Shown here: positions 1-57,845 of the stretch, piece after piece
Layout: every line of letters begins with the position of its first letter
Position numbering within the stretch: position 1 is the stretch's first letter
IMG/VR virus record: IMGVR_UViG_3300025810_000007
Span: 1-57,845 of that record
From: a virus
Taxonomy: Duplodnaviria; Caudoviricetes
Reading direction: 5' to 3' (one strand)
Length of the DNA: 57,845 nucleotides
Made by a program: the position numbers and the translations under genes
Notes under the pieces: model-generated
Database searches by the model: none
Told to the model about the DNA's origin: nothing
The model's input: the letters and a program-made list of their open reading frames with translations, nothing else

Positions 1-397
1 TGTGATCGTGATATTGCCATTATTGTTCTCCTATTCTAGCTTTACGATTGTAGCTCAATTAGATTAGCAACTACTACTACAGATCTGAAAGCCGCATTTT
101 CATCGTTTTCAGGATCTTCAGCAGATCTTAATAATCTCCATGAAGCTGCATCAGCACTTGTATCTCCAATATCTAGTGTAGCTGAAGACTGACCAGTAGT
201 TGTACTACCAGCTGAAGCATTCATGTCATACGTTTCTAAATATCCAGATTGTGCTACTGCATCATCAGTTGCTACTACATATTGTTGTTGTGGGTTATCG
301 AATACAAATGCATCGATATCTTCCGAGTTTGCTGGTGTTACCTGAACGTAATGATTTGCAAACGTAGGCTTTAAAGTTGTAGCCGCGTTGTAAAATA
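1..397. repeat. Terminal direct repeat, left copy
   Basis: 1-127 is identical to 57449-57575; 128-397 aligns without gaps to 57576-57845 with about 22 substitutions (hand count). Confidence 0.95.
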
Positions 398-602
398 TTC
401 CGTTTAATACACCTAAAACAGGTGCATCAGTCGTTTGACCATCGATAATGTAACCAGCATTAGAAGCAACACAACCACCATGAAATATAGTCGTTGCATA
501 ACCCGCATCGATTTTGTACTTACCTTGACCAGAAGTCGCTGGAGTTGATCCAAGCGTTCCTGCAGGCACTAGTCCAAAACCTTGTGTGTTTCTATTTGCC
601 AT
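42..602 (-). CDS. Putative capsid decoration/cement protein
   Basis: 186 aa, A/T/G/D-rich, AAGGAG RBS; directly upstream of the major capsid gene once the genome is circularised. Function inferred from position. Confidence 0.55.
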   Translation of the reverse strand: MANRNTQGFGLVPAGTLGSTPATSGQGKYKIDAGYATTIFHGGCVASNAGYIIDGQTTDAPVLGVLNGIFYNAATTLKPTFANHYVQVTPANSEDIDAFVFDNPQQQYVVATDDAVAQSGYLETYDMNASAGSTTTGQSSATLDIGDTSADAASWRLLRSAEDPENDENAAFRSVVVVANLIELQS

Positions 603-618
603 AGTTGTTTCTCCTTAT

Positions 619-645
619 GTACCTGCCCCGAAGGGCCTCCAGTAC
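619..645 (-). promoter_or_regulatory. cUUCGg hairpin in the leader of the decoration/capsid genes
   Basis: Minus strand GTACTGGAG-GCCC-TTCG-GGGC-AGGTAC just 5' of the TAAGGAG RBS. Confidence 0.55.
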
Positions 646-673
646 GGTTTATAAATTCAGTGATTAAAAAAAA

Positions 674-1135
674 TTATTTTTTCGTACCACCGAAGGTTAC
701 ACGAGATTGTCTATCAACATTGATAGGCATTCTACTATCCTGCTCCTTCATAAGATCGTTATTTACTGCTTCGTCTTGTTGTTTATGTCTATTAGACATA
801 TAATCTTGACGTTGTCGCGCGATCTCTTCAGGTACCTTCGCAAGTAGAAGGCCACCGACCCCAATCACTCCCTTGTATTTGCCCTCATCGAGGACTGGAT
901 AATCAGATGCATTTTCAACTTCTTCAGCTCTTACTAATTCATATCCTTCTCTTAATCTTCCAGATATGTTTTTAGTGTCTTGAAAGCCGACGCTCTCTGC
1001 TCTTATCCATCTATACCTGAATCCATCAGGTGCAGGGGGTGCATCTAGAGAAGATGGTGGAACCCACACTTTAGGTCTTTCAGATTGTGACCGTGTTTGG
1101 TTCGCACGAGAAGTATTTTTTTCGTCTTTTGTCAT
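674..1135 (-). CDS. Conserved head-module hypothetical protein
   Basis: 153 aa with GFRYRWIR...LREGYELV motif; lies between scaffold and capsid genes; AAGGAG RBS. Confidence 0.6.
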   Translation of the reverse strand: MTKDEKNTSRANQTRSQSERPKVWVPPSSLDAPPAPDGFRYRWIRAESVGFQDTKNISGRLREGYELVRAEEVENASDYPVLDEGKYKGVIGVGGLLLAKVPEEIARQRQDYMSNRHKQQDEAVNNDLMKEQDSRMPINVDRQSRVTFGGTKK

Positions 1136-1136
1136 T

Positions 1137-2090
1137 TTACGCTCCTTCCGTGTTTTTTAATTGTTTTGCGTACTCTTCGAGTGGCACACCTAATTTTTTA
1201 GCTATTGCTACCTGTGATGATGTGAGTCTCACAGTTTTGCGACCAGGCTTTACGCTTCTATTAGCTGAAGCTACTGTCTGAACAGGAGCGGTCGTTTGCT
1301 TTGTTTCAGTATTACCAAATTTATGCGGAAAGTCAACTCTAATACGTTTATCAACTTCAGCATAATACTCGTTAGAACTTGGATCATACCCTTCTTTTTC
1401 AGTAAGATCCTTGTGTATCTCAAATGCAGTGTAAGTCATTGCTCTGTCAGTTCCAAACCATGAGTTTCTTGCAGCCCATGCTTCAGCCCTAGGATCCGTG
1501 TTAATTGGATCATCTTTTTGAGGAATGTTTACATTATTTGCTTGAGAGAGTTGTACAGGTTTTTCTTCTTGTGTTGTTTGTCTTCCCTCTTTAGCTGCAT
1601 CAAGTTTTGCATTCTCAAACGCGAGCATTGCAATTCTTTTATTAGCTTCAACTTGAGCACCTGCATCACCAGCTTCAATAGCAGCAGCTAATTCTTTTTG
1701 TGCAGCTTCTAAACCTGAAGATATAGTTGTCTCAAATTTTTTAATGTAATCAGAATCTGTCTTTTCAAAACGTTTTTCTAATTGTTGTCTTTTTTCTTCT
1801 ACATTTCTAGCATACTCAACAGCAGCCTGTTCTCTTCTTTCTGCTTCTCTCATTTTACGAGTTAATTTCGCAATACGAGCTTGTACACCTTTACTGTAGT
1901 CTTCTAACTCACTATCATCTTTTTTTTCTTCTAACTTTGTTTCTCGTTCGTTTTCATATGTTTTATCTGTTTCTTGTTCCGTTGTTTCCGGCTGTTCAAT
2001 TACAGCTTCTTCTTTTTTTTCTTCAATATCTACTGTAGCATCAGGTCCTGATGTATCAATAGGTACTAATTTTTCTTCTTTGTCTGGCAT
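1137..2090 (-). CDS. Putative capsid scaffolding protein
   Basis: 317 aa, acidic coiled coil, basic C-terminal tail (LTSSQVAIAKKLGVPLEEYAKQ), head-module position. Confidence 0.65.
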   Translation of the reverse strand: MPDKEEKLVPIDTSGPDATVDIEEKKEEAVIEQPETTEQETDKTYENERETKLEEKKDDSELEDYSKGVQARIAKLTRKMREAERREQAAVEYARNVEEKRQQLEKRFEKTDSDYIKKFETTISSGLEAAQKELAAAIEAGDAGAQVEANKRIAMLAFENAKLDAAKEGRQTTQEEKPVQLSQANNVNIPQKDDPINTDPRAEAWAARNSWFGTDRAMTYTAFEIHKDLTEKEGYDPSSNEYYAEVDKRIRVDFPHKFGNTETKQTTAPVQTVASANRSVKPGRKTVRLTSSQVAIAKKLGVPLEEYAKQLKNTEGA

Positions 2091-2108
2091 AGCTACTCCT
2101 TCCTATGT

Positions 2109-2513
2109 TTAGAACTCATGCAAGATGTCCTCTGGACTATCAATTGTTGCTAACACTTCATCGTCGTTTAGCAGACGCATTTCCCCACCATCTATTTTGA
2201 TTCGGCTGCCTGCATAACGCGCAAACATAACCCAATCTTTAACCTTGCACCATGGACCTTCAGGATATCTCTCCTTATCCTTATAACATTGTGGACCCAT
2301 GGCCATAACTAATCCTACTTGAGATGCAACTTGTTGTCTCTCTAATGTAGTTTCAGCTAATACTAATCCACCTTTAGTTTTCTCTTTCATTTTAAAAGGT
2401 AAAACTAACATTCTCCAACCTGTTGGTTGAGGTAGTTTAGGTTCTTTTTTTTCTGATTTTTTTACACCAATAAGATCATTTTTTGGTGTTAATATCGATG
2501 ACTGTTCCTTCAT
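2109..2513 (-). CDS. groES: GroES/Cpn10-like co-chaperonin
   Basis: PTGWRMLV...KTKGGLVL mobile loop...VMAMGP...FARYAGSRIKIDG...LLNDDEVLATI. Start moved to 2513 because of the AAGGAG RBS. Confidence 0.9.
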   Translation of the reverse strand: MKEQSSILTPKNDLIGVKKSEKKEPKLPQPTGWRMLVLPFKMKEKTKGGLVLAETTLERQQVASQVGLVMAMGPQCYKDKERYPEGPWCKVKDWVMFARYAGSRIKIDGGEMRLLNDDEVLATIDSPEDILHEF

Positions 2514-2700
2514 TGTGCTCCTTATCATTTAGCAGGTTAGAGATTTCCTGGTGCACTGATTCCAATGCATTGATTTGTCCTATTATATACTTGTAATTTT
2601 CCATACTGTCAACCCCTCCAGATGTGACTGATACGGATAAGTCTTCTGTTCTTTCTTTTAAAAATCTTAAAAGTTTATTTATTACTGTTTCTAATTGCAT
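2476..2700 (-). CDS. Hypothetical protein
   Basis: 74 aa (YKYIIGQINAL), packed between neighbouring genes in the operon. Confidence 0.7.
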   Translation of the reverse strand: MQLETVINKLLRFLKERTEDLSVSVTSGGVDSMENYKYIIGQINALESVHQEISNLLNDKEHNEGTVIDINTKK

Positions 2701-2994
2701 TTAGCACTTCCATCTTCTCCGTGCCTGTCTTATTCTTGAATTAGGATCGTTTCTTGTTTTAGCTGATGCTCTTTTTAATTGTCCAAGAGATCTTGCGCAG
2801 TATGATTTTCTACGTTTGGCAGCTTTTGATCCTGGCTTCACTTTTCCAGTCACGGCTGTTTTTAATTTAGAACCAGGGTTAAGTCTTCTATAAGCTTTAA
2901 CTCCAGCCTCTGTCATTCCAGCTCCACTTTTTGTGGATCTAAAATTCTTTTTGTTTCTTGCAGGCATTGTGCCTTTTGAATAATATTTTCTCAT
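2701..2994 (-). CDS. Small highly basic protein (DUF6321-like)
   Basis: RRKSYCARS...DPNSRIRQARRRWKC motif recalled from marine phage proteins; TAATG coupling to the upstream gene. Confidence 0.65.
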   Translation of the reverse strand: MRKYYSKGTMPARNKKNFRSTKSGAGMTEAGVKAYRRLNPGSKLKTAVTGKVKPGSKAAKRRKSYCARSLGQLKRASAKTRNDPNSRIRQARRRWKC

Positions 2995-3269
2995 TATGCT
3001 GTCTTCTTTTTCTTTGCAAATGTTGCAGCTCTACTCGGTGTTGGTCCTGTATTAGCCACTGCTTGTTTTCTTCTTACGGCACCCGCACGTTGCCCTTTGG
3101 ACATCGCTCTTGCTTTTGCAATAGGCACGCATTTTGGATAATTTTTTCTTTTTTCTCCACCACTTCTTCCACACTTCGGGTATGAGCCATCTGATTTTTT
3201 GTTTGCAATATCGACCCAGTTTTCCTTCACCCATGATCTTAAACCACCTTTTGAAAAATGCGTTCGCAT
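2994..3269 (-). CDS. Small basic protein (DUF5872-like)
   Basis: GGLRSWVKENWVD...CGR...YPKCVP motif; TAATG coupled. Confidence 0.6.
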   Translation of the reverse strand: MRTHFSKGGLRSWVKENWVDIANKKSDGSYPKCGRSGGEKRKNYPKCVPIAKARAMSKGQRAGAVRRKQAVANTGPTPSRAATFAKKKKTA

Positions 3270-3514
3270 TACGAATTCTTTCCGTAAGCTCTTCCTTTGC
3301 CTTTCATGGCTAACTTACATTTACTACCCATCTTAAATCCTGCTCTTCCACCTTTTGAAAAGTTCATCACCTCAAGATTTTTACCAGGATTTAATATAAA
3401 TTCTTCCCCATCCATTTTAATAATGATTGGTATTTTTTTCTGTTTTTTTGGTTTACCTGCAGTAGGACCTGCTTGTTTTTCTTTTTTTTTTTGAATAAAT
3501 TTAGATTCAGCCAT
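3269..3514 (-). CDS. Small basic protein with FSKGGRAGF motif
   Basis: 81 aa, Lys-rich, TAATG coupled on both sides. Confidence 0.7.
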   Translation of the reverse strand: MAESKFIQKKKEKQAGPTAGKPKKQKKIPIIIKMDGEEFILNPGKNLEVMNFSKGGRAGFKMGSKCKLAMKGKGRAYGKNS

Positions 3515-3717
3515 TATACTTGTCCTCCTTTTAGATATCTCATTCTAGTCATGTCCATCATTCCACCACCCATAGCTTTTTTACGGCTACCTTTTTTTCC
3601 ACCTGGTGTAATTTTACCTGAACAAACTCCAGAAGCATACATATTAGCATATGCTGATGGATATACTTTAAATTTTCTCTTCGCTGCTGCTTTTCCTTTT
3701 GGACAAAGTTTTGCCAT
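3514..3717 (-). CDS. Small basic protein (KFKVYPSAYAN family)
   Basis: 67 aa, TAATG coupled, ends YLKGGQV. Confidence 0.7.
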   Translation of the reverse strand: MAKLCPKGKAAAKRKFKVYPSAYANMYASGVCSGKITPGGKKGSRKKAMGGGMMDMTRMRYLKGGQV

Positions 3718-4076
3718 TATTTTTTCCTTAATTTTTTAAAGTCCGCTCCAGTAATTTTACCAAACGGTGCTGCTATATCTATATTTTTTTGTTTACCTAC
3801 AAGACCATTAGATCCACCTTTGTAACCAAATCTACGGCCCATCATTCCGCCGCCCATTTTATTTTCTCTCTTTGTAGCTTTTTCTTTTATATCAGCTAAA
3901 GTATTTTTTAATTTTAAACTAGAAGTTTTTGTTTTTTGTTTTAAAATATTTAATTTAGATAAAGCTTTTTCTTTTTTTGTTAGAGGAACATTTGGTTTCA
4001 CAGAACTAATAGTTGGTGAAACTTTACCCTTACCAAAAATCTTTTTACCTGCTTTTACAAAACTAAATAGACTCAT
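3717..4076 (-). CDS. Small basic protein with GG motifs
   Basis: 119 aa, Lys-rich, KMGGGMMGRRFGYKGGS and GKITGADFKKL. Confidence 0.7.
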   Translation of the reverse strand: MSLFSFVKAGKKIFGKGKVSPTISSVKPNVPLTKKEKALSKLNILKQKTKTSSLKLKNTLADIKEKATKRENKMGGGMMGRRFGYKGGSNGLVGKQKNIDIAAPFGKITGADFKKLRKK

Positions 4077-4465
4077 TATTTTTTTCCTCCGCCGTTTCTA
4101 AAAATTTGTGTACCCTTTATACCATAAATACTCGCCACGACAAGGATCCAAAGATTTGTGAACCATGACGGGAGCTGCGAGAACATATCGAAGAACAATT
4201 TTACCTTGTCCATCGCTGTTGGATCGTCCGATACGACTGCCCAAGCAAGCACCAACACGGGCAAACTTAAAATTATTAAAACTGCCTCGTCCTTCCAGTC
4301 TGATTGTCTGGCTTCTAAAAGTTTTCCCTGGTAAGCTTCCTCTCCAGAGGCCATACGAGAGGCATGCATCAGTTGTGCTTCTGACATTGCCATTTTCGTC
4401 TTCTGCTTGTTCTCGTAAATCTTACTTCCAGCAGAAACGGCTAGTTTAATTGCCGATAACCACAT
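4076..4465 (-). CDS. Putative holin (3TM/GTA-holin-like)
   Basis: Amphipathic N-terminus, SDWKDE motif, two hydrophobic helices, basic C-terminus. Confidence 0.55.
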   Translation of the reverse strand: MWLSAIKLAVSAGSKIYENKQKTKMAMSEAQLMHASRMASGEEAYQGKLLEARQSDWKDEAVLIILSLPVLVLAWAVVSDDPTAMDKVKLFFDMFSQLPSWFTNLWILVVASIYGIKGTQIFRNGGGKK

Positions 4466-4468
4466 AAT

Positions 4469-4648
4469 TTAGTACCAAGTAGCTTCTTTTTTCTTGTTAG
4501 CTAGCATTCTTTTAGTACCTCTAACTTTTTCCTTGTCTCCAGTAGGAATATAGTTGAAAGCACCATCAGCAGTAGTTTTAGATCTTGGATCTACCTCTAC
4601 ATTCTGCTCTGGAACCGCTATTTGTTTTGCTTTTTTATAGTTCATCAT
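4469..4648 (-). CDS. Small hypothetical protein (59 aa, absent from ORF track)
   Basis: Hand translation MMNYKKAKQIAVPEQ...KKKEATWY*; TAAGGAG RBS; fills the gap between portal and holin. Confidence 0.75.
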   Translation of the reverse strand: MMNYKKAKQIAVPEQNVEVDPRSKTTADGAFNYIPTGDKEKVRGTKRMLANKKKEATWY

Positions 4649-4666
4649 AATATTATCTCCTTAACA

Positions 4667-7120
4667 TTAATTATCGTCCATTACAATAGCTGCTTGATCA
4701 ATTCCTGACTTTGCAAGACTGACTCCAGCTCGTAATTTTGCTAAATCTTCGTTTTGATCCATTTTATCCTCTGCAAGATCTTGTGCTTGCATTAATTTAG
4801 ACCTTTGAAGATCTTGATTTGCCTCATCATTTATTCTTTTTCTTTCATTTTCCATCGCACGTAAGTCAACTTCACGTGATTTTAGTTTTAATAGAGGGTC
4901 ATTATCAAATTGTGACGTAATTTTTTTCTCTTCTTTCATATATTCTTCAGTCATCTCTGCAATTAAGATAGCTTTTCGTGCTTCAATTTGATTTGTTATC
5001 TGTTGTAACTGTGCTTGAACCTGTGGATTAGTCGCTGCCTGCTGTTGCATCATCATCATTTGTTGCATTTGTTCTCTAAACTCTAATTGTACTTGCTCTT
5101 GAGCCATAATTGATATGTGTTCAAGAATATTTTTTTGTATTGCAGCCATAACTGCAGGATTATTTCTTACAATATTAGTCGACATAAAATTTAAGTGAGC
5201 TGTAATGTGTGCTCTATGGTCTTGACCAGGAAAAGCTCTAAAAGGTTTGCCACCTAAAGCATTAATGTGTTCTAAACTTGGGTCCATCGGTGCTGTTGGC
5301 GCCGGTGGTGGTAAAACTGCATCAACATCTTTAACACCTATCGCTTCATACATTCCTCGATACACTTGATACATGTTATGTAATTGTGGATTTGATGTTG
5401 CAATCTGCAACTGTGTTTGTGCTAAAGTAATTCTTTGAGACATTGAAAAAATATTAGGATCAGCAACTGGTATTACATCAACTCTATCATCAAAATCTGA
5501 TTGTTTAATATTTCTTGCACCACCTACAACATCAAATGGATATTCTGGTGGTAAATATTGTGAAACAATTTTAGATAATAATCTAAATTCTGATTTCATC
5601 GCTGCGTAACATCTTTTATGAATTGCAGACATAACTCTTGATCCTCTCTCAAGAAGAGCAATTGTAGTTCCTACAGCTGCACCTTGATTTCCATCGCCCA
5701 CTTGCATATCAGCAATAGCCGCGAATCTTTGACCTGCTTGTACAACGATACCTAAAAGATTTAATAAAGTCTGTGATGGTTCTTTGTATGGTAAAGGAAA
5801 GAATGCATCTCTTAAATTTCCACCTGGTGCATCTACATCTTTAAATTCACCTGGTTGAATAGGTGATGCTTCATCCCTAACTCTTACACCTCTCTGCTTA
5901 AATCCTGCTGGAAGATTTGAGAGAGTTCCTGCATCTAATAATTGACGGAGAGCCGCCGTTGCCGTACGACTCAATCCGCCAATCATGTGAATGAGTCCAA
6001 AGCCATAAAATCCAAGTCCTGGCAGAAATTTAAAATGGACAAAATATTGGATCTTACTTTTCTTTAGATCATTGGGCGCATAGTTCCTTCTAATAGAAAG
6101 AACTTTTCTATTGCCTTCTTCTACAGTTACTACGTAGGGCAATTTTATTCCGGTTGGCTCATTTTGTGCATCAACCTCTTCAAAACCTTCTAGGTCTAAA
6201 TTAACATGACATTCTAACAAAGTATATACAGGTTCATTCTTACCTGTTTTTTTTGTACCATCTAACTCACGTTCTTTTTTTGCAAGTTCATTATTTGTGT
6301 CTGTGCCTGGAGGACCTAACTCTACATCTCTATAGAATCCTGACACTTGTTGTTTTCTTAATTCGTTTTCAGAAATTTTTATTTTATGAATAACTGCCTC
6401 CGCATCGTCTAATGAGGTAGCCGTATACGGGACAATTAATTCATCTGCAGGTACAAACTTTGATACTGCTCTGCCCATAGGGACATCGTAGTATACTTTT
6501 TTAAAAGTTGATCCTGCTAATGGTAAGTGAAATAACATAGAATCGAATTCCGATTCATACTCTTTCATCTGATCCATAATTAGGTAATTCATAAAATCCT
6601 TAACACGATTTGCTTGTTGTTCTGTTCCAGGATTTTTAACACCAATAACCTGTGTTCTTACAGGTCCATCTGATGGTAGTAATTCTTTGTAAGCTTGTGC
6701 TTGAAACTGTGTGACTGCTTCAGCAAGAACTGGGTGAGTTGCACCACTAGCTCCTTGAAAAGGTTCAGTTCTATTTTCATATTTAAATCCTAAAAGATCT
6801 AAACCTGTGATATACGCTTGTTCCCATTCTTTTCTTGAAGTTTTATAATCCATATAATTTTGAGTCATCTCATTACCAATTGGATCTAAAACATCATCTG
6901 GTAAAAGATCTGCTAAATTATCAAAATGTGATTCTGTTCCAGGTACATTAATTGAACCTGGTTCGTAATCGATAGTTGCTCCACCATCTTCTTCAGGGAT
7001 AACTTCGATTGGTCCTTTTTCTGGTTGTTTTTCCTGAACAGCAATTTCTTGTATTTCTTCATCCGAAGGAATCTCAAGTTTATTTCTAGTGTTCGGGAGT
7101 CCTTTGTCTATTTCTGCCAT
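4667..7120 (-). CDS. Portal protein
   Basis: 817 aa; HPVLAEAVTQFQA, LPLAGSTFKKVYYD, GFYGFGL motifs and a long Q-rich C-terminal coiled coil; downstream of terL. Confidence 0.88.
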   Translation of the reverse strand: MAEIDKGLPNTRNKLEIPSDEEIQEIAVQEKQPEKGPIEVIPEEDGGATIDYEPGSINVPGTESHFDNLADLLPDDVLDPIGNEMTQNYMDYKTSRKEWEQAYITGLDLLGFKYENRTEPFQGASGATHPVLAEAVTQFQAQAYKELLPSDGPVRTQVIGVKNPGTEQQANRVKDFMNYLIMDQMKEYESEFDSMLFHLPLAGSTFKKVYYDVPMGRAVSKFVPADELIVPYTATSLDDAEAVIHKIKISENELRKQQVSGFYRDVELGPPGTDTNNELAKKERELDGTKKTGKNEPVYTLLECHVNLDLEGFEEVDAQNEPTGIKLPYVVTVEEGNRKVLSIRRNYAPNDLKKSKIQYFVHFKFLPGLGFYGFGLIHMIGGLSRTATAALRQLLDAGTLSNLPAGFKQRGVRVRDEASPIQPGEFKDVDAPGGNLRDAFFPLPYKEPSQTLLNLLGIVVQAGQRFAAIADMQVGDGNQGAAVGTTIALLERGSRVMSAIHKRCYAAMKSEFRLLSKIVSQYLPPEYPFDVVGGARNIKQSDFDDRVDVIPVADPNIFSMSQRITLAQTQLQIATSNPQLHNMYQVYRGMYEAIGVKDVDAVLPPPAPTAPMDPSLEHINALGGKPFRAFPGQDHRAHITAHLNFMSTNIVRNNPAVMAAIQKNILEHISIMAQEQVQLEFREQMQQMMMMQQQAATNPQVQAQLQQITNQIEARKAILIAEMTEEYMKEEKKITSQFDNDPLLKLKSREVDLRAMENERKRINDEANQDLQRSKLMQAQDLAEDKMDQNEDLAKLRAGVSLAKSGIDQAAIVMDDN

Positions 7121-7129
7121 ATATTACTC

Positions 7130-8845
7130 CTAGTAGTTTCTAACACGGTTTTTAAGGGATAGCAACCCTAGAGGTTGAGGCCCTGATTCTGGAGGAGGTC
7201 CTGATGGATCACCTGCTTCTTTTGCAATACCACCACCTGCAGCTTGAAATTCATCTATTCTTTGTGAACCACCAATGCCTGGATCATAGTATCCTCGTTC
7301 TTCTGCTCGTTTTAATCTTTCCTCTGCAAATTTTGCTTCTGCTGCTCTATCTTTTTTTGCTTGTGATTCATACATATTTAAATCAAAAAAATCTCCAGTC
7401 TCTAGTTGTGGGTTTACTCTCGTAAAAGGTTGCATAGCTTTTAATACATCTTGTTCAGTTGTTACTTTACCAGGTCTGCTGACATATTGTTTTGGTTCAC
7501 CTAATTTATTTAAACCACTTAAATAACCTTGATAAACATCTGTTAGTTTATCTGCTTGTCCGTATCTTGGATCAGATTTTTTTAATTGTTCTTTCATGTC
7601 TTTACCAGCAAAACCAAAAGTTAAATTAGAAATTATCTCATCTTTGTTTGCACCAGTTGCATAATCTGTTGCTGCAAAGAAACCACCAAAAATTATTTCA
7701 GGAGCAATTAATCCTGCACCAAGAACTTTAGTTACATTAGCTACAGCTTTTGCACCTTTTGCTGTTTTAGTAATATTGTTTATTTTATTTATATTTAATC
7801 TATCTGCAGGTGATAAATTATCTCCACTTCTAACTTTTTCTAAACCTTTTCTAATACATGATATACTTGCACCTGCATCAAAATTTATTCTGCCACCTTC
7901 TTTTGCTGCTTTTGGTCCACAACCTATCGCTGCATATTTTTGTAATAAATTTTTTTGCAATGAATCTTTTCCTAGTTTTAATATTTCATCTGCTTTAGCA
8001 GATTTAGAATCTATTTTTTTTAATGTAGTGCCTGCTTCATCTGGAGCAATAGCAATACTTGGATCAGGTAATTTTTCTTTAATCATTAACCCTCCATCAA
8101 AGCCTGTTGCTTTGACATTTAATCTAGCTTTTGTTTTTGCATATTGAGGAAATTTTTTTCTTAACGCTCTATCTTCTTTTTGTTTTTGAGCTATCGCCAT
8201 TCTTTTTTCTGAAACAGATAAATTTTTATTATTCTGTATGTCATAAATATCTTTTGATATAGCTACTATTTTTTTTTCAAAAGGGTGATATTGTTTTATG
8301 TTTATATCTGCTGGTAGATAACCTAAATTTTTTAAAGTATCTAACTCTCCTAAAGATAAGTGAGCAAGTTGCAATCCATCTTTACCAGCTAATTTAGTTA
8401 AGATAGCAGGATTCGATCTGTATAAGTCTTTAGCTTTTCTGGCTTCTGCATATTTAGAAGTATTTTCTATTCTTTTTTTACCAGCTGATTTGTATTTTAA
8501 TTTTTCACCATACTTATCTTGTTCTTTTCTAGTAACAACTGATTTTCCAGAATATTCACTATCTCCTCTTAAATCTTTTTTATTTTGTTCAAATAGTTTA
8601 TCTTCTATTTTTATAGGAGGTGCATTGTCAATTGCAGCTTGAACTTCTTCTAAAGTACGCATTGCTGCATATTGATTTTTACCAGGAGTTTTAGCATAAA
8701 CAGTTCCAAATCTATTTGATCGTGGATATTGATATACATCTGTTTTAACAGGACTAGTGTCCGGGGGTGGTTGACTACCTCTTTTTAATTCTACTCTTAT
8801 CTCGTCATCATCATATAGATCGATAGTAGCTAACAAATCTTTCAT
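7130..8845 (-). CDS. Putative internal virion protein with GG-R-I motifs
   Basis: 571 aa, basic; AKEGGRINFDAG and FQAAGGGIA; Pro-rich C-terminus. Confidence 0.5.
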   Translation of the reverse strand: MKDLLATIDLYDDDEIRVELKRGSQPPPDTSPVKTDVYQYPRSNRFGTVYAKTPGKNQYAAMRTLEEVQAAIDNAPPIKIEDKLFEQNKKDLRGDSEYSGKSVVTRKEQDKYGEKLKYKSAGKKRIENTSKYAEARKAKDLYRSNPAILTKLAGKDGLQLAHLSLGELDTLKNLGYLPADINIKQYHPFEKKIVAISKDIYDIQNNKNLSVSEKRMAIAQKQKEDRALRKKFPQYAKTKARLNVKATGFDGGLMIKEKLPDPSIAIAPDEAGTTLKKIDSKSAKADEILKLGKDSLQKNLLQKYAAIGCGPKAAKEGGRINFDAGASISCIRKGLEKVRSGDNLSPADRLNINKINNITKTAKGAKAVANVTKVLGAGLIAPEIIFGGFFAATDYATGANKDEIISNLTFGFAGKDMKEQLKKSDPRYGQADKLTDVYQGYLSGLNKLGEPKQYVSRPGKVTTEQDVLKAMQPFTRVNPQLETGDFFDLNMYESQAKKDRAAEAKFAEERLKRAEERGYYDPGIGGSQRIDEFQAAGGGIAKEAGDPSGPPPESGPQPLGLLSLKNRVRNY

Positions 8846-10050
8846 TATTCTCCTAATAGTCTTGCAACACCGCCTGATGCAAAGTCTGGTTCGTTATCAG
8901 GAGCTGGTCCATATTTTTCCTCTAGATATTCTGCTTGTTGTACTGGATCTTCGTTAATAGCTTTTGTCTTATCTTTTTTTCTTTTAGATTCTACAAATTC
9001 TTTTATAGTTGGTTTATTATCTCCTCTTGCAATTATTTTTAATCTACTTGTGTCGGACATTAAATCATCAATACTGTTTACTAAATTTTCTCCATCAAAT
9101 TCCATATCACCATCTGGATTCATAACTCGTGGTTCAGGTTCTACTGCATAAAATTCAGCTGATGGTCTTGGATCACCTTCATCAGCTAAAGGTTTTTTGT
9201 AAACAAGATCAACAGACTCTTCACCAACGTTTGTTGGTGATTCATAAGATACTCTGATCTCACCTGTATCTGTATTTCTATAAACTGTTACATCTTCAAA
9301 TTTATCTATATTTAATCTATGCACACTTTCTCTTTCCTGTGTTGCAAATTTTTTAGTTACATCTTCACCTTGATTAATTACTTTTGTAACAAGAGCATCA
9401 AACCATTCTGGTTTACCAGGCACAGCGTCTGTTTTAATAATATCTTTTGTAATTTTGCTTGCAGCTCCCTTACCAGCAAATTTTAATAATCCTGTTTTAA
9501 GTGCACCAATACCTGCACCAACGCCACCCATTAATTTTAAAAACGCTCGTCTATTCATACCAAGTTTTAAACCAATACGACCACCATCAGCTGCTTCTTG
9601 TTTTTGCTGCATAACTTCTTTTCTACGTAGGTCTTCTAAATATTCTTTGTATAGTCTTTCAAAATTTTCTTTTTTTTCTATGCCTTGTCTTTCTTTTAAA
9701 TACTCTTCAAAAGAAGGTGTGCCTTCTGCATAACCAATACGACCACCCATAGCTTTTTTTTCTGGGTCTGGTTTTTTTGGTTTTACTATTTTTGGATCAC
9801 CTTTACCCATCTGTTTTTGCATTTTATTAAATATGTTATCAAACATTCCAACCTGTTCGCCACCCATAATACCTTTTGATGTATCGATAACGTTGCCTTT
9901 CATGTCGACAACTTTATCTTGTTGTTTAATTTTTTCTAATGCTTCTTGTTTGATTTTAATTTTTTCTAGGCCATCTGGCATTCTACCCGTCACTTTGACA
10001 AAGCCTTTTGTCAATCTTGAGATCATCTGCGGTAATGTAAACGTAGCCAT
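8845..10050 (-). CDS. Putative internal virion protein with GGRIG repeats
   Basis: 401 aa; AMGGRIGYAEG, ADGGRIGLKLG, FASGGVA; TAATG coupled to terL. Confidence 0.5.
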   Translation of the reverse strand: MATFTLPQMISRLTKGFVKVTGRMPDGLEKIKIKQEALEKIKQQDKVVDMKGNVIDTSKGIMGGEQVGMFDNIFNKMQKQMGKGDPKIVKPKKPDPEKKAMGGRIGYAEGTPSFEEYLKERQGIEKKENFERLYKEYLEDLRRKEVMQQKQEAADGGRIGLKLGMNRRAFLKLMGGVGAGIGALKTGLLKFAGKGAASKITKDIIKTDAVPGKPEWFDALVTKVINQGEDVTKKFATQERESVHRLNIDKFEDVTVYRNTDTGEIRVSYESPTNVGEESVDLVYKKPLADEGDPRPSAEFYAVEPEPRVMNPDGDMEFDGENLVNSIDDLMSDTSRLKIIARGDNKPTIKEFVESKRKKDKTKAINEDPVQQAEYLEEKYGPAPDNEPDFASGGVARLLGE

Positions 10051-11531
10051 TAGTAATAATTCCTTTTAGTTTTTTCGACTTGTTCGTCGACATAGTCTTC
10101 AGGGTGATTAATTAGTCCACCTTGTCTGAATCGCATGATGGCTTGTGTAGTAGAGTCGACTAGGTCATCATGGTCTCCATACGGAAACGCAGCACACTCT
10201 TCAATGACGTCGTCTGCAAATTTCTGCTCTGGAGCCCATATCATACCAGATTCGAACAGAGGTGCAACCGAATTTACTCTAGAATGCTTGTCATTACCTT
10301 TCGAGGGTGTGTAGTTCATAACCGGTATATCCATCTTACGAAGTTCGTAAGTAAGTGGTAAACCTGATGCTTTCGCCTCAATAATAACTGTTTCAGGATT
10401 CCAATACTTATATTGCTCTAATGCAAGACGCCGTAGTTCTGGAAACTCGTAACGTCCTTTAATTGCATCGAGTAATATTAAATTAGCACCTGAATCTTCA
10501 TTAGGATAAAAAATACCCCAAGTCGTTATAGCAGAATAATCTGCAGTTTCTTTTTTTAAAAATGCAGTATCATAAGATTGTATGACGTGATGTAGTTGTG
10601 GAATATTCTCACCCTCATAAGTTCGCCACCACTCTCGTTTTAGAATAGCTCCTTCTTCTGCTGTTGGGTTTTGCATCCACTGCGCGTTCCATTTGCCCGT
10701 GGGCAGTGTTGCTTGGACCTTCTCAAGCTCATCTAACTTCCAATACTCTGGCCAAACTGGCTTTGCGTCCTTTGATCCATGGTCCATGATTGCTGGAAAT
10801 TCGACCACGTGCCACTGATCAGCTTTAGCTTCTTTTTGGTTCTGTATAAGTTTACCCGTTAGATCTTTATTACTCCATCTTGTCATGACGAGCACGATCT
10901 TACCGCCTGGTTGTAAACGCTGACGTGGACCTGACGTGTACCATTCGTAAGCTGATTCGAGAGCCGTGGGTGATAGTGCGTCTTGCTCGGAATGTGGATC
11001 ATCGATAATCAGTAGGTCCGCTCCTCTACCTGTAATCGCTCCGCCAACACCAGCCGCAAAATATTCACCGCCCTGTGCAGTTTCCCATCTCCCTGCTGCC
11101 TTTGAATCTTCTTGTAATCTTGTTTGAAAAATTTTTGTATAATCTTCCGAGTCGATTAGGTTCTTGGCTTTCCGACCGAACCTGACTGCGAGTTCTCCTG
11201 TGTGCGTTGCTTGAATGATCTTGAGTTTTGGATCACGGCCCACCATCCACGCTGGCAGGAGATAAGATGCAAATTCAGATTTTGTATGCCTAGGAGGCAT
11301 ATTAATGATCAAACGATTTATTTCACCGGTTGCTAATTTATTAAATTTTTCTGCAATGTGCCTGTGATGGGACCCCTCTATAAAATCGGGCCACATACAT
11401 TTAACAAAAGATAAGAAGTCTTCTTTAGCTTTATTCTGTATCTTTTTTTCAGCATGCATTACTTGCAGCTGTTTATATTTCCTACGGACGTCTGCGGGTA
11501 GTTTACTTATATCTATATTATTCAAATTCAT
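10050..11531 (-). CDS. terL: Terminase large subunit
   Basis: Walker A-like MPPRHTKS, Walker B LLIIDD, motif III MTRW, nuclease QSYDTA and HDDLVDSTTQA. Confidence 0.95.
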   Translation of the reverse strand: MNLNNIDISKLPADVRRKYKQLQVMHAEKKIQNKAKEDFLSFVKCMWPDFIEGSHHRHIAEKFNKLATGEINRLIINMPPRHTKSEFASYLLPAWMVGRDPKLKIIQATHTGELAVRFGRKAKNLIDSEDYTKIFQTRLQEDSKAAGRWETAQGGEYFAAGVGGAITGRGADLLIIDDPHSEQDALSPTALESAYEWYTSGPRQRLQPGGKIVLVMTRWSNKDLTGKLIQNQKEAKADQWHVVEFPAIMDHGSKDAKPVWPEYWKLDELEKVQATLPTGKWNAQWMQNPTAEEGAILKREWWRTYEGENIPQLHHVIQSYDTAFLKKETADYSAITTWGIFYPNEDSGANLILLDAIKGRYEFPELRRLALEQYKYWNPETVIIEAKASGLPLTYELRKMDIPVMNYTPSKGNDKHSRVNSVAPLFESGMIWAPEQKFADDVIEECAAFPYGDHDDLVDSTTQAIMRFRQGGLINHPEDYVDEQVEKTKRNYY

Positions 11532-11581
11532 TTAAAATTTTTTAAAAAATTTTTTGCATCATATTTAAGATGTTCAACATG

Positions 11582-11610
11582 TTTTTACCAGCTAAAACTC
11601 TGTAAATCAA
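11582..11610 (-). promoter_or_regulatory. sigma70-type promoter for terL
   Basis: TTGATT-17 nt-TAAAAA with a TGn extension. Confidence 0.45.
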
Positions 11611-11634
11611 GCAATACAACCTAGAGTAGTGGGA

Positions 11635-11654
11635 CCCCTTTTTGTAAAAAGGGG
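11635..11654. repeat. Inverted repeat CCCCTTTTT-GT-AAAAAGGGG
   Basis: Perfect 9-bp arms; the left arm starts within GGGACCCC. Confidence 0.8.
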
Positions 11655-11698
11655 GGATAGGGTCTTATATATTTTAGATGTTTGGAATTTGTTTGGGA

Positions 11699-11721
11699 CC
11701 CCTGGCCCGTAGGGCCAGGGG
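11699..11721 (-). terminator. GC-rich hairpin after the early operon
   Basis: CCCCTGGCCC-GTA-GGGCCAGGGG, 10-bp stem, 8 nt past the stop at 11730; no U tract. Confidence 0.5.
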
Positions 11722-11729
11722 CAAGGAGT

Positions 11730-11975
11730 TTAATCTAATAAGATCATGTAAGCTTCGGCATTGTGTTGTCTAAACCAATTGATGTCGGCTCGTACCTTAT
11801 CCCATAGTTTAGATGCACCGTCAAAACCTGCGGCTTTGTCTTCTAGTGTAGCTGCTAATTCATTGATGAATAATCTATCATGAATCGTAGCTTCTTGTTT
11901 AGTTAATAGAATAGATTGACCTGTGAATCTATTCTTTCTTTCTTCTGTTTTATTGTCTGTATTTGTATTTGTCAT
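11730..11975 (-). CDS. Early hypothetical protein
   Basis: 81 aa (RKNRFTG...WFRQHNAEAYMILLD); has its own promoter. Confidence 0.75.
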   Translation of the reverse strand: MTNTNTDNKTEERKNRFTGQSILLTKQEATIHDRLFINELAATLEDKAAGFDGASKLWDKVRADINWFRQHNAEAYMILLD

Positions 11976-12009
11976 ATCCTACATTATCAAGGATTGGTGT
12001 TATTGTCAA
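11976..12009 (-). promoter_or_regulatory. sigma70 promoter with ATCCT-N9-AGGAT operator, probably leaderless
   Basis: TTGACA-17-TAATGT, then AGGAT, then the ATG at 11975. Confidence 0.7.
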
Positions 12010-12319
12010 CCTCTTTTATTTCTGTGTTTGTATAAGTATAACCATAACTAGTTGTATGAGTTGTTTTCTTTGGGTCCTCAATCGGTGTTTCAAGGCACTC
12101 GGTCCTCGGCGCGATTGCAATAACTTGTCGCCAATATGTATAAAAGAAATCTGTGTAACAACCTTGACTACAAAACACAGACCATATTGTATTTGCATTC
12201 CATTTATTACTTGCAATCTTTCTAGTCCTCAAAACCTTTGAGCCTTTAACACCTCTTATTCTATCCTGTGTTTTATTTGTATGGCAATTCGGACCATGGC
12301 ACCAATTATAATCACTCAT
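11987..12319 (-). CDS. Early Cys-containing hypothetical protein
   Basis: MSDYNWCHGPNC...FCSQGC, possible Zn binding; start placed at 12319, overlapping the upstream stop. Confidence 0.7.
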   Translation of the reverse strand: MSDYNWCHGPNCHTNKTQDRIRGVKGSKVLRTRKIASNKWNANTIWSVFCSQGCYTDFFYTYWRQVIAIAPRTECLETPIEDPKKTTHTTSYGYTYTNTEIKEVDNNTNP

Positions 12320-12476
12320 AATATGGTAACCCCCCAAACATTGCCATGACACCACCAAAAGAAATTAATACTCCTATCTCATAATGTTGTCCATGTATAA
12401 AAACTATTACTCCTAACATCGCTAGTACAAATCCTGTTAGTACCATTAACAATCTTCCTATTATTTCGCCTGTCAT
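12312..12476 (-). CDS. Small two-TM membrane protein (54 aa, absent from ORF track)
   Basis: Hand translation MTGEIIGRLLMVLTGFVLAMLGVIVFIHGQHYEIGVLISFGGVMAMFGGLPYYE*; GAGGAG RBS and TAATG coupling. Confidence 0.7.
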   Translation of the reverse strand: MTGEIIGRLLMVLTGFVLAMLGVIVFIHGQHYEIGVLISFGGVMAMFGGLPYYE

Positions 12477-12604
12477 TACTCCTCTCTTTCTTTTTTTAGT
12501 CTAGCCTGTGCATTTTTAAAGTCAATAAATTTTTGAGTGTCTTTAGCTAACCAGACACCCAAAACAAAAATTAATGGAAATCCAAAACAAATTAAATATT
12601 CCAT
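12476..12604 (-). CDS. Small single-TM protein (42 aa, absent from ORF track)
   Basis: Hand translation MEYLICFGFPLIFVLGVWLAKDTQKFIDFKNAQARLKKEREE*; TAATG coupled at both ends. Confidence 0.7.
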   Translation of the reverse strand: MEYLICFGFPLIFVLGVWLAKDTQKFIDFKNAQARLKKEREE

Positions 12605-12789
12605 TAGTGCCTCACTTTCCAACTTGTTGTTGCAGTCCTATATCCATGACTATCTAAATCATAATAAACATAATAAGGGACACCCTGTTTAGATGTTCCA
12701 TATCTAGATTTTTCGTCATGCTTACCTTGTCTTGTTATGTGCTTCTTATGTTTAGAAGCCCAATAAGTTATGTAGAATGTTTTAGTCAT
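12604..12789 (-). CDS. Small protein, possible SH3/WYL_2-like beta barrel
   Basis: 61 aa, YVYYDLDSHGYRT motif; AGAAAGGA RBS. ORF solid, fold tentative. Confidence 0.5.
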   Translation of the reverse strand: MTKTFYITYWASKHKKHITRQGKHDEKSRYGTSKQGVPYYVYYDLDSHGYRTATTSWKVRH

Positions 12790-12807
12790 ATATCCTTTCT
12801 AATTAAT

Positions 12808-12842
12808 AACCTATCCTACAATAAGTAGGATAGGTTTGTCAA
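12808..12842 (-). promoter_or_regulatory. sigma70 promoter overlapped by a palindrome with 12-bp arms
   Basis: TTGACA followed by AACCTATCCTAC-TTATT-GTAGGATAGGTT; TAGGAT lies 18 nt from the -35 box. Confidence 0.7.
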
Positions 12843-12845
12843 CCC

Positions 12846-13835
12846 TTAATTTACAGATTGTTGTTCTCGCAATAGTTGTTTGGCTATTGCTATTTTTTCC
12901 TCTCTAGTTTGTTCAACCTCATCAGTTAATAAATCAGCTAGATTAGTTGGACTATAAATAGATAATGCCATTGAACTACTTTCATTCAATACACTTTCAT
13001 TTAGTACAACACCTAATTTATCAGCTAACTCTTTTGCTTGGTCAAAGTATCTGTAAGATTTCAAACCAAGTTTTAGTTTTTGCATTTTCTTATCAACATG
13101 GTCAAAAAGATTTTTGTGTGCAAGAATTACATTGTCTTTTGCAACCATAAAAGATTTAAACCAATTATATTCTGCCTCATTGGTTTGAAACATACGACTA
13201 TGACAATAAGATGTTCCAATAACAATAAGTTTAAAATCATTTTCCCATTTATCTTTTTGAAAATCTGATTGTCCACTTACATCATTACGACTACCATAAC
13301 CCAAATATTTATTTACTGCACTTTCTGAATTATAATAAGTCGGATTTCTTTTGTCGTAATTGTCGCCAAGTCTTACATCATAATCTGCGTCAATGCCTTT
13401 TGCTTTCATCTCATCACGATAATAAGCAGTTAAAAATTCTTTATCTGCTTTAAACTCAACATGAACATCATCATATTTTTCAACTGGATTGTCGTTGTAG
13501 TCGGTGTCCATACGAGGTGTAGAGTTTTGAACATGAAAACAATTATCATCATATAATCTTCCACCACTTTCGCCATACTTATTAACCATAGAACGAATTG
13601 TATCTACATCTTCTTGTGGTTGATGAAATCTTACGAGATTATTTATTTTAACTTTTGCTTGTTCTCGCATATCATTGTAAGTTTCTTTTGCGTCTTGCCA
13701 TGCTTTCTTATATTTTGAATTATCTTCAAAATGGCTTTGAAATACATCTGCAATAACTTTTCTCTTATCTGCATTAAGAGTTTGTCTTTTTTCTTTAGTC
13801 ATGTTTCCTCTTTCTTGGTTATTTATTTTTTGCAT
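12846..13835 (-). CDS. Early hypothetical protein
   Basis: 329-aa ORF; alternative start at 13802 with AGAAAGAGG RBS; promoter immediately upstream. Confidence 0.8.
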   Translation of the reverse strand: MQKINNQERGNMTKEKRQTLNADKRKVIADVFQSHFEDNSKYKKAWQDAKETYNDMREQAKVKINNLVRFHQPQEDVDTIRSMVNKYGESGGRLYDDNCFHVQNSTPRMDTDYNDNPVEKYDDVHVEFKADKEFLTAYYRDEMKAKGIDADYDVRLGDNYDKRNPTYYNSESAVNKYLGYGSRNDVSGQSDFQKDKWENDFKLIVIGTSYCHSRMFQTNEAEYNWFKSFMVAKDNVILAHKNLFDHVDKKMQKLKLGLKSYRYFDQAKELADKLGVVLNESVLNESSSMALSIYSPTNLADLLTDEVEQTREEKIAIAKQLLREQQSVN

Positions 13836-13841
13836 GATTTG

Positions 13842-13880
13842 AAATTAGCACTTGACAAAAGGATTGTCAAGGATTATATA
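13842..13880. promoter_or_regulatory. Overlapping divergent sigma70 promoters
   Basis: Plus: TTGACA-17-TATATA. Minus: TTGACA-17-TAATTT. Two AGGAT boxes 10 bp apart (13860, 13870). Confidence 0.7.
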
Positions 13881-13885
13881 TGATG

Positions 13886-14136
13886 TTCAGCCTCATTTGA
13901 ATATTTATCGCTGAAACAAAACTATAAATATTCTGGGGACTTGCACCTACAAAAGCAAGTAGGATTAAAGCCAGGGATACACAGACAACCTGGCCTGATC
14001 CCTGGTTACTATACCATAGCCCGGTAAACATATGATACTATCGGGTCGGTCAATATAGGGAGCCCTAGAATAGTAACCTGGGATCAGTCAACGCGCCGCC
14101 GCCGCTAGAACACAGACAGTCTGGCGTTGGCTGGTC
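13886..14136 (+). ncRNA. Candidate structured non-coding RNA
   Basis: No ORF of 60 aa or more; downstream of a consensus promoter; five consecutive stem-loops including an 18-bp stem with one mismatch and two hairpins with ACACAGACA loops. Confidence 0.5.
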
Positions 14137-14156
14137 AAGCCGCAAGCTTCAAGCTT
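14136..14156 (+). repeat. CAAGCNN heptad array 1 (3 units)
   Basis: CAAGCCG CAAGCTT CAAGCTT, running into TTGACA. Confidence 0.8.
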
Positions 14157-14183
14157 GACAGCTGGTGAAGGATACTATAGGAT
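14155..14183 (+). promoter_or_regulatory. sigma70 promoter with tandem AGGAT boxes
   Basis: TTGACA-17-TAGGAT; AGGAT at 14169 and 14179. Confidence 0.7.
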
Positions 14184-14202
14184 GGATTTAGAAAGGAATA
14201 AT

Positions 14203-14328
14203 ATGGACAAAGAAATAAATGATAGATCAGTTAACCCGCTAATAAGAATAGCAGACGCTCTAGAAGAGATCCTGCGGCTGGTAAAGCAGGATATGGATCG
14301 AATGAAGAAAATAAATGAAGAGAATTAA
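14203..14328 (+). CDS. Small helical protein (41 aa, absent from ORF track)
   Basis: Hand translation MDKEINDRSVNPLIRIADALEEILRLVKQDMDRMKKINEEN*; AGAAAGGA RBS. Confidence 0.7.
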   Translation: MDKEINDRSVNPLIRIADALEEILRLVKQDMDRMKKINEEN

Positions 14329-14533
14329 ACACAATAATTTGCTGCCATGGTTCACACAGGACCATGGCACATTGCCGGCCGCGTACCTGGCCAGCTGTGA
14401 AGAGTTCTTCAAATGGTTAGAAGACTGCAAGCGCACCGGGTTCAAAGCTCCAAGCAACAAGCCGCAAGCTCCAGGCTGCAAGCTTGACAGCTGGCCGGAT
14501 TCATGTTATAGGATAATAAAGGAGAAATTATGA
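14315..14533 (+). CDS. Hypothetical protein whose C-terminus reads through a heptad array
   Basis: 72 aa MKRIKHNNLLPWF...; overlaps upstream stop and downstream ATGA. Confidence 0.55.
   Translation: MKRIKHNNLLPWFTQDHGTLPAAYLASCEEFFKWLEDCKRTGFKAPSNKPQAPGCKLDSWPDSCYRIIKEKL
14444..14485 (+). repeat. CAAGCNN heptad array 2 (6 units)
   Basis: AAAGCTC CAAGCAA CAAGCCG CAAGCTC CAGGCTG CAAGCTT, running into TTGACA. Confidence 0.85.
14484..14514 (+). promoter_or_regulatory. sigma70-type promoter for the GP88-like gene
   Basis: TTGACAGCTGG as at 14155, followed by TGTTATAGGAT. Confidence 0.55.
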
Positions 14534-15135
14534 AAACTGATGAAGCATTAAAAATTATAGGCGGCTCATTGAGCAAGCCTTCAAAGATGCCTGGCTGGTC
14601 AATTGGTTTACCTGCCAAAGAGTGCAAGACTGGCGGCAAGCTCCAGCAGGTGAAGGGCAGCGTCTGTTATGACTGTTACGCGCTCAAGGGCTGTTACGTT
14701 TTCAAAGTTGTTCAGGATGCACAGTATCGAAGGCTGGCAGCGTTGAAGAGTCCGGACTGGGTCCAGGCAATGGCTCACCTGATCAACAGCAAAAAGCCGG
14801 ACGTGTTCAGATGGCACGACAGCGGCGATGTACAAGATTTAAATCACTTACAAAAAATTTATGAAGTGTGCAAGTTAACACCTTCAAAAAAGCATTGGAT
14901 GCCAACTCGTGAAGCATGGATTAAGGACCATCTTCAGGATAAGCCAAACAATTTAGTCATACGATTTAGCGCGCCCATGGTGAACCAGCGGGCGCCTGCT
15001 TCGTGGCCTAACTCTTCAATGGTAGTGGACAAAGGTTTTCACACCTGCCCGGCTCCAGCTCAAGACAACGAGTGCAGAGACTGCAGACAATGTTGGGATC
15101 CAAAAATTAAAACGGTTTCATATGGTAAACATTAA
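14530..15135 (+). CDS. GP88-family Cys-rich protein (radical-SAM-like)
   Basis: SKMPG...C...CYDCYA...FRWHDSGD...NLVIRFS...CPA...CRDCRQCW; AAGGAG RBS. Confidence 0.75.
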   Translation: MKTDEALKIIGGSLSKPSKMPGWSIGLPAKECKTGGKLQQVKGSVCYDCYALKGCYVFKVVQDAQYRRLAALKSPDWVQAMAHLINSKKPDVFRWHDSGDVQDLNHLQKIYEVCKLTPSKKHWMPTREAWIKDHLQDKPNNLVIRFSAPMVNQRAPASWPNSSMVVDKGFHTCPAPAQDNECRDCRQCWDPKIKTVSYGKH

Positions 15136-15141
15136 AACAAA

Positions 15142-15220
15142 ATTCCCGCGTGGAATATCGGACCAGACTATTAGCGCTTCGGGCTCGTACGGCCTTACCA
15201 AGCGCGTACGTCCTGGTCCG
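15142..15220. other. Structured GC-rich intergenic element between convergent genes
   Basis: ATTCC/GGAAT hairpin; CGGACCAG/CTGGTCCG stem enclosing GCGCTT/AAGCGC. Confidence 0.55.
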
Positions 15221-15225
15221 GGCCT

Positions 15226-15339
15226 AAAGCTTCAAGCTACAAGCGCCAAGCTTCAAGCACCAAGTTTTGATAAATATAAATGACAAGCCTCAAGCCCCAA
15301 GCTGCAAGCTTCAAGCTCCAAGCCACAAGCAACAAGTTC
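15226..15339 (+). repeat. CAAGCNN heptad arrays 3 and 4 (6 + 8 units)
   Basis: Tandem 7-mers at 15226-15267 and 15284-15339. Confidence 0.9.
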
Positions 15340-15621
15340 TTGAATCTTGGACCCTGGAAAAAGTTTCACGGTACTCGGACCGAGGGCCTCTACCATGATA
15401 AAGGTATTGTTAGGATGCCTAACATGGAAGGCTATTTGGTGTGGTGAAAATTTAATCTTGTTACCTGAAGTGACTTTCAGTTCGATAGTGAAAAAGTGAC
15501 CAGAAGTATTATAAGCCAATAGATCGGGAGTACCGTGTAAGCTATTATTTTCAAGTCGAATAAGCGAAATATTAGTAAAATGTTTTTTAATTTTTTGATA
15601 TAATTTACGCTCTGGTCCCAT
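15253..15621 (-). CDS. VRR-NUC / Holliday junction resolvase-like PD-(D/E)xK nuclease
   Basis: E...GTPDLL...IELK...SPHQIAFH motifs. Confidence 0.8.
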   Translation of the reverse strand: MGPERKLYQKIKKHFTNISLIRLENNSLHGTPDLLAYNTSGHFFTIELKVTSGNKIKFSPHQIAFHVRHPNNTFIMVEALGPSTVKLFPGSKIQELVACGLELEACSLGLEACHLYLSKLGA

Positions 15622-15649
15622 GCGTTTTTTAGAGTAACATTGTCATTCA

Positions 15650-15889
15650 TTAATAGTCCTTCTGAAGTTTATCTGGTAAGATAAGACTCGAAGGTTTTTC
15701 AGTTTTCATAACTAATCTGTGAGCACTACGACCTGGCTGGCCTATGATAGGAACTGCATTTTCATGTACTTCCATACGTCGGATTGCATGCAACTTTCCT
15801 TTTATCTCGACATAGATAACTGCATTTTTTACTGCGTCAGAACCTTTTGTAAAGTTACTCAAGAATAGCTGCAAGTCTTGAACTCTCAT
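15650..15889 (-). CDS. Hypothetical protein
   Basis: 79 aa, ATGA coupled to the upstream gene. Confidence 0.7.
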   Translation of the reverse strand: MRVQDLQLFLSNFTKGSDAVKNAVIYVEIKGKLHAIRRMEVHENAVPIIGQPGRSAHRLVMKTEKPSSLILPDKLQKDY

Positions 15890-16101
15890 GAATCTTTTCG
15901 TCTTAACTTGTTGGATAAATCCTCTATCACTTTTTTATAACCTTGCAAGAGATTTATGTTTTTTTCATTCTCGTATGAGAATTTTTTCCAGTAATAAATT
16001 TGTCTTTGAGCATCAACTAACAACTGTTGATACATCTTAATGGTAAGTTTAAGATTATCTATTTGTTTGGTTAAATCTAGATTTCCTCTGTCATCTTTCA
16101 T
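15886..16101 (-). CDS. Coiled-coil hypothetical protein
   Basis: Start placed at ATG 16101, 8 nt after a -10 box. Confidence 0.7.
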   Translation of the reverse strand: MKDDRGNLDLTKQIDNLKLTIKMYQQLLVDAQRQIYYWKKFSYENEKNINLLQGYKKVIEDLSNKLRRKDS

Positions 16102-16104
16102 ATC

Positions 16105-16138
16105 TTGACAATATAACAATGTTACCTTAAATTGTCAA
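16105..16138. promoter_or_regulatory. Symmetric bidirectional sigma70 promoter
   Basis: Plus: TTGACA-17-TAAATT-7-ATG. Minus: TTGACA-17-TATATT-8-ATG. Confidence 0.75.
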
Positions 16139-16140
16139 CT

Positions 16141-16617
16141 ATGGGTGTTCCAAAAAGATTAACAGAGATGCAACAGAGGTTCGCAGAGTTTTTAGTATTC
16201 GGTGGACCAGATGGACCTATGACTCAAACAGAAGCAGCTATCGCTGCTGGGTATAGTCCTAAACGTGCAAGACAAGAAGGATCAGAATTATGCAACCCAA
16301 GACAATCACCTCTTGTTGTAAAATATATCGGTCAGTTAAGAGAAGAAAGACTTCGTAAACATGAAGTGACTTATGAAGGTCACGTTGCAGAGCTTGCTAG
16401 ACTCCGTGAAGCCGCTTTAAAAAAAGGATCGTTTTCTTCTGCAGTGAATGCGGAAGCAAACAGAGGAAAAGCAGCAGGACTATACATAGATAGGAAGATA
16501 ATAAAAACAGGAAAATTAGAGGACCTATCAGAACAAGAACTAGAAGCAAAAATGAAACAGATATTAGACGATTACGCACAGATAATTGATGTGACTCCAA
16601 AGGTTTCATCTTCTTAA
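16141..16617 (+). CDS. terS: Terminase small subunit
   Basis: LTEMQQRFAE...TQTEAAIAAGYS...ARQEGSEL...VVKYI, the Terminase_2-type HTH signature. Confidence 0.8.
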   Translation: MGVPKRLTEMQQRFAEFLVFGGPDGPMTQTEAAIAAGYSPKRARQEGSELCNPRQSPLVVKYIGQLREERLRKHEVTYEGHVAELARLREAALKKGSFSSAVNAEANRGKAAGLYIDRKIIKTGKLEDLSEQELEAKMKQILDDYAQIIDVTPKVSSS

Positions 16618-17208
16618 ATTAAAAGAAATAGATATTCTCTCCTCTTGACTAAAATTAGGCGTTACCAAATGTGGTAACCAACCTGGAAACAATAACAGTT
16701 TGTTTTCTTTAGGAGTGACGTTCCATGCAGGTAAGTTATGTGGTGTATACTTTTCCATCAAATGTGGTTCCCAATCATACTCTATAACATTGTTAGAAGG
16801 ATGTTTAAAATTTATAGTTCCTGAATTTTTAGGAACATTAATATAATAAACACCAGCTAACACAGCGTTAGGATGTATATGTTGTGAGTTCCAATCTTTA
16901 TAACCATTTACATTTACCCAAATATTTGAAATCTTTAATTTTTGAGAATAGTGTATTTTCTTTCTATATTCTTCTCCTGCTTTTAATATTTCTTTAAAAA
17001 GTTTACCTAAAACAGGTGTTTGTTTTATAACATCTTTTATAACAGGATCATCTCCACCCAGTTTTGGAGACTGCCAACCGCCTGCATTACTTGCATCAAA
17101 ACTAACTTTATGTCTTTGTTTAAATTTTAAACAATATTTAGATAACTCATTAAGATTTAATTTTAAATCTTTACTGTAAAGCAATGTAGGAAATAAATCT
17201 TCGAACAT
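16606..17208 (-). CDS. 2OG-Fe(II) oxygenase (TIGR02466-like)
   Basis: LFPT N-terminus, WVN, HIH, GVYY, FPGWLPH, RISISFN. Confidence 0.85.
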   Translation of the reverse strand: MFEDLFPTLLYSKDLKLNLNELSKYCLKFKQRHKVSFDASNAGGWQSPKLGGDDPVIKDVIKQTPVLGKLFKEILKAGEEYRKKIHYSQKLKISNIWVNVNGYKDWNSQHIHPNAVLAGVYYINVPKNSGTINFKHPSNNVIEYDWEPHLMEKYTPHNLPAWNVTPKENKLLLFPGWLPHLVTPNFSQEERISISFNLRR

Positions 17209-17501
17209 TAAATTTTTTGAATCTTCTTCACCCACTGACGAGGTATCATAGTACGATCCCCAAACGTAATACTATCCTCATCTAAATCATAAGACGCAAA
17301 TAGTTTTATTGAATCTTTATCTTTAGAGTATAACCAACCTTCATTAACAGGTCTTGCTAATTTCATTTTGTCAAACTCTTTGTCGGTAGCCCAGCCCGAG
17401 TCGCTGACACAATCAATCCACTCCACTCGAACTCTCGGATAAGGTATATCGGGAGCACCTTCAGCTGCAATTCGTTTTCGTCTTTTCCTAGGCATATTCA
17501 T
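17208..17501 (-). CDS. Conserved hypothetical phage protein
   Basis: VEWID...SGW...GWL...IP motif; candidate promoter TTGTCA-17-TAAAAA upstream. Confidence 0.7.
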   Translation of the reverse strand: MNMPRKRRKRIAAEGAPDIPYPRVRVEWIDCVSDSGWATDKEFDKMKLARPVNEGWLYSKDKDSIKLFASYDLDEDSITFGDRTMIPRQWVKKIQKI

Positions 17502-17512
17502 TTTTACTCTTT

Positions 17513-17783
17513 CGACACCTAAATGACAATTTATTTTTTTCTTGCGCTAAAAATAAAAAAAAACTGAAGGGTGTCGCAAAACCCTGAAATTGAGCTATAA
17601 CCGTTGGTATATATGAATAGTAGCTTCGACACCCCCCCCGTCGCAAGGGTATCGCAAGGGTATCGCAAGTGTCGACTTTTTGCCTCGATTTCGCCATAAT
17701 TGTACACTTCTGACGCAGTTTAGACCAAAGTTCGACACCTTTGCGACACCCTGCCGACACCCTGCCGACACCCATTCGATACC
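17513..17783. repeat. 11-bp iteron arrays (CGACACC/CGATACC core), candidate replication origin
   Basis: Five direct copies at 17733, 17744, 17755, 17766, 17777; inverted GGGTATCGCAA copies at 17647 and 17658 and GGGTGTCGCAA at 17569; A/T tracts at 17520-17565. Confidence 0.75.
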
Positions 17784-17838
17784 AGAGAGTCCTGGATAAA
17801 CTACGTGATAATCCTATAAATAGGTTAGTAATCATGAC

Positions 17839-18066
17839 CTATAATACCTGCTTGTCTGCCTTATTTTGGACATAATATTTCCTCATTACTGCCATTTTGT
17901 CTTCAGCTTCAGCAATAAGCTGTAATAGTTTGTCAACCTCACCTGTTATATCTATGTGTTCAGGTATAATTATATTGTTTTCATTAAAAGACTGTATCTT
18001 GTACCGTGCGTCTTCAATATCTGCTTCATACTTCTTTAGAAGTGTTCTAAATAACATTTCATTCAT
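17839..18066 (-). CDS. Hypothetical protein
   Basis: 75 aa helical (IPEHIDITGEVDKLL), GGAG RBS. Confidence 0.75.
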   Translation of the reverse strand: MNEMLFRTLLKKYEADIEDARYKIQSFNENNIIIPEHIDITGEVDKLLQLIAEAEDKMAVMRKYYVQNKADKQVL

Positions 18067-18169
18067 CTCTCCACCTCTTCATTATTATTTTATTATGTTC
18101 ATCTTCGTACATGATCCATGACTTTTTACCATCAAAGTAATACCCATGTATTTTTCTTTTTACTTTCAT
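18059..18169 (-). CDS. Small hypothetical protein (36 aa, absent from ORF track)
   Basis: Hand translation MKVKRKIHGYYFDGKKSWIMYEDEHNKIIMKRWRDE*; GAGGAGG RBS; ATGA coupling. Confidence 0.6.
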   Translation of the reverse strand: MKVKRKIHGYYFDGKKSWIMYEDEHNKIIMKRWRDE

Positions 18170-18930
18170 TTAAAGTCCTCCTCTTTCATTTTTACATTAG
18201 CTTGTTCTTTCTCATCATGTTTTATTTCATGATACATATCCAAACGTTTAAGAAACTTATGCTTCCACTTACGAAGCTCTGCTCCTTCAACTTTGAATTC
18301 TTGATAGTATAGATCAGGAGTACAAATCATTATAACTCCTTGTTCTATCTTACTATTATGCACATAGTCATGTGCCATGGCGTATGCAGCAATCTGCATA
18401 AAGTAATCTTCAATCCACTCTACTTTCTTTGGTCTGTTCGATTGTTTAAAATCTACAATAGATTCTTTACCATTATGAGAGCAAACTAAATCAGTAGACC
18501 CAGCGTAAAGGCCAGGATAATATAATGTAACTTCAGAGCCATACCACTCTTCAACAGGTGCAAGACCGATCTCAATAACTTTTTGGGCCATGGTTTTCGC
18601 CTTCTGTCCGAGCTCTGTAAGATCATCGTAGCCAGTTCCGAGGATATAGTGCTCCAAGAATTTGTGCATAGCTGTCCCCCGATTACTCGATAGATTTTTG
18701 ATTCGCTCTGCTTCTTGTTCTCCAACTTTGGCCTTCCAGTCTTTTAAAAATTGTTGATCTTTGGTCGCCCCTAATATCGTAGTGACAGAAGGAAGTCTAG
18801 TACCATTTACATCATAGAGCCGTGTTCCGTGGTCCTCGTGTCTTGTTGCATCGACATAGGTATACTTATCACTCTTCTTGATCTTTCGACCAATGTTATG
18901 AAATTCTCTTATATCTTCGTCATTCATCAT
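18166..18930 (-). CDS. PD-(D/E)xK exonuclease (MGME1/Cas4-like)
   Basis: LPSVTTIL, RGTAMH, E...YAGSTDL...IVDFKQS, QIAAY. Confidence 0.85.
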   Translation of the reverse strand: MMNDEDIREFHNIGRKIKKSDKYTYVDATRHEDHGTRLYDVNGTRLPSVTTILGATKDQQFLKDWKAKVGEQEAERIKNLSSNRGTAMHKFLEHYILGTGYDDLTELGQKAKTMAQKVIEIGLAPVEEWYGSEVTLYYPGLYAGSTDLVCSHNGKESIVDFKQSNRPKKVEWIEDYFMQIAAYAMAHDYVHNSKIEQGVIMICTPDLYYQEFKVEGAELRKWKHKFLKRLDMYHEIKHDEKEQANVKMKEEDFK

Positions 18931-19592
18931 TTATTTTTATCCTTTAAATATGCTGGAGCAAAATTTTTAATCGCATTCAATGGTGCTGAATCGTGTATAT
19001 TACCACTAACCGAGATCCGTGTACAATCACTCTTAAACGGTGCAACCCAGTGTTTTAACCACGCAGGAAAGATAAACATATCTCCTTCTTCAGGAAAGAA
19101 AGACATATAAGTTACACAATCTCTAGGTCCATTACCATAGATAAACTGTATACCTCCAGGTCCACAGCTCTTACCATTATAATCAGCATTCTCTTTTTTT
19201 AACTCTTCAGGTATCTGTAAGTATGTTACAAAAGACAACTTACCATCATGATCATGTGGTGGGTTAAACTCATTAGCTTTCTGATAATTTATCCACATAG
19301 TAGTCAAGATATATTCAGGTCTTTTCTCGTACGGTTTATTAATAAATTTTTCAAACATCTGGTCATATACACCAAGATATTGAGACATATACGGTACAGC
19401 TTTAGCTTTAGCTTCTTCACTATACCCCGTCTCTTTCTCTATGATTCCTGCTAGTTTATCTCTAAAATCTTTTTTATTATCTTTAGCTTCATTCAATAAA
19501 AAATTTTTAAACTCATCAGTTATCTTTAATTTAATAACACAGGGTCCCCAATTAAATACACTGACGTTTATCTTTTCTTGTTCATTACTCAT
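18927..19592 (-). CDS. 2OG-Fe(II) oxygenase
   Basis: WIN...NPPHDH...LSFV...FPAWLKH...RISVSGN. Confidence 0.85.
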   Translation of the reverse strand: MSNEQEKINVSVFNWGPCVIKLKITDEFKNFLLNEAKDNKKDFRDKLAGIIEKETGYSEEAKAKAVPYMSQYLGVYDQMFEKFINKPYEKRPEYILTTMWINYQKANEFNPPHDHDGKLSFVTYLQIPEELKKENADYNGKSCGPGGIQFIYGNGPRDCVTYMSFFPEEGDMFIFPAWLKHWVAPFKSDCTRISVSGNIHDSAPLNAIKNFAPAYLKDKNK

Positions 19593-19601
19593 ACTATCTC
19601 C

Positions 19602-20093
19602 TTATTTATCATAATAATTTATATTTAACACGACCCTTTGATTCTGATCTGTGCATGTGCTGCTTGAATGTTTTAGTTTAGAATTGAAAATGACCACTCT
19701 ATTGTCTACACAATCGACTTTACTACCATCTTCAAAGTGTGTTGCGCCATTTGTTGTGTTAAAATACATAATGGCTGTCTTATTTTTATTAGGTGGATCA
19801 TAATCTGTATGATAACCATGAATTAATTTTTTGTGTGATCTGGTTATTAAATTAGCTTTTACTCTCATGATTGCTTTACAATTTAATTTATTAACTATCG
19901 GTGGTACAATATCATTGTAGTAGTTGGACCACATCTTATGGTCTTCGTAGAAGAAATGTATAAACTGAAAACCTTCTTTATCTTCACGACTGTTTACATA
20001 ATCATTGTAGTGCCAAGGAAAAAACTCACCACATAAAATAGCTTTCATTTTTCCATATTCTTCTGGTTCTAAAAAATTATCTATTATCTTCAT
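19602..20093 (-). CDS. 2OG-Fe(II) oxygenase
   Basis: IIDNFL, HTD, KH, RVVLNINY. Confidence 0.8.
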   Translation of the reverse strand: MKIIDNFLEPEEYGKMKAILCGEFFPWHYNDYVNSREDKEGFQFIHFFYEDHKMWSNYYNDIVPPIVNKLNCKAIMRVKANLITRSHKKLIHGYHTDYDPPNKNKTAIMYFNTTNGATHFEDGSKVDCVDNRVVIFNSKLKHSSSTCTDQNQRVVLNINYYDK

Positions 20094-20698
20094 ATACTTA
20101 ATAAATTTAGTTCTAAATCATCACCGATTGTACCTTCTACAAAAACGTTAAAAGATAAACTTATTCTTAAATCATCTTCTTGTTTTACATCAACACCGTG
20201 CATTAAACTTGATGGAAACAAAAATATATCTCCTGTGTGAACAGGATGCCACCAAGACTTACAGTTGTAGGCATTAACTACTTCAGGTGTTAGCTCTATC
20301 ATAGGGTTATTATCTTTATAAAATTTTATAGTGTCTACTTCTCTATTTGCTTTAATATATAAGACTCCAGACAATACACTATTGGAGTGTCTGTGTATGT
20401 GATGACCTTGATTCTTTTCATTCCAGTTTAACCAAGATTGTGTAATGATAGGTGTTACATTGTTCTTACTTTGAAAAACATTATCAAAGTAATATTGTAT
20501 GCATGTAAATAATTTTTTTTTAAGTTTAACAAGATTCTTATCATGTAATACAAAAGTTTCTTTAGAATATTTATTACCCCCTGCATTTAATACAGCATTT
20601 TTTTTATATTTATCAAAACAATTCAATTCTTTATTTGTAAATGGTCTTGTCATTGCAGACATAAATATCGGTGTTGGAAATAAACCTTCTATTTTCAT
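20090..20698 (-). CDS. 2OG-Fe(II) oxygenase (TIGR02466-like)
   Basis: LFPTP, SWLN, HRH, SGVLY, FPSSLMH, RISLSFN. Confidence 0.85.
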   Translation of the reverse strand: MKIEGLFPTPIFMSAMTRPFTNKELNCFDKYKKNAVLNAGGNKYSKETFVLHDKNLVKLKKKLFTCIQYYFDNVFQSKNNVTPIITQSWLNWNEKNQGHHIHRHSNSVLSGVLYIKANREVDTIKFYKDNNPMIELTPEVVNAYNCKSWWHPVHTGDIFLFPSSLMHGVDVKQEDDLRISLSFNVFVEGTIGDDLELNLLSI

Positions 20699-21255
20699 CT
20701 AAACTTTGGTCCTCTTAAAAATATAGCTAATGTAATTCTCTCTCCTTTTGTAATAGGAGTTACTTTGTGATATGTTGGTGATTTAATCATAACAGTATCA
20801 CCAGGATTCTTAAACTCTGGTATCATAAACTCTTCACCTGTAAAAATTTTTAAGTCACCGCCTTCATATTTTTTTTCAGAAAGATTAATTAATATTGTTA
20901 ATTTGATATCGCAGTTCTCACCTTGTGTTGTTGCATCACAGTGCCAGCCATATTCAGAATCTTTACCTTTGTAAGAGTTATAATTTACATGGGCCCAATT
21001 GTTTAATGGAAATACATCATAACCAAAGACATCTTGATTTATGTAAGAATAATATTCTACTACCTCATTCAAATAGTCTTTCATCTTTCTCCAGGCTATG
21101 GTTTTTGTTGTAAGCTTTTTTACATCTTTGTAATTAGCTTTTACTGATTGTTCATTACCATCAAAATTTTTTTTTATATATTTATTTATATCTTTTATTT
21201 GTTTTGAATTTAAAAATGATTGTTTAAACCAGTATTCATATCTATTCTGAATCAT
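20695..21255 (-). CDS. 2OG-Fe(II) oxygenase (PKHD-like)
   Basis: YGWHCD, KLT, YEGGDL, YHKVTP, GERITL; start placed at 21255. Confidence 0.85.
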   Translation of the reverse strand: MIQNRYEYWFKQSFLNSKQIKDINKYIKKNFDGNEQSVKANYKDVKKLTTKTIAWRKMKDYLNEVVEYYSYINQDVFGYDVFPLNNWAHVNYNSYKGKDSEYGWHCDATTQGENCDIKLTILINLSEKKYEGGDLKIFTGEEFMIPEFKNPGDTVMIKSPTYHKVTPITKGERITLAIFLRGPKFR

Positions 21256-21403
21256 CTTCTTCTCTTTCTTTCTGTTCTTTTTCAAATCCTTCATCTAACA
21301 TTTCGGATAGTGTCTTTTCTTTCTTAAAAATTTCATCAAAGTTTTTACGATACAAATCATTAGAAGGTCTACTTATACCATCAAATTTTTCTTTTTTACT
21401 CAT
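21242..21403 (-). CDS. Small hypothetical protein (53 aa, absent from ORF track)
   Basis: Hand translation MSKKKKFDGISRPSNDLYRKNFDEIFKK...DDSE*; fills the gap between genes. Confidence 0.65.
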   Translation of the reverse strand: MSKKEKFDGISRPSNDLYRKNFDEIFKKEKTLSEMLDEGFEKEQKEREEDDSE

Positions 21404-21680
21404 AATCTGAATTATCTACAATTAAACTATCGTCATTTTTATTAAAAGGATATGGATGACCTAAACTAGAATTAAAATGTTTTCCAGGATATTCATACCA
21501 ACCTGTTACTTCTAAATGATCTCTAATTTTTTCTAAACTATGTTTAAAAAATCTTCTGTTTCTGTGATTTAAATATTTTTTAGTTAAATCATCATCAGCA
21601 TTGGCTACTAACCAACCCATTAGTGAATAAACATAATCTTCTTCATCTGTAAAATTTTTCTTTCTTTTAATATCAATCAT
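21396..21680 (-). CDS. Hypothetical protein
   Basis: 94 aa, ATGA coupled. Confidence 0.65.
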   Translation of the reverse strand: MIDIKRKKNFTDEEDYVYSLMGWLVANADDDLTKKYLNHRNRRFFKHSLEKIRDHLEVTGWYEYPGKHFNSSLGHPYPFNKNDDSLIVDNSDYE

Positions 21681-21859
21681 AGTTTTCTTTTTAACTCTTC
21701 TAAATATTCAAAGTTTTCTTGACGTCTTACTAACTCTTCCATCTCTTTGCTTTGTTTAGTTCGAAGTATTTTTGCATGTTTACGCCATGCCCAGGAATTT
21801 ATCTGTCCTGACCATTTCATAATAAAATGTAAACCTTCGTATATGTATTTATCGAACAT
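21677..21859 (-). CDS. Hypothetical protein
   Basis: 60 aa, GAGG RBS, operon position. Confidence 0.65.
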   Translation of the reverse strand: MFDKYIYEGLHFIMKWSGQINSWAWRKHAKILRTKQSKEMEELVRRQENFEYLEELKRKL

Positions 21860-22289
21860 TGTTCTTTACCTCTCTGTACTCTTCTAAACTTATAACATTA
21901 TCTTTTAATGCTTTTTGTGTGTAATGTTCTATTACCTTTTGTATCTTTGGTAGCTTTGTATGAGCCCAAGGCCAAATCAAACAACACACATAGTATGCGT
22001 CTCTAAATGTACAACGCCATCTATATTGTTTCAAGTATGGAGTTCCATCAACTCGTTTACCTTTTCTAGGTTTATCGGTTAGTGTACCACAACCTAATAT
22101 TTCGTGGACCCATGTTAGAACAGATTTATCAGTCATGGTTATCTCCATTGATAAACGTAAACTGTTTGACAATCTATATCCTGGTTTACCCTTGTGTCGT
22201 TTCTTTTTTTCAATACCTCTTCGCATATGTATTGATCCTTCACCATCAAATAATCCTGCAATGTATGCTTTGTCTGTATCAGGAATCAT
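21849..22289 (-). CDS. Free-standing single-motif LAGLIDADG protein
   Basis: AYIAGLFDGEGSI helix, ITMTD, G-G, YRW, TK motifs. Confidence 0.8.
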   Translation of the reverse strand: MIPDTDKAYIAGLFDGEGSIHMRRGIEKKKRHKGKPGYRLSNSLRLSMEITMTDKSVLTWVHEILGCGTLTDKPRKGKRVDGTPYLKQYRWRCTFRDAYYVCCLIWPWAHTKLPKIQKVIEHYTQKALKDNVISLEEYREVKNNVR

Positions 22290-22362
22290 ATTTCCTCACA
22301 TGTATCAGTATAGCTAATACAACAATTGAAACTGCAGTGCCTAAAAAAAACAAACCTATCAT
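22279..22362 (-). CDS. 27-aa transmembrane peptide (absent from ORF track)
   Basis: Hand translation MIGLFFLGTAVSIVVLAILIHVRKYDS*; GGAG RBS; ATGA coupling. Confidence 0.55.
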   Translation of the reverse strand: MIGLFFLGTAVSIVVLAILIHVRKYDS

Positions 22363-22487
22363 TTTTTATCTCCGGTAAAGACCCACTTCACTATTGACGT
22401 TGTTGGATCAAATCCATCAAATCTTAAATCTTTAGTGCATGCTGTCAGAAGTACCATCATCAATCCAACCCATATCAGTTGTCTCAT
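22359..22487 (-). CDS. 42-aa lipoprotein (absent from ORF track)
   Basis: Hand translation MRQLIWVGLMMVLLTA-C-TKDLRFDGFDPTTSIVKWVFTGDKK*; LTAC lipobox; GGAGG RBS. Confidence 0.7.
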   Translation of the reverse strand: MRQLIWVGLMMVLLTACTKDLRFDGFDPTTSIVKWVFTGDKK

Positions 22488-22623
22488 AGAACTCACCCTC
22501 CGAATCACAATCCCAACACTGGTGTATTGTGTCTTGTCCTTCTGTTGCCACTTTTAAATATCCATTACCCTTACAAGTCTGGCAGATAGTTATTGTGACT
22601 TTAGCTTTTTTTAATTTTGCCAT
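22432..22623 (-). CDS. DnaJ-type zinc-finger protein
   Basis: CQTCKGNG and CWDCDSEG. Confidence 0.75.
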   Translation of the reverse strand: MAKLKKAKVTITICQTCKGNGYLKVATEGQDTIHQCWDCDSEGEFYETTDMGWIDDGTSDSMH

Positions 22624-22774
22624 TTAATTTCTTTGCTTTCTCGTTTGCTATTGATTCAATCGTCTTTGCTATAGATAATTTAGCATCGGGCAATAATACC
22701 TTTGATAACTTATCTAAAGTAGCGTATGTTTCTTTTGTTAGAGAAACATTTTTATATTTACTCATGTCTGTCAT
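22601..22774 (-). CDS. Putative ribbon-helix-helix regulator (57 aa, absent from ORF track)
   Basis: Hand translation MTDMSKYKNVSLTKETYATLDKLSKVLLPDAKLSIAKTIESIANEKAKKLNGKIKKS*; strand-helix-helix pattern; GAAAGGA RBS; first gene after a promoter. Confidence 0.65.
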   Translation of the reverse strand: MTDMSKYKNVSLTKETYATLDKLSKVLLPDAKLSIAKTIESIANEKAKKLNGKIKKS

Positions 22775-22799
22775 GCGTTTCCTTTCATATTTAATAACT

Positions 22800-22829
22800 T
22801 ATATATAGGTGATATTGTAGGATTGTCAA
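22800..22829 (-). promoter_or_regulatory. sigma70 promoter with ATCCTACAAT box
   Basis: TTGACA-ATCCTACAATATCACC-TATATA. Confidence 0.65.
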
Positions 22830-23044
22830 TGAAAATATTATTAACTTTATTAATTTGTTCACAAGTTGCAGGTGCTTGTATGGAGCCATATAAATGGCCT
22901 GATAAGTTCAATACACAATATGATTGTCTTATGTTTGGCTATGAAGAATCTTTAAAAAAAATGAAAGAAATAGGTAGAACTGATGTTAATCAATATAATA
23001 TGTTTGTTAAATTCTACTGCACACCAGAAAAACCTAGCATTTGA
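22829..23044 (+). CDS. Small exported Cys-containing protein
   Basis: MKILLTLLICSQVAGAC signal-like N-terminus, four Cys. Confidence 0.65.
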   Translation: MKILLTLLICSQVAGACMEPYKWPDKFNTQYDCLMFGYEESLKKMKEIGRTDVNQYNMFVKFYCTPEKPSI

Positions 23045-23089
23045 CATTGTGGCAAAATAATGATAAAGGAAATTTAATTTCTCACCATT

Positions 23090-23124
23090 ACCTACCCTTA
23101 TTTTTTTCCCTCTTTAGGGTAGGT
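23090..23124. terminator. Hairpin between convergent genes
   Basis: ACCTACCCT/AGGGTAGGT, 9-bp stem. Confidence 0.55.
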
Positions 23125-23127
23125 GTA

Positions 23128-23340
23128 TCATCTACAGATACATCCTTGTAAACTACCACTACCATCATTCATAATGTGTAGGTTTAACGTGTCAACATAT
23201 CCTGTTAATTTTAGTCTTAATATTTCGCACAGGTCCATGCAATCGACTTCGCCCAATAAAGACACATGTTCCATCATCTGCTTTGACAACGGAATTAATT
23301 GATATAGTCCGTCGTTTAAAATAATTAGCTCCATCTGCAA
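23128..23340 (-). CDS. Hypothetical protein
   Basis: 70 aa, AAGGAG RBS. Confidence 0.6.
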   Translation of the reverse strand: MQMELIILNDGLYQLIPLSKQMMEHVSLLGEVDCMDLCEILRLKLTGYVDTLNLHIMNDGSGSLQGCICR

Positions 23341-23434
23341 ACTCCTTTACTAATTTATACCAAAGATCTTTGTAGTAAGGATCTTTAGTTTTATTCCAAT
23401 TGTTAGCTGCTTCGTCTATTTCTTTTTGTGTCAT
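23192..23434 (-). CDS. Hypothetical protein
   Basis: DEAANNWNKTKDPYYKDLWYK; 3' half overlaps the next gene. Confidence 0.5.
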   Translation of the reverse strand: MTQKEIDEAANNWNKTKDPYYKDLWYKLVKEFADGANYFKRRTISINSVVKADDGTCVFIGRSRLHGPVRNIKTKINRIC

Positions 23435-23606
23435 CAAAAACTTTTGTTCCATGATTCAAAACACTTTTTAATCCTGGTGCTTTTATATTTATGTCAACAC
23501 CATAAGACTTCCATGCTTTCTTCATTAGATTTAATTCTAACAACAGATGAGACCACTGACCCTGCGCTGCATCTTCTACTTTTATTGTTATTACTTTTTC
23601 TTTCAT
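23403..23606 (-). CDS. Hypothetical protein, probably leaderless
   Basis: 67 aa; ATG 6 nt after a -10 box. Confidence 0.7.
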   Translation of the reverse strand: MKEKVITIKVEDAAQGQWSHLLLELNLMKKAWKSYGVDINIKAPGLKSVLNHGTKVFDDTKRNRRSS

Positions 23607-23612
23607 ATCTAT

Positions 23613-23640
23613 AATGTAGGATACTTCAGGATATTGTCAA
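23613..23640 (-). promoter_or_regulatory. sigma70 promoter with tandem ATCCT boxes
   Basis: TTGACA-16-TACATT; AGGAT at 23618 and 23628 on the plus strand. Confidence 0.65.
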
Positions 23641-23777
23641 CCTTTACCTTGACCTTTATATCTAGTTTGTTTTTGCTGTCTTTTTTCGTGTTTACTTTTA
23701 TTTTTCTTGTGTTGCCGTGCACCTCTTTTTTTAGGTTTATCACGAGGTGTAAAATGTTTAAAGGTTCTCTTGGCCAT
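23637..23777 (-). CDS. 46-aa very basic protein ending YKGQGKG (absent from ORF track)
   Basis: Hand translation MAKRTFKHFTPRDKPKKRGARQHKKNKSKHEKRQQKQTRYKGQGKG*. Confidence 0.65.
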   Translation of the reverse strand: MAKRTFKHFTPRDKPKKRGARQHKKNKSKHEKRQQKQTRYKGQGKG

Positions 23778-23976
23778 CTGTCCAATCTTTTACAAATACA
23801 TTCATATCTTCTTGTCTAGTTATGTGTGGTAAGTAAGTTATCTTTCCGTTTATATGCTGTTCAAGATCAGCACCACAATTCATACATCTATACATTTCTT
23901 TTGTAAGTCCAACTAACATTGTGAACTCATCACACGTTGGACATTTGCCATTTACGATTTCCGCTGTAATTTTCAT
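23758..23976 (-). CDS. Zinc-ribbon protein
   Basis: CPTC and CMNCG; TAATG coupled. Confidence 0.7.
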   Translation of the reverse strand: MKITAEIVNGKCPTCDEFTMLVGLTKEMYRCMNCGADLEQHINGKITYLPHITRQEDMNVFVKDWTDGQENL

Positions 23977-24194
23977 TAATCTAATATTAACTTCTTTATA
24001 GATAAAGATCCATCAATATTTTGCTCTAACTCTGCCATAGATTTTATGCACTGGTACTTGACATGTCCATCAGGTTTTAACTGACGTTTAGCTACACGTG
24101 CCCCCTTGAGACATTCAGACATCGAAGTTTGGATACGTGCCTCCTTGATCTCTCCTTGTACAATCATAAGTAGGGCTACCACTAACTCTGTCAT
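23976..24194 (-). CDS. Hypothetical protein
   Basis: 72 aa, hydrophobic N-terminus, two Cys. Confidence 0.65.
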   Translation of the reverse strand: MTELVVALLMIVQGEIKEARIQTSMSECLKGARVAKRQLKPDGHVKYQCIKSMAELEQNIDGSLSIKKLILD

Positions 24195-24355
24195 AATATT
24201 TTACCTTTGTTAATACCTTGCTTTACAACGTACTTTTGTGTACCATGCTTGCCAGTTTCAACTTCTTTTTTTAAATTCTTAACAAAGTTCATTTGTTTAG
24301 CTTTCTTTTCCATGTCAGAAATATATTGCACAATTTGTCTAGTAATTCTTTCCAT
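24191..24355 (-). CDS. Small hypothetical protein (54 aa, absent from ORF track)
   Basis: Hand translation MERITRQIVQYISDMEKK...GTQKYVVKQGINKGKIL*; ATGA coupling. Confidence 0.6.
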   Translation of the reverse strand: MERITRQIVQYISDMEKKAKQMNFVKNLKKEVETGKHGTQKYVVKQGINKGKIL

Positions 24356-24716
24356 TTTCTCTAACCTTATCTTTTAAGTTTTCAATATCCTCTAATGCTT
24401 TTTCTAATTGTTCTCTTAAAAATTCTATATTAACTTTGTTTGTCATATTCATCTCTTGAGTTTGTTCCATTTTCTCTACGGTCTTATAAAGATCTTCGAT
24501 CAAAAAATGTTGTTCCTGGTCCGTGGGCACTTGTTCACTTTTTTTTAACAAATCATTCTCAAACAACTCACGTGATGTCTCCAACGATACTAATCTCGCC
24601 GTAAGCTCCGTGTATGCGAACACGCCGGCTGCGACGAGCAAAATCAAGCTAGCAACCGTCTTCATCGGCATCTGCACGGCAGCGGATTCAGATATGTTTA
24701 AAGGTTTCTTACTCAT
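24339..24716 (-). CDS. Membrane-anchored coiled-coil protein
   Basis: N-terminal TM segment (VASLILLVAAGVFAY) followed by a coiled coil. Confidence 0.7.
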   Translation of the reverse strand: MSKKPLNISESAAVQMPMKTVASLILLVAAGVFAYTELTARLVSLETSRELFENDLLKKSEQVPTDQEQHFLIEDLYKTVEKMEQTQEMNMTNKVNIEFLREQLEKALEDIENLKDKVRENGKNY

Positions 24717-25287
24717 TTATTTTTGGTTTTGGTAATGGTAATATTATATTCTCATCTGTCAAGTATTTCGGTATTTTTAGCTTCTTTTTACTGGGTTTTA
24801 TGAATTTATCTCCCATTAAAGTGACGTCTGGATTCTCTTTTTTGTAATCATCTTTCATATCATCCCACAAACTTTGTGAATCAGATGGTCTAGTATTATC
24901 TCGTGTAGGAGTGACACCTCTGCATTTAGATACAAGTAAGGCAAAGTTTTCATTAAGAGCTAGACTAGGATTGCTATTTACTCTACCACACATCTTCATC
25001 AATTCTAATTGTTGTTTGATTGCTACGTTTTCTTTTGATGTTTTACAATCTGTACCTAAATATTTTCTGTAAGTAAATCTTATACCTTGTTGTTCATTTG
25101 TACTACTATCACTGTAATCATAATCAGTGTCTCTTCTCTCTGTACTAATTTCAAATTCTCCACATCTTACACCATACTCGTTAAGATATTCATTTCTAGG
25201 ATAAGCAGGCTGCATAAATAAAGCCATAAAACAAAGCATAAGTATGAGTATCGCTGTAAATCTGTAATCCATCTTGGCTATCTCCAT
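24709..25287 (-). CDS. Exported or membrane-anchored hypothetical protein
   Basis: Signal/TM segment, then a domain with four Cys. Confidence 0.7.
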   Translation of the reverse strand: MEIAKMDYRFTAILILMLCFMALFMQPAYPRNEYLNEYGVRCGEFEISTERRDTDYDYSDSSTNEQQGIRFTYRKYLGTDCKTSKENVAIKQQLELMKMCGRVNSNPSLALNENFALLVSKCRGVTPTRDNTRPSDSQSLWDDMKDDYKKENPDVTLMGDKFIKPSKKKLKIPKYLTDENIILPLPKPKINE

Positions 25288-25293
25288 AATTCA

Positions 25294-25593
25294 TTACCTA
25301 TTTAAATCCTTAATATCATAGTCGTGTTCTCTGACTTGATCTGCTAGTTGTCTATATAAATTTTCTGCCATCTGCCACGTAGATTCTGCAGAAGTTAGTC
25401 TTGTGTTTTGATCTACAATTTTATCTTCAACTACTTTTAAATCTCTTTTTAAATCTACAATTTCTTGCTGACTAGTATTAATAGTATCTGTAAGATTAAC
25501 AATATAACGAACGCCAGTAAATGTACCAACTAGCACTGAAGCTACTACCGGCACTAATACAAAATTTTTTTTTAATAAATCTGCTAAATTCAT
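25294..25593 (-). CDS. Membrane-anchored coiled-coil protein
   Basis: TM segment (FVLVPVVASVLVGTF) plus heptad coiled coil. Confidence 0.7.
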   Translation of the reverse strand: MNLADLLKKNFVLVPVVASVLVGTFTGVRYIVNLTDTINTSQQEIVDLKRDLKVVEDKIVDQNTRLTSAESTWQMAENLYRQLADQVREHDYDIKDLNR

Positions 25594-26237
25594 TTTTTCT
25601 TTTCCTCAATTTCATAGAAGAACTTGTCCGTATCTTCTGTACGCCAGGCTCTACTATCTTCTACATTCCATTCAGATGTTTGCACTTTCCAGTCAGGTAT
25701 ATTATCTTTTACAGTAAAAGAAGGTATATCCCATATACATCTATTGTTTGGTTGTGCTGCATAATTACCATCGTCTAATGCAATTATGTGAGCGCACTTA
25801 TGTTCGTGCGGAATCTCTGAATGATCAGTGTCTAGTATATTACTCTCTGGGTGTGCAAAATCAACAGTAAATAAATATTTACCTGGATGCCATTTTTTAT
25901 CTTTACCTATGTATTTGCCAGCTTGTCCGTCTAGAATATCCCAAGAATGCACAGAAGGATAATAAGAGAAACAATTCCAAAGCTGTAGTTCATCAAGTCT
26001 TCTGGTTGGTACGTCTTCGACTTTGAAACCACGTTGAATAAACGCGCTAATTGGGAGGCGATAAAAGATTGCACCGTTTTCCATAATAGCGTGCCATAAG
26101 ATGCTGCGACCTGTAAGAGCGCTAATACCAAAGATAACACAGTCTTCAACTTCTCCATGATGTTTTTGTAAGTCATATAAATACTCCTTTTTTATTTGCG
26201 CATATACTACAGGAATGTTTGCATTTAAGTAAGCCAT
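25590..26237 (-). CDS. Conserved hypothetical protein
   Basis: 215 aa with LQLWNCFSY, HEHKCAH, AAQPNNR motifs; immediately downstream of the polymerase. Confidence 0.75.
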   Translation of the reverse strand: MAYLNANIPVVYAQIKKEYLYDLQKHHGEVEDCVIFGISALTGRSILWHAIMENGAIFYRLPISAFIQRGFKVEDVPTRRLDELQLWNCFSYYPSVHSWDILDGQAGKYIGKDKKWHPGKYLFTVDFAHPESNILDTDHSEIPHEHKCAHIIALDDGNYAAQPNNRCIWDIPSFTVKDNIPDWKVQTSEWNVEDSRAWRTEDTDKFFYEIEEKKK

Positions 26238-26246
26238 AAATTAACC

Positions 26247-28208
26247 TCATTTTATTGTACCCCAATTTGGTCCAGATTCAAAGTCTACTTTGTTCTTAAC
26301 TTCAAGAGGTATTGTTTCTTGCATAATTTTTCTTATCTCTTCTGGTCCTTGGTCCGTGATCGAAATACAAAGCTCATCGTGTATTTGTATGTGAGGCACT
26401 ATACCTTTTTTATGTAAATCTACCATAGCCTTCTTTGTCATATCTGCAGCGGACCCTTGTATCAATCTATTCAAAGCCTTGTAAGTAAATGCAGGTGTGT
26501 AGTATCTATCAAAATAATCCATGTAATTAGGATCTATTTTATTTTCTTTAAACTTCTCTATCATTTCAGCTTTAAATGCTTCTTTTGCTTGTTCCTCTGT
26601 GTACAAAGGCACTTCGTTAAATCTATTTGTTTCAGGATTCCATTCTTTGTTTGTTGTCTCCCACTTATTAAACCTGCAGAATCTGTCGTACAAAGTAAAT
26701 AATAATTTATTCTCTTTTGCAAATTGTATTAATTCTTGTGATAGCTGTCTTACAAAAGGCACACGTCCATGATATTCATTAAATAATGCTTTTGCTTTAG
26801 CTTGATCTAGTCCTAATTCTTTCTGTAATTTTATCTTACCCATACCATAGAAAAGACCTAGGTTAATTGTTTTTGCCTGTTTCCTGGAGATATTAGCCAT
26901 GTCAGCGACTATCTGATGGAAATCCGCATCGTCCTTGTCAAATTCTTCTTGGAGCGTCTCCGTGCCTGGTAGGCCTAGTTTAATTGCATAGTGCACTACA
27001 ATACGTGGCTCCTGTTGTGAGTAGTCAAAGCTACCCCATTTACAGCCCTCTTCAGGTATAAATAGTTCTCTCATCTTTTTGCCGATATACCCTTTAGATG
27101 GTATCTGTTGTAAGTTTGGATTAGACATACTAAATCGACCAGTTACAGTTCCTCCTGCATCTGATCTAATCTGATTTATATCTGCGTGTATTCTTTCTTC
27201 ATGCACATAATCTAACAAACCATTTACGAAAGTATTAACTGCCTTGTCATACTCTCTTGCTTTTGCAATCATACGTAAACATTTATTGTTATGTGTTTTT
27301 AAATAATCTTTTGGTAGTTGTGGCATCTTTGATTTTGGTGTGACCTTGTAATCTTTGATACAAAGATGATCTAATAATTTTTTAATTGATGCTGCAGCCC
27401 AGATGTCAACTTTTATTGTTGTAATACTTTCTATTGCATTTACAATTTGATCTCTACGTTTTTTAAGATGTCTGCCAAACGTAATAGCTTTTGCGACATC
27501 TATTCTAACGCCTTTGAATTTCATGTCAACTAAACATAAAAATAATTCTGTTTCTAATTCAAATATTTGTCTACAAGTTTTTTGTTCTCCATCTTCTTTG
27601 ATGTATAATACTTCGTCTATTTTTTTATTAAATAGATTCCATAATTTATAAGTTAAGTTTACATCTTGTTTTGCATATTCTTTTACAATTGATGCAGGTA
27701 GTTTATGCATGTTAGTCATTGGGTCCTTAACTGTACCACCAGACCATTCTAATGTTTTTTGTTGTAAATCGTATTTGTATTTTTCTTCGTTGAGATAATC
27801 TTTTGATAATGCATCGAGTGAATATTTAAATCTGTTCTCATCAATAACAGATGCAGCTATCATAGTATCGACTATTCTACCTTTCATCATCTTACCAGTT
27901 ACAGCTCTAATCCAACAAACATCATACATTGCATTGTGAAATACTTTTGTGATGTTTTCGTTTTGAAATATTTTATCATTTAATACTTCCCATATCTTGT
28001 CTATTCTTTCAGGATCTATGTCAGTATCTGAATGACGTAAAGGAAAGTATGATGTATCTTTACCTGTTGCAACAGCTATACCACAAATGAAACCATCGTT
28101 TCTTATAGCACCTAAACCTTTTGTTTTAAGATTTGGATCGTATGTTTCTATATCAACTGCAACTGTATCTACACCGTTTAGGTCTAGATCTTCTGGTGTA
28201 TTACACAT
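26247..28208 (-). CDS. polA: Family A DNA polymerase with 3'-5' exonuclease
   Basis: Exo I DIET, Exo II HNAMYD, Exo III YAKQD; TGRFS, motif A DYSQQEPR, motif B RKQAKTINLGLFYG, motif C QIHDEL. Confidence 0.96.
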   Translation of the reverse strand: MCNTPEDLDLNGVDTVAVDIETYDPNLKTKGLGAIRNDGFICGIAVATGKDTSYFPLRHSDTDIDPERIDKIWEVLNDKIFQNENITKVFHNAMYDVCWIRAVTGKMMKGRIVDTMIAASVIDENRFKYSLDALSKDYLNEEKYKYDLQQKTLEWSGGTVKDPMTNMHKLPASIVKEYAKQDVNLTYKLWNLFNKKIDEVLYIKEDGEQKTCRQIFELETELFLCLVDMKFKGVRIDVAKAITFGRHLKKRRDQIVNAIESITTIKVDIWAAASIKKLLDHLCIKDYKVTPKSKMPQLPKDYLKTHNNKCLRMIAKAREYDKAVNTFVNGLLDYVHEERIHADINQIRSDAGGTVTGRFSMSNPNLQQIPSKGYIGKKMRELFIPEEGCKWGSFDYSQQEPRIVVHYAIKLGLPGTETLQEEFDKDDADFHQIVADMANISRKQAKTINLGLFYGMGKIKLQKELGLDQAKAKALFNEYHGRVPFVRQLSQELIQFAKENKLLFTLYDRFCRFNKWETTNKEWNPETNRFNEVPLYTEEQAKEAFKAEMIEKFKENKIDPNYMDYFDRYYTPAFTYKALNRLIQGSAADMTKKAMVDLHKKGIVPHIQIHDELCISITDQGPEEIRKIMQETIPLEVKNKVDFESGPNWGTIK

Positions 28209-28443
28209 TATAATCTCTCTCCAATATCATTTCTAAATAGTGTATTGCCTTCTTTATATCTTGCTCTTTCCCTTTCGACTGATGTCGACAGATATACTTT
28301 ATAGCATTACCCTCTGCAAAAAGCAATTTGTTCTCATTAATAAACTCTGCTGGTTGAATCTTCATCGATCGATAGTGCTTCCCACCTACCTGCTCTTCTA
28401 ATGAAGAGTATGTTGTTCCTTTAAATATATCTTTGTGTGTCAT
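28201..28443 (-). CDS. DUF3310 (SaV-like) protein
   Basis: QVGGKHY...IQP...GNAIKYICR...KG...DIKKAIHYLE. Confidence 0.85.
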   Translation of the reverse strand: MTHKDIFKGTTYSSLEEQVGGKHYRSMKIQPAEFINENKLLFAEGNAIKYICRHQSKGKEQDIKKAIHYLEMILERDYNV

Positions 28444-29987
28444 CTTACTCCTAGTTTATATTTGTCTTGTGATGCTATTGTCCAACAGTCAAATCTGCCA
28501 CGACTATACGCTACGTATTTTAATCTCAACTGACTAAAATAATCTTCTGGTCTAAATCTTGTGTCGTCTACTATGACATTATCAAAAGTTAAACCTTTTA
28601 CGGTGTGAATGTTTGCATACTTAACTCTAACTTCACCGTTAAGATCACAACCATTTCGTAAAATTTTATTAATATATAATATTCTGTCTTCTTCTGTTTT
28701 AGTTCTTATTAATGCAAAGTCTTTTTGAAATTTTGAATTTTCTTTTAAATACTTATGATATATTAAATAATCTATATTGTATTCTCTATCTACCCATTCT
28801 TCAAAAGTTTCATCTCCTCTTCCATGCACTATAACTTTACTACCCATATAACTCCAAAAATCTTTTATTTGTTTTAATGGCATTGCTTTACCGCTTGCAA
28901 ACTCTGGCCATAATTTATGACATCTTAATTCTTTCTTTGGTACGTGAGCCGTGTTCCCTACATGTGCAAACTCTATGCCGTGTTTCTTAAAAAACTTTTT
29001 AACCCATGCATCAGATGGCTTTTGACGATAAGTAAATAAAAAAGTCTCTTTAGTATTTTTTATTTTATCTAATAAAATTTCTAAAGCGCTACAATTTTTT
29101 TGTAGATTTGGGAGATAATAATGATTTCCTGTTATATCAGTAGCTTTCCATACTCTATAAGTTCCATAATGATGCCATATTGGAGCTATAATTTTTTTAC
29201 ATAAATTGTTTATAGTTTTACTACATCTATGTCCTTGTTCTAATTCCTTTGCACCTTGTGATAATTTATAAAATTCATGTGCATCTGCACCCGCCCATTC
29301 AAATATAGTTTGATCAGGGTCTCCCACAAACCAGTATTCTTGTGCATTAGTTGCAATTTTATCTAATGCTATTTTTTGTGTTTTATTACTGTCTTGTGCC
29401 TCATCTACTATCAAAGCATCTATGTTTGGTTCGACTGCTTTGTCTATAAATCTTTTAATCATATCGTGAAAATCTAATTTACCATTGTCTTTGTTATATT
29501 TTTCTACGATTGGTAACATTGTTTCTATATCAGTTATAGAATAGCCATGGTATTTTTTGTCAGATATTTTCCAATGTTCTTTTAAAGATCTGTTAAATCC
29601 GTATGCTTCTCTAACAAATTTAAAATACCCATGTTCTCTGTTATCAAATTGAGATTGTATTACTTTGTGTCTTTGAAATATAGAATCTATTCTGCATAAA
29701 TTTTTATAATCATCATAGTCTAAAACTTGTTCTCCGATAGTTGCTTTGTTTTTACAATAGTGATGTATTGTACAAATGTTATGTTCTAATGCTTTTTTAG
29801 TAATGCCTTGCATTTCTGGTAGTTTTAATATCTCATCTTTAATTTCATCTGCTGCAACATTAGTGTGAGATAGAATTATAATTTTTTTGTAATCAAATTT
29901 TTTTAACAACTCTGTATATTTACTTGTAATAAATGTAGAAGTCTTACCTGTACCTGGAGGACCCACCATAAACTGAAGCTTACTCAT
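28440..29987 (-). CDS. UvrD/Rep-like SF1 helicase
   Basis: GPPGTGKT, IVDEAQD, VGDPDQTIF, IHTVKGLTFD, YVAYSR; start placed at 29987 by AAGGAG RBS. Confidence 0.9.
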   Translation of the reverse strand: MSKLQFMVGPPGTGKTSTFITSKYTELLKKFDYKKIIILSHTNVAADEIKDEILKLPEMQGITKKALEHNICTIHHYCKNKATIGEQVLDYDDYKNLCRIDSIFQRHKVIQSQFDNREHGYFKFVREAYGFNRSLKEHWKISDKKYHGYSITDIETMLPIVEKYNKDNGKLDFHDMIKRFIDKAVEPNIDALIVDEAQDSNKTQKIALDKIATNAQEYWFVGDPDQTIFEWAGADAHEFYKLSQGAKELEQGHRCSKTINNLCKKIIAPIWHHYGTYRVWKATDITGNHYYLPNLQKNCSALEILLDKIKNTKETFLFTYRQKPSDAWVKKFFKKHGIEFAHVGNTAHVPKKELRCHKLWPEFASGKAMPLKQIKDFWSYMGSKVIVHGRGDETFEEWVDREYNIDYLIYHKYLKENSKFQKDFALIRTKTEEDRILYINKILRNGCDLNGEVRVKYANIHTVKGLTFDNVIVDDTRFRPEDYFSQLRLKYVAYSRGRFDCWTIASQDKYKLGVR

Positions 29988-31416
29988 TAGTAATCTCCTT
30001 GTATTCTCCTTCAACAATTAAATCTTCAACATCTACTGCTTGATTTATCATACGCCATGATACACAAGACTTACCATTAAACTTACCGTGATTCTTTTTT
30101 GCTTTAAGTATGTTTTGACATTTTATAACTAAATCTACTCTTGGTAAATTTACTTTCTGTCTATGTAAATAATCTTCAAACTTATCTAAACTAAATTCTA
30201 ATATATTTTTACCCATGTTAAAATAAGGTAAACCAAAGTTTGCTAGTTCTTTTTTATTTGTATATGCTTTTTCTTCTGAAATATAATTTTTAAAATGTTT
30301 TTTAAATCTTAAATCTTCTTCTGCATCTTCAACATAATCTTTTGACTTCTCTCGTGCTTCATACTTTCTACGCATAATCTCTTCAAAGTCTGCAGCTTTC
30401 ATCTCTGGAATCCAAACAGATGCTTTACTAATTACAGCATCATAAAATAATTTTTTATTACGAAGTGTAGGACCGTCAACTGTAATAGTTTTTTCAACGG
30501 CCTCCCCCTGTACTACAGCATTTATTTTTACAAAATATCTATCACTGCCATATTCTATTATTTGTCCGATAGATTGTTTTGCTTCTTCACTTGTAGCTTC
30601 TTGTACACCAATCCAACTAAACAATGTTGCTATTGTTTTTGTAGAGCACCCAATGATCTCTGCAAGTTTTGGCATACCAAATTTTCTGTTTGCTTTTTTG
30701 TGTGTTGTTCCTTTTTTCTTTCTTTTTTCTGCCTCTTCATCTTTTGCTGCAACAGCAATTTTATAAATATAGTCATCAATTTCTTCTGTGTTCCACTCTG
30801 TATGTTTTAACAATACTCCTGCCATAGCAGTGCAATAATCATCTCTTTGTCCTGATCCTGCGTATGTAATACACAAGGCTGCAGCTAAAGCAATCTTACC
30901 AAGATCAACTTTAATATTACCTGGGTATTCGTCAATACCATCGTATTTAACCCACTTAACAACTTCATTTGTTGTATGATATTTTGTTTCTGGAACTAAT
31001 GTGTATTTATTTGCGCCATGTCTTATCTCACACAAAGTTGCACCATGACCATAATCTTTGTAATAATTTTCTAATTCTTTTGGTAGTGCAAATTTTTTAT
31101 AGTCTGATGTACCAGACCAAAGATAATGACTTGATGGATTATTTCTTCTACCAAATATTGCACCACATGATTTTATGTGATCGCTTGTAAATCTTTTAAC
31201 AACAGGATTGTCAATATCAAAATCTATATATTGATCTAACCGAAGTCCTATTTGTTTTGTTGTGTGTTCTATTCTCCATTCTTCTTTCGTAATCTTAAAA
31301 TCAGGGTCGGACCATTTTTCAACCACCGCCTGCTTTGTATCGCAGGGTATGATCACCCGTCCCAGATCTATCCAATCTTCGTACGTAACCGGAGCTTTAT
31401 TTATCTTATCATTCAT
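29980..31416 (-). CDS. Primase-polymerase (bifunctional Prim-Pol/AEP) domain protein
   Basis: IIPC..K, IGL, IDFDID, SHYLW, EIR...YTLVP; position in the replication operon. Confidence 0.7.
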   Translation of the reverse strand: MNDKINKAPVTYEDWIDLGRVIIPCDTKQAVVEKWSDPDFKITKEEWRIEHTTKQIGLRLDQYIDFDIDNPVVKRFTSDHIKSCGAIFGRRNNPSSHYLWSGTSDYKKFALPKELENYYKDYGHGATLCEIRHGANKYTLVPETKYHTTNEVVKWVKYDGIDEYPGNIKVDLGKIALAAALCITYAGSGQRDDYCTAMAGVLLKHTEWNTEEIDDYIYKIAVAAKDEEAEKRKKKGTTHKKANRKFGMPKLAEIIGCSTKTIATLFSWIGVQEATSEEAKQSIGQIIEYGSDRYFVKINAVVQGEAVEKTITVDGPTLRNKKLFYDAVISKASVWIPEMKAADFEEIMRRKYEAREKSKDYVEDAEEDLRFKKHFKNYISEEKAYTNKKELANFGLPYFNMGKNILEFSLDKFEDYLHRQKVNLPRVDLVIKCQNILKAKKNHGKFNGKSCVSWRMINQAVDVEDLIVEGEYKEITNE

Positions 31417-31424
31417 AAATTAAA

Positions 31425-31458
31425 AGTGGGCGTATCCACTCTCGCTTCGACGCCCACT
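31425..31458 (-). terminator. Intrinsic terminator or attenuator upstream of the primase gene
   Basis: AGTGGGCGT/ACGCCCACT 9-bp stem followed by TTTAATTT and then the ATG. Confidence 0.65.
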
Positions 31459-31468
31459 ACCTAGGATC

Positions 31469-32221
31469 TTATAAATTTAAAGATTTTTTAGTTTGTTCTT
31501 GAGTTTCAGGTTTTGCTTCTATCTCACCCTTACCTACAGAATCTGCAAAAGATTTTGCCATATCATAGATAGCTTTATCTGTGACTGGTCCAACCTTCGA
31601 TACATCCCAACCAAACCATGTTCCTTTGTCATTAGACATCTGAACAGTTGATAGTTTATAAATGTGGCTGTAAGTTGGCGGAGTAAACAAACCATTTTTA
31701 CCCTGCATCTTTAAACCCATCATCATTGAATTCCATTTTCTACTAACTTTTAATTGAGTAGACTTCATAGATATCAACGCTGTCTCCGGGTTATCACCAA
31801 CTACAAGTACAAAATGACTAGCGGTATTATCTAGATAATTACCATTTGGTAATCTGTCCTTATAATCTTTACCTCTAGTTGTTTGGCTAATGATATCACT
31901 ATCTGCATCGTGTATCGCAACAGGAGCACCAGTGCTGGTACCTCTATCTTGCCATTCAATGTACTGTCTCTTGTAGTGACATGGTACAACATTAATAGAA
32001 TCGTACAATGCGTTAGTGACAGTGTTTATGATTTTGCCTGGCTCTGCGCCCTCGACATACTTACCATCTCTTTTGTTTACCTCTGGAGATAGTTGTCCCA
32101 AAATTTTTAAGAATGGTAACGCAAGATCTTCTTGCGAAATATTCTGGGCTCCTTGTTGTGCATCTGCTTCCATATCAAATGTAGCTAATGCACCATTCTT
32201 TTTTTCTGTTACTTGGTTCAT
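31469..32221 (-). CDS. Putative single-stranded DNA-binding protein
   Basis: LALPFLKILGQLSP...ISMKSTQLKVSRKWN...NDKGTWFGW; replication operon position. Confidence 0.55.
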   Translation of the reverse strand: MNQVTEKKNGALATFDMEADAQQGAQNISQEDLALPFLKILGQLSPEVNKRDGKYVEGAEPGKIINTVTNALYDSINVVPCHYKRQYIEWQDRGTSTGAPVAIHDADSDIISQTTRGKDYKDRLPNGNYLDNTASHFVLVVGDNPETALISMKSTQLKVSRKWNSMMMGLKMQGKNGLFTPPTYSHIYKLSTVQMSNDKGTWFGWDVSKVGPVTDKAIYDMAKSFADSVGKGEIEAKPETQEQTKKSLNL

Positions 32222-32223
32222 GT

Positions 32224-32775
32224 TTATTTGTTCCTTTTTATTGTTGTCTTATTCTCCGAGAATACCCCGAAGATTTCCGTTGGCATTTCTTTACCTGCCT
32301 CAATACGCTCACGGACTAGCGCTTTCAAAGTCATGGGTTCTACCTTCATCTTTTGTGTCGGTTGGAACCCTTGACCTTTTGCAAGATCGGCATAATCAGC
32401 CGCCTTGTTATCTTCGTTGCGACCAAAGGATACGGATATCTCGTTTTTGATTATATCCCCTAGTCCATTGTTACGAAGCCAGTTAAACGCCGCTTCTTTA
32501 TTTGCTTCTGTAATAGTAGCACGATACGACGTTGAAACTTTTAGATGTGATCCATCATGAAGTTTTAATTCTGCTAAACCCATTTCAGACATCATGGTTG
32601 GTATAACCTCTCCCGAAATATGGTCCCTCTGTTTTTTCATCATCTTCAAATCGTTTTCTAAATCTGCAATACGATCATCACATGTTTCTAATCTTTCAAC
32701 TTGATCTGCAAGTGATTGAACACCTCCAGTATTTTTCATTGCATCTTGTTGGTCTTTTTCAAAATCAATTGTCAT
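32224..32775 (-). CDS. Conserved replication-module protein
   Basis: Coiled coil plus AFNWLRNNGLGDIIK and VEPMTLKALVRE. Confidence 0.7.
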   Translation of the reverse strand: MTIDFEKDQQDAMKNTGGVQSLADQVERLETCDDRIADLENDLKMMKKQRDHISGEVIPTMMSEMGLAELKLHDGSHLKVSTSYRATITEANKEAAFNWLRNNGLGDIIKNEISVSFGRNEDNKAADYADLAKGQGFQPTQKMKVEPMTLKALVRERIEAGKEMPTEIFGVFSENKTTIKRNK

Positions 32776-33133
32776 CTATTTCTCCTTTCTCGTATAGATT
32801 AATTTCAATAGGATAATATTTTCTTTCTTGTTTATCCCACTTCAATACATTGTATTTGCCGTTTGTAATATCAGATACAATAGAACATGCAACACCAATG
32901 ATTGCAGGATCTCCTGTTAATAATAAATAATCTTCTGGTTTATAATTTCTTAAACCTTTTCTTAATTTAAAAATTAATGGACCAGGAGAAAAAATCATTT
33001 GAGAAAACTCTGGTAATAAAAAAATAAAATCATTGGTTGTAGAATAAGCAGCTGCACCCATAATATTTATTTTAGGAGTACCTGCTTGGCTACCTGGTAT
33101 CTCTTGTATTACATAAACTTTTCTTTCTGACAT
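32765..33133 (-). CDS. Conserved replication-module protein
   Basis: VYVIQE...DYLLLTGDP...LKWDKQ...YYP; first gene of the replication operon. Confidence 0.7.
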   Translation of the reverse strand: MSERKVYVIQEIPGSQAGTPKINIMGAAAYSTTNDFIFLLPEFSQMIFSPGPLIFKLRKGLRNYKPEDYLLLTGDPAIIGVACSIVSDITNGKYNVLKWDKQERKYYPIEINLYEKGEIDDN

Positions 33134-33169
33134 TGACAAACAATATAATCATGTTTATATAGATGTCAA
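33133..33169. promoter_or_regulatory. Overlapping divergent sigma70 promoters
   Basis: Plus: TTGACA-17-TATATA. Minus: TTGACA-16-TATATT-8-ATG. Confidence 0.7.
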
Positions 33170-33188
33170 CTAGAAAGAAAAAAAAATT

Positions 33189-34619
33189 ATGAATTATAAA
33201 TTTAAAACTAAACCTTATGCACATCAATTAACTGCATTGGAAAAATCTTGGAACAAAGAAAACTTTGCTTACTTCATGGAAATGGGTACAGGCAAAACAA
33301 AAGTTTTGATTGATAATATGTCTATGCTTTATGACAAAGGTAAAGTTGATGGTGCATTAATCATAGCTCCCAAAGGTGTTATAAAAACCTGGTATGAGCA
33401 AGAGCTTCCTGCGCACTTACCAAACCATATAGAGAATGTGACTGTATTATGGCAAGCTAATATTACAAAAGGACAACAAGAAAAACTAGAAAGCCTGTTT
33501 GAAATAGAGACTGCATTACATATTTTAATTATGAATGTTGAAGCTTTATCTACAGACAAAGGTGTAAAGTTTGCTGGTAAATTTTTAAACTCACACAAAG
33601 TCATAATGGCTATTGATGAGTCTACAACTATTAAAACACCTACAGCTAAACGAACTAAAAATATTATAGATCTTGGTAAATATGCAAAATATAAAAGAAT
33701 AATGACAGGTTCTCCTGTTACTAAAAATCCTTTAGATTTGTATTCTCAATGTGAATTTTTAGATCCTTATCTGTTAGATTTTACTTCTTATTATGCGTTT
33801 CGTAATAGGTATGCAGAAATGAAAACTATGCATCTTCGTGGTAGATCAATACAGGTTGTAGACGAGTTTAAAAATCTTGGAGAGTTATCTGACACTGTAA
33901 AAACTTTTTCTGAAAGAATTTTAAAAGAGGATTGTTTAGATTTACCACCAAAAAATTTTATTAAACGACATATTGTTCTTACAGGTGAACAAAGAAAAGC
34001 TTACGATCAAATGAAGAAAGCAGCTATGGCTGTATTAAACGGTAAAGTTACAACTACTATGACAGTGTTAACGCAGCTAATGAGACTACATCAAATTACA
34101 TGTGGACATTTTACAGCTGATGATGGTTCAGTTCAGTTAATTGAAAACAATAGAATAAAAGAACTAATGAATGTATTAGAAGAAACAGAAGGTAAAGCTA
34201 TAATTTGGGCTAACTATCAGAGAGATATTACAAATATAATAGAAAATATTATTAAAGTTTATGGTCCAGGGTCCGTGGTTGATTATTATGGATTAACGCC
34301 ACAAGAAGAACGACAAGATAATATTAAAAAGTTTCAAAATAATAAGAACTGTAGATTTATCGTAGGCACAACACAAACAGGTGGTTATGGCATTACACTT
34401 ACACAAGCAAACACAGTTATATATTATTCTAATGGGTATGATTTAGAAAAAAGATTACAGTCAGAAGATAGAGCACACAGAATAGGCCAAACCAAATCAG
34501 TGACATATGTGGACTTAATTGCTGAAGATACAGTTGATGAAAAAATCGTGAAAGCTTTACGCGATAAAATAAATATAGCATCTGAAGTATTAGGAGAGGA
34601 GTTAAAACAATGGATATAA
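33189..34619 (+). CDS. SNF2-like SF2 helicase
   Basis: PYAHQ, EMGTGKT, IDES, MTGSP, GYGITLT, QSEDRAHRIGQ. Confidence 0.92.
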   Translation: MNYKFKTKPYAHQLTALEKSWNKENFAYFMEMGTGKTKVLIDNMSMLYDKGKVDGALIIAPKGVIKTWYEQELPAHLPNHIENVTVLWQANITKGQQEKLESLFEIETALHILIMNVEALSTDKGVKFAGKFLNSHKVIMAIDESTTIKTPTAKRTKNIIDLGKYAKYKRIMTGSPVTKNPLDLYSQCEFLDPYLLDFTSYYAFRNRYAEMKTMHLRGRSIQVVDEFKNLGELSDTVKTFSERILKEDCLDLPPKNFIKRHIVLTGEQRKAYDQMKKAAMAVLNGKVTTTMTVLTQLMRLHQITCGHFTADDGSVQLIENNRIKELMNVLEETEGKAIIWANYQRDITNIIENIIKVYGPGSVVDYYGLTPQEERQDNIKKFQNNKNCRFIVGTTQTGGYGITLTQANTVIYYSNGYDLEKRLQSEDRAHRIGQTKSVTYVDLIAEDTVDEKIVKALRDKINIASEVLGEELKQWI

Positions 34620-35092
34620 AAGTGCATGAAAACTTTATGGATTACTTTTTGTTTTTAAAATTAAAAGAAACTATGAGCAATCAATATTTTCCTTGGTACA
34701 AAAATCGTATTGTAGATGAAACAGATGATGTTCAAATGGTTCATAATTTTTTTGAGTTTAACAAAATTAACTCTGAATTTTTTGAACTTCTAACCCCTTG
34801 CATAGACCGTTTAAAAGTTGAAAAGTTAATAAGAGTAAAAGCTAATTTAGTTTTACGAACTCCTAAAATACAAGAACATGGTTTTCATATTGACAATCAA
34901 ACATATAAAGAATTTAAAACTGCTATATTATATATAAACTCTAATAATGGTTATACTCGTTTTGAAAAAAAGAATAAAAAAATTAAAAGTGAAGAAAATA
35001 AATTAATAGATTTTAATGGTCGTTTACAACATACAGGAACTAGTTGTACCGATACTCCATATAGAATGGTGATTAATTTTGTTTATCTCTAA
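34610..35092 (+). CDS. 2OG-Fe(II) oxygenase
   Basis: HID, QH, RMVINF; paralog of 19602-20093 (FPW, RVKANL, TAI, SxCTD-like end). Confidence 0.8.
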   Translation: MDIKVHENFMDYFLFLKLKETMSNQYFPWYKNRIVDETDDVQMVHNFFEFNKINSEFFELLTPCIDRLKVEKLIRVKANLVLRTPKIQEHGFHIDNQTYKEFKTAILYINSNNGYTRFEKKNKKIKSEENKLIDFNGRLQHTGTSCTDTPYRMVINFVYL

Positions 35093-35565
35093 ACTAAATC
35101 TTTAGCTTTTCCCATTACAGGTTTGTATTTTGTTTTACCTTCTGATTTAAATGCATGTAAAAATGATGCTCTTGGTGTTCCTTCTATCCACGAGCAATGT
35201 ATCCATCCGCTATTAGGTTCACCTGGAGTATAGAACTCAAGAATGAGCTGATCTGGTGAAAGGTTTGATTTAATCCAATCAAAAAGTTCAGCATTATCAA
35301 CTCCCACACATTCGAAATCTGCCGCTTCAGCTTTTGCATGCTGCGACCGTGCCGAGCTGCCGATGGCTTCACACAGCGCTACGCTACGGAAACCGCTGGT
35401 AATCTTAACCCTGCCAAAATGGTCACGTACCGGCTGCAAAATATTTTCACATAATGCTTTTAATTTTTCTACTTGTTCTGCGTTAGGATTATTATTGATA
35501 CCCCTACGGATCGCTGTGTCCGATTTGATTAATTCTGACAAAGTAAAATTACGTGTAAGTTGCAT
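35089..35565 (-). CDS. Peptidase M15 endolysin
   Basis: NFTLSEL, SGFR, SQH-x6-D (SQHAKAEAAD), WIHCS. Confidence 0.88.
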   Translation of the reverse strand: MQLTRNFTLSELIKSDTAIRRGINNNPNAEQVEKLKALCENILQPVRDHFGRVKITSGFRSVALCEAIGSSARSQHAKAEAADFECVGVDNAELFDWIKSNLSPDQLILEFYTPGEPNSGWIHCSWIEGTPRASFLHAFKSEGKTKYKPVMGKAKDLV

Positions 35566-35567
35566 TT

Positions 35568-36236
35568 TTAATATTTTATATTAAACTTTATACCATCTTT
35601 TGGATTAAATTTGTAATTATTTCCTAACATACTTTTAACATTTTTCATGTGTTCTATTATGCTAGTAGGCATATCTTGTAAAAAACAATTTGTACTATAC
35701 CTTACGCCTTTTGTTATTGGTTTTACTTCGTGGACCCAAAAATAATCTGCAGGAAATATTAAAGCATCTCCTCTTTTTAATTTTATTTTTTTCTTTCCTC
35801 TAAAAAATGTAAACTCACCACCTTCATATTCTTCATTTAAATTAAATGTACAAGATCCATAAACATGAGGGTCATGATCTGTATGAGGGTGTATTTTAGC
35901 TCCTGTTTCATATTTCATTAATCTTAACTTATGTGCATACAACATACTTTTTCTTTTCCATTTATGAAACATTTTAAATTCATCTGTATAGTCTTGCCAC
36001 ATATTAATTATTTTTTCTATAGATGAAGAAACTAATTCATTTTCTTTTGTTCCGTACGTAATATCTATTACATCAAAAGTAGAAAGTGTGTTAATTCCTG
36101 TTTCAGCGTGAGGACAATATTCTTTAGTTTTTTTAATTTTATTTTTTTCATAAAATTTAATTAAAGAATCACATTGTTTTTTTGATAAAAAATTAGGTTT
36201 GTGTAAAATTAATTTAGTAATGTCAAAGGTGTTCAT
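35568..36236 (-). CDS. 2OG-Fe(II) oxygenase (prolyl-4-hydroxylase-like)
   Basis: NFLS, HTD, YEGGEF, WVHEV, GVRYS; start placed at 36236. Confidence 0.85.
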   Translation of the reverse strand: MNTFDITKLILHKPNFLSKKQCDSLIKFYEKNKIKKTKEYCPHAETGINTLSTFDVIDITYGTKENELVSSSIEKIINMWQDYTDEFKMFHKWKRKSMLYAHKLRLMKYETGAKIHPHTDHDPHVYGSCTFNLNEEYEGGEFTFFRGKKKIKLKRGDALIFPADYFWVHEVKPITKGVRYSTNCFLQDMPTSIIEHMKNVKSMLGNNYKFNPKDGIKFNIKY

Positions 36237-36238
36237 TT

Positions 36239-36415
36239 TTATGCAAGGTCTGTAAGTAAAGTTATAAGGACAGCCCCCATACCTCCTACTATCCAATACT
36301 CTAATCTTTTAATTCGTTCTTGCATTTCTTTTATTTGTTCAAAGGTTTGCTTTTGCATTATTCTGCAAAGCTTTTCATGTGATTCAATTTTTTGTAATGC
36401 CGATTTTTTTGCCAT
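36239..36415 (-). CDS. 58-aa coiled-coil + C-terminal TM protein (XhlA/holin-like, absent from ORF track)
   Basis: Hand translation MAKKSALQKIESHEKLC...RIKRLEYWIVGGMGAVLITLLTDLA*; TAATG coupling; near the endolysin. Confidence 0.65.
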   Translation of the reverse strand: MAKKSALQKIESHEKLCRIMQKQTFEQIKEMQERIKRLEYWIVGGMGAVLITLLTDLA

Positions 36416-39400
36416 TATGTTCTACTCGCTATTACTTGTTCTTCAGGTGATAATAAAGCTTGTTCTGTACGTGTCAAGTTAGTATTTGTAGCTGGTAATC
36501 TTGCAGTTTGCACTATTGGTGTTGGCGTATTTGGTAATGGTGGTGTTTGTATATCAGCTAATTGTGTTGTTTGTTCTTGATTTGGTAAAGAACTTTGATC
36601 TGAACTTTCTTTTTCTTTTAAATATTCTTTTAATTCATCTAATTCAGATTTACCTGGTTGTTCTATTTTAATGCTTTTGTTTTTAAATTCGTTTAATATT
36701 TCTCTAAATAATTTTTTAGGATAAAAATATTCTTTATTAACTGTTTCACCTTCGCCTCTTCTTTCCGCTTCTTTTTGAGCTTCCTTAACTCTGTTTTTCA
36801 TACGCTCATCATATGCAGTATAAGGTATATTTTTACCATCTAATAATTTTTTAGCTTTCGCATAAGGCAGTCTTCTTTTTCTTAATATTTTTAATAACTC
36901 TTTTCTTGGAACACCCATTTTTATTGCATCTTGTAATATCATATGAAAGTCTTTGTTTACTTTTAATGTTTCATTTTGAATTTGTCTAAATTCATCAGCT
37001 AATACGAGCGGTCCTCTGTTTTGATAATTTTCTAAACTAAATATATTTTCAGTTGTTGTTACAGATCTAAACTTATTATTATAATCTGTTACTTTAAATT
37101 GTATAGATTGTGGTCCGTTTACATTAATTATTCTAACACCAGAAAATAATGCAAGTAGTTCATCTCTTAAATTAACTGGTTGACCGCCTCTTTTAATATC
37201 TTGTTCTAAACCTGAAACTAATTTACCTGCAGTTGTAATTGCAGTCGGTTGAACACCTTCTATAATGTGTACAAGACTTTTCATAAAAGCATCTGGTCCG
37301 TCGTCTGTAATTGAATATACTTTTTTTCCTGTTTTAGTTTCACCACCTCTACCACCAATAAATAAACCACTTGGTATTACGTCAGAAACTTTTTCAAAAA
37401 AGATTGCTTCTGAAATAAATGGTTCTAATAGTTTAGCAACAGGGCCATCTCTACCTAACATTAAATTAAAAGCTACATCACCAGCATCTTGTTGTTTTAA
37501 TTTACCTTCTTCTAATGTTTTTAATGCGGCACTAAAAGGCTGTTTTACTACATCGTATGGACTAAAGTATGAGAAGTTAATTGCTTTACCTACACCATCT
37601 TTCCATTTGTTAATTGGTATAATAGCAGCCCTTGAATCCCAAGGAGCTGATAAACTTCTTTTATATGCTTCTATTTGATCATTAGTTATACCTGTTAAAT
37701 TTTGTGCTAATGTAGACACTCCTTTTTCTGCACCGCCAAGTGTTACTAGTGTACCCATAATTCTTCTATAACCGTTTTGTCTTAATTGTGCATTTGATGA
37801 TGTTGCTTCTTTTAATCCAATACTTAATATATTAAATGTTGTTCTAATCATTTCTGCAGGAAACGATACGAAGTTACCAAATGGCAGTTTTCTTATATTT
37901 TTAATTACTTCAGGAACCTTACTATATGTTGGATATGTATTTCTAATTTGCCATGCTGCGGCTTCATCTATAGCATCATCAAATGTTTTAAGTTTACCTG
38001 TAAAAGTATTAACTCTATTAAATTTTCTACCTACAATTTCTTCTGTCCATTTTGCAATATCGTCTACGTTTTTATACATAGATCTCATTTGTGATTTTAC
38101 ATACTCATGACCATACCATTTCCATAAGTTATCACCTCCAGCATAAATTCTTGTTGCTGTTTTTAACATTTTTGTTTCTGATAATTTTGATATTAAACTA
38201 TCTAAATTTTTTACTTTTGCCCCTGCACGTATATCTTTTAATACAGCTTTTAATTCTGATGCTACAATGTTTTCATCAATTACACCAAGACGTATTTTAT
38301 TTTCTAAATTTTTAATAAATTTAGCTTCATCAATTTGTTTACCCGCACCAAATATATCATCCATAACCATCTTAATAGATTCTGTTACAGATGCTCTGCC
38401 GCCGATATGTCCGTTTGCTAACGGAAACATACTAGCAGAAGTTACGTTTCTAACTTGTGTTGCAGGTGAAAGAACTGTTTTACCAAACTGTGTTGCAACT
38501 TTTAACTGTAACATATTTCTGTATGCAGAAGATTGTAATAAACCATCTAGTTTACCTGGTGCACCTTTAATTGCTTTTGCCATATCAGCAGTTGCATATA
38601 GTTTTGATATACCACTTTTTAATATACCTAAACTTTGTAAATCACCTATCTTCGCTGCATCAAAAGCATTTTTAGCAATTGCGTCTGCCTCTGATCTAAA
38701 TAACCAACCTTCATCTAATCCTACTTTAGCTAACTTATCTAAAGTTTGTTTGTTAACAGCTTGTGTAATCGCATGTGATGTTGTTTGTAGCACAGATGAT
38801 TTTAAATTATTTTCTTCACCTAATAATTTTTTAATTGCATCCGGTAATTCTTCTCCTGTTCTTATTAATTTATCAGATCTTAATGTATCTTTAGATACTT
38901 GTTGTAATAATTTTAATGGATCAACTCCATCTGTTTTTGTATTAGTTAAAATTTTATGCACTAAAGAATCTGCATATGCATCTAATGCTTGAGCGTCAGA
39001 CATTTTACCTGTTTTTAAAGTTAGTGCAGATTCTCTTAAATCTTTATTTCTTTTAACTACGTTTTCTAATATCCATTTTTTTGCACCATCTTTTAATTTT
39101 TGATCTGGCATATATTCTGGATTTGTAAATATAGAAAAAGATTTTCTCATATATGTTTTTACATTGTTAATAAGAAAATTTTTAAGATCTCCACTTGGTA
39201 ATAATTCACCAAATATTTTTTTAGTGCTTATCATTTCTTTATTTAAATTTTCAGCTGTTTCTTGTAGAATTTTTGGTAATGCAGATTTTTGAGTCTGTCC
39301 TTTTAAATATGCTAATACTTGATCTAAATAATAATCTTTACTAGCAGGAGATGTAGTGGCTGTATTATACATACCTTCGAAACCTTTAGCTAAATCATAT

Positions 39401-40632
39401 GATTTTTTTTCTATAGATTCTAAATATTTTTCTATTGTTCTAGATCTTGCTTTAATTTCTCTTTTAGCTCCTGACGTAAGTTCAAAACTTGAACCCGTAT
39501 ATTTACCAAGTGATCTAAAACCTGATAAAAAATTATCTACTTTTTTCAATCTTGCTTGTAGTGGATCTTTACTTTTTGTAGAAAACATTCTCCATTTATC
39601 AAATGCAGGTAATTGTTTTGTAGGGTTTCCAGTTAATACTGTTGATAACCCCTTATCAATTGCGTATGAACTTGCATTTCTTATTGCTTTACCGGCTGTT
39701 GTAGATCCTGGTATGTTTGCTAAAAGATATGTTGCAGGTCTAACAACTAATTTATCTACACCAGTTAACGCATAACCTGCTGGTTTCATTAATCCATACT
39801 TCGCACCTACAGTTGCAATCTTTGCAAGTGGTTTACCCATTAATGGAAACAATGCACCTATCAAAGTACCTTCAGCACCAAATCTTAATTTGTTTCTAAA
39901 TCTTGCAAGTGCAAGATCTCTTCCTTGTAGTCCTTCTTCACTTTCTTGTTTTAAAACTAATGATTCTTCACCTGCTCTTTGTCTTGCGCCAGAAGTAATA
40001 AAATCTGTTGCACCAAAAGCTGTTGCCATATAACCAACTCTTTTTGCAAGATTAACTGTTTTTGCTCCTGCACCTGTTGCAGCTGCAGCTGTAGCTGCAT
40101 CTTTAGTTTTTTTAACTTTTAATAATTTATTAGCTCTACTCATTATTTTGAATACAGCGCCACCTGGCATACCGTATTCAATAAGAACTTTATTTACTGT
40201 TCCTAATAATGTTTCGGGATCTTCTACTTTGTTTCGTTCATATTCTGCATCTAACTTTTCTGAAAGGTTAGTATCTCTTGCTGCATCAATTCCGGTAGTA
40301 ATTAAATCACCAAATGAATAAGCTATATTTTGAGCTGCACCAAATATAGACTTTTCCATGTCTTCAAAAAAATCTATGTAATCTTTTTCTTTTGCTCTTT
40401 CTTTACCTTCTGCAAGGTCCGTGATCCGTGGTAAAGACTTATCCATCAACGTAGATAGTTGATAATTTCTTAATGGCGTATTACTCATAGACGCGAGTAA
40501 ATCAGCTGCACCCTTCCAAGTAAATTTTACAGGTTTTTTTTGTTTGGTAAGTGTATTTTTTAAAGAATTAGTTAATGTATTTTTTACAACTTCTTGATCT
40601 AAAATAATCTTATTCTTGTTAAAGGGTTCCAT
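36415..40632 (-). CDS. Large internal virion/ejection protein
   Basis: 1405 aa, helical; last and largest of the genes after the tail module, like T7 gp16 or P22 ejection proteins. Function inferred from position. Confidence 0.6.
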   Translation of the reverse strand: MEPFNKNKIILDQEVVKNTLTNSLKNTLTKQKKPVKFTWKGAADLLASMSNTPLRNYQLSTLMDKSLPRITDLAEGKERAKEKDYIDFFEDMEKSIFGAAQNIAYSFGDLITTGIDAARDTNLSEKLDAEYERNKVEDPETLLGTVNKVLIEYGMPGGAVFKIMSRANKLLKVKKTKDAATAAAATGAGAKTVNLAKRVGYMATAFGATDFITSGARQRAGEESLVLKQESEEGLQGRDLALARFRNKLRFGAEGTLIGALFPLMGKPLAKIATVGAKYGLMKPAGYALTGVDKLVVRPATYLLANIPGSTTAGKAIRNASSYAIDKGLSTVLTGNPTKQLPAFDKWRMFSTKSKDPLQARLKKVDNFLSGFRSLGKYTGSSFELTSGAKREIKARSRTIEKYLESIEKKSYDLAKGFEGMYNTATTSPASKDYYLDQVLAYLKGQTQKSALPKILQETAENLNKEMISTKKIFGELLPSGDLKNFLINNVKTYMRKSFSIFTNPEYMPDQKLKDGAKKWILENVVKRNKDLRESALTLKTGKMSDAQALDAYADSLVHKILTNTKTDGVDPLKLLQQVSKDTLRSDKLIRTGEELPDAIKKLLGEENNLKSSVLQTTSHAITQAVNKQTLDKLAKVGLDEGWLFRSEADAIAKNAFDAAKIGDLQSLGILKSGISKLYATADMAKAIKGAPGKLDGLLQSSAYRNMLQLKVATQFGKTVLSPATQVRNVTSASMFPLANGHIGGRASVTESIKMVMDDIFGAGKQIDEAKFIKNLENKIRLGVIDENIVASELKAVLKDIRAGAKVKNLDSLISKLSETKMLKTATRIYAGGDNLWKWYGHEYVKSQMRSMYKNVDDIAKWTEEIVGRKFNRVNTFTGKLKTFDDAIDEAAAWQIRNTYPTYSKVPEVIKNIRKLPFGNFVSFPAEMIRTTFNILSIGLKEATSSNAQLRQNGYRRIMGTLVTLGGAEKGVSTLAQNLTGITNDQIEAYKRSLSAPWDSRAAIIPINKWKDGVGKAINFSYFSPYDVVKQPFSAALKTLEEGKLKQQDAGDVAFNLMLGRDGPVAKLLEPFISEAIFFEKVSDVIPSGLFIGGRGGETKTGKKVYSITDDGPDAFMKSLVHIIEGVQPTAITTAGKLVSGLEQDIKRGGQPVNLRDELLALFSGVRIINVNGPQSIQFKVTDYNNKFRSVTTTENIFSLENYQNRGPLVLADEFRQIQNETLKVNKDFHMILQDAIKMGVPRKELLKILRKRRLPYAKAKKLLDGKNIPYTAYDERMKNRVKEAQKEAERRGEGETVNKEYFYPKKLFREILNEFKNKSIKIEQPGKSELDELKEYLKEKESSDQSSLPNQEQTTQLADIQTPPLPNTPTPIVQTARLPATNTNLTRTEQALLSPEEQVIASRT

Positions 40633-41733
40633 CTACGCCCCCTGTGGTAATGATAAATTTACGTCGTATTGTTGATTAAATGATGCGATGTCTTCGCCTG
40701 TTTGTATATTTGCAAACTCTAATAATGCTTGTTTACTATTAGCTAATAACTGCACAATATCATTTGATATTTCTTGTGGAAGTCTTGCTCGAAGTTCTGT
40801 GTAAGATAAATCTTGTACTTCTCCTGTTTCTCTTTTTTGATCTACAACAGATCCCATCATAGGATCACCACCTAATCTGTATCCTGCTCTACCACCTTCG
40901 TTATAATAAAATCTTTTCTTTAAGTCTTCAAATGTTAATGCTCTTGCTGCTGCAGTGCCATCAACCATGCTAGGGAACAATGTTAGTGCATCTTCAGGTG
41001 TTTTATCTGGATTAGCATCTAGATAATCTTTTCGTTTTTTATCTTGTTCTTGATTATAAGTAGAAACTACTGTTGTCATTTCTGCATCAAATAATTCTTG
41101 ACTACTAATGATAGCCGCATATTCAGCAGGGACACCTAATTCTTTAACAAGAACATTTTGTTGTACTTTAATTATTCGGTTCGCAGCTTTTTTTTCTGCA
41201 TCTGTTGAGTCTTCATCAGCTATAATGTCTCTTTGTTTAAATATTTCGTTTTGAGCAGTTTCAATAATACCACGTTCTACCTCTGCAGTTTTTCTACTAT
41301 CAGCATCTGCTCCTTCTTTTTTTGCTAGTATGTCATATTCAGAAGCTAATGCACCGGTAAATATATCTTCTGCTGATTTATATTTATCATCTCTTTCAGC
41401 TAGTTTAGCTGCTTGAAATGTTTGAAAAGGTTGTTGTGCAGCTTTAGCAGCTGTAGCTGCTAATCCACCAAAGCCAGTGCCTGTTGGTGTTGCGCTAGCA
41501 AGATTTAAACCAAAAGAAGTTAAAAAACTTGGTAAGCTACCTGGTAATAAAGGTTGTTTTCTACCTTTAAATTTTTGAAGATCTTTCATAGCTCTTTCTG
41601 TTGTTGATAAAGCTCTGTCAAATGGATCAGTTCCGTCTTCAAATTTTTTCCTAGGTGTATCTAAACCTGATGTAATACCAGTTCCTGCAGAACCACCTAT
41701 TCTAAACATTGGTCTTTTTAATACTCTGTTCAT
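40633..41733 (-). CDS. Putative ejection protein
   Basis: RPMFRIGG N-terminus, YNEGGRAGYRLGG, Gly/Ala hydrophobic segment. Confidence 0.55.
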   Translation of the reverse strand: MNRVLKRPMFRIGGSAGTGITSGLDTPRKKFEDGTDPFDRALSTTERAMKDLQKFKGRKQPLLPGSLPSFLTSFGLNLASATPTGTGFGGLAATAAKAAQQPFQTFQAAKLAERDDKYKSAEDIFTGALASEYDILAKKEGADADSRKTAEVERGIIETAQNEIFKQRDIIADEDSTDAEKKAANRIIKVQQNVLVKELGVPAEYAAIISSQELFDAEMTTVVSTYNQEQDKKRKDYLDANPDKTPEDALTLFPSMVDGTAAARALTFEDLKKRFYYNEGGRAGYRLGGDPMMGSVVDQKRETGEVQDLSYTELRARLPQEISNDIVQLLANSKQALLEFANIQTGEDIASFNQQYDVNLSLPQGA

Positions 41734-41735
41734 AT

Positions 41736-42938
41736 TTAACCTTGTCCTGCTAAAACCATACTTCTAAATTCTTCAAAAGACATCGGCATTGCATCCGGTC
41801 TATTTTCTAATAAGTCAAATTTATATTTTTCGTATTCTTCTTTTAATGTATCAATTTCAGCCATTTGCATAATACCTTTTTTATCAGTTCCATCTGCATA
41901 ACCTATTCTACCACCATCTTTTCTACCTAGATATAATCCTGCAAGAGTTGTTCCAATACCAAGAGCTGTTTGTAATGGTGTTGGATTAGGTACAAATGAT
42001 TGTTGTGTTTGACCTGGATAGCCACCCATTAATCCTGTTACTTGTCCTGCATATCTATCTAGTTGTTGTTGCGGTAAGAACGCTGCTTGTCTTGCTGCTT
42101 CTCTGCTTGCATCAGCTTCTGCTTGTGCTTGTGCTTGGTTTATTGCGCCCAATGTTCCAAGTGATGATACGTCTCTGCCTGTAGCAGCTTGTGATGCTGA
42201 TCCTAAAGCCGCTTGTTGTCCAGCTAGTCCTGATCTAAATGCTCCTAGACCTTGTTGTGCTTGAGCTAAACCAAATCTATTTTGAATATCTTGTTGTCTA
42301 GCATTCATTGCTTGACCAAATCCTTGTTGCAAGAGACCGGCTTGTAATAACGCTCGTTCTCTCGCAGCCCCTGTGCCATACTCTGCGAGTTGCACTCCCG
42401 CTCGACCACTGCCGAGCGCACCCAAACTTGCTTGTTGATCTCTGATCTGTTGTTCTTGTATTTGTCTGTTACGATCAAACTCTGCGAGTGTTGCATCAAT
42501 CACTTGTGATTGATAAGGGGACATGAAGTCTGTTACTTCTTGTGTTGTTGGTGCGCCTGTTGAAATAGCCGATAATCCTCCAAGAGCAGATGTTCCTAAT
42601 CCAGAAGCAAGAGATGCTTCTGTCTGTGCTTGTTGTAAGAAAGGTGTAAAAGAACCTATTCCTGCTTGCGCAACTTGTTGTGCTTGTTGTTGCAATGCAT
42701 CTTGACCTGCAACTGTTGGTGCAAGTCCTGCAATGCTTTGTTGTCTAATATCAAATTGTTGTCCTGCTTGTTGTCTTGCTGCAAAATCTTCAGGTGATTC
42801 TCCTGCTAATTGTGTAATACCAGCAGCACCTGGTGCAACAACGGGTACACCAGATTGTGCAACTATTTGTGTTGCTAAATCTGTTCCTAAATCTTCAATA
42901 AATTTTGGTGGCAGTTGCCTTGTTTCTGTAATAGCCAT
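41736..42938 (-). CDS. Putative DNA ejection/pilot protein
   Basis: Q/A/G-rich; FMSPYQSQV, GALGSGRA, KDGGRIGYADG. Confidence 0.6.
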   Translation of the reverse strand: MAITETRQLPPKFIEDLGTDLATQIVAQSGVPVVAPGAAGITQLAGESPEDFAARQQAGQQFDIRQQSIAGLAPTVAGQDALQQQAQQVAQAGIGSFTPFLQQAQTEASLASGLGTSALGGLSAISTGAPTTQEVTDFMSPYQSQVIDATLAEFDRNRQIQEQQIRDQQASLGALGSGRAGVQLAEYGTGAARERALLQAGLLQQGFGQAMNARQQDIQNRFGLAQAQQGLGAFRSGLAGQQAALGSASQAATGRDVSSLGTLGAINQAQAQAEADASREAARQAAFLPQQQLDRYAGQVTGLMGGYPGQTQQSFVPNPTPLQTALGIGTTLAGLYLGRKDGGRIGYADGTDKKGIMQMAEIDTLKEEYEKYKFDLLENRPDAMPMSFEEFRSMVLAGQG

Positions 42939-44302
42939 TATAATACTTCCTCTAGTCTTTGTGATGTTTGAAACATTTTACGTGCGCCATCTAATCCTTG
43001 CGATTCTTCAGATACTTCACCTCCGGATTCGAGATTCTTCATCATGTTATACATAACTTCTGCGCCTTTGTCCACATCTCCCTCACCTGCATTTCTGACA
43101 GCTTCAGCTGTAAATACAAACTCGTTCTTTGATAATCTTGCAGGCACATCATCTGCTTTTTCCATTCTACCTATTGGTACAAATCCACCTTCAGCTCTTA
43201 AATCCATTTCTTGTCCACCCATGTCTAATAGTGGCATTGTTTTTTTAGCCACTGGTTCTTTCATAGAACCACCTTCAGCTCTAAAAGGTCTAGCTAAAAA
43301 ATTGTAAGGATCAGACCTAATTCCTTGTATATCTATTCCTTCACCTAGTGCACCTCTTGATTCTAAAAATTTTCGATACTCATCTTCATCATCTTCTTCG
43401 TCTTGAAATAAAAAAGGTGCTGCTGTTAATCCTAAAGATGCAGCTAAAGCAAGTTTATCTTTATTATCTTCAGGAAGAAAACTTCCTAGACGGTCACCAA
43501 TATTAGAAAATTCAAAACCACTATCTACACCTCTTTTAAATAAATCACCAAAACTACCACCACCTAATTTAAATGTAGCAGCTGCAGCTAATGCAGCTTT
43601 ACCTACATCTGACTTACCAATTTTTTTAAGAGATCTTCCTATCTTCTTAACAAGTTTACCTAATTTGTATCCTTGTCTAGCTTGTTCAAGATCCATGATT
43701 CCACCGTCAGCAACAAAGGCTCTTGGTCCACCCATTAAATCTCTTTGTTGTAATGCTAATTGAATAGGACTTAATTCTTCTACTTTGTCTTCGACTATGT
43801 CTTGTTGATATGGTGTAAATTTTTGTGCTATCATTGTTTCTCTAAAATTATTTTCACCTTCGCCATCACCAGTATCATCATCAGTAGTAATTGATGTTTT
43901 ACCTTTTCCATAACCCATTGCTGTACTGTCCACTGCTTTATTAAAAAGAAATCTACCTACACCAAAAGGAGTAGTTGCTCCAAGTATACCTCCTATTACT
44001 TTATTACTAAATTTTGTGCTAGGAGTTATTGCTTCTAGTGCTCTCTTTCTTTGAGCTGCTATTCTATCTCTATTTTCTTGTTGTCCTTCATTAATATTGT
44101 TTTTTGTTCCAAAAGCTTTTTGAATACTTTCAAGATTAGTTGCAGCTGACACTCTATTTTCACTAGCTTGTCTATCATCTCTACCGGCCCTACCTGTTTC
44201 AGGTCCTTTTTCTTGGCCCATATCAGCACCACCACCTTGAAGTCCTATACGTCCTCCTTTTGCTAATAGTTGTTTTGCGATTTGAGTTCTAGTTATGGCC
44301 AT
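42938..44302 (-). CDS. Putative ejection protein
   Basis: Four GG motifs and a C-terminal ADDVPARLSKNEFV domain. Confidence 0.55.
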   Translation of the reverse strand: MAITRTQIAKQLLAKGGRIGLQGGGADMGQEKGPETGRAGRDDRQASENRVSAATNLESIQKAFGTKNNINEGQQENRDRIAAQRKRALEAITPSTKFSNKVIGGILGATTPFGVGRFLFNKAVDSTAMGYGKGKTSITTDDDTGDGEGENNFRETMIAQKFTPYQQDIVEDKVEELSPIQLALQQRDLMGGPRAFVADGGIMDLEQARQGYKLGKLVKKIGRSLKKIGKSDVGKAALAAAATFKLGGGSFGDLFKRGVDSGFEFSNIGDRLGSFLPEDNKDKLALAASLGLTAAPFLFQDEEDDEDEYRKFLESRGALGEGIDIQGIRSDPYNFLARPFRAEGGSMKEPVAKKTMPLLDMGGQEMDLRAEGGFVPIGRMEKADDVPARLSKNEFVFTAEAVRNAGEGDVDKGAEVMYNMMKNLESGGEVSEESQGLDGARKMFQTSQRLEEVL

Positions 44303-44308
44303 TTTACT

Positions 44309-44337
44309 ATTCTATTTTGTTTTTCCAAATAAATCAA
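44309..44337 (-). promoter_or_regulatory. sigma70 promoter for the ejection-protein genes, probably leaderless
   Basis: TTGATT-17-TAGAAT-6-ATG (44302), with no RBS. Confidence 0.6.
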
Positions 44338-44482
44338 GGCTTGGCATGACAACAGTTAGATCTCTTCTGATATCATCAGGAGATATACCTTTTGATTTCC
44401 ATTCTTCTTCATTTTTGTATACTTCACCTGTTTTTTTATTACTTATTTTTTCTATTATTTTATCTGGATATATTTCCTTCAT
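44312..44482 (-). CDS. Small hypothetical protein (56 aa, absent from ORF track)
   Basis: Hand translation MKEIYPDKIIEKISNKKTGEVY...MPSLDLFGKTK*; GAGG RBS and TAATG coupling. Confidence 0.7.
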   Translation of the reverse strand: MKEIYPDKIIEKISNKKTGEVYKNEEEWKSKGISPDDIRRDLTVVMPSLDLFGKTK

Positions 44483-44811
44483 TATGTTGTTACCTCTTTT
44501 TTAATGTTTAAATAGCTAATTGCTACGTCAAATGAATCTGTAGTGCTTGATAATACTGTAAAACTATCTCCTCCCTGCACTATTAAAGGTTGAGATAGCA
44601 ATTCTGTTGTAACATTTGCTGTCAAAGCTGCTGATTTTATAGCTGTAATACTGTTATTAGTAATGGTCACTGTTGGTGTGCCTGCAGATGTCACTAATAT
44701 AGATTTGATAACATATGTTTCACTAACAAGAGGATTGCCTGATCCAAATGGAGTTAAAGCCGCTCCTGATGTGCTGTTATCTATACCTACAAATTTATAT
44801 TGATTAGCCAT
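44482..44811 (-). CDS. Putative tail-associated structural protein
   Basis: 109 aa, T/S-rich beta pattern. Confidence 0.6.
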   Translation of the reverse strand: MANQYKFVGIDNSTSGAALTPFGSGNPLVSETYVIKSILVTSAGTPTVTITNNSITAIKSAALTANVTTELLSQPLIVQGGDSFTVLSSTTDSFDVAISYLNIKKEVTT

Positions 44812-44975
44812 TAGTTTACAAAAAAGTTAAACGCTTCAATTTCATCTTTTAATTCTTCTTGAAACGTTGAGTTTAATTTTTCTACAATTGCATCGAGATC
44901 TCTTACTTGAGATTCTGCAATTTCTACATCATAATCCTTACCAGCTCTTGTTAATACTATTCCTATTTTTGCCAT
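44811..44975 (-). CDS. Small hypothetical protein (54 aa, absent from ORF track)
   Basis: Hand translation MAKIGIVLTRAGKDYD...IEAFNFFVN*; TAATG coupled at both ends. Confidence 0.7.
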   Translation of the reverse strand: MAKIGIVLTRAGKDYDVEIAESQVRDLDAIVEKLNSTFQEELKDEIEAFNFFVN

Positions 44976-47161
44976 TATCTACGTCCATCTGGTTGTACAT
45001 CTAATCTAAAAGTTCCTAATTTCCAACTTTGACTAGCTCCTGTATTTTCTATTTTTAATGAAATAGCTCTAGCTCTAGCTCTTGTATCTACTTTAGTAGT
45101 GGCTGATGTAATATCAAATGGCCCAAGAGATGAGCTAGCCTGTGAACTATTTGGATAATTTTTTAATTGTAAAGTAACTCTAGTAGATCCTGTTTGAGAT
45201 AAAAAATCTGGTACAAATCTTTTTATTCTCATTAAAAATTCACCATCTCCTTTAAATGTTGCAACACCTGTTTGTGTTCCTTGAGCCGATCTTTGCTGTG
45301 TAATGTCATAATCTCCAGAAGAAATATTAGATGTAATCGCTGTTATAGTTCCATTTTTGTTTTGATCAGTTCCTGTTTCGTGTTCATAATATGTTGTTCG
45401 TCCTTCAGTGTTGCCTATTACATCAAACGATGTATCTGTTTCTGCATCATATTCTAAAGCATGTGGTAAACCAAATACAGCGGAATCTCTCCACATTGTT
45501 CTTGCTAGTGTGCCTACTGTCCAAACAGGTCTTTGTGGTGATGAGTCAAAGTAATTATATGCAACCATTTTGTTTACAACTGATGATGTTGATGATGGAT
45601 AAAACCACATCACTTCACCAAATAAATTATTTAATCCTGCGGATACCATCTGATTACCAGAGTCTAAATTTATATCATCGTAAACATGATCCTCTACTAA
45701 ACAAGGTAATGATTCCAATTTACCAGCGTATCTAAAAAAACCATTTTCTGACATCCAGTATGCAGCACCATCAACTTCTACACATGCATTTTGTCCAACG
45801 AGTCCACAGTTAGTTCCAACCTGTGCAAACGCAAAGGTAAATGGTTGTCCAACAAAACGTTGAGTGAACAATGCGGTATCGGTCCAAACATAAATTGCAT
45901 CTCTACCTCTAATTGCTCCTCTGATCTGTGATCCGTCGGCCAATCTCTGTGTGCCAGCTGTATTGGTTGCTGTAGGTATGTAAGTATTAATATCTTCTTG
46001 ATCCGAAAATCTTATAAACATATCATCTTGTGTAGATGTGTCTCCAATAGTTGTTTCAGTTCCATAAAATACCAAGTGACGATCTGGTGTAGATACAACC
46101 ATGTGACGTGATGCAGTTGGTGCACCAGATATTATTGTAGCTCTTGTTGACGTTGCATTTGATAGAGAAGAATCCCACTCAAAACACGCACCATCGTGAA
46201 TTAAACAAATGGCTTTGTCACCAAAATTATCTATAGACCACATACCAGGCTCTAATACTAAATCTCCAGATGCCGCTTCACCCCATGCAACATAATTAGT
46301 TGAAAAAGTTATAGTTGCACCATCACTATGAGATGCAGCTGTTGTCCCTGCTACTCCTCTAGTTACACCTGTTAAAGTATTACTACTAATTCCAGTGTAA
46401 GATATTTCTTCACTTCCTATGATTGCAAAGTTTGTACCAGAAGATAAAAACTGTGATGCGTCTGCCACAGTTATACTTGTTACAGAATCATTGATACCAC
46501 CGTCTAAAGTTGTAGAAACTGCAGAAGTGTCTTCTCCACTCCATGATCCTAAACCCCATCCAAAACCTTTTGCTTGTACAGCAGGTCCAACAGTATAATA
46601 TTTCTGTATTGTTATTCCTCCAGAAGTAGTTGCTCCTGAACCAGATTCATTGGACGTCATAGTTATTGTTGCTGTAGTATTGGTTGGTGTGCTTGAAACC
46701 ATAAATTTTTTATCATCAAAATCTGATGCACTATAATTTGAATTTGTAATTGTTGAAAAACTACTCATTAAAAGTATATCACCAGGAACTAAATTATGGG
46801 CTGATGAATATGTTATTGTGACAGTAGGTGATCCGTTAGTTGTGCTAAAAGCATTTGTAAGAGTAGTTGTAGATTGTATAGGGTGTATGTCATAAAATAC
46901 ACCACCAGAAAAAGCGTACAGTATTCTATTAGTTCCTATAATAGCATATTTTCTAGATAAACTATTTACAAAATGATGTAGACCTCTGCCAGCTCCTGTA
47001 AGTTCATTTTCGTTTTCTGTTCCTAACTGATTCCAACCACCTATTTTTTCAGGAATACCATAACGAAATCTAACATTATCACAATCTGTCCACTGACCTT
47101 CGGCCGTAGTTTCAGATATTTGTTTATTTATACCAGGTTGAAATCCAATTTTTTGAAGCAT
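44975..47161 (-). CDS. Tail nozzle/stabilisation protein (P22 gp10 / T7 gp12-like)
   Basis: 728 aa, beta-propeller-like (IRFSDQE, YWMSENGF, EVMWFYP) with inserted S/T-rich domains; podovirus tail position. Confidence 0.65.
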   Translation of the reverse strand: MLQKIGFQPGINKQISETTAEGQWTDCDNVRFRYGIPEKIGGWNQLGTENENELTGAGRGLHHFVNSLSRKYAIIGTNRILYAFSGGVFYDIHPIQSTTTLTNAFSTTNGSPTVTITYSSAHNLVPGDILLMSSFSTITNSNYSASDFDDKKFMVSSTPTNTTATITMTSNESGSGATTSGGITIQKYYTVGPAVQAKGFGWGLGSWSGEDTSAVSTTLDGGINDSVTSITVADASQFLSSGTNFAIIGSEEISYTGISSNTLTGVTRGVAGTTAASHSDGATITFSTNYVAWGEAASGDLVLEPGMWSIDNFGDKAICLIHDGACFEWDSSLSNATSTRATIISGAPTASRHMVVSTPDRHLVFYGTETTIGDTSTQDDMFIRFSDQEDINTYIPTATNTAGTQRLADGSQIRGAIRGRDAIYVWTDTALFTQRFVGQPFTFAFAQVGTNCGLVGQNACVEVDGAAYWMSENGFFRYAGKLESLPCLVEDHVYDDINLDSGNQMVSAGLNNLFGEVMWFYPSSTSSVVNKMVAYNYFDSSPQRPVWTVGTLARTMWRDSAVFGLPHALEYDAETDTSFDVIGNTEGRTTYYEHETGTDQNKNGTITAITSNISSGDYDITQQRSAQGTQTGVATFKGDGEFLMRIKRFVPDFLSQTGSTRVTLQLKNYPNSSQASSSLGPFDITSATTKVDTRARARAISLKIENTGASQSWKLGTFRLDVQPDGRR

Positions 47162-47195
47162 AGCTTATTAATTATATAGGATTTTTGTTGTTTTA

Positions 47196-47768
47196 CTACC
47201 TAAAATTTTTACCTGTGATCCAGCCAACAAGAGAGTTTCTCTCTCCTTTTGAGACTTTGGTCACTTCGTGTAAAGTATAACTAGGAAAACAAAACAAACT
47301 TCCTTTGGTTTTATCTAACACAGTTCCTTTTGAACCATCGAATAAAACCAAGTTTCCTCCTTTGTAGTCTTTAGAATCAGATAATTGTACACTAAAAGAT
47401 AGTTTTCTAATTACTTTTTCATATCTTTTATCAACATGTTTTTTGTATTTACCATGTGGTGCTTTATAATGTGTAAATTGCAAGTTGTCACTAAATCCAG
47501 ATATATCAAAATTAAACCATTTATTATTTACATCTAGAATACATTTACTTAATTTATTAAAAATCCAACCTGTGGTTTTTGTATTATATGATATCCATTT
47601 TACTTTACTATCTCTATAAGATTTTACTGTTTCTAATTCTTTTACAAGACCGTTTTGAAGTTTTTCTTTCATACACATATTTACAATTTCATCACATTCA
47701 TTTTCTGTAAAAAGTCTATCAACGTTTACATAAAAAGGCACTGTGTCTTTTTCAAAAGAAATACTCAT
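47196..47768 (-). CDS. 2OG-Fe(II) oxygenase (PKHD-like)
   Basis: LQFTHY, HVD, RKLS, YKGG, FPSYTLHEV, GERNSLVGW. Confidence 0.88.
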   Translation of the reverse strand: MSISFEKDTVPFYVNVDRLFTENECDEIVNMCMKEKLQNGLVKELETVKSYRDSKVKWISYNTKTTGWIFNKLSKCILDVNNKWFNFDISGFSDNLQFTHYKAPHGKYKKHVDKRYEKVIRKLSFSVQLSDSKDYKGGNLVLFDGSKGTVLDKTKGSLFCFPSYTLHEVTKVSKGERNSLVGWITGKNFR

Positions 47769-48355
47769 CTGTTTTCTTTTATTTTAAAATTATATGCAAA
47801 AGATATTCTAGTATCTTTAGATTTGTTTTGTTTTACTTGATGAAACATATTAGATTTAAATATTACAAGTAAACCTTCTTTTGGAGGAACTTCAAAAGTC
47901 TTCCAAGTATAAGGATTATCTTGATTAAAAATATTTTTACCTACTGGCTCATGACTATTAAAAACTAAATTTCCAGAACCTTTAGGACTTTTTAAAAAAT
48001 AAACTGCTGATATATCATCATGATCAGGTAAATGATTATGCATTTCTTGATAATCATATTGTTTATAAAAATTAAACCAACTAGAGGATACTGAAATATT
48101 ACAATTTAAAAAACCAATAGCTGCTATATAATTATAAACTTGAGCAAAAATCCAAGAATTTAAGTTATCAAACTCTTTATCCATATGGATAGGATAAGTC
48201 CCTGATGTATTATAAACACCACTTGACCAATTTAAACCACCCATTCCGATATTTGATTTAATTTTTTTACAATGTTTAATTAAATGTTTTTCTTTATGGT
48301 GATTTTTGTTTTCTTCAAAACCAATTACTGTTGGAAATAATTCCCTTAAATTCAT
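47765..48355 (-). CDS. 2OG-Fe(II) oxygenase (TIGR02466-like)
   Basis: LFPT, SWFN, HNH, SAVYF, HQV, RISFAYN. Confidence 0.85.
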   Translation of the reverse strand: MNLRELFPTVIGFEENKNHHKEKHLIKHCKKIKSNIGMGGLNWSSGVYNTSGTYPIHMDKEFDNLNSWIFAQVYNYIAAIGFLNCNISVSSSWFNFYKQYDYQEMHNHLPDHDDISAVYFLKSPKGSGNLVFNSHEPVGKNIFNQDNPYTWKTFEVPPKEGLLVIFKSNMFHQVKQNKSKDTRISFAYNFKIKENR

Positions 48356-48374
48356 ATATCTTTCTTAAATTATT

Positions 48375-48686
48375 TTATTCCTCCCAAGCTCCTGTATCTT
48401 CATTCCATTTATAATATTTTCCATCATCTGGCATTGCTATTGGCGGGTCCCAATCACAAGTTGTTTCATTAAGTGTCCAACTTGGAAAAGGTTTTTCTGG
48501 TATAAAAGCATCTCTTACAGAGTCATACTCCATACCTATACCAGCATAATTTTTTCTTTGACTTCCATCTTTAAAAGTTTCAACAAATGATCCTCCAAAT
48601 GCCGGATGAGAATCTATAAAATCCTGTTCCGCCACTATGACGTTTCTTACAATTCCACCTTCTACTTTTGCCCAATATCTAGTCAT
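48375..48686 (-). CDS. Tail-fibre-associated protein (possible chaperone)
   Basis: RKNYAGIG...RDAFI...PFPSW...W motif, directly after the Gly-rich fibre gene. Confidence 0.55.
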   Translation of the reverse strand: MTRYWAKVEGGIVRNVIVAEQDFIDSHPAFGGSFVETFKDGSQRKNYAGIGMEYDSVRDAFIPEKPFPSWTLNETTCDWDPPIAMPDDGKYYKWNEDTGAWEE

Positions 48687-48687
48687 A

Positions 48688-49593
48688 TTAATTTACCGAA
48701 AACGTTCCTGATGATGTAAACGTATGAAACGTAAAACCACCTGAACTTGTTATAGTTCCTCCTGATCCTTGAGTTCCCCCTGCATAACGAACTATTACTA
48801 CTCCAGATCCTCCAGTTCTTCCATTTCCACCACCTTCTCCAGATCCTCCACCGCCTCCACCGAGACCGTCAGTACCATTTTGCATTCCACTATTTTGAAA
48901 TTGTCCATTACCTCCGCCGCCAGTTCCACCTTGCGCACGTGTATTACCACCAGAACGAGAAGATCCACCTCCGCCTCCAGCGTATGTTACTCCATCTACC
49001 CAAGCGCTACCATCACCGCCTGGTCCACCATTTTCACCACTATTATTTGAACCTGATTGATTTGCTCCACCACCGCCTCCGGCAGCTTCTCCTCCAGGGT
49101 TTCCACCTCCGTTATTTCCTTCGGATGGAGAATAACCTCCTTGGTTACCAGATCCTCCAGATCCTCCGCCTTGGCCTCCGCCTCCGCCAGATCCTCCAGC
49201 TCCTCCAGATCTACCAGAATAACCTCCACCTTGGCCACCTCCAGTTGATGTATAAGTTGTTCCTCCAACTACTATACTACTATTTCCACCTTTAGAACCA
49301 TTAGAGTTTCCTCCACTTCCACCGCTACCTACGGTGACAGCTCCTGAAGATCCTCTTTCGACTTCTGTGCTTGAAAATTGACGAAAGCCTCCGCCTCCAC
49401 CCCCGCCACCTTGGCCTGGGTTTCCGGAAGCACCACCTCCGCCACCACCAACTACAAGATAATCAATTATTAAAGGTCCTAAAGCTCCTCCAGATCCAAA
49501 TCCTAAAACTTGATATCCAAAGTTTTTACCTTTTCTATTTTGTATAGTTTTTGTGTTCTTACTAGCTGTAAGTTTAGGGTCTATTCTTTTCAT
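48688..49593 (-). CDS. Glycine-rich tail fibre / receptor-binding protein
   Basis: YLVVGGGGGG...GGSGVVIVRY...HTFTSSGTF Gly-rich domain. Confidence 0.75.
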   Translation of the reverse strand: MKRIDPKLTASKNTKTIQNRKGKNFGYQVLGFGSGGALGPLIIDYLVVGGGGGGASGNPGQGGGGGGGGFRQFSSTEVERGSSGAVTVGSGGSGGNSNGSKGGNSSIVVGGTTYTSTGGGQGGGYSGRSGGAGGSGGGGGQGGGSGGSGNQGGYSPSEGNNGGGNPGGEAAGGGGGANQSGSNNSGENGGPGGDGSAWVDGVTYAGGGGGSSRSGGNTRAQGGTGGGGNGQFQNSGMQNGTDGLGGGGGGSGEGGGNGRTGGSGVVIVRYAGGTQGSGGTITSSGGFTFHTFTSSGTFSVN

Positions 49594-49605
49594 ACTCTAT
49601 TCCTA

Positions 49606-51030
49606 TTATGCGTCGTTAGCAGCGTCAGTAGTAAAGAATAATTTAATACCTAATAGTTTTGCATCTGCTGTTAAACTATCTGCTGACACATCTCTTGAAA
49701 TTTGAAAAAATACTTCATCTCCTGCTGCAGGTGATCCTGCAATAGTCACTGCTCCACTTTCAGCAGCTACTGCTAAATCGTTTGCTGTTCCACTCATAGC
49801 TTTTGCAGTTGCAACAACTTGTGTTCCAAAAGCTGTGTTGCAAGAATCATCATCAGAAATAGCTACACCAGATAAACCCCATGCTGTTGTTCCTGTGTTT
49901 GTAGTATCTGCTGTAAAGAAAGCTTGAAAAGTTACTGTACCTTCATTCCATGATTTAGGAAATGCTACAGCAAACTGTGCAAACTCGTCTGCATCTTTGT
50001 CAAAATCTAAAGTTTTAATTTCTGGACCATTTGCTAACTCAACTTGTGCTAAATCTGCACAACCATTTGTAGAGTTAGGGTACATAGCAACTGCTGGAAC
50101 CCAAATAGTTTCCTTACCTGCTACTTTTACTGCTGAACCACCAGCTTGAACAACACCAGTTCCATTTGGTGCAATGTTAATATTTCCATCTGCTCCATCA
50201 GTAATTGTAATTGATCCTGAACTAGTTCCACTGTTTGTATTTAAAACTAGGTCAGTTGCTCCACCTGTTGTTACTGTAAGTGTACCTGCTCCATTTGAAG
50301 TTAAAGTAGCTGCTGCACCACTGTCTCCAACTTTTACAGTGTCACCTGCAAGAACAACATCTCCAGTTCCTTTTGGAGTTATGTTAATATCTATATTTGA
50401 ATCATCACCTGTAGATGAAAGAGTTGGTCCCGCACCTGTTGCAGCGTTAGCAACTGTAAATTCATTTACTGCAGAACTTGTAGCTGTAAGTAAAGCTAAT
50501 TCATTTCCGTTAGTATCTAAAATAGATGTACCAATTTTTGGTGAAGTTAAAGTTTTATTAGTTAAAGTTTCAGTTCCAGTAAGTGTTACATCACCAGCTG
50601 GTAAAGTATCTATATCTGGATTAGTTCCATCATTTCCAGTTGCAAATACAAGAGCATCGCCTTTGTTTCCTGCTGCAAAAGTAAAACTATCTCCTGATCC
50701 AGAAGCATATTTAAATTGTACAGTGTGTGATCCAGATGTTGAATTTCTTAAAAAATAAAAAGTTTGTACATCTAGTGGAATTGTTACGATCTGATTTCCT
50801 GAAATAGTTCCTGTAAACTCAATCATTCTGTGAGATAAAGTTGCTCCAGTTGATCCGTCAGAAACTGATAAAGCTGTAGTTTGTGCACCACCAGCTATTG
50901 ATTGTGTTGTATAGCCACCTGAAATTTGTTCGATAATTTGTAAATTCGTATTAGTTTTTGTTCCCCATGTACCGGCGTTTTCACCAGTTGCCTGAAGTTC
51001 TATCCCTAGGGGTGTATAAGTTGATGCCAT
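49606..51030 (-). CDS. Tail fibre protein
   Basis: GENAGTWG N-terminus, TETLTNKTLTSP, repeated INITPKGTG/INIAPNGTG. Confidence 0.75.
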   Translation of the reverse strand: MASTYTPLGIELQATGENAGTWGTKTNTNLQIIEQISGGYTTQSIAGGAQTTALSVSDGSTGATLSHRMIEFTGTISGNQIVTIPLDVQTFYFLRNSTSGSHTVQFKYASGSGDSFTFAAGNKGDALVFATGNDGTNPDIDTLPAGDVTLTGTETLTNKTLTSPKIGTSILDTNGNELALLTATSSAVNEFTVANAATGAGPTLSSTGDDSNIDINITPKGTGDVVLAGDTVKVGDSGAAATLTSNGAGTLTVTTGGATDLVLNTNSGTSSGSITITDGADGNINIAPNGTGVVQAGGSAVKVAGKETIWVPAVAMYPNSTNGCADLAQVELANGPEIKTLDFDKDADEFAQFAVAFPKSWNEGTVTFQAFFTADTTNTGTTAWGLSGVAISDDDSCNTAFGTQVVATAKAMSGTANDLAVAAESGAVTIAGSPAAGDEVFFQISRDVSADSLTADAKLLGIKLFFTTDAANDA

Positions 51031-51046
51031 ATTTTTTCTCCTAAAC

Positions 51047-52249
51047 TTATGCTGCTACGTCTGTATACGATGTATTTGAACCTGTGTCAATAGCTTGATA
51101 TGCTTGAATACCAAAACCTGAAGAAGTTCCAAATTCAGCAACAGAAGCAGTAGCTGATTGTCCTGTTAATCCCATGACATCTGAAGGTGATAAAGAACCA
51201 ACAGAAGAAGTCATGGATACTCCTGTTAATCCCATTACATCTGCTGGTGCTAATGCTCCGACAGAAACAGTTGCAGAAACTCCTGTTGGTACAACAATAG
51301 GGTTTGATGAAACAGTTGCATCACCAAGACTTACTGTTGCAGATACTCCTGTTAATCCCATTACATCTGCTGGAGTTAACGCTCCGACAGAAACAGTTGC
51401 AGAAACTCCTGTTAGTCCCATTACATCTGCTGCAGATAATGTTCCTACTGCAGAAGTTGCAGAAACTCCAGTTAGCGTTTGTGTTATATCTCCAATAATG
51501 TCAGGAGCTCCAACACTTGCTGTCGCAGATACTCCGGTTAATCCTATTATGTCTCCAACTGTTGGTGAACCAACACTTGCAGTTGCTTGTTGACCATCAA
51601 GTAATATAGTTCCCTGAATACCCCAAGCGTTAGCATTCCAAGCTTGTCTTCCCCAACCTGAATTTATTTCCGCTGATACGGTTACAGAACCAACTGCAGA
51701 AGTTGCAGAGACTCCACTCATATCTACAACTACAGTTAAAGCACTCTCTCCCCAGTTTTCAAAACCCCAAGTATCAGATCCCCATCCTTGTTCAGGAAAA
51801 ACATCTGGTGCTCCAACACTTGCTGTCGCAGATACTCCGGTTAAAGAAGCTAAAGCTACACCAGACTGCCATGAGTTTGCATTCCAAGTATTATTACCCC
51901 ATGTACTTGTGCCTATAAAAACAGAACCGCCCATTAAAGAGTGATTTGAACAATAATAATATAAATTATCAGGAGCGTCAGAAGCTACTTCAATTTGAGT
52001 ATAAGCTCCTGCACTTCCAGGTGTTCCATTAGTTGTAACTCCCGTAGTATATTCGCTTCCTCCAGAATGAGTTCCGTTGAATGTAGTTGAAAGTCTTAAA
52101 GGATGAGATGAGTTTGAAGAATCAGATTGATCAAATTTATATGTTCCAGTTTTTGAAAAGAAAAGAGTGTCTTGTCTTACACCATCAATAAAATATTTAT
52201 TACCATCATCTGTACTTACTACGGTAACTGTAAATGTCGTAGTAGACAT
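51047..52249 (-). CDS. Tail-associated protein with cupredoxin-like N-terminal domain and LTGVSAT repeats
   Basis: SHPL...LYYYCSNHSLMG, WG repeats, ~19-aa DVMGLTGVSATxSVG repeats. Confidence 0.65.
   Translation of the reverse strand: MSTTTFTVTVVSTDDGNKYFIDGVRQDTLFFSKTGTYKFDQSDSSNSSHPLRLSTTFNGTHSGGSEYTTGVTTNGTPGSAGAYTQIEVASDAPDNLYYYCSNHSLMGGSVFIGTSTWGNNTWNANSWQSGVALASLTGVSATASVGAPDVFPEQGWGSDTWGFENWGESALTVVVDMSGVSATSAVGSVTVSAEINSGWGRQAWNANAWGIQGTILLDGQQATASVGSPTVGDIIGLTGVSATASVGAPDIIGDITQTLTGVSATSAVGTLSAADVMGLTGVSATVSVGALTPADVMGLTGVSATVSLGDATVSSNPIVVPTGVSATVSVGALAPADVMGLTGVSMTSSVGSLSPSDVMGLTGQSATASVAEFGTSSGFGIQAYQAIDTGSNTSYTDVAA
51160..51844. repeat. Intragenic coding repeats
   Basis: Exact 35-bp duplicate at 51507-51541/51810-51844 and 33-bp duplicate at 51255-51287/51381-51413. 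Confidence 0.85.
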
Positions 52250-52262
52250 AAGAGTTTACCTC

Positions 52263-52703
52263 CTATGCTATTCTTATGATTGCGTTAGTTGCGTCTGCTG
52301 TTGGGAATTGAATTGTGAAAGTTCCACTTGTTACAGTTTTATCAGAACCAAATGCAATTACTGCACATGCTGGATCACCTGAAGCAGAGTCATTGTAAAT
52401 TAAAGCACCATTAGCTGTGAATGTAGCATCTGTATAACTAACATCTGCAAAATCACAAACTGCTGTTGTGCTTGATGCTACAGGAGTAACACTTGTAAGA
52501 GTTGCTCCAGCTGCTGTGTAAGCAGTTCCAGATGTATTTGAAATTTCGTTTGTTGCGCTGTAAGCTGTTGTAGAAGCTCCTAAAGTTGCAGAACTTGTAT
52601 ATAAAGCTATTTTGAATGTGTTTCCTGTTGTAGCTGTAAAATTGTGAACTCCTTTTAAAAGTTCAACTTTAAAACTTGTACATACTGCCGATGTTATTGC
52701 CAT
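52263..52703 (-). CDS. Virion structural (tail) protein
   Basis: 146 aa, FKIALYT...GALIYN...FTIQFP, AGGAG RBS. Confidence 0.65.
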   Translation of the reverse strand: MAITSAVCTSFKVELLKGVHNFTATTGNTFKIALYTSSATLGASTTAYSATNEISNTSGTAYTAAGATLTSVTPVASSTTAVCDFADVSYTDATFTANGALIYNDSASGDPACAVIAFGSDKTVTSGTFTIQFPTADATNAIIRIA

Positions 52704-52713
52704 AATTTTTCTC

Positions 52714-53418
52714 CTATGGGTTTGCCGAGGTTACTGGTATTCTAACTGCGCCGTCTGTGTAGTCGTCTCTTCGTCTTCTACCAACTTGCTCATTAGCAAA
52801 CTTTTGTACCTCTTGTTTATACTTATTTTCGTATAGTGTCAACATATCAATTGGACCTTTTAAAAATCCATATGCCTCTGATAGACAACAATATAATAGT
52901 CCATTTGGAAAGTTTAGACTAATATAATTCGTATCATTATTTTCTAATAAAGCCGGTGCAGCATTGTAGTGAACTCTAAATTTGTATGTTGTATCAGGGA
53001 CAGGAGCAAACATCATTCTTCCAGATGTTGTGTCAGACTCACCAGTTCCACCACCAAACATAGCATAATATTTAGGTTGGCCCCTTTTAGTTGATGCTGT
53101 TGAAGATACATATTCTTGTAAATAAGTTATGTCTTTTTTTTCTAACCAAACATTAGGTCCTGTAATTTCTGATGTAGAATCATAGACTTGGATACCTCTT
53201 ATAAAGACAGCTCCTGCTGGAGCATTAATAGTTTCTTGTCCTGTCACCAAATTACCTGATTGTTGCTTTCTATCAGCATCAATTGGTACATCTCTAAAAA
53301 TTCTATATTGTGCATTTAATATTATATTTTCTAAAACAGAGTCTGATAAAACATTAGAATCTGTTTCGGTATAACTTCTAATTTGTGTTTTTAATCCTGA
53401 TGCACTTAATCCAGCCAT
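52714..53418 (-). CDS. Head-tail adaptor / tail tubular A-like protein
   Basis: LKTQIRSY...NAQYRI...GQPKYYA...APVPD...LLYCCL. Confidence 0.6.
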   Translation of the reverse strand: MAGLSASGLKTQIRSYTETDSNVLSDSVLENIILNAQYRIFRDVPIDADRKQQSGNLVTGQETINAPAGAVFIRGIQVYDSTSEITGPNVWLEKKDITYLQEYVSSTASTKRGQPKYYAMFGGGTGESDTTSGRMMFAPVPDTTYKFRVHYNAAPALLENNDTNYISLNFPNGLLYCCLSEAYGFLKGPIDMLTLYENKYKQEVQKFANEQVGRRRRDDYTDGAVRIPVTSANP

Positions 53419-53579
53419 TATGCTACTCCTGCTAATTCTCTACATTTAGGACAACGGTGTTTATATTTATTGTGTTCATCACAAAAATTTTTTTTAACTT
53501 CTTCATACAAAGTAAGATGTGGGTCCTGTTTTTCAGGTTTAAATATATTTTTTATCCAATTCCAAATTTTATTTATCAT
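53418..53579 (-). CDS. Small CxxH/CxxC protein
   Basis: MINKIWNW...CDEH...CPKC; coupled at both ends. Confidence 0.6.
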   Translation of the reverse strand: MINKIWNWIKNIFKPEKQDPHLTLYEEVKKNFCDEHNKYKHRCPKCRELAGVA

Positions 53580-54196
53580 GCTTCTATTGTTATGGGTCCT
53601 ATTGAACAACCATAACCTCCTCCTTTTATATTACCACTTGTAGCAGTATCTGAATTAACTGTAAAGAAGAAGAAATTTGAAACAAAATAATCAGATGTAC
53701 CTCTTCCTGGATTTCCGTCTCCTGTATCGGGAATATATTTTCCTGTTGTAACAGCATATCCTGAACCTTGACCTATTTGTGCACCTGTTATCCCATCAAA
53801 ATTAGGAATTGTTGCGTAAGCAAAAACAGGATTACTTGCTGTGCCTGTTCCTGGTGAAATTGTTGGGGGTCCTCTAAATAAATATGTTGTTCCATTTGTT
53901 AAACCGTGTCCAGGTGAAAATACATTTATAATTCCTGATCCTGCAGCATATGTTTCAAAACCATCTTGTGCTATCATTACAGTTGTAATTGGTTCTGTTC
54001 TATCTGGTCTTACTTGTAATAATGCAATACCATCTCCACCTGCTGGTTTTGGTTCTAATTGAGGTTGTTTTGGTTCAAACTCTGTGTAGTGAACAAATGA
54101 ACCATTCCATTCTCTAACCATTTCTCTATATGGAAACTCCATACCAGACCTGTCTGATATTGCTTTTGCATGTTTTCCTGTTGCATACTTTGACAT
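53576..54196 (-). CDS. Virion-associated hypothetical protein
   Basis: AISDRSG...EWNG...EPKQPQL N-terminus. Confidence 0.65.
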   Translation of the reverse strand: MSKYATGKHAKAISDRSGMEFPYREMVREWNGSFVHYTEFEPKQPQLEPKPAGGDGIALLQVRPDRTEPITTVMIAQDGFETYAAGSGIINVFSPGHGLTNGTTYLFRGPPTISPGTGTASNPVFAYATIPNFDGITGAQIGQGSGYAVTTGKYIPDTGDGNPGRGTSDYFVSNFFFFTVNSDTATSGNIKGGGYGCSIGPITIEA

Positions 54197-54948
54197 TATG
54201 TTCCTGGGTAATAAGCTTTTGGTGTTATATGTGTACTTGAAGCTGAACCATCTTCTGCAAGTGCTCTTTGTAATTCGTCTTCATAATATAATTTCATTTG
54301 TTGAGCTAGTTGTGGTGCATATTTTTGTGATAAATAAAAAGCAAGTCCAGCTGTCATACAAGGTACAAATCTAAATGGTACATCTGTTGCATTTGTATAA
54401 TCACCCACATCTTGTATTCTTTTTATATAATAAAAATGTAGGTCTTTAGATGCATTTGTAGAATCTGGTGTTGGGTAAACATGTATTCTAACTTTATCAA
54501 TAAATCTTTCTACCCAATATTGATTAGGTGTACCTTGTGAAAGTTTATTAGAAAAACCTGCATAAGTAGATCTATCTACTTTTGTCATCGGTGAGTCTGA
54601 TTGAGTAGTTTGAGTTCTATTATTTCTTAATTGTGCTTCAAGAACATCGGACATGCCATAGATTCCATTAGTAGGTGTAGTCGTTGCAGAAGTTCCATCA
54701 CTACTAGCTCTAAAAAAATCATAGTCTGACTGACCTTGAATTAAATCAAGATTAGTTTCGTCTATTTCCCAATAGTGAATACCTCTATTACCCCATTCTT
54801 GAAATAGAATATTAAGAGATCTTCTAGCAGATTTTAATTGATAACCCGCTACAGAATTTAGTCCAATACGTTCAAAAGCATCTTCTATTATCTCTTCAAT
54901 AGAAAAAGTTTTGTCGAACGTTGTAGTTCCCGAAGTAGTATTAGCCAT
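54196..54948 (-). CDS. Head-tail connector/adaptor protein
   Basis: IIEDAFER...ARRSLN...W.NRG...G.P...YPTPD...GLA; same fold pattern as 52714-53418. Confidence 0.6.
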   Translation of the reverse strand: MANTTSGTTTFDKTFSIEEIIEDAFERIGLNSVAGYQLKSARRSLNILFQEWGNRGIHYWEIDETNLDLIQGQSDYDFFRASSDGTSATTTPTNGIYGMSDVLEAQLRNNRTQTTQSDSPMTKVDRSTYAGFSNKLSQGTPNQYWVERFIDKVRIHVYPTPDSTNASKDLHFYYIKRIQDVGDYTNATDVPFRFVPCMTAGLAFYLSQKYAPQLAQQMKLYYEDELQRALAEDGSASSTHITPKAYYPGT

Positions 54949-54956
54949 TTAAAATC

Positions 54957-55364
54957 CTATTCGTAAACTTTAATCCACTCACAAACAACTGTTCCGGTAT
55001 CTCCTGCTGTACAAGCTGGTAAAACTATGTTTACATCTCCAGTATAACCACTAGCTTTAGTGTTTTTTAAACCACCAAAATCAGAGTAATCATATTCCAT
55101 TTCACCATTTAAACTTTGAAATACAACATCAGTCGTTGCATCCCATTGCATACGTAATGCATCTGCTGGTGCAGTTACTGAAACGTTACAACTAACTTTA
55201 TTTAATCTTACAGTTAGGCAACTTTTTCCTGCTGGGCTTTTTGTTAATTCAGAAACATCAACAATTTTAGTTGTGCTCCCTGAATTATCAGAAACTACGT
55301 TGTAGTGTGTGATTAGTTTTTTTGCTCCGTCAAATACAGTTGTATTTAATACTGTGTCTGCCAT
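54957..55364 (-). CDS. Structural hypothetical protein
   Basis: 135 aa beta-rich, AAGGAGG RBS. Confidence 0.7.
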   Translation of the reverse strand: MADTVLNTTVFDGAKKLITHYNVVSDNSGSTTKIVDVSELTKSPAGKSCLTVRLNKVSCNVSVTAPADALRMQWDATTDVVFQSLNGEMEYDYSDFGGLKNTKASGYTGDVNIVLPACTAGDTGTVVCEWIKVYE

Positions 55365-55384
55365 GTTTTTGTCCTCCTTTTAAA

Positions 55385-55408
55385 GGACGCCTGCATTACC
55401 AGGCGCCC
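55385..55408 (-). terminator. Weak terminator or processing hairpin
   Basis: GGGCGCCTG-GTAATG-CAGGCGTCC followed by TTT. Confidence 0.45.
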
Positions 55409-55420
55409 CGAGTTAATTTA

Positions 55421-55939
55421 TTACGCGTCTGCGAATGGTGTTACTATTGTACCTGATCCAATTAATAAAGAATTATGAACCATGTATGTAGCAGTATCAA
55501 TCGCTGTGAAAGATACTACACTACCAACGATTCCACCTTTTGTAGAACCATTCATAGTAATAACATCGTTAGATGCACCTGGTACGAAAGCTTTTTTCGA
55601 ACCATCGTCAACACCAATCATGATAGCACCTTTAAATTTATCAGTACCATCAGTTAAGATGTCCATATCAGTTGCAGCTGTTTCAACAAAAAATGTGAAA
55701 GTTGCACCGATATTATTTAGATTATTAAAGTCATTATCACCTGCTGATGCGCCATTTGCATTTACATTGATTGAAGGTAAAGTAAATTTACCGTCAGCAT
55801 CATTGCAAAGTAAAATTCTACCCGCATGTGCAGCAACTGTTAATGTTGTGTCAGCTGTTAAGCTAACAGTCATACCAGGACCTGTACTTGTAAAGCCATT
55901 TTTAGAAATGACTGGTCCTGAAAACGTAGTGTTTGCCAT
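55421..55939 (-). CDS. Structural protein (MANTTFSGPV family), possible head fibre/decoration
   Basis: 172 aa, TAGGAGG RBS, first gene after a near-consensus promoter. Confidence 0.6.
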   Translation of the reverse strand: MANTTFSGPVISKNGFTSTGPGMTVSLTADTTLTVAAHAGRILLCNDADGKFTLPSINVNANGASAGDNDFNNLNNIGATFTFFVETAATDMDILTDGTDKFKGAIMIGVDDGSKKAFVPGASNDVITMNGSTKGGIVGSVVSFTAIDTATYMVHNSLLIGSGTIVTPFADA

Positions 55940-55947
55940 AGTGTTAT

Positions 55948-56017
55948 CCTCCTAGTTATTTGAATATCGTCTCTAGGCCGTCGACTATACGCGTCGATAT
56001 TCAATTTAATGTATAGT
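55948..56017 (-). promoter_or_regulatory. Structured 5' leader (double-pseudoknot candidate)
   Basis: Three interleaved pairings: ACTATAC/GTATAGT, TTGAATATCG/CGATATTCAA, CCTAG/CTAGG (the last overlaps the RBS). Confidence 0.6.
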
Positions 56018-56023
56018 AAAGAT

Positions 56024-56052
56024 ATTATATGTTATTTTTTAGTAGAGTGCAA
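56024..56052 (-). promoter_or_regulatory. sigma70 promoter for the tail operon
   Basis: TTGCAC-17-TATAAT. Confidence 0.75.
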
Positions 56053-56095
56053 GAGAGCCTACGGTATTTATGCATTTCAGCGATGTAGCTTTTGA

Positions 56096-56305
56096 TTAAG
56101 TAGCTACAGAAACTTGTGGAGCGGCACCTTCAATAGTATTTTGCCTGTGAGCAATTTTAGCTTCTTCAAGCTTAATGTCAGTAATGACTTGTTTAACTTT
56201 GTCATCGATTCTGACCATTTCAAGAGTGTATCTACCATTAGACAGATGCTCCTGTTCCCACTTCAACTCCAAGGACCTTTTTTGTTTGTATAGGTCTTGT
56301 ATCAT
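56096..56305 (-). CDS. Hypothetical coiled-coil protein
   Basis: Start placed at 56305 by GAGGAGG RBS. Confidence 0.7.
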   Translation of the reverse strand: MIQDLYKQKRSLELKWEQEHLSNGRYTLEMVRIDDKVKQVITDIKLEEAKIAHRQNTIEGAAPQVSVAT

Positions 56306-56507
56306 CAACAACCTCCTCATAGGTTATTCTGTTTACTCGGTTATCATATGATATACCAAGATATTCCCAATTTATACTCTTTTCTCCCAGTTTGTCAAGG
56401 ATTGACTGTTCAAGAGAAATAGCAGTATCTTCTGCAAAAACATTAAATTTTGCATAGTGATCATATGCCCATATTTTTACTGTGAAGTTTTTCATGAATC
56501 CCACCAT
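56238..56507 (-). CDS. Hypothetical protein
   Basis: 89 aa, downstream of the capsid terminator. Confidence 0.65.
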   Translation of the reverse strand: MVGFMKNFTVKIWAYDHYAKFNVFAEDTAISLEQSILDKLGEKSINWEYLGISYDNRVNRITYEEVVDDTRPIQTKKVLGVEVGTGASV

Positions 56508-56518
56508 TTATGTTGTAA

Positions 56519-56544
56519 ATGGGGCCGTTTTAAGGCGGCCCCAT
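56519..56544 (-). terminator. Terminator after the major capsid gene
   Basis: ATGGGGCCG...CGGCCCCAT stem 12 nt after the stop; short U tract. Confidence 0.65.
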
Positions 56545-56556
56545 AAAATTTATTGA

Positions 56557-57468
56557 TTACGCACCTTCAACGCCGAAGATACCTCTAGGGTCAGATACAC
56601 CAAATGAGTATCTTTCTCTAGCTTTGTATCTTACGTTTCCAGTATCGAAGTCACCTTCCATTGCAGTTGTCAATGGAGCTCTGTTGAACATTTTCATTCC
56701 ATTTGGAATGTCTGTTAAGATATAAAACGCATCTGTATCAGTTAGGTAATTGTTCACTCTATAACCTTGAGGAATCATACCCATAGATACGATAGCATTG
56801 ATATCGTTATCAGCTGTTCCAGTTCTACCTTGAGACTTCATAAGTCTTTCAGCTGTGAATTGTAGCTCTGAAGGAATAATCATTTTTACTCCTCTTGCAG
56901 CAATTCTTAAACCTCTTTCGTCAGTCATTTGACCGATGTCGATCAAAGATTGCTCTAACGAAGTTTCGTTTAAGTCAGCTTGAGTAGTCAACGTGTTCTG
57001 GAAAGTTCCAGATACTGTTGGGTGAGATGTGTTAAACAAACTAACGCCGTCACCTGAATCAAAACCATCCGTTGAAGGAAGACCTTGAATTAAAGGTTCT
57101 ACCGCTTTTACTTGTTTAGCGTTACTCATAGATCTTGCTAAAGCTTTTGTATATCTAGACGCAAGTCTGTCATACAAGTTGTCCTCGATCGCTTCTTCAG
57201 TGATCGCGAATGCTAAAGCTACAGTCTCGTGAGTGTATCTCGCAGTGAAAGTTTCTTGTGCTTCATCAAATGATACACCAGATCCTTCACCTTTTACTTG
57301 TGCGTTTGCAAAGCCACTTAACATTACTTCCTCTTCGAAAGCTCTGTCAGATGCTTCTTCAGTATAAATTTCAGCATGCTGATTTTCATACCTTTTGTAT
57401 TCCAAGCCGAACAGTGCGTTCAAACCTGGCTCTAGTTCTTTAACTAGTTGTGATCGTGATATTGCCAT
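56557..57468 (-). CDS. Major capsid protein
   Basis: 303 aa; MAISRSQLVKELEPGLNALFG, ITEEAIED.LY, DG..LF...HP, RYKARERYSFG; AGGAG RBS. Confidence 0.88.
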   Translation of the reverse strand: MAISRSQLVKELEPGLNALFGLEYKRYENQHAEIYTEEASDRAFEEEVMLSGFANAQVKGEGSGVSFDEAQETFTARYTHETVALAFAITEEAIEDNLYDRLASRYTKALARSMSNAKQVKAVEPLIQGLPSTDGFDSGDGVSLFNTSHPTVSGTFQNTLTTQADLNETSLEQSLIDIGQMTDERGLRIAARGVKMIIPSELQFTAERLMKSQGRTGTADNDINAIVSMGMIPQGYRVNNYLTDTDAFYILTDIPNGMKMFNRAPLTTAMEGDFDTGNVRYKARERYSFGVSDPRGIFGVEGA

Positions 57469-57845
57469 TATTGTTCTCCTATTCTAGCTTTACGATTGTA
57501 GCTCAATTAGATTAGCAACTACTACTACAGATCTGAAAGCCGCATTTTCATCGTTTTCAGGATCTTCAGCAGATCGAAGTAATCTCCAAGAGTCTGCATC
57601 AGCACTTGTATCTCCGATATCTAACGTAGCTGAAGACTGACCAGTAGTTGTACTACCAGCTGTTGTATTCATATCATACGTTTCTAGATATCCAGATTGC
57701 GCTACTGCAGCATCTGTTGCTACTACATATTGTTGTTGTGGGTTATCGAATACAAATGCATCGATATCTTCTGAGTTTGCTGGTGTTACTTGAACGTAAT
57801 GATTCGCAAACGTCGGCTTTAAAGTTGTAGCCGCGTTGTAGAATA
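57449..57845. repeat. Terminal direct repeat, right copy (partial second allele of gene 42-602)
   Basis: Matches 1-397 at about 94% identity with the reading frame intact. Confidence 0.95.

Follow-up and report, generated by a model that had tools for sequence, protein, structure and literature searches.

Positions 13886–14136 of the pelagiphage genome analyzed here very probably encode a real structured RNA. Its folds have been conserved under selection on the transcribed strand, related phages shuffle its modules like cassettes, and a large clade of HTVC023P/027P-type pelagiphages carries it at a syntenic locus. An earlier reading, made from the letters of this DNA alone (the sequence-only reading), had proposed a strand-specific structured RNA lying 3′ of a sigma-70-type promoter, and covariation in relatives bears this out. 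The feature is real and interesting. As to what the RNA does, the explanation that we favor as a whole, with a probability of roughly 0.4, is a structured leader or precursor that would be processed and would then refold.

Genome context and promoters

The window, by which we mean the whole 57,845-nucleotide stretch of DNA that was analyzed, is IMGVR_UViG_3300025810_000007, a complete 57.8-kb virus record and the genome of an HTVC027P-like Pelagibacter phage. Its large terminase has 71% identity to the counterpart in Pelagibacter phage HTVC027P. Almost every gene of this genome lies on the minus strand. A short plus-strand island starts at a divergent promoter near 13.85 kb and contains a 41-aa ORF, a 72-aa ORF, a GP88-family gene (PF17338), and the small terminase. 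The element lies within a 369-nt gene-free gap, bordered upstream by the divergent 329-aa gene (12846–13835, minus strand) and downstream by the 41-aa ORF (14203–14328, plus strand), at a position between the terminase genes and adjoining heptad repeat arrays. GC content is 0.47 in the element versus 0.35 genome-wide. The sequence-only reading had noted 250 nt without a long ORF, and there is indeed no plus-strand ORF of 30 aa or more within 13886–14136.

The TTGACA-17-TATATA promoter named in that reading is present and conserved in relatives. This promoter, P1 (13852–13880, plus strand), was read from the sequence as TTGACA at 13852–13857, a 17-nt spacer, and TATATA at 13875–13880; a consensus promoter scan omits it because the −10 box has A, not T, at position 6. 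Its −35 box sits inside a palindrome, CTTGACAA/TTGTCAAG (13851–13871), from which the divergent 329-aa gene also obtains a leftward TTGACA. Relatives have kept the palindromic promoter at their loci as TTGACA-17-TATAWW (TTGACA...GTCAAG..TATAWW). Where the element ends, heptads (NCAAGCN) and a second promoter follow at 14137–14183 on the plus strand; the promoter scan placed its TTGACA at 14155, followed by 17 nt and TAGGAT, and it drives the 41-aa ORF. The heptads have 15 matches in the window versus 0.35 expected, all within 14137–15337. In relatives, between roughly 170 and 920 nt separate the P1-type promoter from the next one.

Relatives were collected in two ways. A search with the 329-aa protein gave 133 viral loci, 80 of which were taken for comparison, and a pattern search for the long hairpin (hairpin C, below) gave at least 120 further viral stretches. 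In 118 pattern-derived viral loci, the C hairpin occupied the same syntenic locus each time: the downstream same-strand gene was GP88 or the 72-aa ORF in 97 of the 118, the 329-aa gene lay upstream on the opposite strand in 64, and 27, mostly contig ends, had no upstream match. Hairpin C is always co-directional with the conserved promoter and is confined to one locus per genome, with no scattered copies and a single copy in the window. We also considered host mimicry by the exact C pattern and rejected it: bacterial and archaeal genomes totaling 596 Gb gave 34 matches, about the number estimated for chance (approximately 34), with none of the matches titled Pelagibacter.

Fold and conservation of the modules

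As plus-strand RNA, the element folds at −88.2 kcal/mol (z −5.45), and none of 200 shuffles was equally stable; the minus strand gave a z of −2.89, with 2 of 200 shuffles equally stable. An inverted-repeat search and direct reading recovered all of the stems that the sequence-only reading had named, each where it had been placed. That reading had also proposed covariation among homologs as a check, and the stems do covary in relatives.

The element begins with module A (13886–13933, plus strand), an H-type pseudoknot according to covariation in relatives. Pair counts define its first helix, S1, as TCAGC (13887–13891) with GCTGA (13910–13914), and its second, S2, as GAATATTTAT/ATAAATATTC (13899–13908/13924–13933), which is 100% complementary. 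The loops are CTCATTT (L1), C (L2), and the A-rich AACAAAACT (L3). The sequence-only reading had described the first hairpin and overlooked the second helix that makes it a pseudoknot. In 20 distinct relatives, 94 of 100 cells of S1 were paired, with two to four pair types at four of five positions, and 189 of 200 cells of S2 were paired, with several Watson–Crick pair types at three positions. These counts used a register fixed by invariant sequence anchors, and slid controls were 18–53% paired. On a MAFFT alignment the pseudoknot was 92.7% paired versus 76.7% in shuffles, and its covariation score was 0.426 versus 0.135 when shuffled (0 of 500 shuffles as high); this count took in three of the five S1 pairs, S1 having no single register across subtypes, and the rest were anchor-counted. 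A second subtype has the same topology, UUCC-CUUUU-GCUAAU-AUAC-GGAA-UUAAAAAACUCAA-AUUAGC. L1, L3, and the upper end of S2 are more invariant in sequence than pairing requires. Since S1 begins 6–7 nt past the −10 box, the pseudoknot would lie at or adjoining the predicted 5′ end of the transcript. In phage 023Pt_psg01, a lone module A pseudoknot comes directly before the RBS, and the start codon is approximately 25 nt farther downstream.

The next module, the GGGAC hairpin (13936–13966, plus strand), pairs ACTTGC (13939–13944) with GCAAGT (13955–13960) around the loop ACCTACAAAA, after which comes a conserved AGGATT. All 78 cells were paired in 13 distinct relatives, with double changes at four of six positions, compared with 22–37% paired in slid controls. 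The competing CCTAC/GTAGG helix that the sequence-only reading had placed here did not hold up, as it is broken by a loop change without compensation in 10 of the 13 relatives.

Hairpin B (13970–13994, plus strand) consists of GCCAGG/CCTGGC (13970–13975/13989–13994) and a conserved 13-nt loop, GATACACAGACAA, also given as GAUACACAGACAA. In relatives, this loop (GAUACACWGACAA or GUUAACACWGACAA) is carried by at least nine different covarying stems. Hairpin B adjoins hairpin C with zero spacer. When 208 upstream contexts were inspected by eye, nearly every one had a hairpin ending 0–2 nt before C.

Hairpin C (13995–14087, plus strand) is the long hairpin, with 18-nt arms (13995–14012/14070–14087) that are 94% complementary with one mismatch. 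At its base is an invariant 8-bp duplex, CUGAUCCC/GGGAUCAG, followed by a U.U mismatch and a G-C pair; above this is a covarying upper stem of 8–9 bp and a hypervariable apex (14013–14069), in which two small hairpins are predicted. Across 215 distinct sense-strand copies, positions 1–8 were essentially invariant pairs, position 9 was U.U in 203, position 10 was G-C, and positions 10–18 were paired, with compensatory changes and up to six pair types each (slid controls, 27–46% paired). The sequence-only reading had pointed out that imperfect pairs were mostly G-U on the plus strand, and this extends to the relatives: positions 1–19 contain 200 G.U pairs on the sense strand versus 25 on the antisense strand, including 65 U-G pairs at position 17. 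Consistent with this strand preference, the sense fold was more stable than the antisense fold in 39 of 46 copies (p = 8e-8). More distant relatives have a second family, C′, which shares with C only the core 5′-SCUGG/CCUGS-3′ and has the U.U mismatch in 23 of 23 copies.

The apex of C is 14–108 nt long; the 215 copies have apices of 181 clusters, and that of the window is unique among the loci compared. Some loci that are near-identical in their flanks have unrelated apices, exchanged exactly at the conserved arms (e.g., L004 versus L005), and pieces of apices recur in other scaffolds of the same locus in other contigs. The recurrence of these cargo motifs in other scaffolds suggests that the apices have functions of their own. 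An antisense or guide role was considered and rejected, as the apices match only same-locus hairpins of other contigs; within a database made up of the compared loci and the window, no apex matched a coding region.

The last module, hairpin D (14082–14136, plus strand), pairs GATCAGTCAACGC with GCGTTGGCTGGTC (14082–14094/14124–14136), including two G.U pairs, and a GC-rich run lies at 14091–14103. The last six bases of C, GAUCAG, are also the start of the 5′ arm of D. As the sequence-only reading had recognized, these two stems compete for this segment, and the competition is real and conserved: the D partner is CUGGUC or CUGAUC, in every case complementary to GAUCAG. Of the 215 C copies, 92 have a D stem of nine or more contiguous pairs on their 3′ side, against an estimated 4% or so by chance, and D lies 3′ of the last C in 68 of 136 arrays. 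The search for D itself selects for pairing, and its covariation at positions 7–9 is therefore partly circular. In the intact window RNA, the C-closed form is favored by 9.5 kcal/mol, and a fragment starting inside the 3′ arm of C is predicted to fold into a 13-bp, 5′-terminal D hairpin. The window contains three sets of mutually competing complementary segments in total, and the third competitor is CCAGGGAU (13971–13978), which is complementary to AUCCCUGG (13998–14005).

Inside D is a second hairpin with the 9-mer ACACAGACA, in which CGCTAGA (14103–14109) pairs with TCTGGCG (14120–14126) on the plus strand. The 9-mer occurs at 13979 and 14110 on the plus strand and at 20388 on the minus strand, giving three matches in the window versus 0.65 expected; 2 of 100 shuffles reach three copies. 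The sequence-only reading was correct that the same loop occurs twice in the element. It had placed the loop on two different stems. These stems are not unrelated: the two hairpins share a 16-nt direct repeat, 88% identical, that covers the 3′ stem arm, and they are therefore paralogues.

Known families and rejected candidates

The sequence-only reading did not recognize a known family, and a search of Rfam 15 agrees: the whole window had no match at gathering thresholds, and positions 13800–14250 gave only four weak snoRNA-type matches (E 1.5–8.2, 14–19 bits). The C hairpin of a relative returned only spurious miRNA-like matches, the loci of 40 relatives had no match to any family at gathering thresholds, and ARAGORN identified 0 tRNA or tmRNA genes in the window. 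For module A, Rfam gave no match to an H-type pseudoknot riboswitch (preQ1-I/II, SAM-II/V, and others) at E values up to 10. A curated family does occur in the syntenic gap of HTVC027P, namely Flavobacterium-1 (RF02976; 90.2 bits, E 4.5e-18, same strand), adjoining one C hairpin and one C′ hairpin; therefore, the locus can be described as a mosaic of structured modules. The gathering score of RF02976 (58.9 bits) was not reached in the window or in any of the loci of 40 other relatives.

Several known kinds of element were tried and set aside. A type III toxin–antitoxin RNA (ToxI-like, approximately 36-nt tandem repeats beside an endoribonuclease toxin gene) was rejected, as 13886–14134 has no tandem repeat, only 7-nt heptads are present from 14135, and the neighboring ORFs have no PADLOC match (seven neighboring ORFs, none with a defense-related match). 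A CRISPR array or solitary repeat does not fit arms that are inverted rather than direct, arm-adjacent sequence that pairs and covaries, and apices of 14–108 nt. A MITE or other terminal-inverted-repeat element is at odds with one copy at the same syntenic site in 118 loci and with arms that consistently differ (T versus T). A packaging RNA like the phi29 pRNA was rejected because both terminase subunits are present.

We found no paper on non-coding RNA in pelagiphages, and the pelagiphage papers searched do not mention these modules; a literature query on RNase III likewise brought up none. A term search of the main text of PMC12753301 returned no mention of intergenic RNA, and the main text of PMC5737381 does not discuss Flavobacterium-1.

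Transcript type and proposed processing

The sequence-only reading had proposed a discrete early sRNA. A leader or precursor is somewhat the more probable type of transcript, because no terminator-like site was found in a scan of the sequence after 13886 and because the modules of relatives run straight into an RBS and ORF or lie between ORFs. For example, AGAAAGGA-N-ATG is found within a few bases 3′ of D in several relatives, and in 023Pt_psg01 a B-C-D set is located between ORFs. Also in keeping with a leader, HTVC027P transcribes the genes downstream at 6–9 h post infection (PMC12753301). The other form of the earlier proposal, an array processed into several RNAs, is a live reading and close to the best explanation. 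With respect to expression, none of 24 metatranscriptome runs contained half or more of the sampled words. Contigs of four RNA libraries cover parts of 13904–14246, some without differences, and show neither strand nor ends, and so are no evidence of transcription; these contigs also span the flanking genes on both strands, so DNA carry-over is possible. The low contig cover over 14002–14055 can be attributed to apices that differ in the relatives present.

The processing that we propose would proceed as follows. A host-RNA-polymerase transcript would start at P1, at approximately 13886, with the element as its 5′ part, a non-coding multi-domain RNA made up of interchangeable modules (the pseudoknot, the GGGAC hairpin, B, C, and D). 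The C duplex, at approximately 18 bp with its U.U mismatch, could be where a double-strand-specific endonuclease binds and cuts, in the manner of the T7 early-RNA sites; the most plausible enzyme is host RNase III, whose presence in the SAR11 host is assumed. Cleavage would free GAUCAG to pair with the downstream CUGGUC, and hairpin D would thereby become a protective stem–loop at the 5′ end of the 3′ product. The pseudoknot might protect the primary 5′ end in a similar way, and the excised apex and loop modules could be set free as small, stable RNAs.

The tentative part of this explanation is the RNase III-type processing and the refolding, and we would put the odds against it. An RNase III site of the T7 R1.1 type is a duplex of approximately two helical turns, in which a mismatch or internal loop is common, and across its 215 distinct copies C has a duplex of this type, consisting of 8 bp, the U.U mismatch, and 9–10 bp. 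In this model, an invariant lower stem of C is expected, since one of its strands has two partners to pair with. The candidate is an enzyme of the host because a Pfam scan of 28 ORFs (20 in the replication region, 16606–35565, and 8 neighbors, with the structural half of the genome outside its scope) found no RNA-processing enzyme, reverse transcriptase, integrase, or transposase. However, refolding cannot be the general purpose of C because 68 of the 136 arrays are without D. Sequence identity of this kind is not a known requirement of RNase III, and the invariant duplex fits a sequence-specific binding protein as well as it fits a nuclease; for the conserved loops and the reusable cargo motifs, protein binding fits at least as well. 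The functions of their own that the apices may have are also left unexplained by the processing model.

Alternative explanations

The sequence-only reading had also suggested a protein sponge. In such a trans-acting decoy or sponge, the B loop, the base of C, and the apex motifs would bind host or phage proteins, and the RNA would titrate or recruit them during takeover of the cell. One 13-nt loop on so many covarying stems is a signature of loop-specific recognition; the two paralogous loop hairpins of the window, the core with U.U, invariant in two otherwise different kinds of hairpin (203 of the 215 copies of C and all 23 copies of C′), and the reuse of cargo motifs across scaffolds point the same way. 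Known sponges carry many repeats, however, and here each motif has only one to three copies per genome. The seven ORFs analyzed with PADLOC include no defense-related neighbor and the RNA is without a terminator of its own, and we consider this role doubtful. A cis-regulatory leader would instead act on the downstream operon, with the pseudoknot as a ligand- or protein-sensing aptamer and mutually exclusive helices (GAUCAG with CUGAUC or CUGGUC; AUCCCUGG with CCAGGGAU or CCUGGGAU) as the switch. The lone pseudoknot directly before the RBS in 023Pt_psg01 is what would be expected of such an aptamer, as are invariant loops and S2 top that pairing does not require, and the three competing sets of segments would supply the switch. 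Yet the C-closed state is favored (9.5 kcal/mol), neither a terminator nor an RBS-masking helix was found, and no riboswitch model in Rfam was matched at E values up to 10. Between the element and the first ORF, the window has a strong promoter separate from P1, so the downstream genes are not dependent on the leader. Taken together, a regulatory switch appears decidedly unlikely.

Two further explanations concern the DNA or its replication. At the DNA level, single-stranded hairpins could be recombination sites, a replication origin, packaging signals, or miniature mobile elements. This would account for the cassette-like replacement of apices, including the exact swaps at the arms between near-identical flanks (L004 versus L005), and both the conserved base with a variable apex, which resembles integron attC, and the location between the terminase genes beside the heptad arrays would be in keeping with it. 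While G.T pairs are tolerated in DNA hairpins too, G.U is used here as freely as Watson–Crick pairs (e.g., the 65 U-G pairs at position 17 of C), a pseudoknot with an A-rich loop is an RNA fold, and the orientation always follows the conserved promoter. Recombination or transposition is also hard to reconcile with a single locus and no dispersed copies, with a T.T mismatch by which the two "terminal repeats" consistently differ, and with 28 scanned ORFs that include no integrase or transposase; GC skew merely follows gene direction. A DNA-level element is consequently very unlikely. We give even less credence to a replication primer or pre-primer RNA like ColE1 RNA II, whose folding would govern an R-loop at a nearby origin and whose variable loops would set specificity. 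The RNA is strongly structured and promoter-proximal, has a GC-rich run and hypervariable apices, and adjoins repeat arrays and several promoters, as such a primer might. However, GC skew, following only gene direction, gives no sign of an origin, no antisense promoter or antisense RNA was identified, and the likeness to ColE1 RNA II is purely analogical.

Implications

A broader and rather unlikely reading is that these arrays are a combinatorial RNA cassette system, in which scaffold stems would act as fixed joints and pelagiphages would exchange structured RNA cargos from a shared repertoire. The core of the joint would be the 5′-CUG/3′-GUC duplex with the U.U mismatch. If this were true, one of the most abundant groups of ocean phages would have a hypervariable RNA locus, the equivalent of gene-cassette arrays at the level of RNA. 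Should the diversity be under selection and not neutral, the cargos might act as decoys for RNA-targeting or RNA-sensing functions of the host; alternatively, they could set specificity between competing phages. Published work places the HTVC023P/027P-type pelagiphages, whose host is SAR11, the dominant bacterium of surface oceans, among the world's most abundant phages (PMC11066056, PMC9599517). Their early genes are all described as being of unknown function (PMC12753301). A conserved, heavily structured, rapidly reshuffled locus that is absent from Rfam thus offers a new handle on host takeover. The structured leader or precursor that we favor is open to direct testing for transcription, processing, and function, because the cultured HTVC027P/HTCC1062 pair carries the modules and has a published RNA-seq time course (PMC12753301). 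The invariant U.U duplex, the 13-nt loop on many stems, and the 5′ pseudoknot are also of interest for RNA structure itself.

Comparison with known systems

The closest likeness to the proposed processing is found in the early RNA of T7, with its RNase III processing hairpins R0.3 to R1.3, and in that of Bacillus phage SP82, with its conserved processing hairpins. Like these, the C hairpins are repeated and sequence-related, span approximately two helical turns with an internal mismatch or loop, have variable upper stems and loops, and are promoter-proximal, between or ahead of ORFs, with a host-polymerase transcript predicted here. In contrast to T7 and SP82, the lower 8 bp of C are sequence-invariant, the apex of 14–108 nt contains sub-motifs that are reused, a second, conserved partner exists for the 3′ arm, no ORF lies between the modules in the window, and cleavage is a proposal here.

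Module A, a compact H-type pseudoknot with an A-rich loop 3 at the predicted 5′ end of a phage leader, can be compared with the 5′ pseudoknot of the T4 gene 32 mRNA leader and with H-type aptamers such as preQ1-I and SAM-II/V. Helix 2 of module A, at 10 bp, is much longer than that of preQ1-I. Among curated families, Flavobacterium-1 is an orphan sRNA motif in the same promoter-proximal gap and on the same strand in the sister phage HTVC027P, and the window differs in being without a match to its model.

Integron attC sites have a conserved imperfect base, a variable terminal structure, extrahelical bases, R/L boxes, and a tyrosine recombinase as partner. The C hairpin shares with them the imperfect conserved base, a variable terminal structure of 20–100 nt, strand specificity, and cassette-like exchange. 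An attC identity was nonetheless rejected: no integrase is present among the 28 ORFs scanned, the arms have no R/L boxes (GTTRRRY), and no ORF cassettes are found between sites. The mismatch is also a U.U pair rather than extrahelical bases, and the evidence favors RNA.

The same data source has yielded objects of the same kind. A 2023 study assembled 8,495 candidate structured RNAs (csRNAs, named "DNAVirus_X") from IMG/VR intergenic regions; they are conserved, covarying, 29–151 nt long, and from uncultivated phages, some are palindromic, and none has an assigned function (PMC10690425). That catalogue may contain some of the modules described here. Its authors handle motifs singly, and a modular syntenic array is not described (PMC10690425). 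Structured leaders and non-coding RNAs of phages are already a known kind of object; it is the scaffold-and-cargo architecture, together with the invariant U.U duplex, that is unusual.

Promoter architecture around the element

The structured non-coding RNA region would be transcribed from a predicted promoter that overlaps a neighbour. A palindrome, CTTGACAA-N5-TTGTCAAG (13851-13871), places one TTGACA -35 box on each strand, and the promoter of the rightward RNA therefore overlaps, back to back, that of the leftward operon encoding the 329-aa protein and the terminase. This palindrome is kept in relatives. Downstream, pattern matching located arrays of the heptad NCAAGCN on the plus strand at 14137-14154, 14445-14483, and 15227-15337, with 3 to about 16 copies each. 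The heptad has 15 matches in the window against 0.35 expected, and every match lies within a single 1.2-kb stretch. Two of the arrays lead straight into TTGACA -35 boxes (promoters at 14155 and about 14485), an arrangement common to all of the relatives' loci examined. Possible roles for the arrays are activator sites, UP-like elements, or iterons. Here the promoter repeats also run over coding sequence, since a 72-aa ORF (14315-14533, plus strand) terminates within the heptads and the -35 box of the next promoter, and its homologues in relatives have the same kind of end, inside promoter repeats.

Neighboring genes

Antisense to the element, and overlapping it, is a 54-aa ORF (13867-14031, minus strand), which we take to be spurious because large insertions, deletions, and replacements distinguish the relatives at this position. 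Farther downstream, also on the minus strand, five consecutive ORFs (16606-21294) match the 2OG-Fe(II) oxygenase families PF13759 or PF13640, one of them (19602-20093) below Pfam's cutoff; judged by these family matches, they are a putative tandem paralogue array. For a 146-aa ORF (21849-22289, minus strand), the family match is to PF00961, the LAGLIDADG homing endonucleases (E 6e-6).

Related hairpins in other phages

The conserved loop is not limited to the rightward RNA, for hairpins bearing GUUAACACWGACAA on 8-bp covarying stems were found on the leftward-operon strand, opposite to the main array, in three loci from relatives (L116, about 10992, plus strand; L172, about 3248, plus strand; L195, reverse complement, about 6073). 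In a more distant clade, a second family of scaffold hairpins with the sequence AUCAUUAUUUGCUGGWCC ... GGWCCUGCUAAUGAU (e.g., in L076, L080, L081, and at 2770-2850 of L001, the HTVC027P locus), stands in for or alongside hairpin C, the long hairpin of the window's array. Only a CUG / U.U / GG core is common to the two. The syntenic gap of HTVC027P (MN698241), a cultured phage, also holds a strong match (90.2 bits; L001 2865-2985) to Flavobacterium-1, an orphan Rfam motif; at its 3' end the match has a stem rich in GC and then UUAUAUGAUUU, a combination that looks like a terminator.

Follow-up and report, generated by a model that had tools for sequence, protein, structure and literature searches.

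The leader of T4 gene 32 begins with an H-type pseudoknot, after which come a short A/U-rich segment and the ribosome-binding site (RBS), and has been tied to both mRNA stability and translational control. In the SAM-II/SAM-V and preQ1-II/III riboswitches, pseudoknots in the 5′ leader have a 3′ strand that reaches the Shine-Dalgarno (SD) sequence, and SAM-V occurs in the SAR11 host lineage. Initiation is likewise controlled by pseudoknots that include the RBS region in Escherichia coli, namely the nested double pseudoknot of the alpha operon (S4) and the pseudoknot of rpsO (S15). The ompA leader possesses a 5′-terminal stabilizer stem-loop, and exonuclease-resistant viral RNAs tuck their 5′ end into a pseudoknot. 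Pistol ribozymes follow a strand order of stem, pseudoknot loop strand, stem, second stem strand, pseudoknot partner, and second stem partner.

Here we describe a leader in the complete 57,845-base record of an HTVC023P-type Pelagibacter phage, which was analyzed over its full length and is called the window below. This leader is like the known pseudoknot and stabilizer leaders in kind and a member of none of them. It shares with T4 gene 32 the setting of a phage mRNA leader with a 5′-end pseudoknot near the RBS, but shows no sequence or model similarity to it; the central helix here comprises 9–10 bp, an additional, third helix extends to the SD flank, and the gene concerned probably encodes a virion spike-like protein rather than a nucleic-acid-binding protein. 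From the SAM-II, SAM-V and preQ1 RNAs it differs in having no Rfam match, a non-metabolic gene, and an SD overlap that is partial and lineage-specific. Like the stabilizers and exonuclease-resistant RNAs, the leader is predicted to have its first nucleotides base-paired; those elements, however, are simple hairpins or eukaryotic-virus folds, whereas here the partner of the 5′ end would be the apical loop of a hairpin farther downstream, whose junction letters are invariant. The S4 and S15 operators are bound by ribosomal proteins and are unrelated in sequence to the pelagiphage leader. The pistol ribozyme has the same strand order, but the leader has no P3 hairpin and its conserved letters are others.

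An Rfam scan, which had been proposed as a check by a sequence-only reading of the locus, placed the leader in no known family: none of the 4227 models of Rfam 15 matched anywhere in the window at the gathering threshold. Within 55900–56100 and at E ≤ 10, one chance hit was found on the other strand (10.1 bits against a gathering threshold of 55), and in six related loci at E ≤ 1 the best sub-threshold hit was unrelated (34.6 bits against 47). A full-text literature search returned no paper that joins pelagiphage with pseudoknot, and the titles and abstract openings retrieved for pelagiphage and riboswitch contained nothing on this leader. The words promoter, intergenic, terminator and noncoding are absent from the main text of one description of the phage group (PMC9599517), and promoters and noncoding elements are undiscussed in the searched part of the text of another (bioRxiv 10.1101/2019.12.14.876532).

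Interleaved helices in the leader

The sequence-only reading had listed a promoter, three interlocked pairs of complementary segments, and an RBS. Every string on that list is present on the minus strand from 56052 to 55937, and the order A-B-A′-C-B′-C′ was borne out, with helices A (7 bp), B (10 bp) and C (5 bp) all perfect (Table 1). A short additional helix, E, caps helix B.

Table 1 Features of the leader and its surroundings in the window (sequences are given 5′ to 3′ on the minus strand)
Feature	Sequence	Position	Strand	Remarks
−35-like hexamer	TTGCAC	56047..56052 (56052-56047)	−	Within the block GGCTCTCTTGCACTCTACT, which is conserved in the window's lineage
−10 hexamer	TATAAT	56024..56029	−	17-nt spacer after TTGCAC; 6 nt 5′ of helix A
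Helix A, 5′ arm (A)	ACTATAC	56011..56017	−	Predicted at, or no more than about 3 nt from, the transcript 5′ end
Loop L1	ATTAAA	56005..56010	−	A/U-rich; length 6–15 nt among relatives
Helix B, 5′ arm (B)	TTGAATATCG	55995..56004	−	
Junction	ACGC	55991..55994	−	A and C invariant; C55993 and G55992 are the 5′ side of helix E
Helix A, 3′ arm (A′)	GTATAGT	55984..55990	−	Within the apical loop of the B+E hairpin
Segment after A′	CGACGG	55978..55983	−	C55983 and G55982 are the 3′ side of helix E; in GAC, G and A are invariant and C is at least 90% conserved
Helix C, 5′ arm (C)	CCTAG	55973..55977	−	Within the internal loop of the central hairpin
Segment 5′ of B′	AGA	55970..55972	−	The 3′-most A is invariant; the other two letters are at least 90% conserved
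Helix B, 3′ arm (B′)	CGATATTCAA	55960..55969	−	
Segment between B′ and C′	ATAA	55956..55959	−	
Helix C, 3′ arm (C′)	CTAGG	55951..55955	−	Shares 3 nt with the start of the SD
Shine-Dalgarno (SD)	AGGAGG	55948..55953	−	8 nt 5′ of the ATG
172-aa ORF		55421..55939	−	ATG at 55939-55937; heads a tightly packed minus-strand block reaching 36415

The interleaved helices exceed what the composition of the leader would yield. When the 82-nt leader was shuffled 3000 times with its dinucleotides preserved, a perfect helix of at least 10 bp arose in 13 shuffles, while a crossing pair of helices totalling at least 17 bp and a three-helix chain totalling at least 22 bp arose in none. The nested, pseudoknot-free fold has no extra stability (MFE −11.8 kcal/mol, z = −0.23 against shuffles), a measure that is uninformative here since the signal sits in the crossing helices. 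At 37 °C the computed energy of the B hairpin is −8.5 kcal/mol and that of the A and C hairpins together −8.6 kcal/mol; cooling to 15 °C lowers them to −13.9 and −15.4 kcal/mol, respectively. These energies are nearly equal, and the B state and the A+C state are therefore isoenergetic, neither excluding the other. A, B and C may coexist as two hairpins with kissing loops, an arrangement to which the energies raise no bar. Helices E and A may exclude each other instead of coexisting.

Conservation across related phages

The nearest named relatives of the window are the Pelagibacter phages HTVC027P and HTVC023P and the uncultured phage 023Pt_psg01. In all three, a homologous gene lies after the capsid gene region and is preceded by a leader with the same strand order. 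We searched IMG/VR with the 172-aa protein, using the best 80 of 271 confirmed relatives, and again with a divergent member, using the best 80 of 507. Together with the three GenBank records, these searches supplied 71 and then 39 further unique leaders, and a set of 107 unique leaders when 15 coding bases were added. Sorted by eye, the leaders fall into five classes (Table 2), and the interleaved strand order is kept in all lineages examined. The helix-A sequence of class I is also the helix-C sequence of class II with the strands swapped, and conversely.

Table 2 Leader classes
Class	Members	A/A′	C/C′ or other pairing near the SD
I	Window, HTVC027P	ACTATAC/GTATAGT and variants	CCTAG/CTAGG
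II	HTVC023P	CCTAG/CTAGG	GTATAG/CTATAC
III	Uncultured	CTAGG/CCTAG	Without C; local SD hairpin
IV	Uncultured	CCGAG/CTCGG or CCAAG/CTTGG	Loop CTCC opposite GGAG
V	Uncultured	CTGAG/CTCAG or CTGGG/CCCAG	TTACGAA/TTCGTAA

Covariation among homologous leaders, another check suggested by the sequence-only reading, proved strong for helices A and B; for helix C it amounts to one compensatory variant within class I and to other complementary sequences in two other lineages. Helix B is paired at 88.8% in 58 distinct cores, and all 10 of its pairs have changes on both sides. The covariation score of B and E in these cores is 0.737, against 0.242 in column shuffles, of which 0 of 500 scored as high; sliding the partner strand by 1–3 columns, which keeps the relatedness of the sequences, left 27–40% paired and scores of 0.08–0.13. 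An alignment of 88 distinct cores fitted to a covariance model gave much the same values, with B paired at 88.6% and a B+E score of 0.759 against 0.250 for shuffles and at most 0.153 for the slid controls. The sequence of the helix is itself highly variable, with 47 distinct B 9-mers among 71 leaders, and its complementarity is kept: the nine pairs nearest the closing end have no mismatch in 60 of the 107 unique leaders, one in 42, and two in five. G-U cells in helix B outnumber A-C cells by 29 to 3 in the 71 leaders, an excess that identifies the sense-strand RNA as the folding strand.

Helix A occurs as 16 distinct complementary A/A′ sequence pairs in the 71 leaders, and in every one of these leaders the A′ slot can pair with the 5′ region over at least 5 bp. 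The signal in a single leader is modest, as on average 7.9% of upstream shuffles equal it and 35 of the 71 leaders lie at or below 5%. Aligned in register, the pairing of helix A reaches 100% in class I and 96.8% in the other classes (where one or two rows, off by one column, were counted as unpaired), with double changes in 2 and 3 pairs, respectively. Helix C is 99.3% paired in class I, where CCTAA/TTAGG in locus L019 and its near-copy L158 is the sole compensatory variant. It is lineage-specific, with different complementary sequences in classes II and V, and in three class V loci (L091, L097 and L138) a T inserted in C is matched by an A inserted in C′.

Helix E (2–3 bp) flanks A′ in the form C-N-G ... 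C-N-G, reduced in the window to C-G ... C-G. Its middle pair is U-A in 56, G-C in 22 and C-G in 10 of the 88 distinct sequences and is never unpaired, and within class V it switches between U-A and C-G while its flanks are otherwise identical. An alternative in which B extends through GAC/AGAC (an A-A mismatch, C-G, and U-A) was set aside, as its U-A site is G opposite A in the window's lineage; E is preferred because it explains the same columns with three Watson-Crick pair types. A CTTG/CAAG helix between L1 and L3 in one lineage was also rejected, being contradicted, by eye, by locus L066 (TTGCC) and by lineages without either arm.

With A, B and C annotated as crossing brackets, the class I alignment is 98.8% paired and has double changes at 12 pairs, a result that 0 of 500 shuffles reach; the alignment of the other lineages is 95.4% paired. 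Taken together, these analyses make it very probable that the leader is a conserved, pseudoknotted RNA of the sense strand. A TCGAC/GTCGA hairpin, which the sequence-only reading had seen as a competitor of B, does exist in the window but is not conserved: covariation is absent, and 17 of the 28 class I leaders cannot form its middle pair.

A covariance model of the core finds the minus-strand site at 55959-56005 with 59.9 bits (E = 2e-11); read on the plus strand, that site gives 15.3 bits, and no other site in the window scores above 19.3 bits. Exactly one model hit (E ≤ 0.001) was found in 94 of 96 loci; the two that the model misses are L093, which on reading has two mismatches in B, and L145. 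The element is present in a single copy in HTVC027P, HTVC023P, 023Pt_psg01 and one complete IMG/VR genome. In another complete IMG/VR contig it stands twice, once at each end, which we read as terminal redundancy.

Transcription start, ribosome-binding site and downstream genes

The TTGCAC hexamer shares just three of its six letters with the −35 consensus, and because of this our promoter scan did not list the site. Among the relatives, hexamers resembling the −10 consensus (5/6 or better, with A2 and T6) cluster 6–9 nt 5′ of helix A, with 44 hits in 88 unique upstream regions, against 0–5 at other distances up to 34 nt. Such a hexamer ends 4–10 nt 5′ of A in 54 of 92 unique regions, and many of the remaining 38 carry TATAAA-type boxes that the −10 filter rejects. 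From this placement, transcription is predicted to start at helix A or within about 3 nt of it. An intrinsic terminator, seen as a GC-rich hairpin plus T-run, immediately precedes the −10 in classes II, III and V. Six loci are exceptions (L091, L097, L107, L054, L066 and L082): a terminator-like GC hairpin adjoins helix A and leaves no room for a −10, so that A may not be 5′-terminal there.

The element itself does not have the form of an intrinsic terminator or attenuator, as B is A/U-rich and followed by ATAACTAGG, and no U-run follows B′. A terminator scan of the minus (sense) strand was empty across the element, and the plus strand gave a site at 55980-55998, which is the complement of the TCGAC/GTCGA stem. 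The same holds for a riboswitch-type expression platform, given that the competing hairpin shows no covariation, SD masking is weak, and B′ lacks a following U-run.

The sequence-only reading had further held that the leader can mask the RBS. This stands for the window, where C′ overlaps the SD by three of its six letters, but the overlap is partial and not conserved, and over the whole family a folding model does not set masking clearly apart from chance. The C′ of class II stops immediately 5′ of the SD, that of class V overlaps the SD, and in class IV the loop CTCC faces GGAG. Class III has no C; a local hairpin that ends 0–1 nt before the ATG holds part of the SD, and its arms covary (ATTTCC/GGAAAT, ATTAAG/CTTAAT and ATTTTTC/GAAAAAT). 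When B′ was treated as unavailable and the rest of each of the 107 leaders was folded, the median probability of an unpaired SD was 0.52, against 0.60 in shuffles; 65 of the 107 leaders lay below their own null mean, and 16 were at or below the 5% level. On this model we conclude that some RBS structure is usual and that strong masking is no conserved property.

The 172-aa protein belongs to no Pfam or PHROG family. Its predicted structure, based on 26 sequences, is a beta fold with a mean pLDDT of 72.5. The best PDB match is the capsid spike of Pseudomonas phage Pa223 (9ny6_C; E 2.3e-5), but with a TM score of only 0.42; the next matches are tailspike (N-terminal) and baseplate chains at E of about 0.01. 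A search of viral models gave 207 matches at E ≤ 1e-3, mostly unnamed and some named tail fibre. These structural comparisons suggest that the product may be a virion protein resembling capsid spikes or tailspike N-terminal regions. Distant homologues are found in five Rhizobium phages; in the one inspected, the gene lies 12 nt after the major capsid gene and has no leader, which suggests that the RNA element is peculiar to the pelagiphage lineage.

At least 18 minus-strand ORFs are tightly packed from 55939 to 36415, making up about 19 kb of virion genes, and one ORF of the block has a tail-protein PHROG. To call the RBS at their head the first of the tail operon, as had been done from the sequence, is a fair description, although the first product may be a head spike.

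Possible functions of the leader

We propose, at roughly even confidence, that the leader represents a new family of pseudoknotted 5′ leader RNAs in HTVC023P-type pelagiphages that acts in cis, burying the 5′ end and fixing the context of the RBS. Host RNA polymerase would transcribe the leader from a sigma-70-like promoter. The central hairpin, helix B (9–10 bp) capped by the mini-helix E (2–3 bp), would then offer two docking sites: its apical loop, A′, would pair with the first nucleotides of the transcript (A), and in the window's lineage its internal loop, C, would pair with the C′ segment running into the SD, giving the strand order of a kissing hairpin or double pseudoknot. We infer that transcription starts at or near A, that the helices may form simultaneously, that the buried 5′ end would shield the message of the virion block from 5′-end-dependent decay, and that an RBS held in a fixed, partly paired context would set the translation rate of the first gene. 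Such action would be in cis and would not need a ligand.

A generic stabilizer hairpin would need fewer invariant unpaired letters than the AC 3′ of B, the GA(C) 3′ of A′ and the AGA 5′ of B′, which may rather form the site of a protein or ligand. It is tentatively conceivable, though on balance improbable, that the leader belongs to an as yet unknown class of protein- or ligand-responsive RNA switches whose invariant junction is the binding pocket and gates translation of the virion block or its read-through. If so, the helices that capture the 5′ end and the SD flank would be two outputs of one sensor, and the whole virion-assembly block would be gated in the most abundant known SAR11 phage group.

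Among more specific readings, we consider it unlikely, though less so than the others that follow, that the leader is a translational operator to whose junction a phage or host protein, possibly an unassembled product of the operon, binds and thereby represses or activates initiation. T4 gene 32, the E. coli S4 and S15 operators and Mu Com/mom are parallels. Such an operator would fit the invariance of the unpaired junction letters while the helix sequences drift freely, the single copy always placed directly before the RBS of one gene, and the helix that touches the SD, or letters 5′ of it, in the lineages of the window and HTVC023P, in class V and in most class III leaders; the constant association with one gene is to be read with the fact that the loci were gathered through the 172-aa protein. 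The protein, however, has a spike- or fibre-like beta fold, which is not a known RNA-binding fold, and belongs to no Pfam or PHROG family, and the invariant letters may equally serve tertiary contacts. Processive antitermination in cis, for which HK022 put RNA is the parallel, would have the nascent pseudoknot modify its own RNA polymerase and so carry transcription through the approximately 19-kb block. The location of the element right after the promoter and ahead of at least 18 tightly packed genes is what such a mechanism would call for, as is a conserved core (A, B and E) independent of the variable part that contacts the SD. Terminator-like sites to be read through, on the other hand, are at the shuffle level (5 found against 3.4 expected in a scan of 51–57.8 kb, the first ~7 kb of the block), the element always lies within ~6–15 nt of the SD and often pairs with the SD or with bases immediately 5′ of it, which antitermination does not require, and no Rfam model matches. 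We regard this reading as improbable.

We hold it to be highly improbable that the leader is an RNA processing element, whether an RNase III-type site built of the stacked helices B, E and A or a small self-cleaving ribozyme; both would give transcripts that read through from the capsid gene a defined 5′ end. Some lineages have a terminator-like hairpin and no visible promoter, and their transcripts may therefore come from upstream; the stacked helices would give ~18–20 bp, and the junction letters are conserved. Most lineages nevertheless have their own −10, no Rfam ribozyme matches at E ≤ 10, and there is no P3 hairpin. The interpretation given by the sequence-only reading, a small-molecule or ion riboswitch in which the ligand stabilizes the pseudoknot and alters access to the SD, has little likelihood, on a par with antitermination. 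It draws on the presence of a pseudoknot with conserved junction letters beside the SD and on the many riboswitches for which SAR11 hosts are known (PMC2704228), but finds no Rfam aptamer match even at E ≤ 10, only about six unpaired letters that are invariant or nearly so, an SD-contacting part that varies by lineage and masks weakly, and a competing hairpin that is not conserved. Nothing in these results points to a ligand, and the controlled gene, which encodes a virion protein, offers no metabolic logic for a riboswitch. Lastly, the arms are inverted repeats in the DNA and the CTAG cores are palindromic, as would be expected of a DNA-level operator or of a chance pattern. What is conserved, however, is complementarity and not the arm sequences, the 29:3 excess of G-U over A-C is strand-specific, the interleaved order recurs in every lineage examined, and the observed helices are reached in 0 of 3000 shuffles, which leaves this explanation with almost no likelihood.

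The structural genes and gene regulation of this phage group are largely unannotated, according to its description (bioRxiv 10.1101/2019.12.14.876532). A covariation-backed RNA at the head of the virion block gives tests of late gene control a concrete starting point in a phage and host that do not lend themselves easily to genetics, and it would enlarge the catalogue of structured RNAs by one family. Its architecture is unusual, with one hairpin whose apical loop takes the 5′ end and whose internal loop takes the RBS flank; if it is confirmed to stabilize or gate the message, it could become a compact part for RNA engineering.

In the infection transcriptome of HTVC027P, the homologous gene has no per-gene value in the consulted main text (PMC12753301). 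The region is present in RNA libraries from four metatranscriptome runs, as assembled contigs, which cannot show starts, strands or levels. Locus L026, a 94%-identical relative of HTVC027P, matched 24 RNA runs, all of them as assembled contigs. The metatranscriptome contigs break within the variable leader.

Elements between the capsid gene and the promoter block

The interval between the major capsid gene and the promoter of the leader holds several further elements in the window, and related features occur at other loci (see table). Downstream of the capsid gene, whose stop lies near 56557, the GC-rich stem-loop precedes the following ATG at 56507. Its sense strand continues with TT only and it is therefore not a canonical terminator; it may act as an attenuator or as a 3′ stabiliser of the capsid message. 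The two small ORFs that follow lie in different frames and share an overlap of 83 nt. A homologue of the 74-aa ORF is present without annotation in 023Pt_psg01, and in HTVC027P, another of the nearest named relatives, the only annotated CDS in its place is of 40 aa (gp61).

A conserved hairpin immediately 5′ of the promoter block extends across the 74-aa ORF's stop codon, and no T-run follows it in the window, L001 or L002. Within the promoter block, conservation of GGCTCTCTTGCACTCTACT in the window's lineage reaches well past the −35-like hexamer and may point to a site bound by a factor or to a promoter of a special class.

Features in the window and at related loci
Feature	Location	Strand	Remarks
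GC-rich 9-bp stem-loop, ATGGGGCCG ... CGGCCCCAT	window 56519-56544	minus	directly 3′ of major capsid gene
89-aa ORF	window 56238-56507	minus	
74-aa ORF	window 56096-56320	minus	PHROG 36395
Hairpin GTAGCT-(11-13 nt)-AGCTAC	window about 56081-56103; L001 1893-1917; L002 1981-2003	minus (window)	conserved
Block GGCTCTCTTGCACTCTACT	window 56040-56058; class I loci	minus (window)	around −35-like hexamer
Covarying GC hairpin	L054, L066, L082; L065		about 20-60 nt 5′ of leader (L054, L066, L082)
Leader core, two copies	G001 544-589 and 62222-62267		opposite ends of 62,424-nt IMG/VR contig
172-aa protein homologue	L170 1483-1914		34% identical; 12 nt 3′ of major capsid gene

Leaders of other lineages

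The outer helices of the leader have exchanged sequences between class I, which includes the window, and class II (L003, L030 and L031): helix C of class II has the sequence of helix A of class I (CTATAC/GTATAG) with its strands swapped, and helix A of class II that of helix C of class I (CCTAG/CTAGG).

At other related loci, the position taken elsewhere by terminator and promoter is occupied by a covarying GC hairpin, with arms such as GATGTGGG / CCCACATC and GATGCGGG / CCCGCATC and a conserved 14-nt loop, GGTTTCT(T/C)ACTCAA. It is also found farther upstream in L063 and L153.

The two leader cores of contig G001 are probably a terminal redundancy of the assembly and not a true second copy.

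A distant homologue of the 172-aa protein

Rhizobium phage RHph_N3_2 (L170) encodes a homologue of the 172-aa protein, ahead of which the leader is absent. The arrangement of this locus is consistent with a function of the protein family in association with the head.
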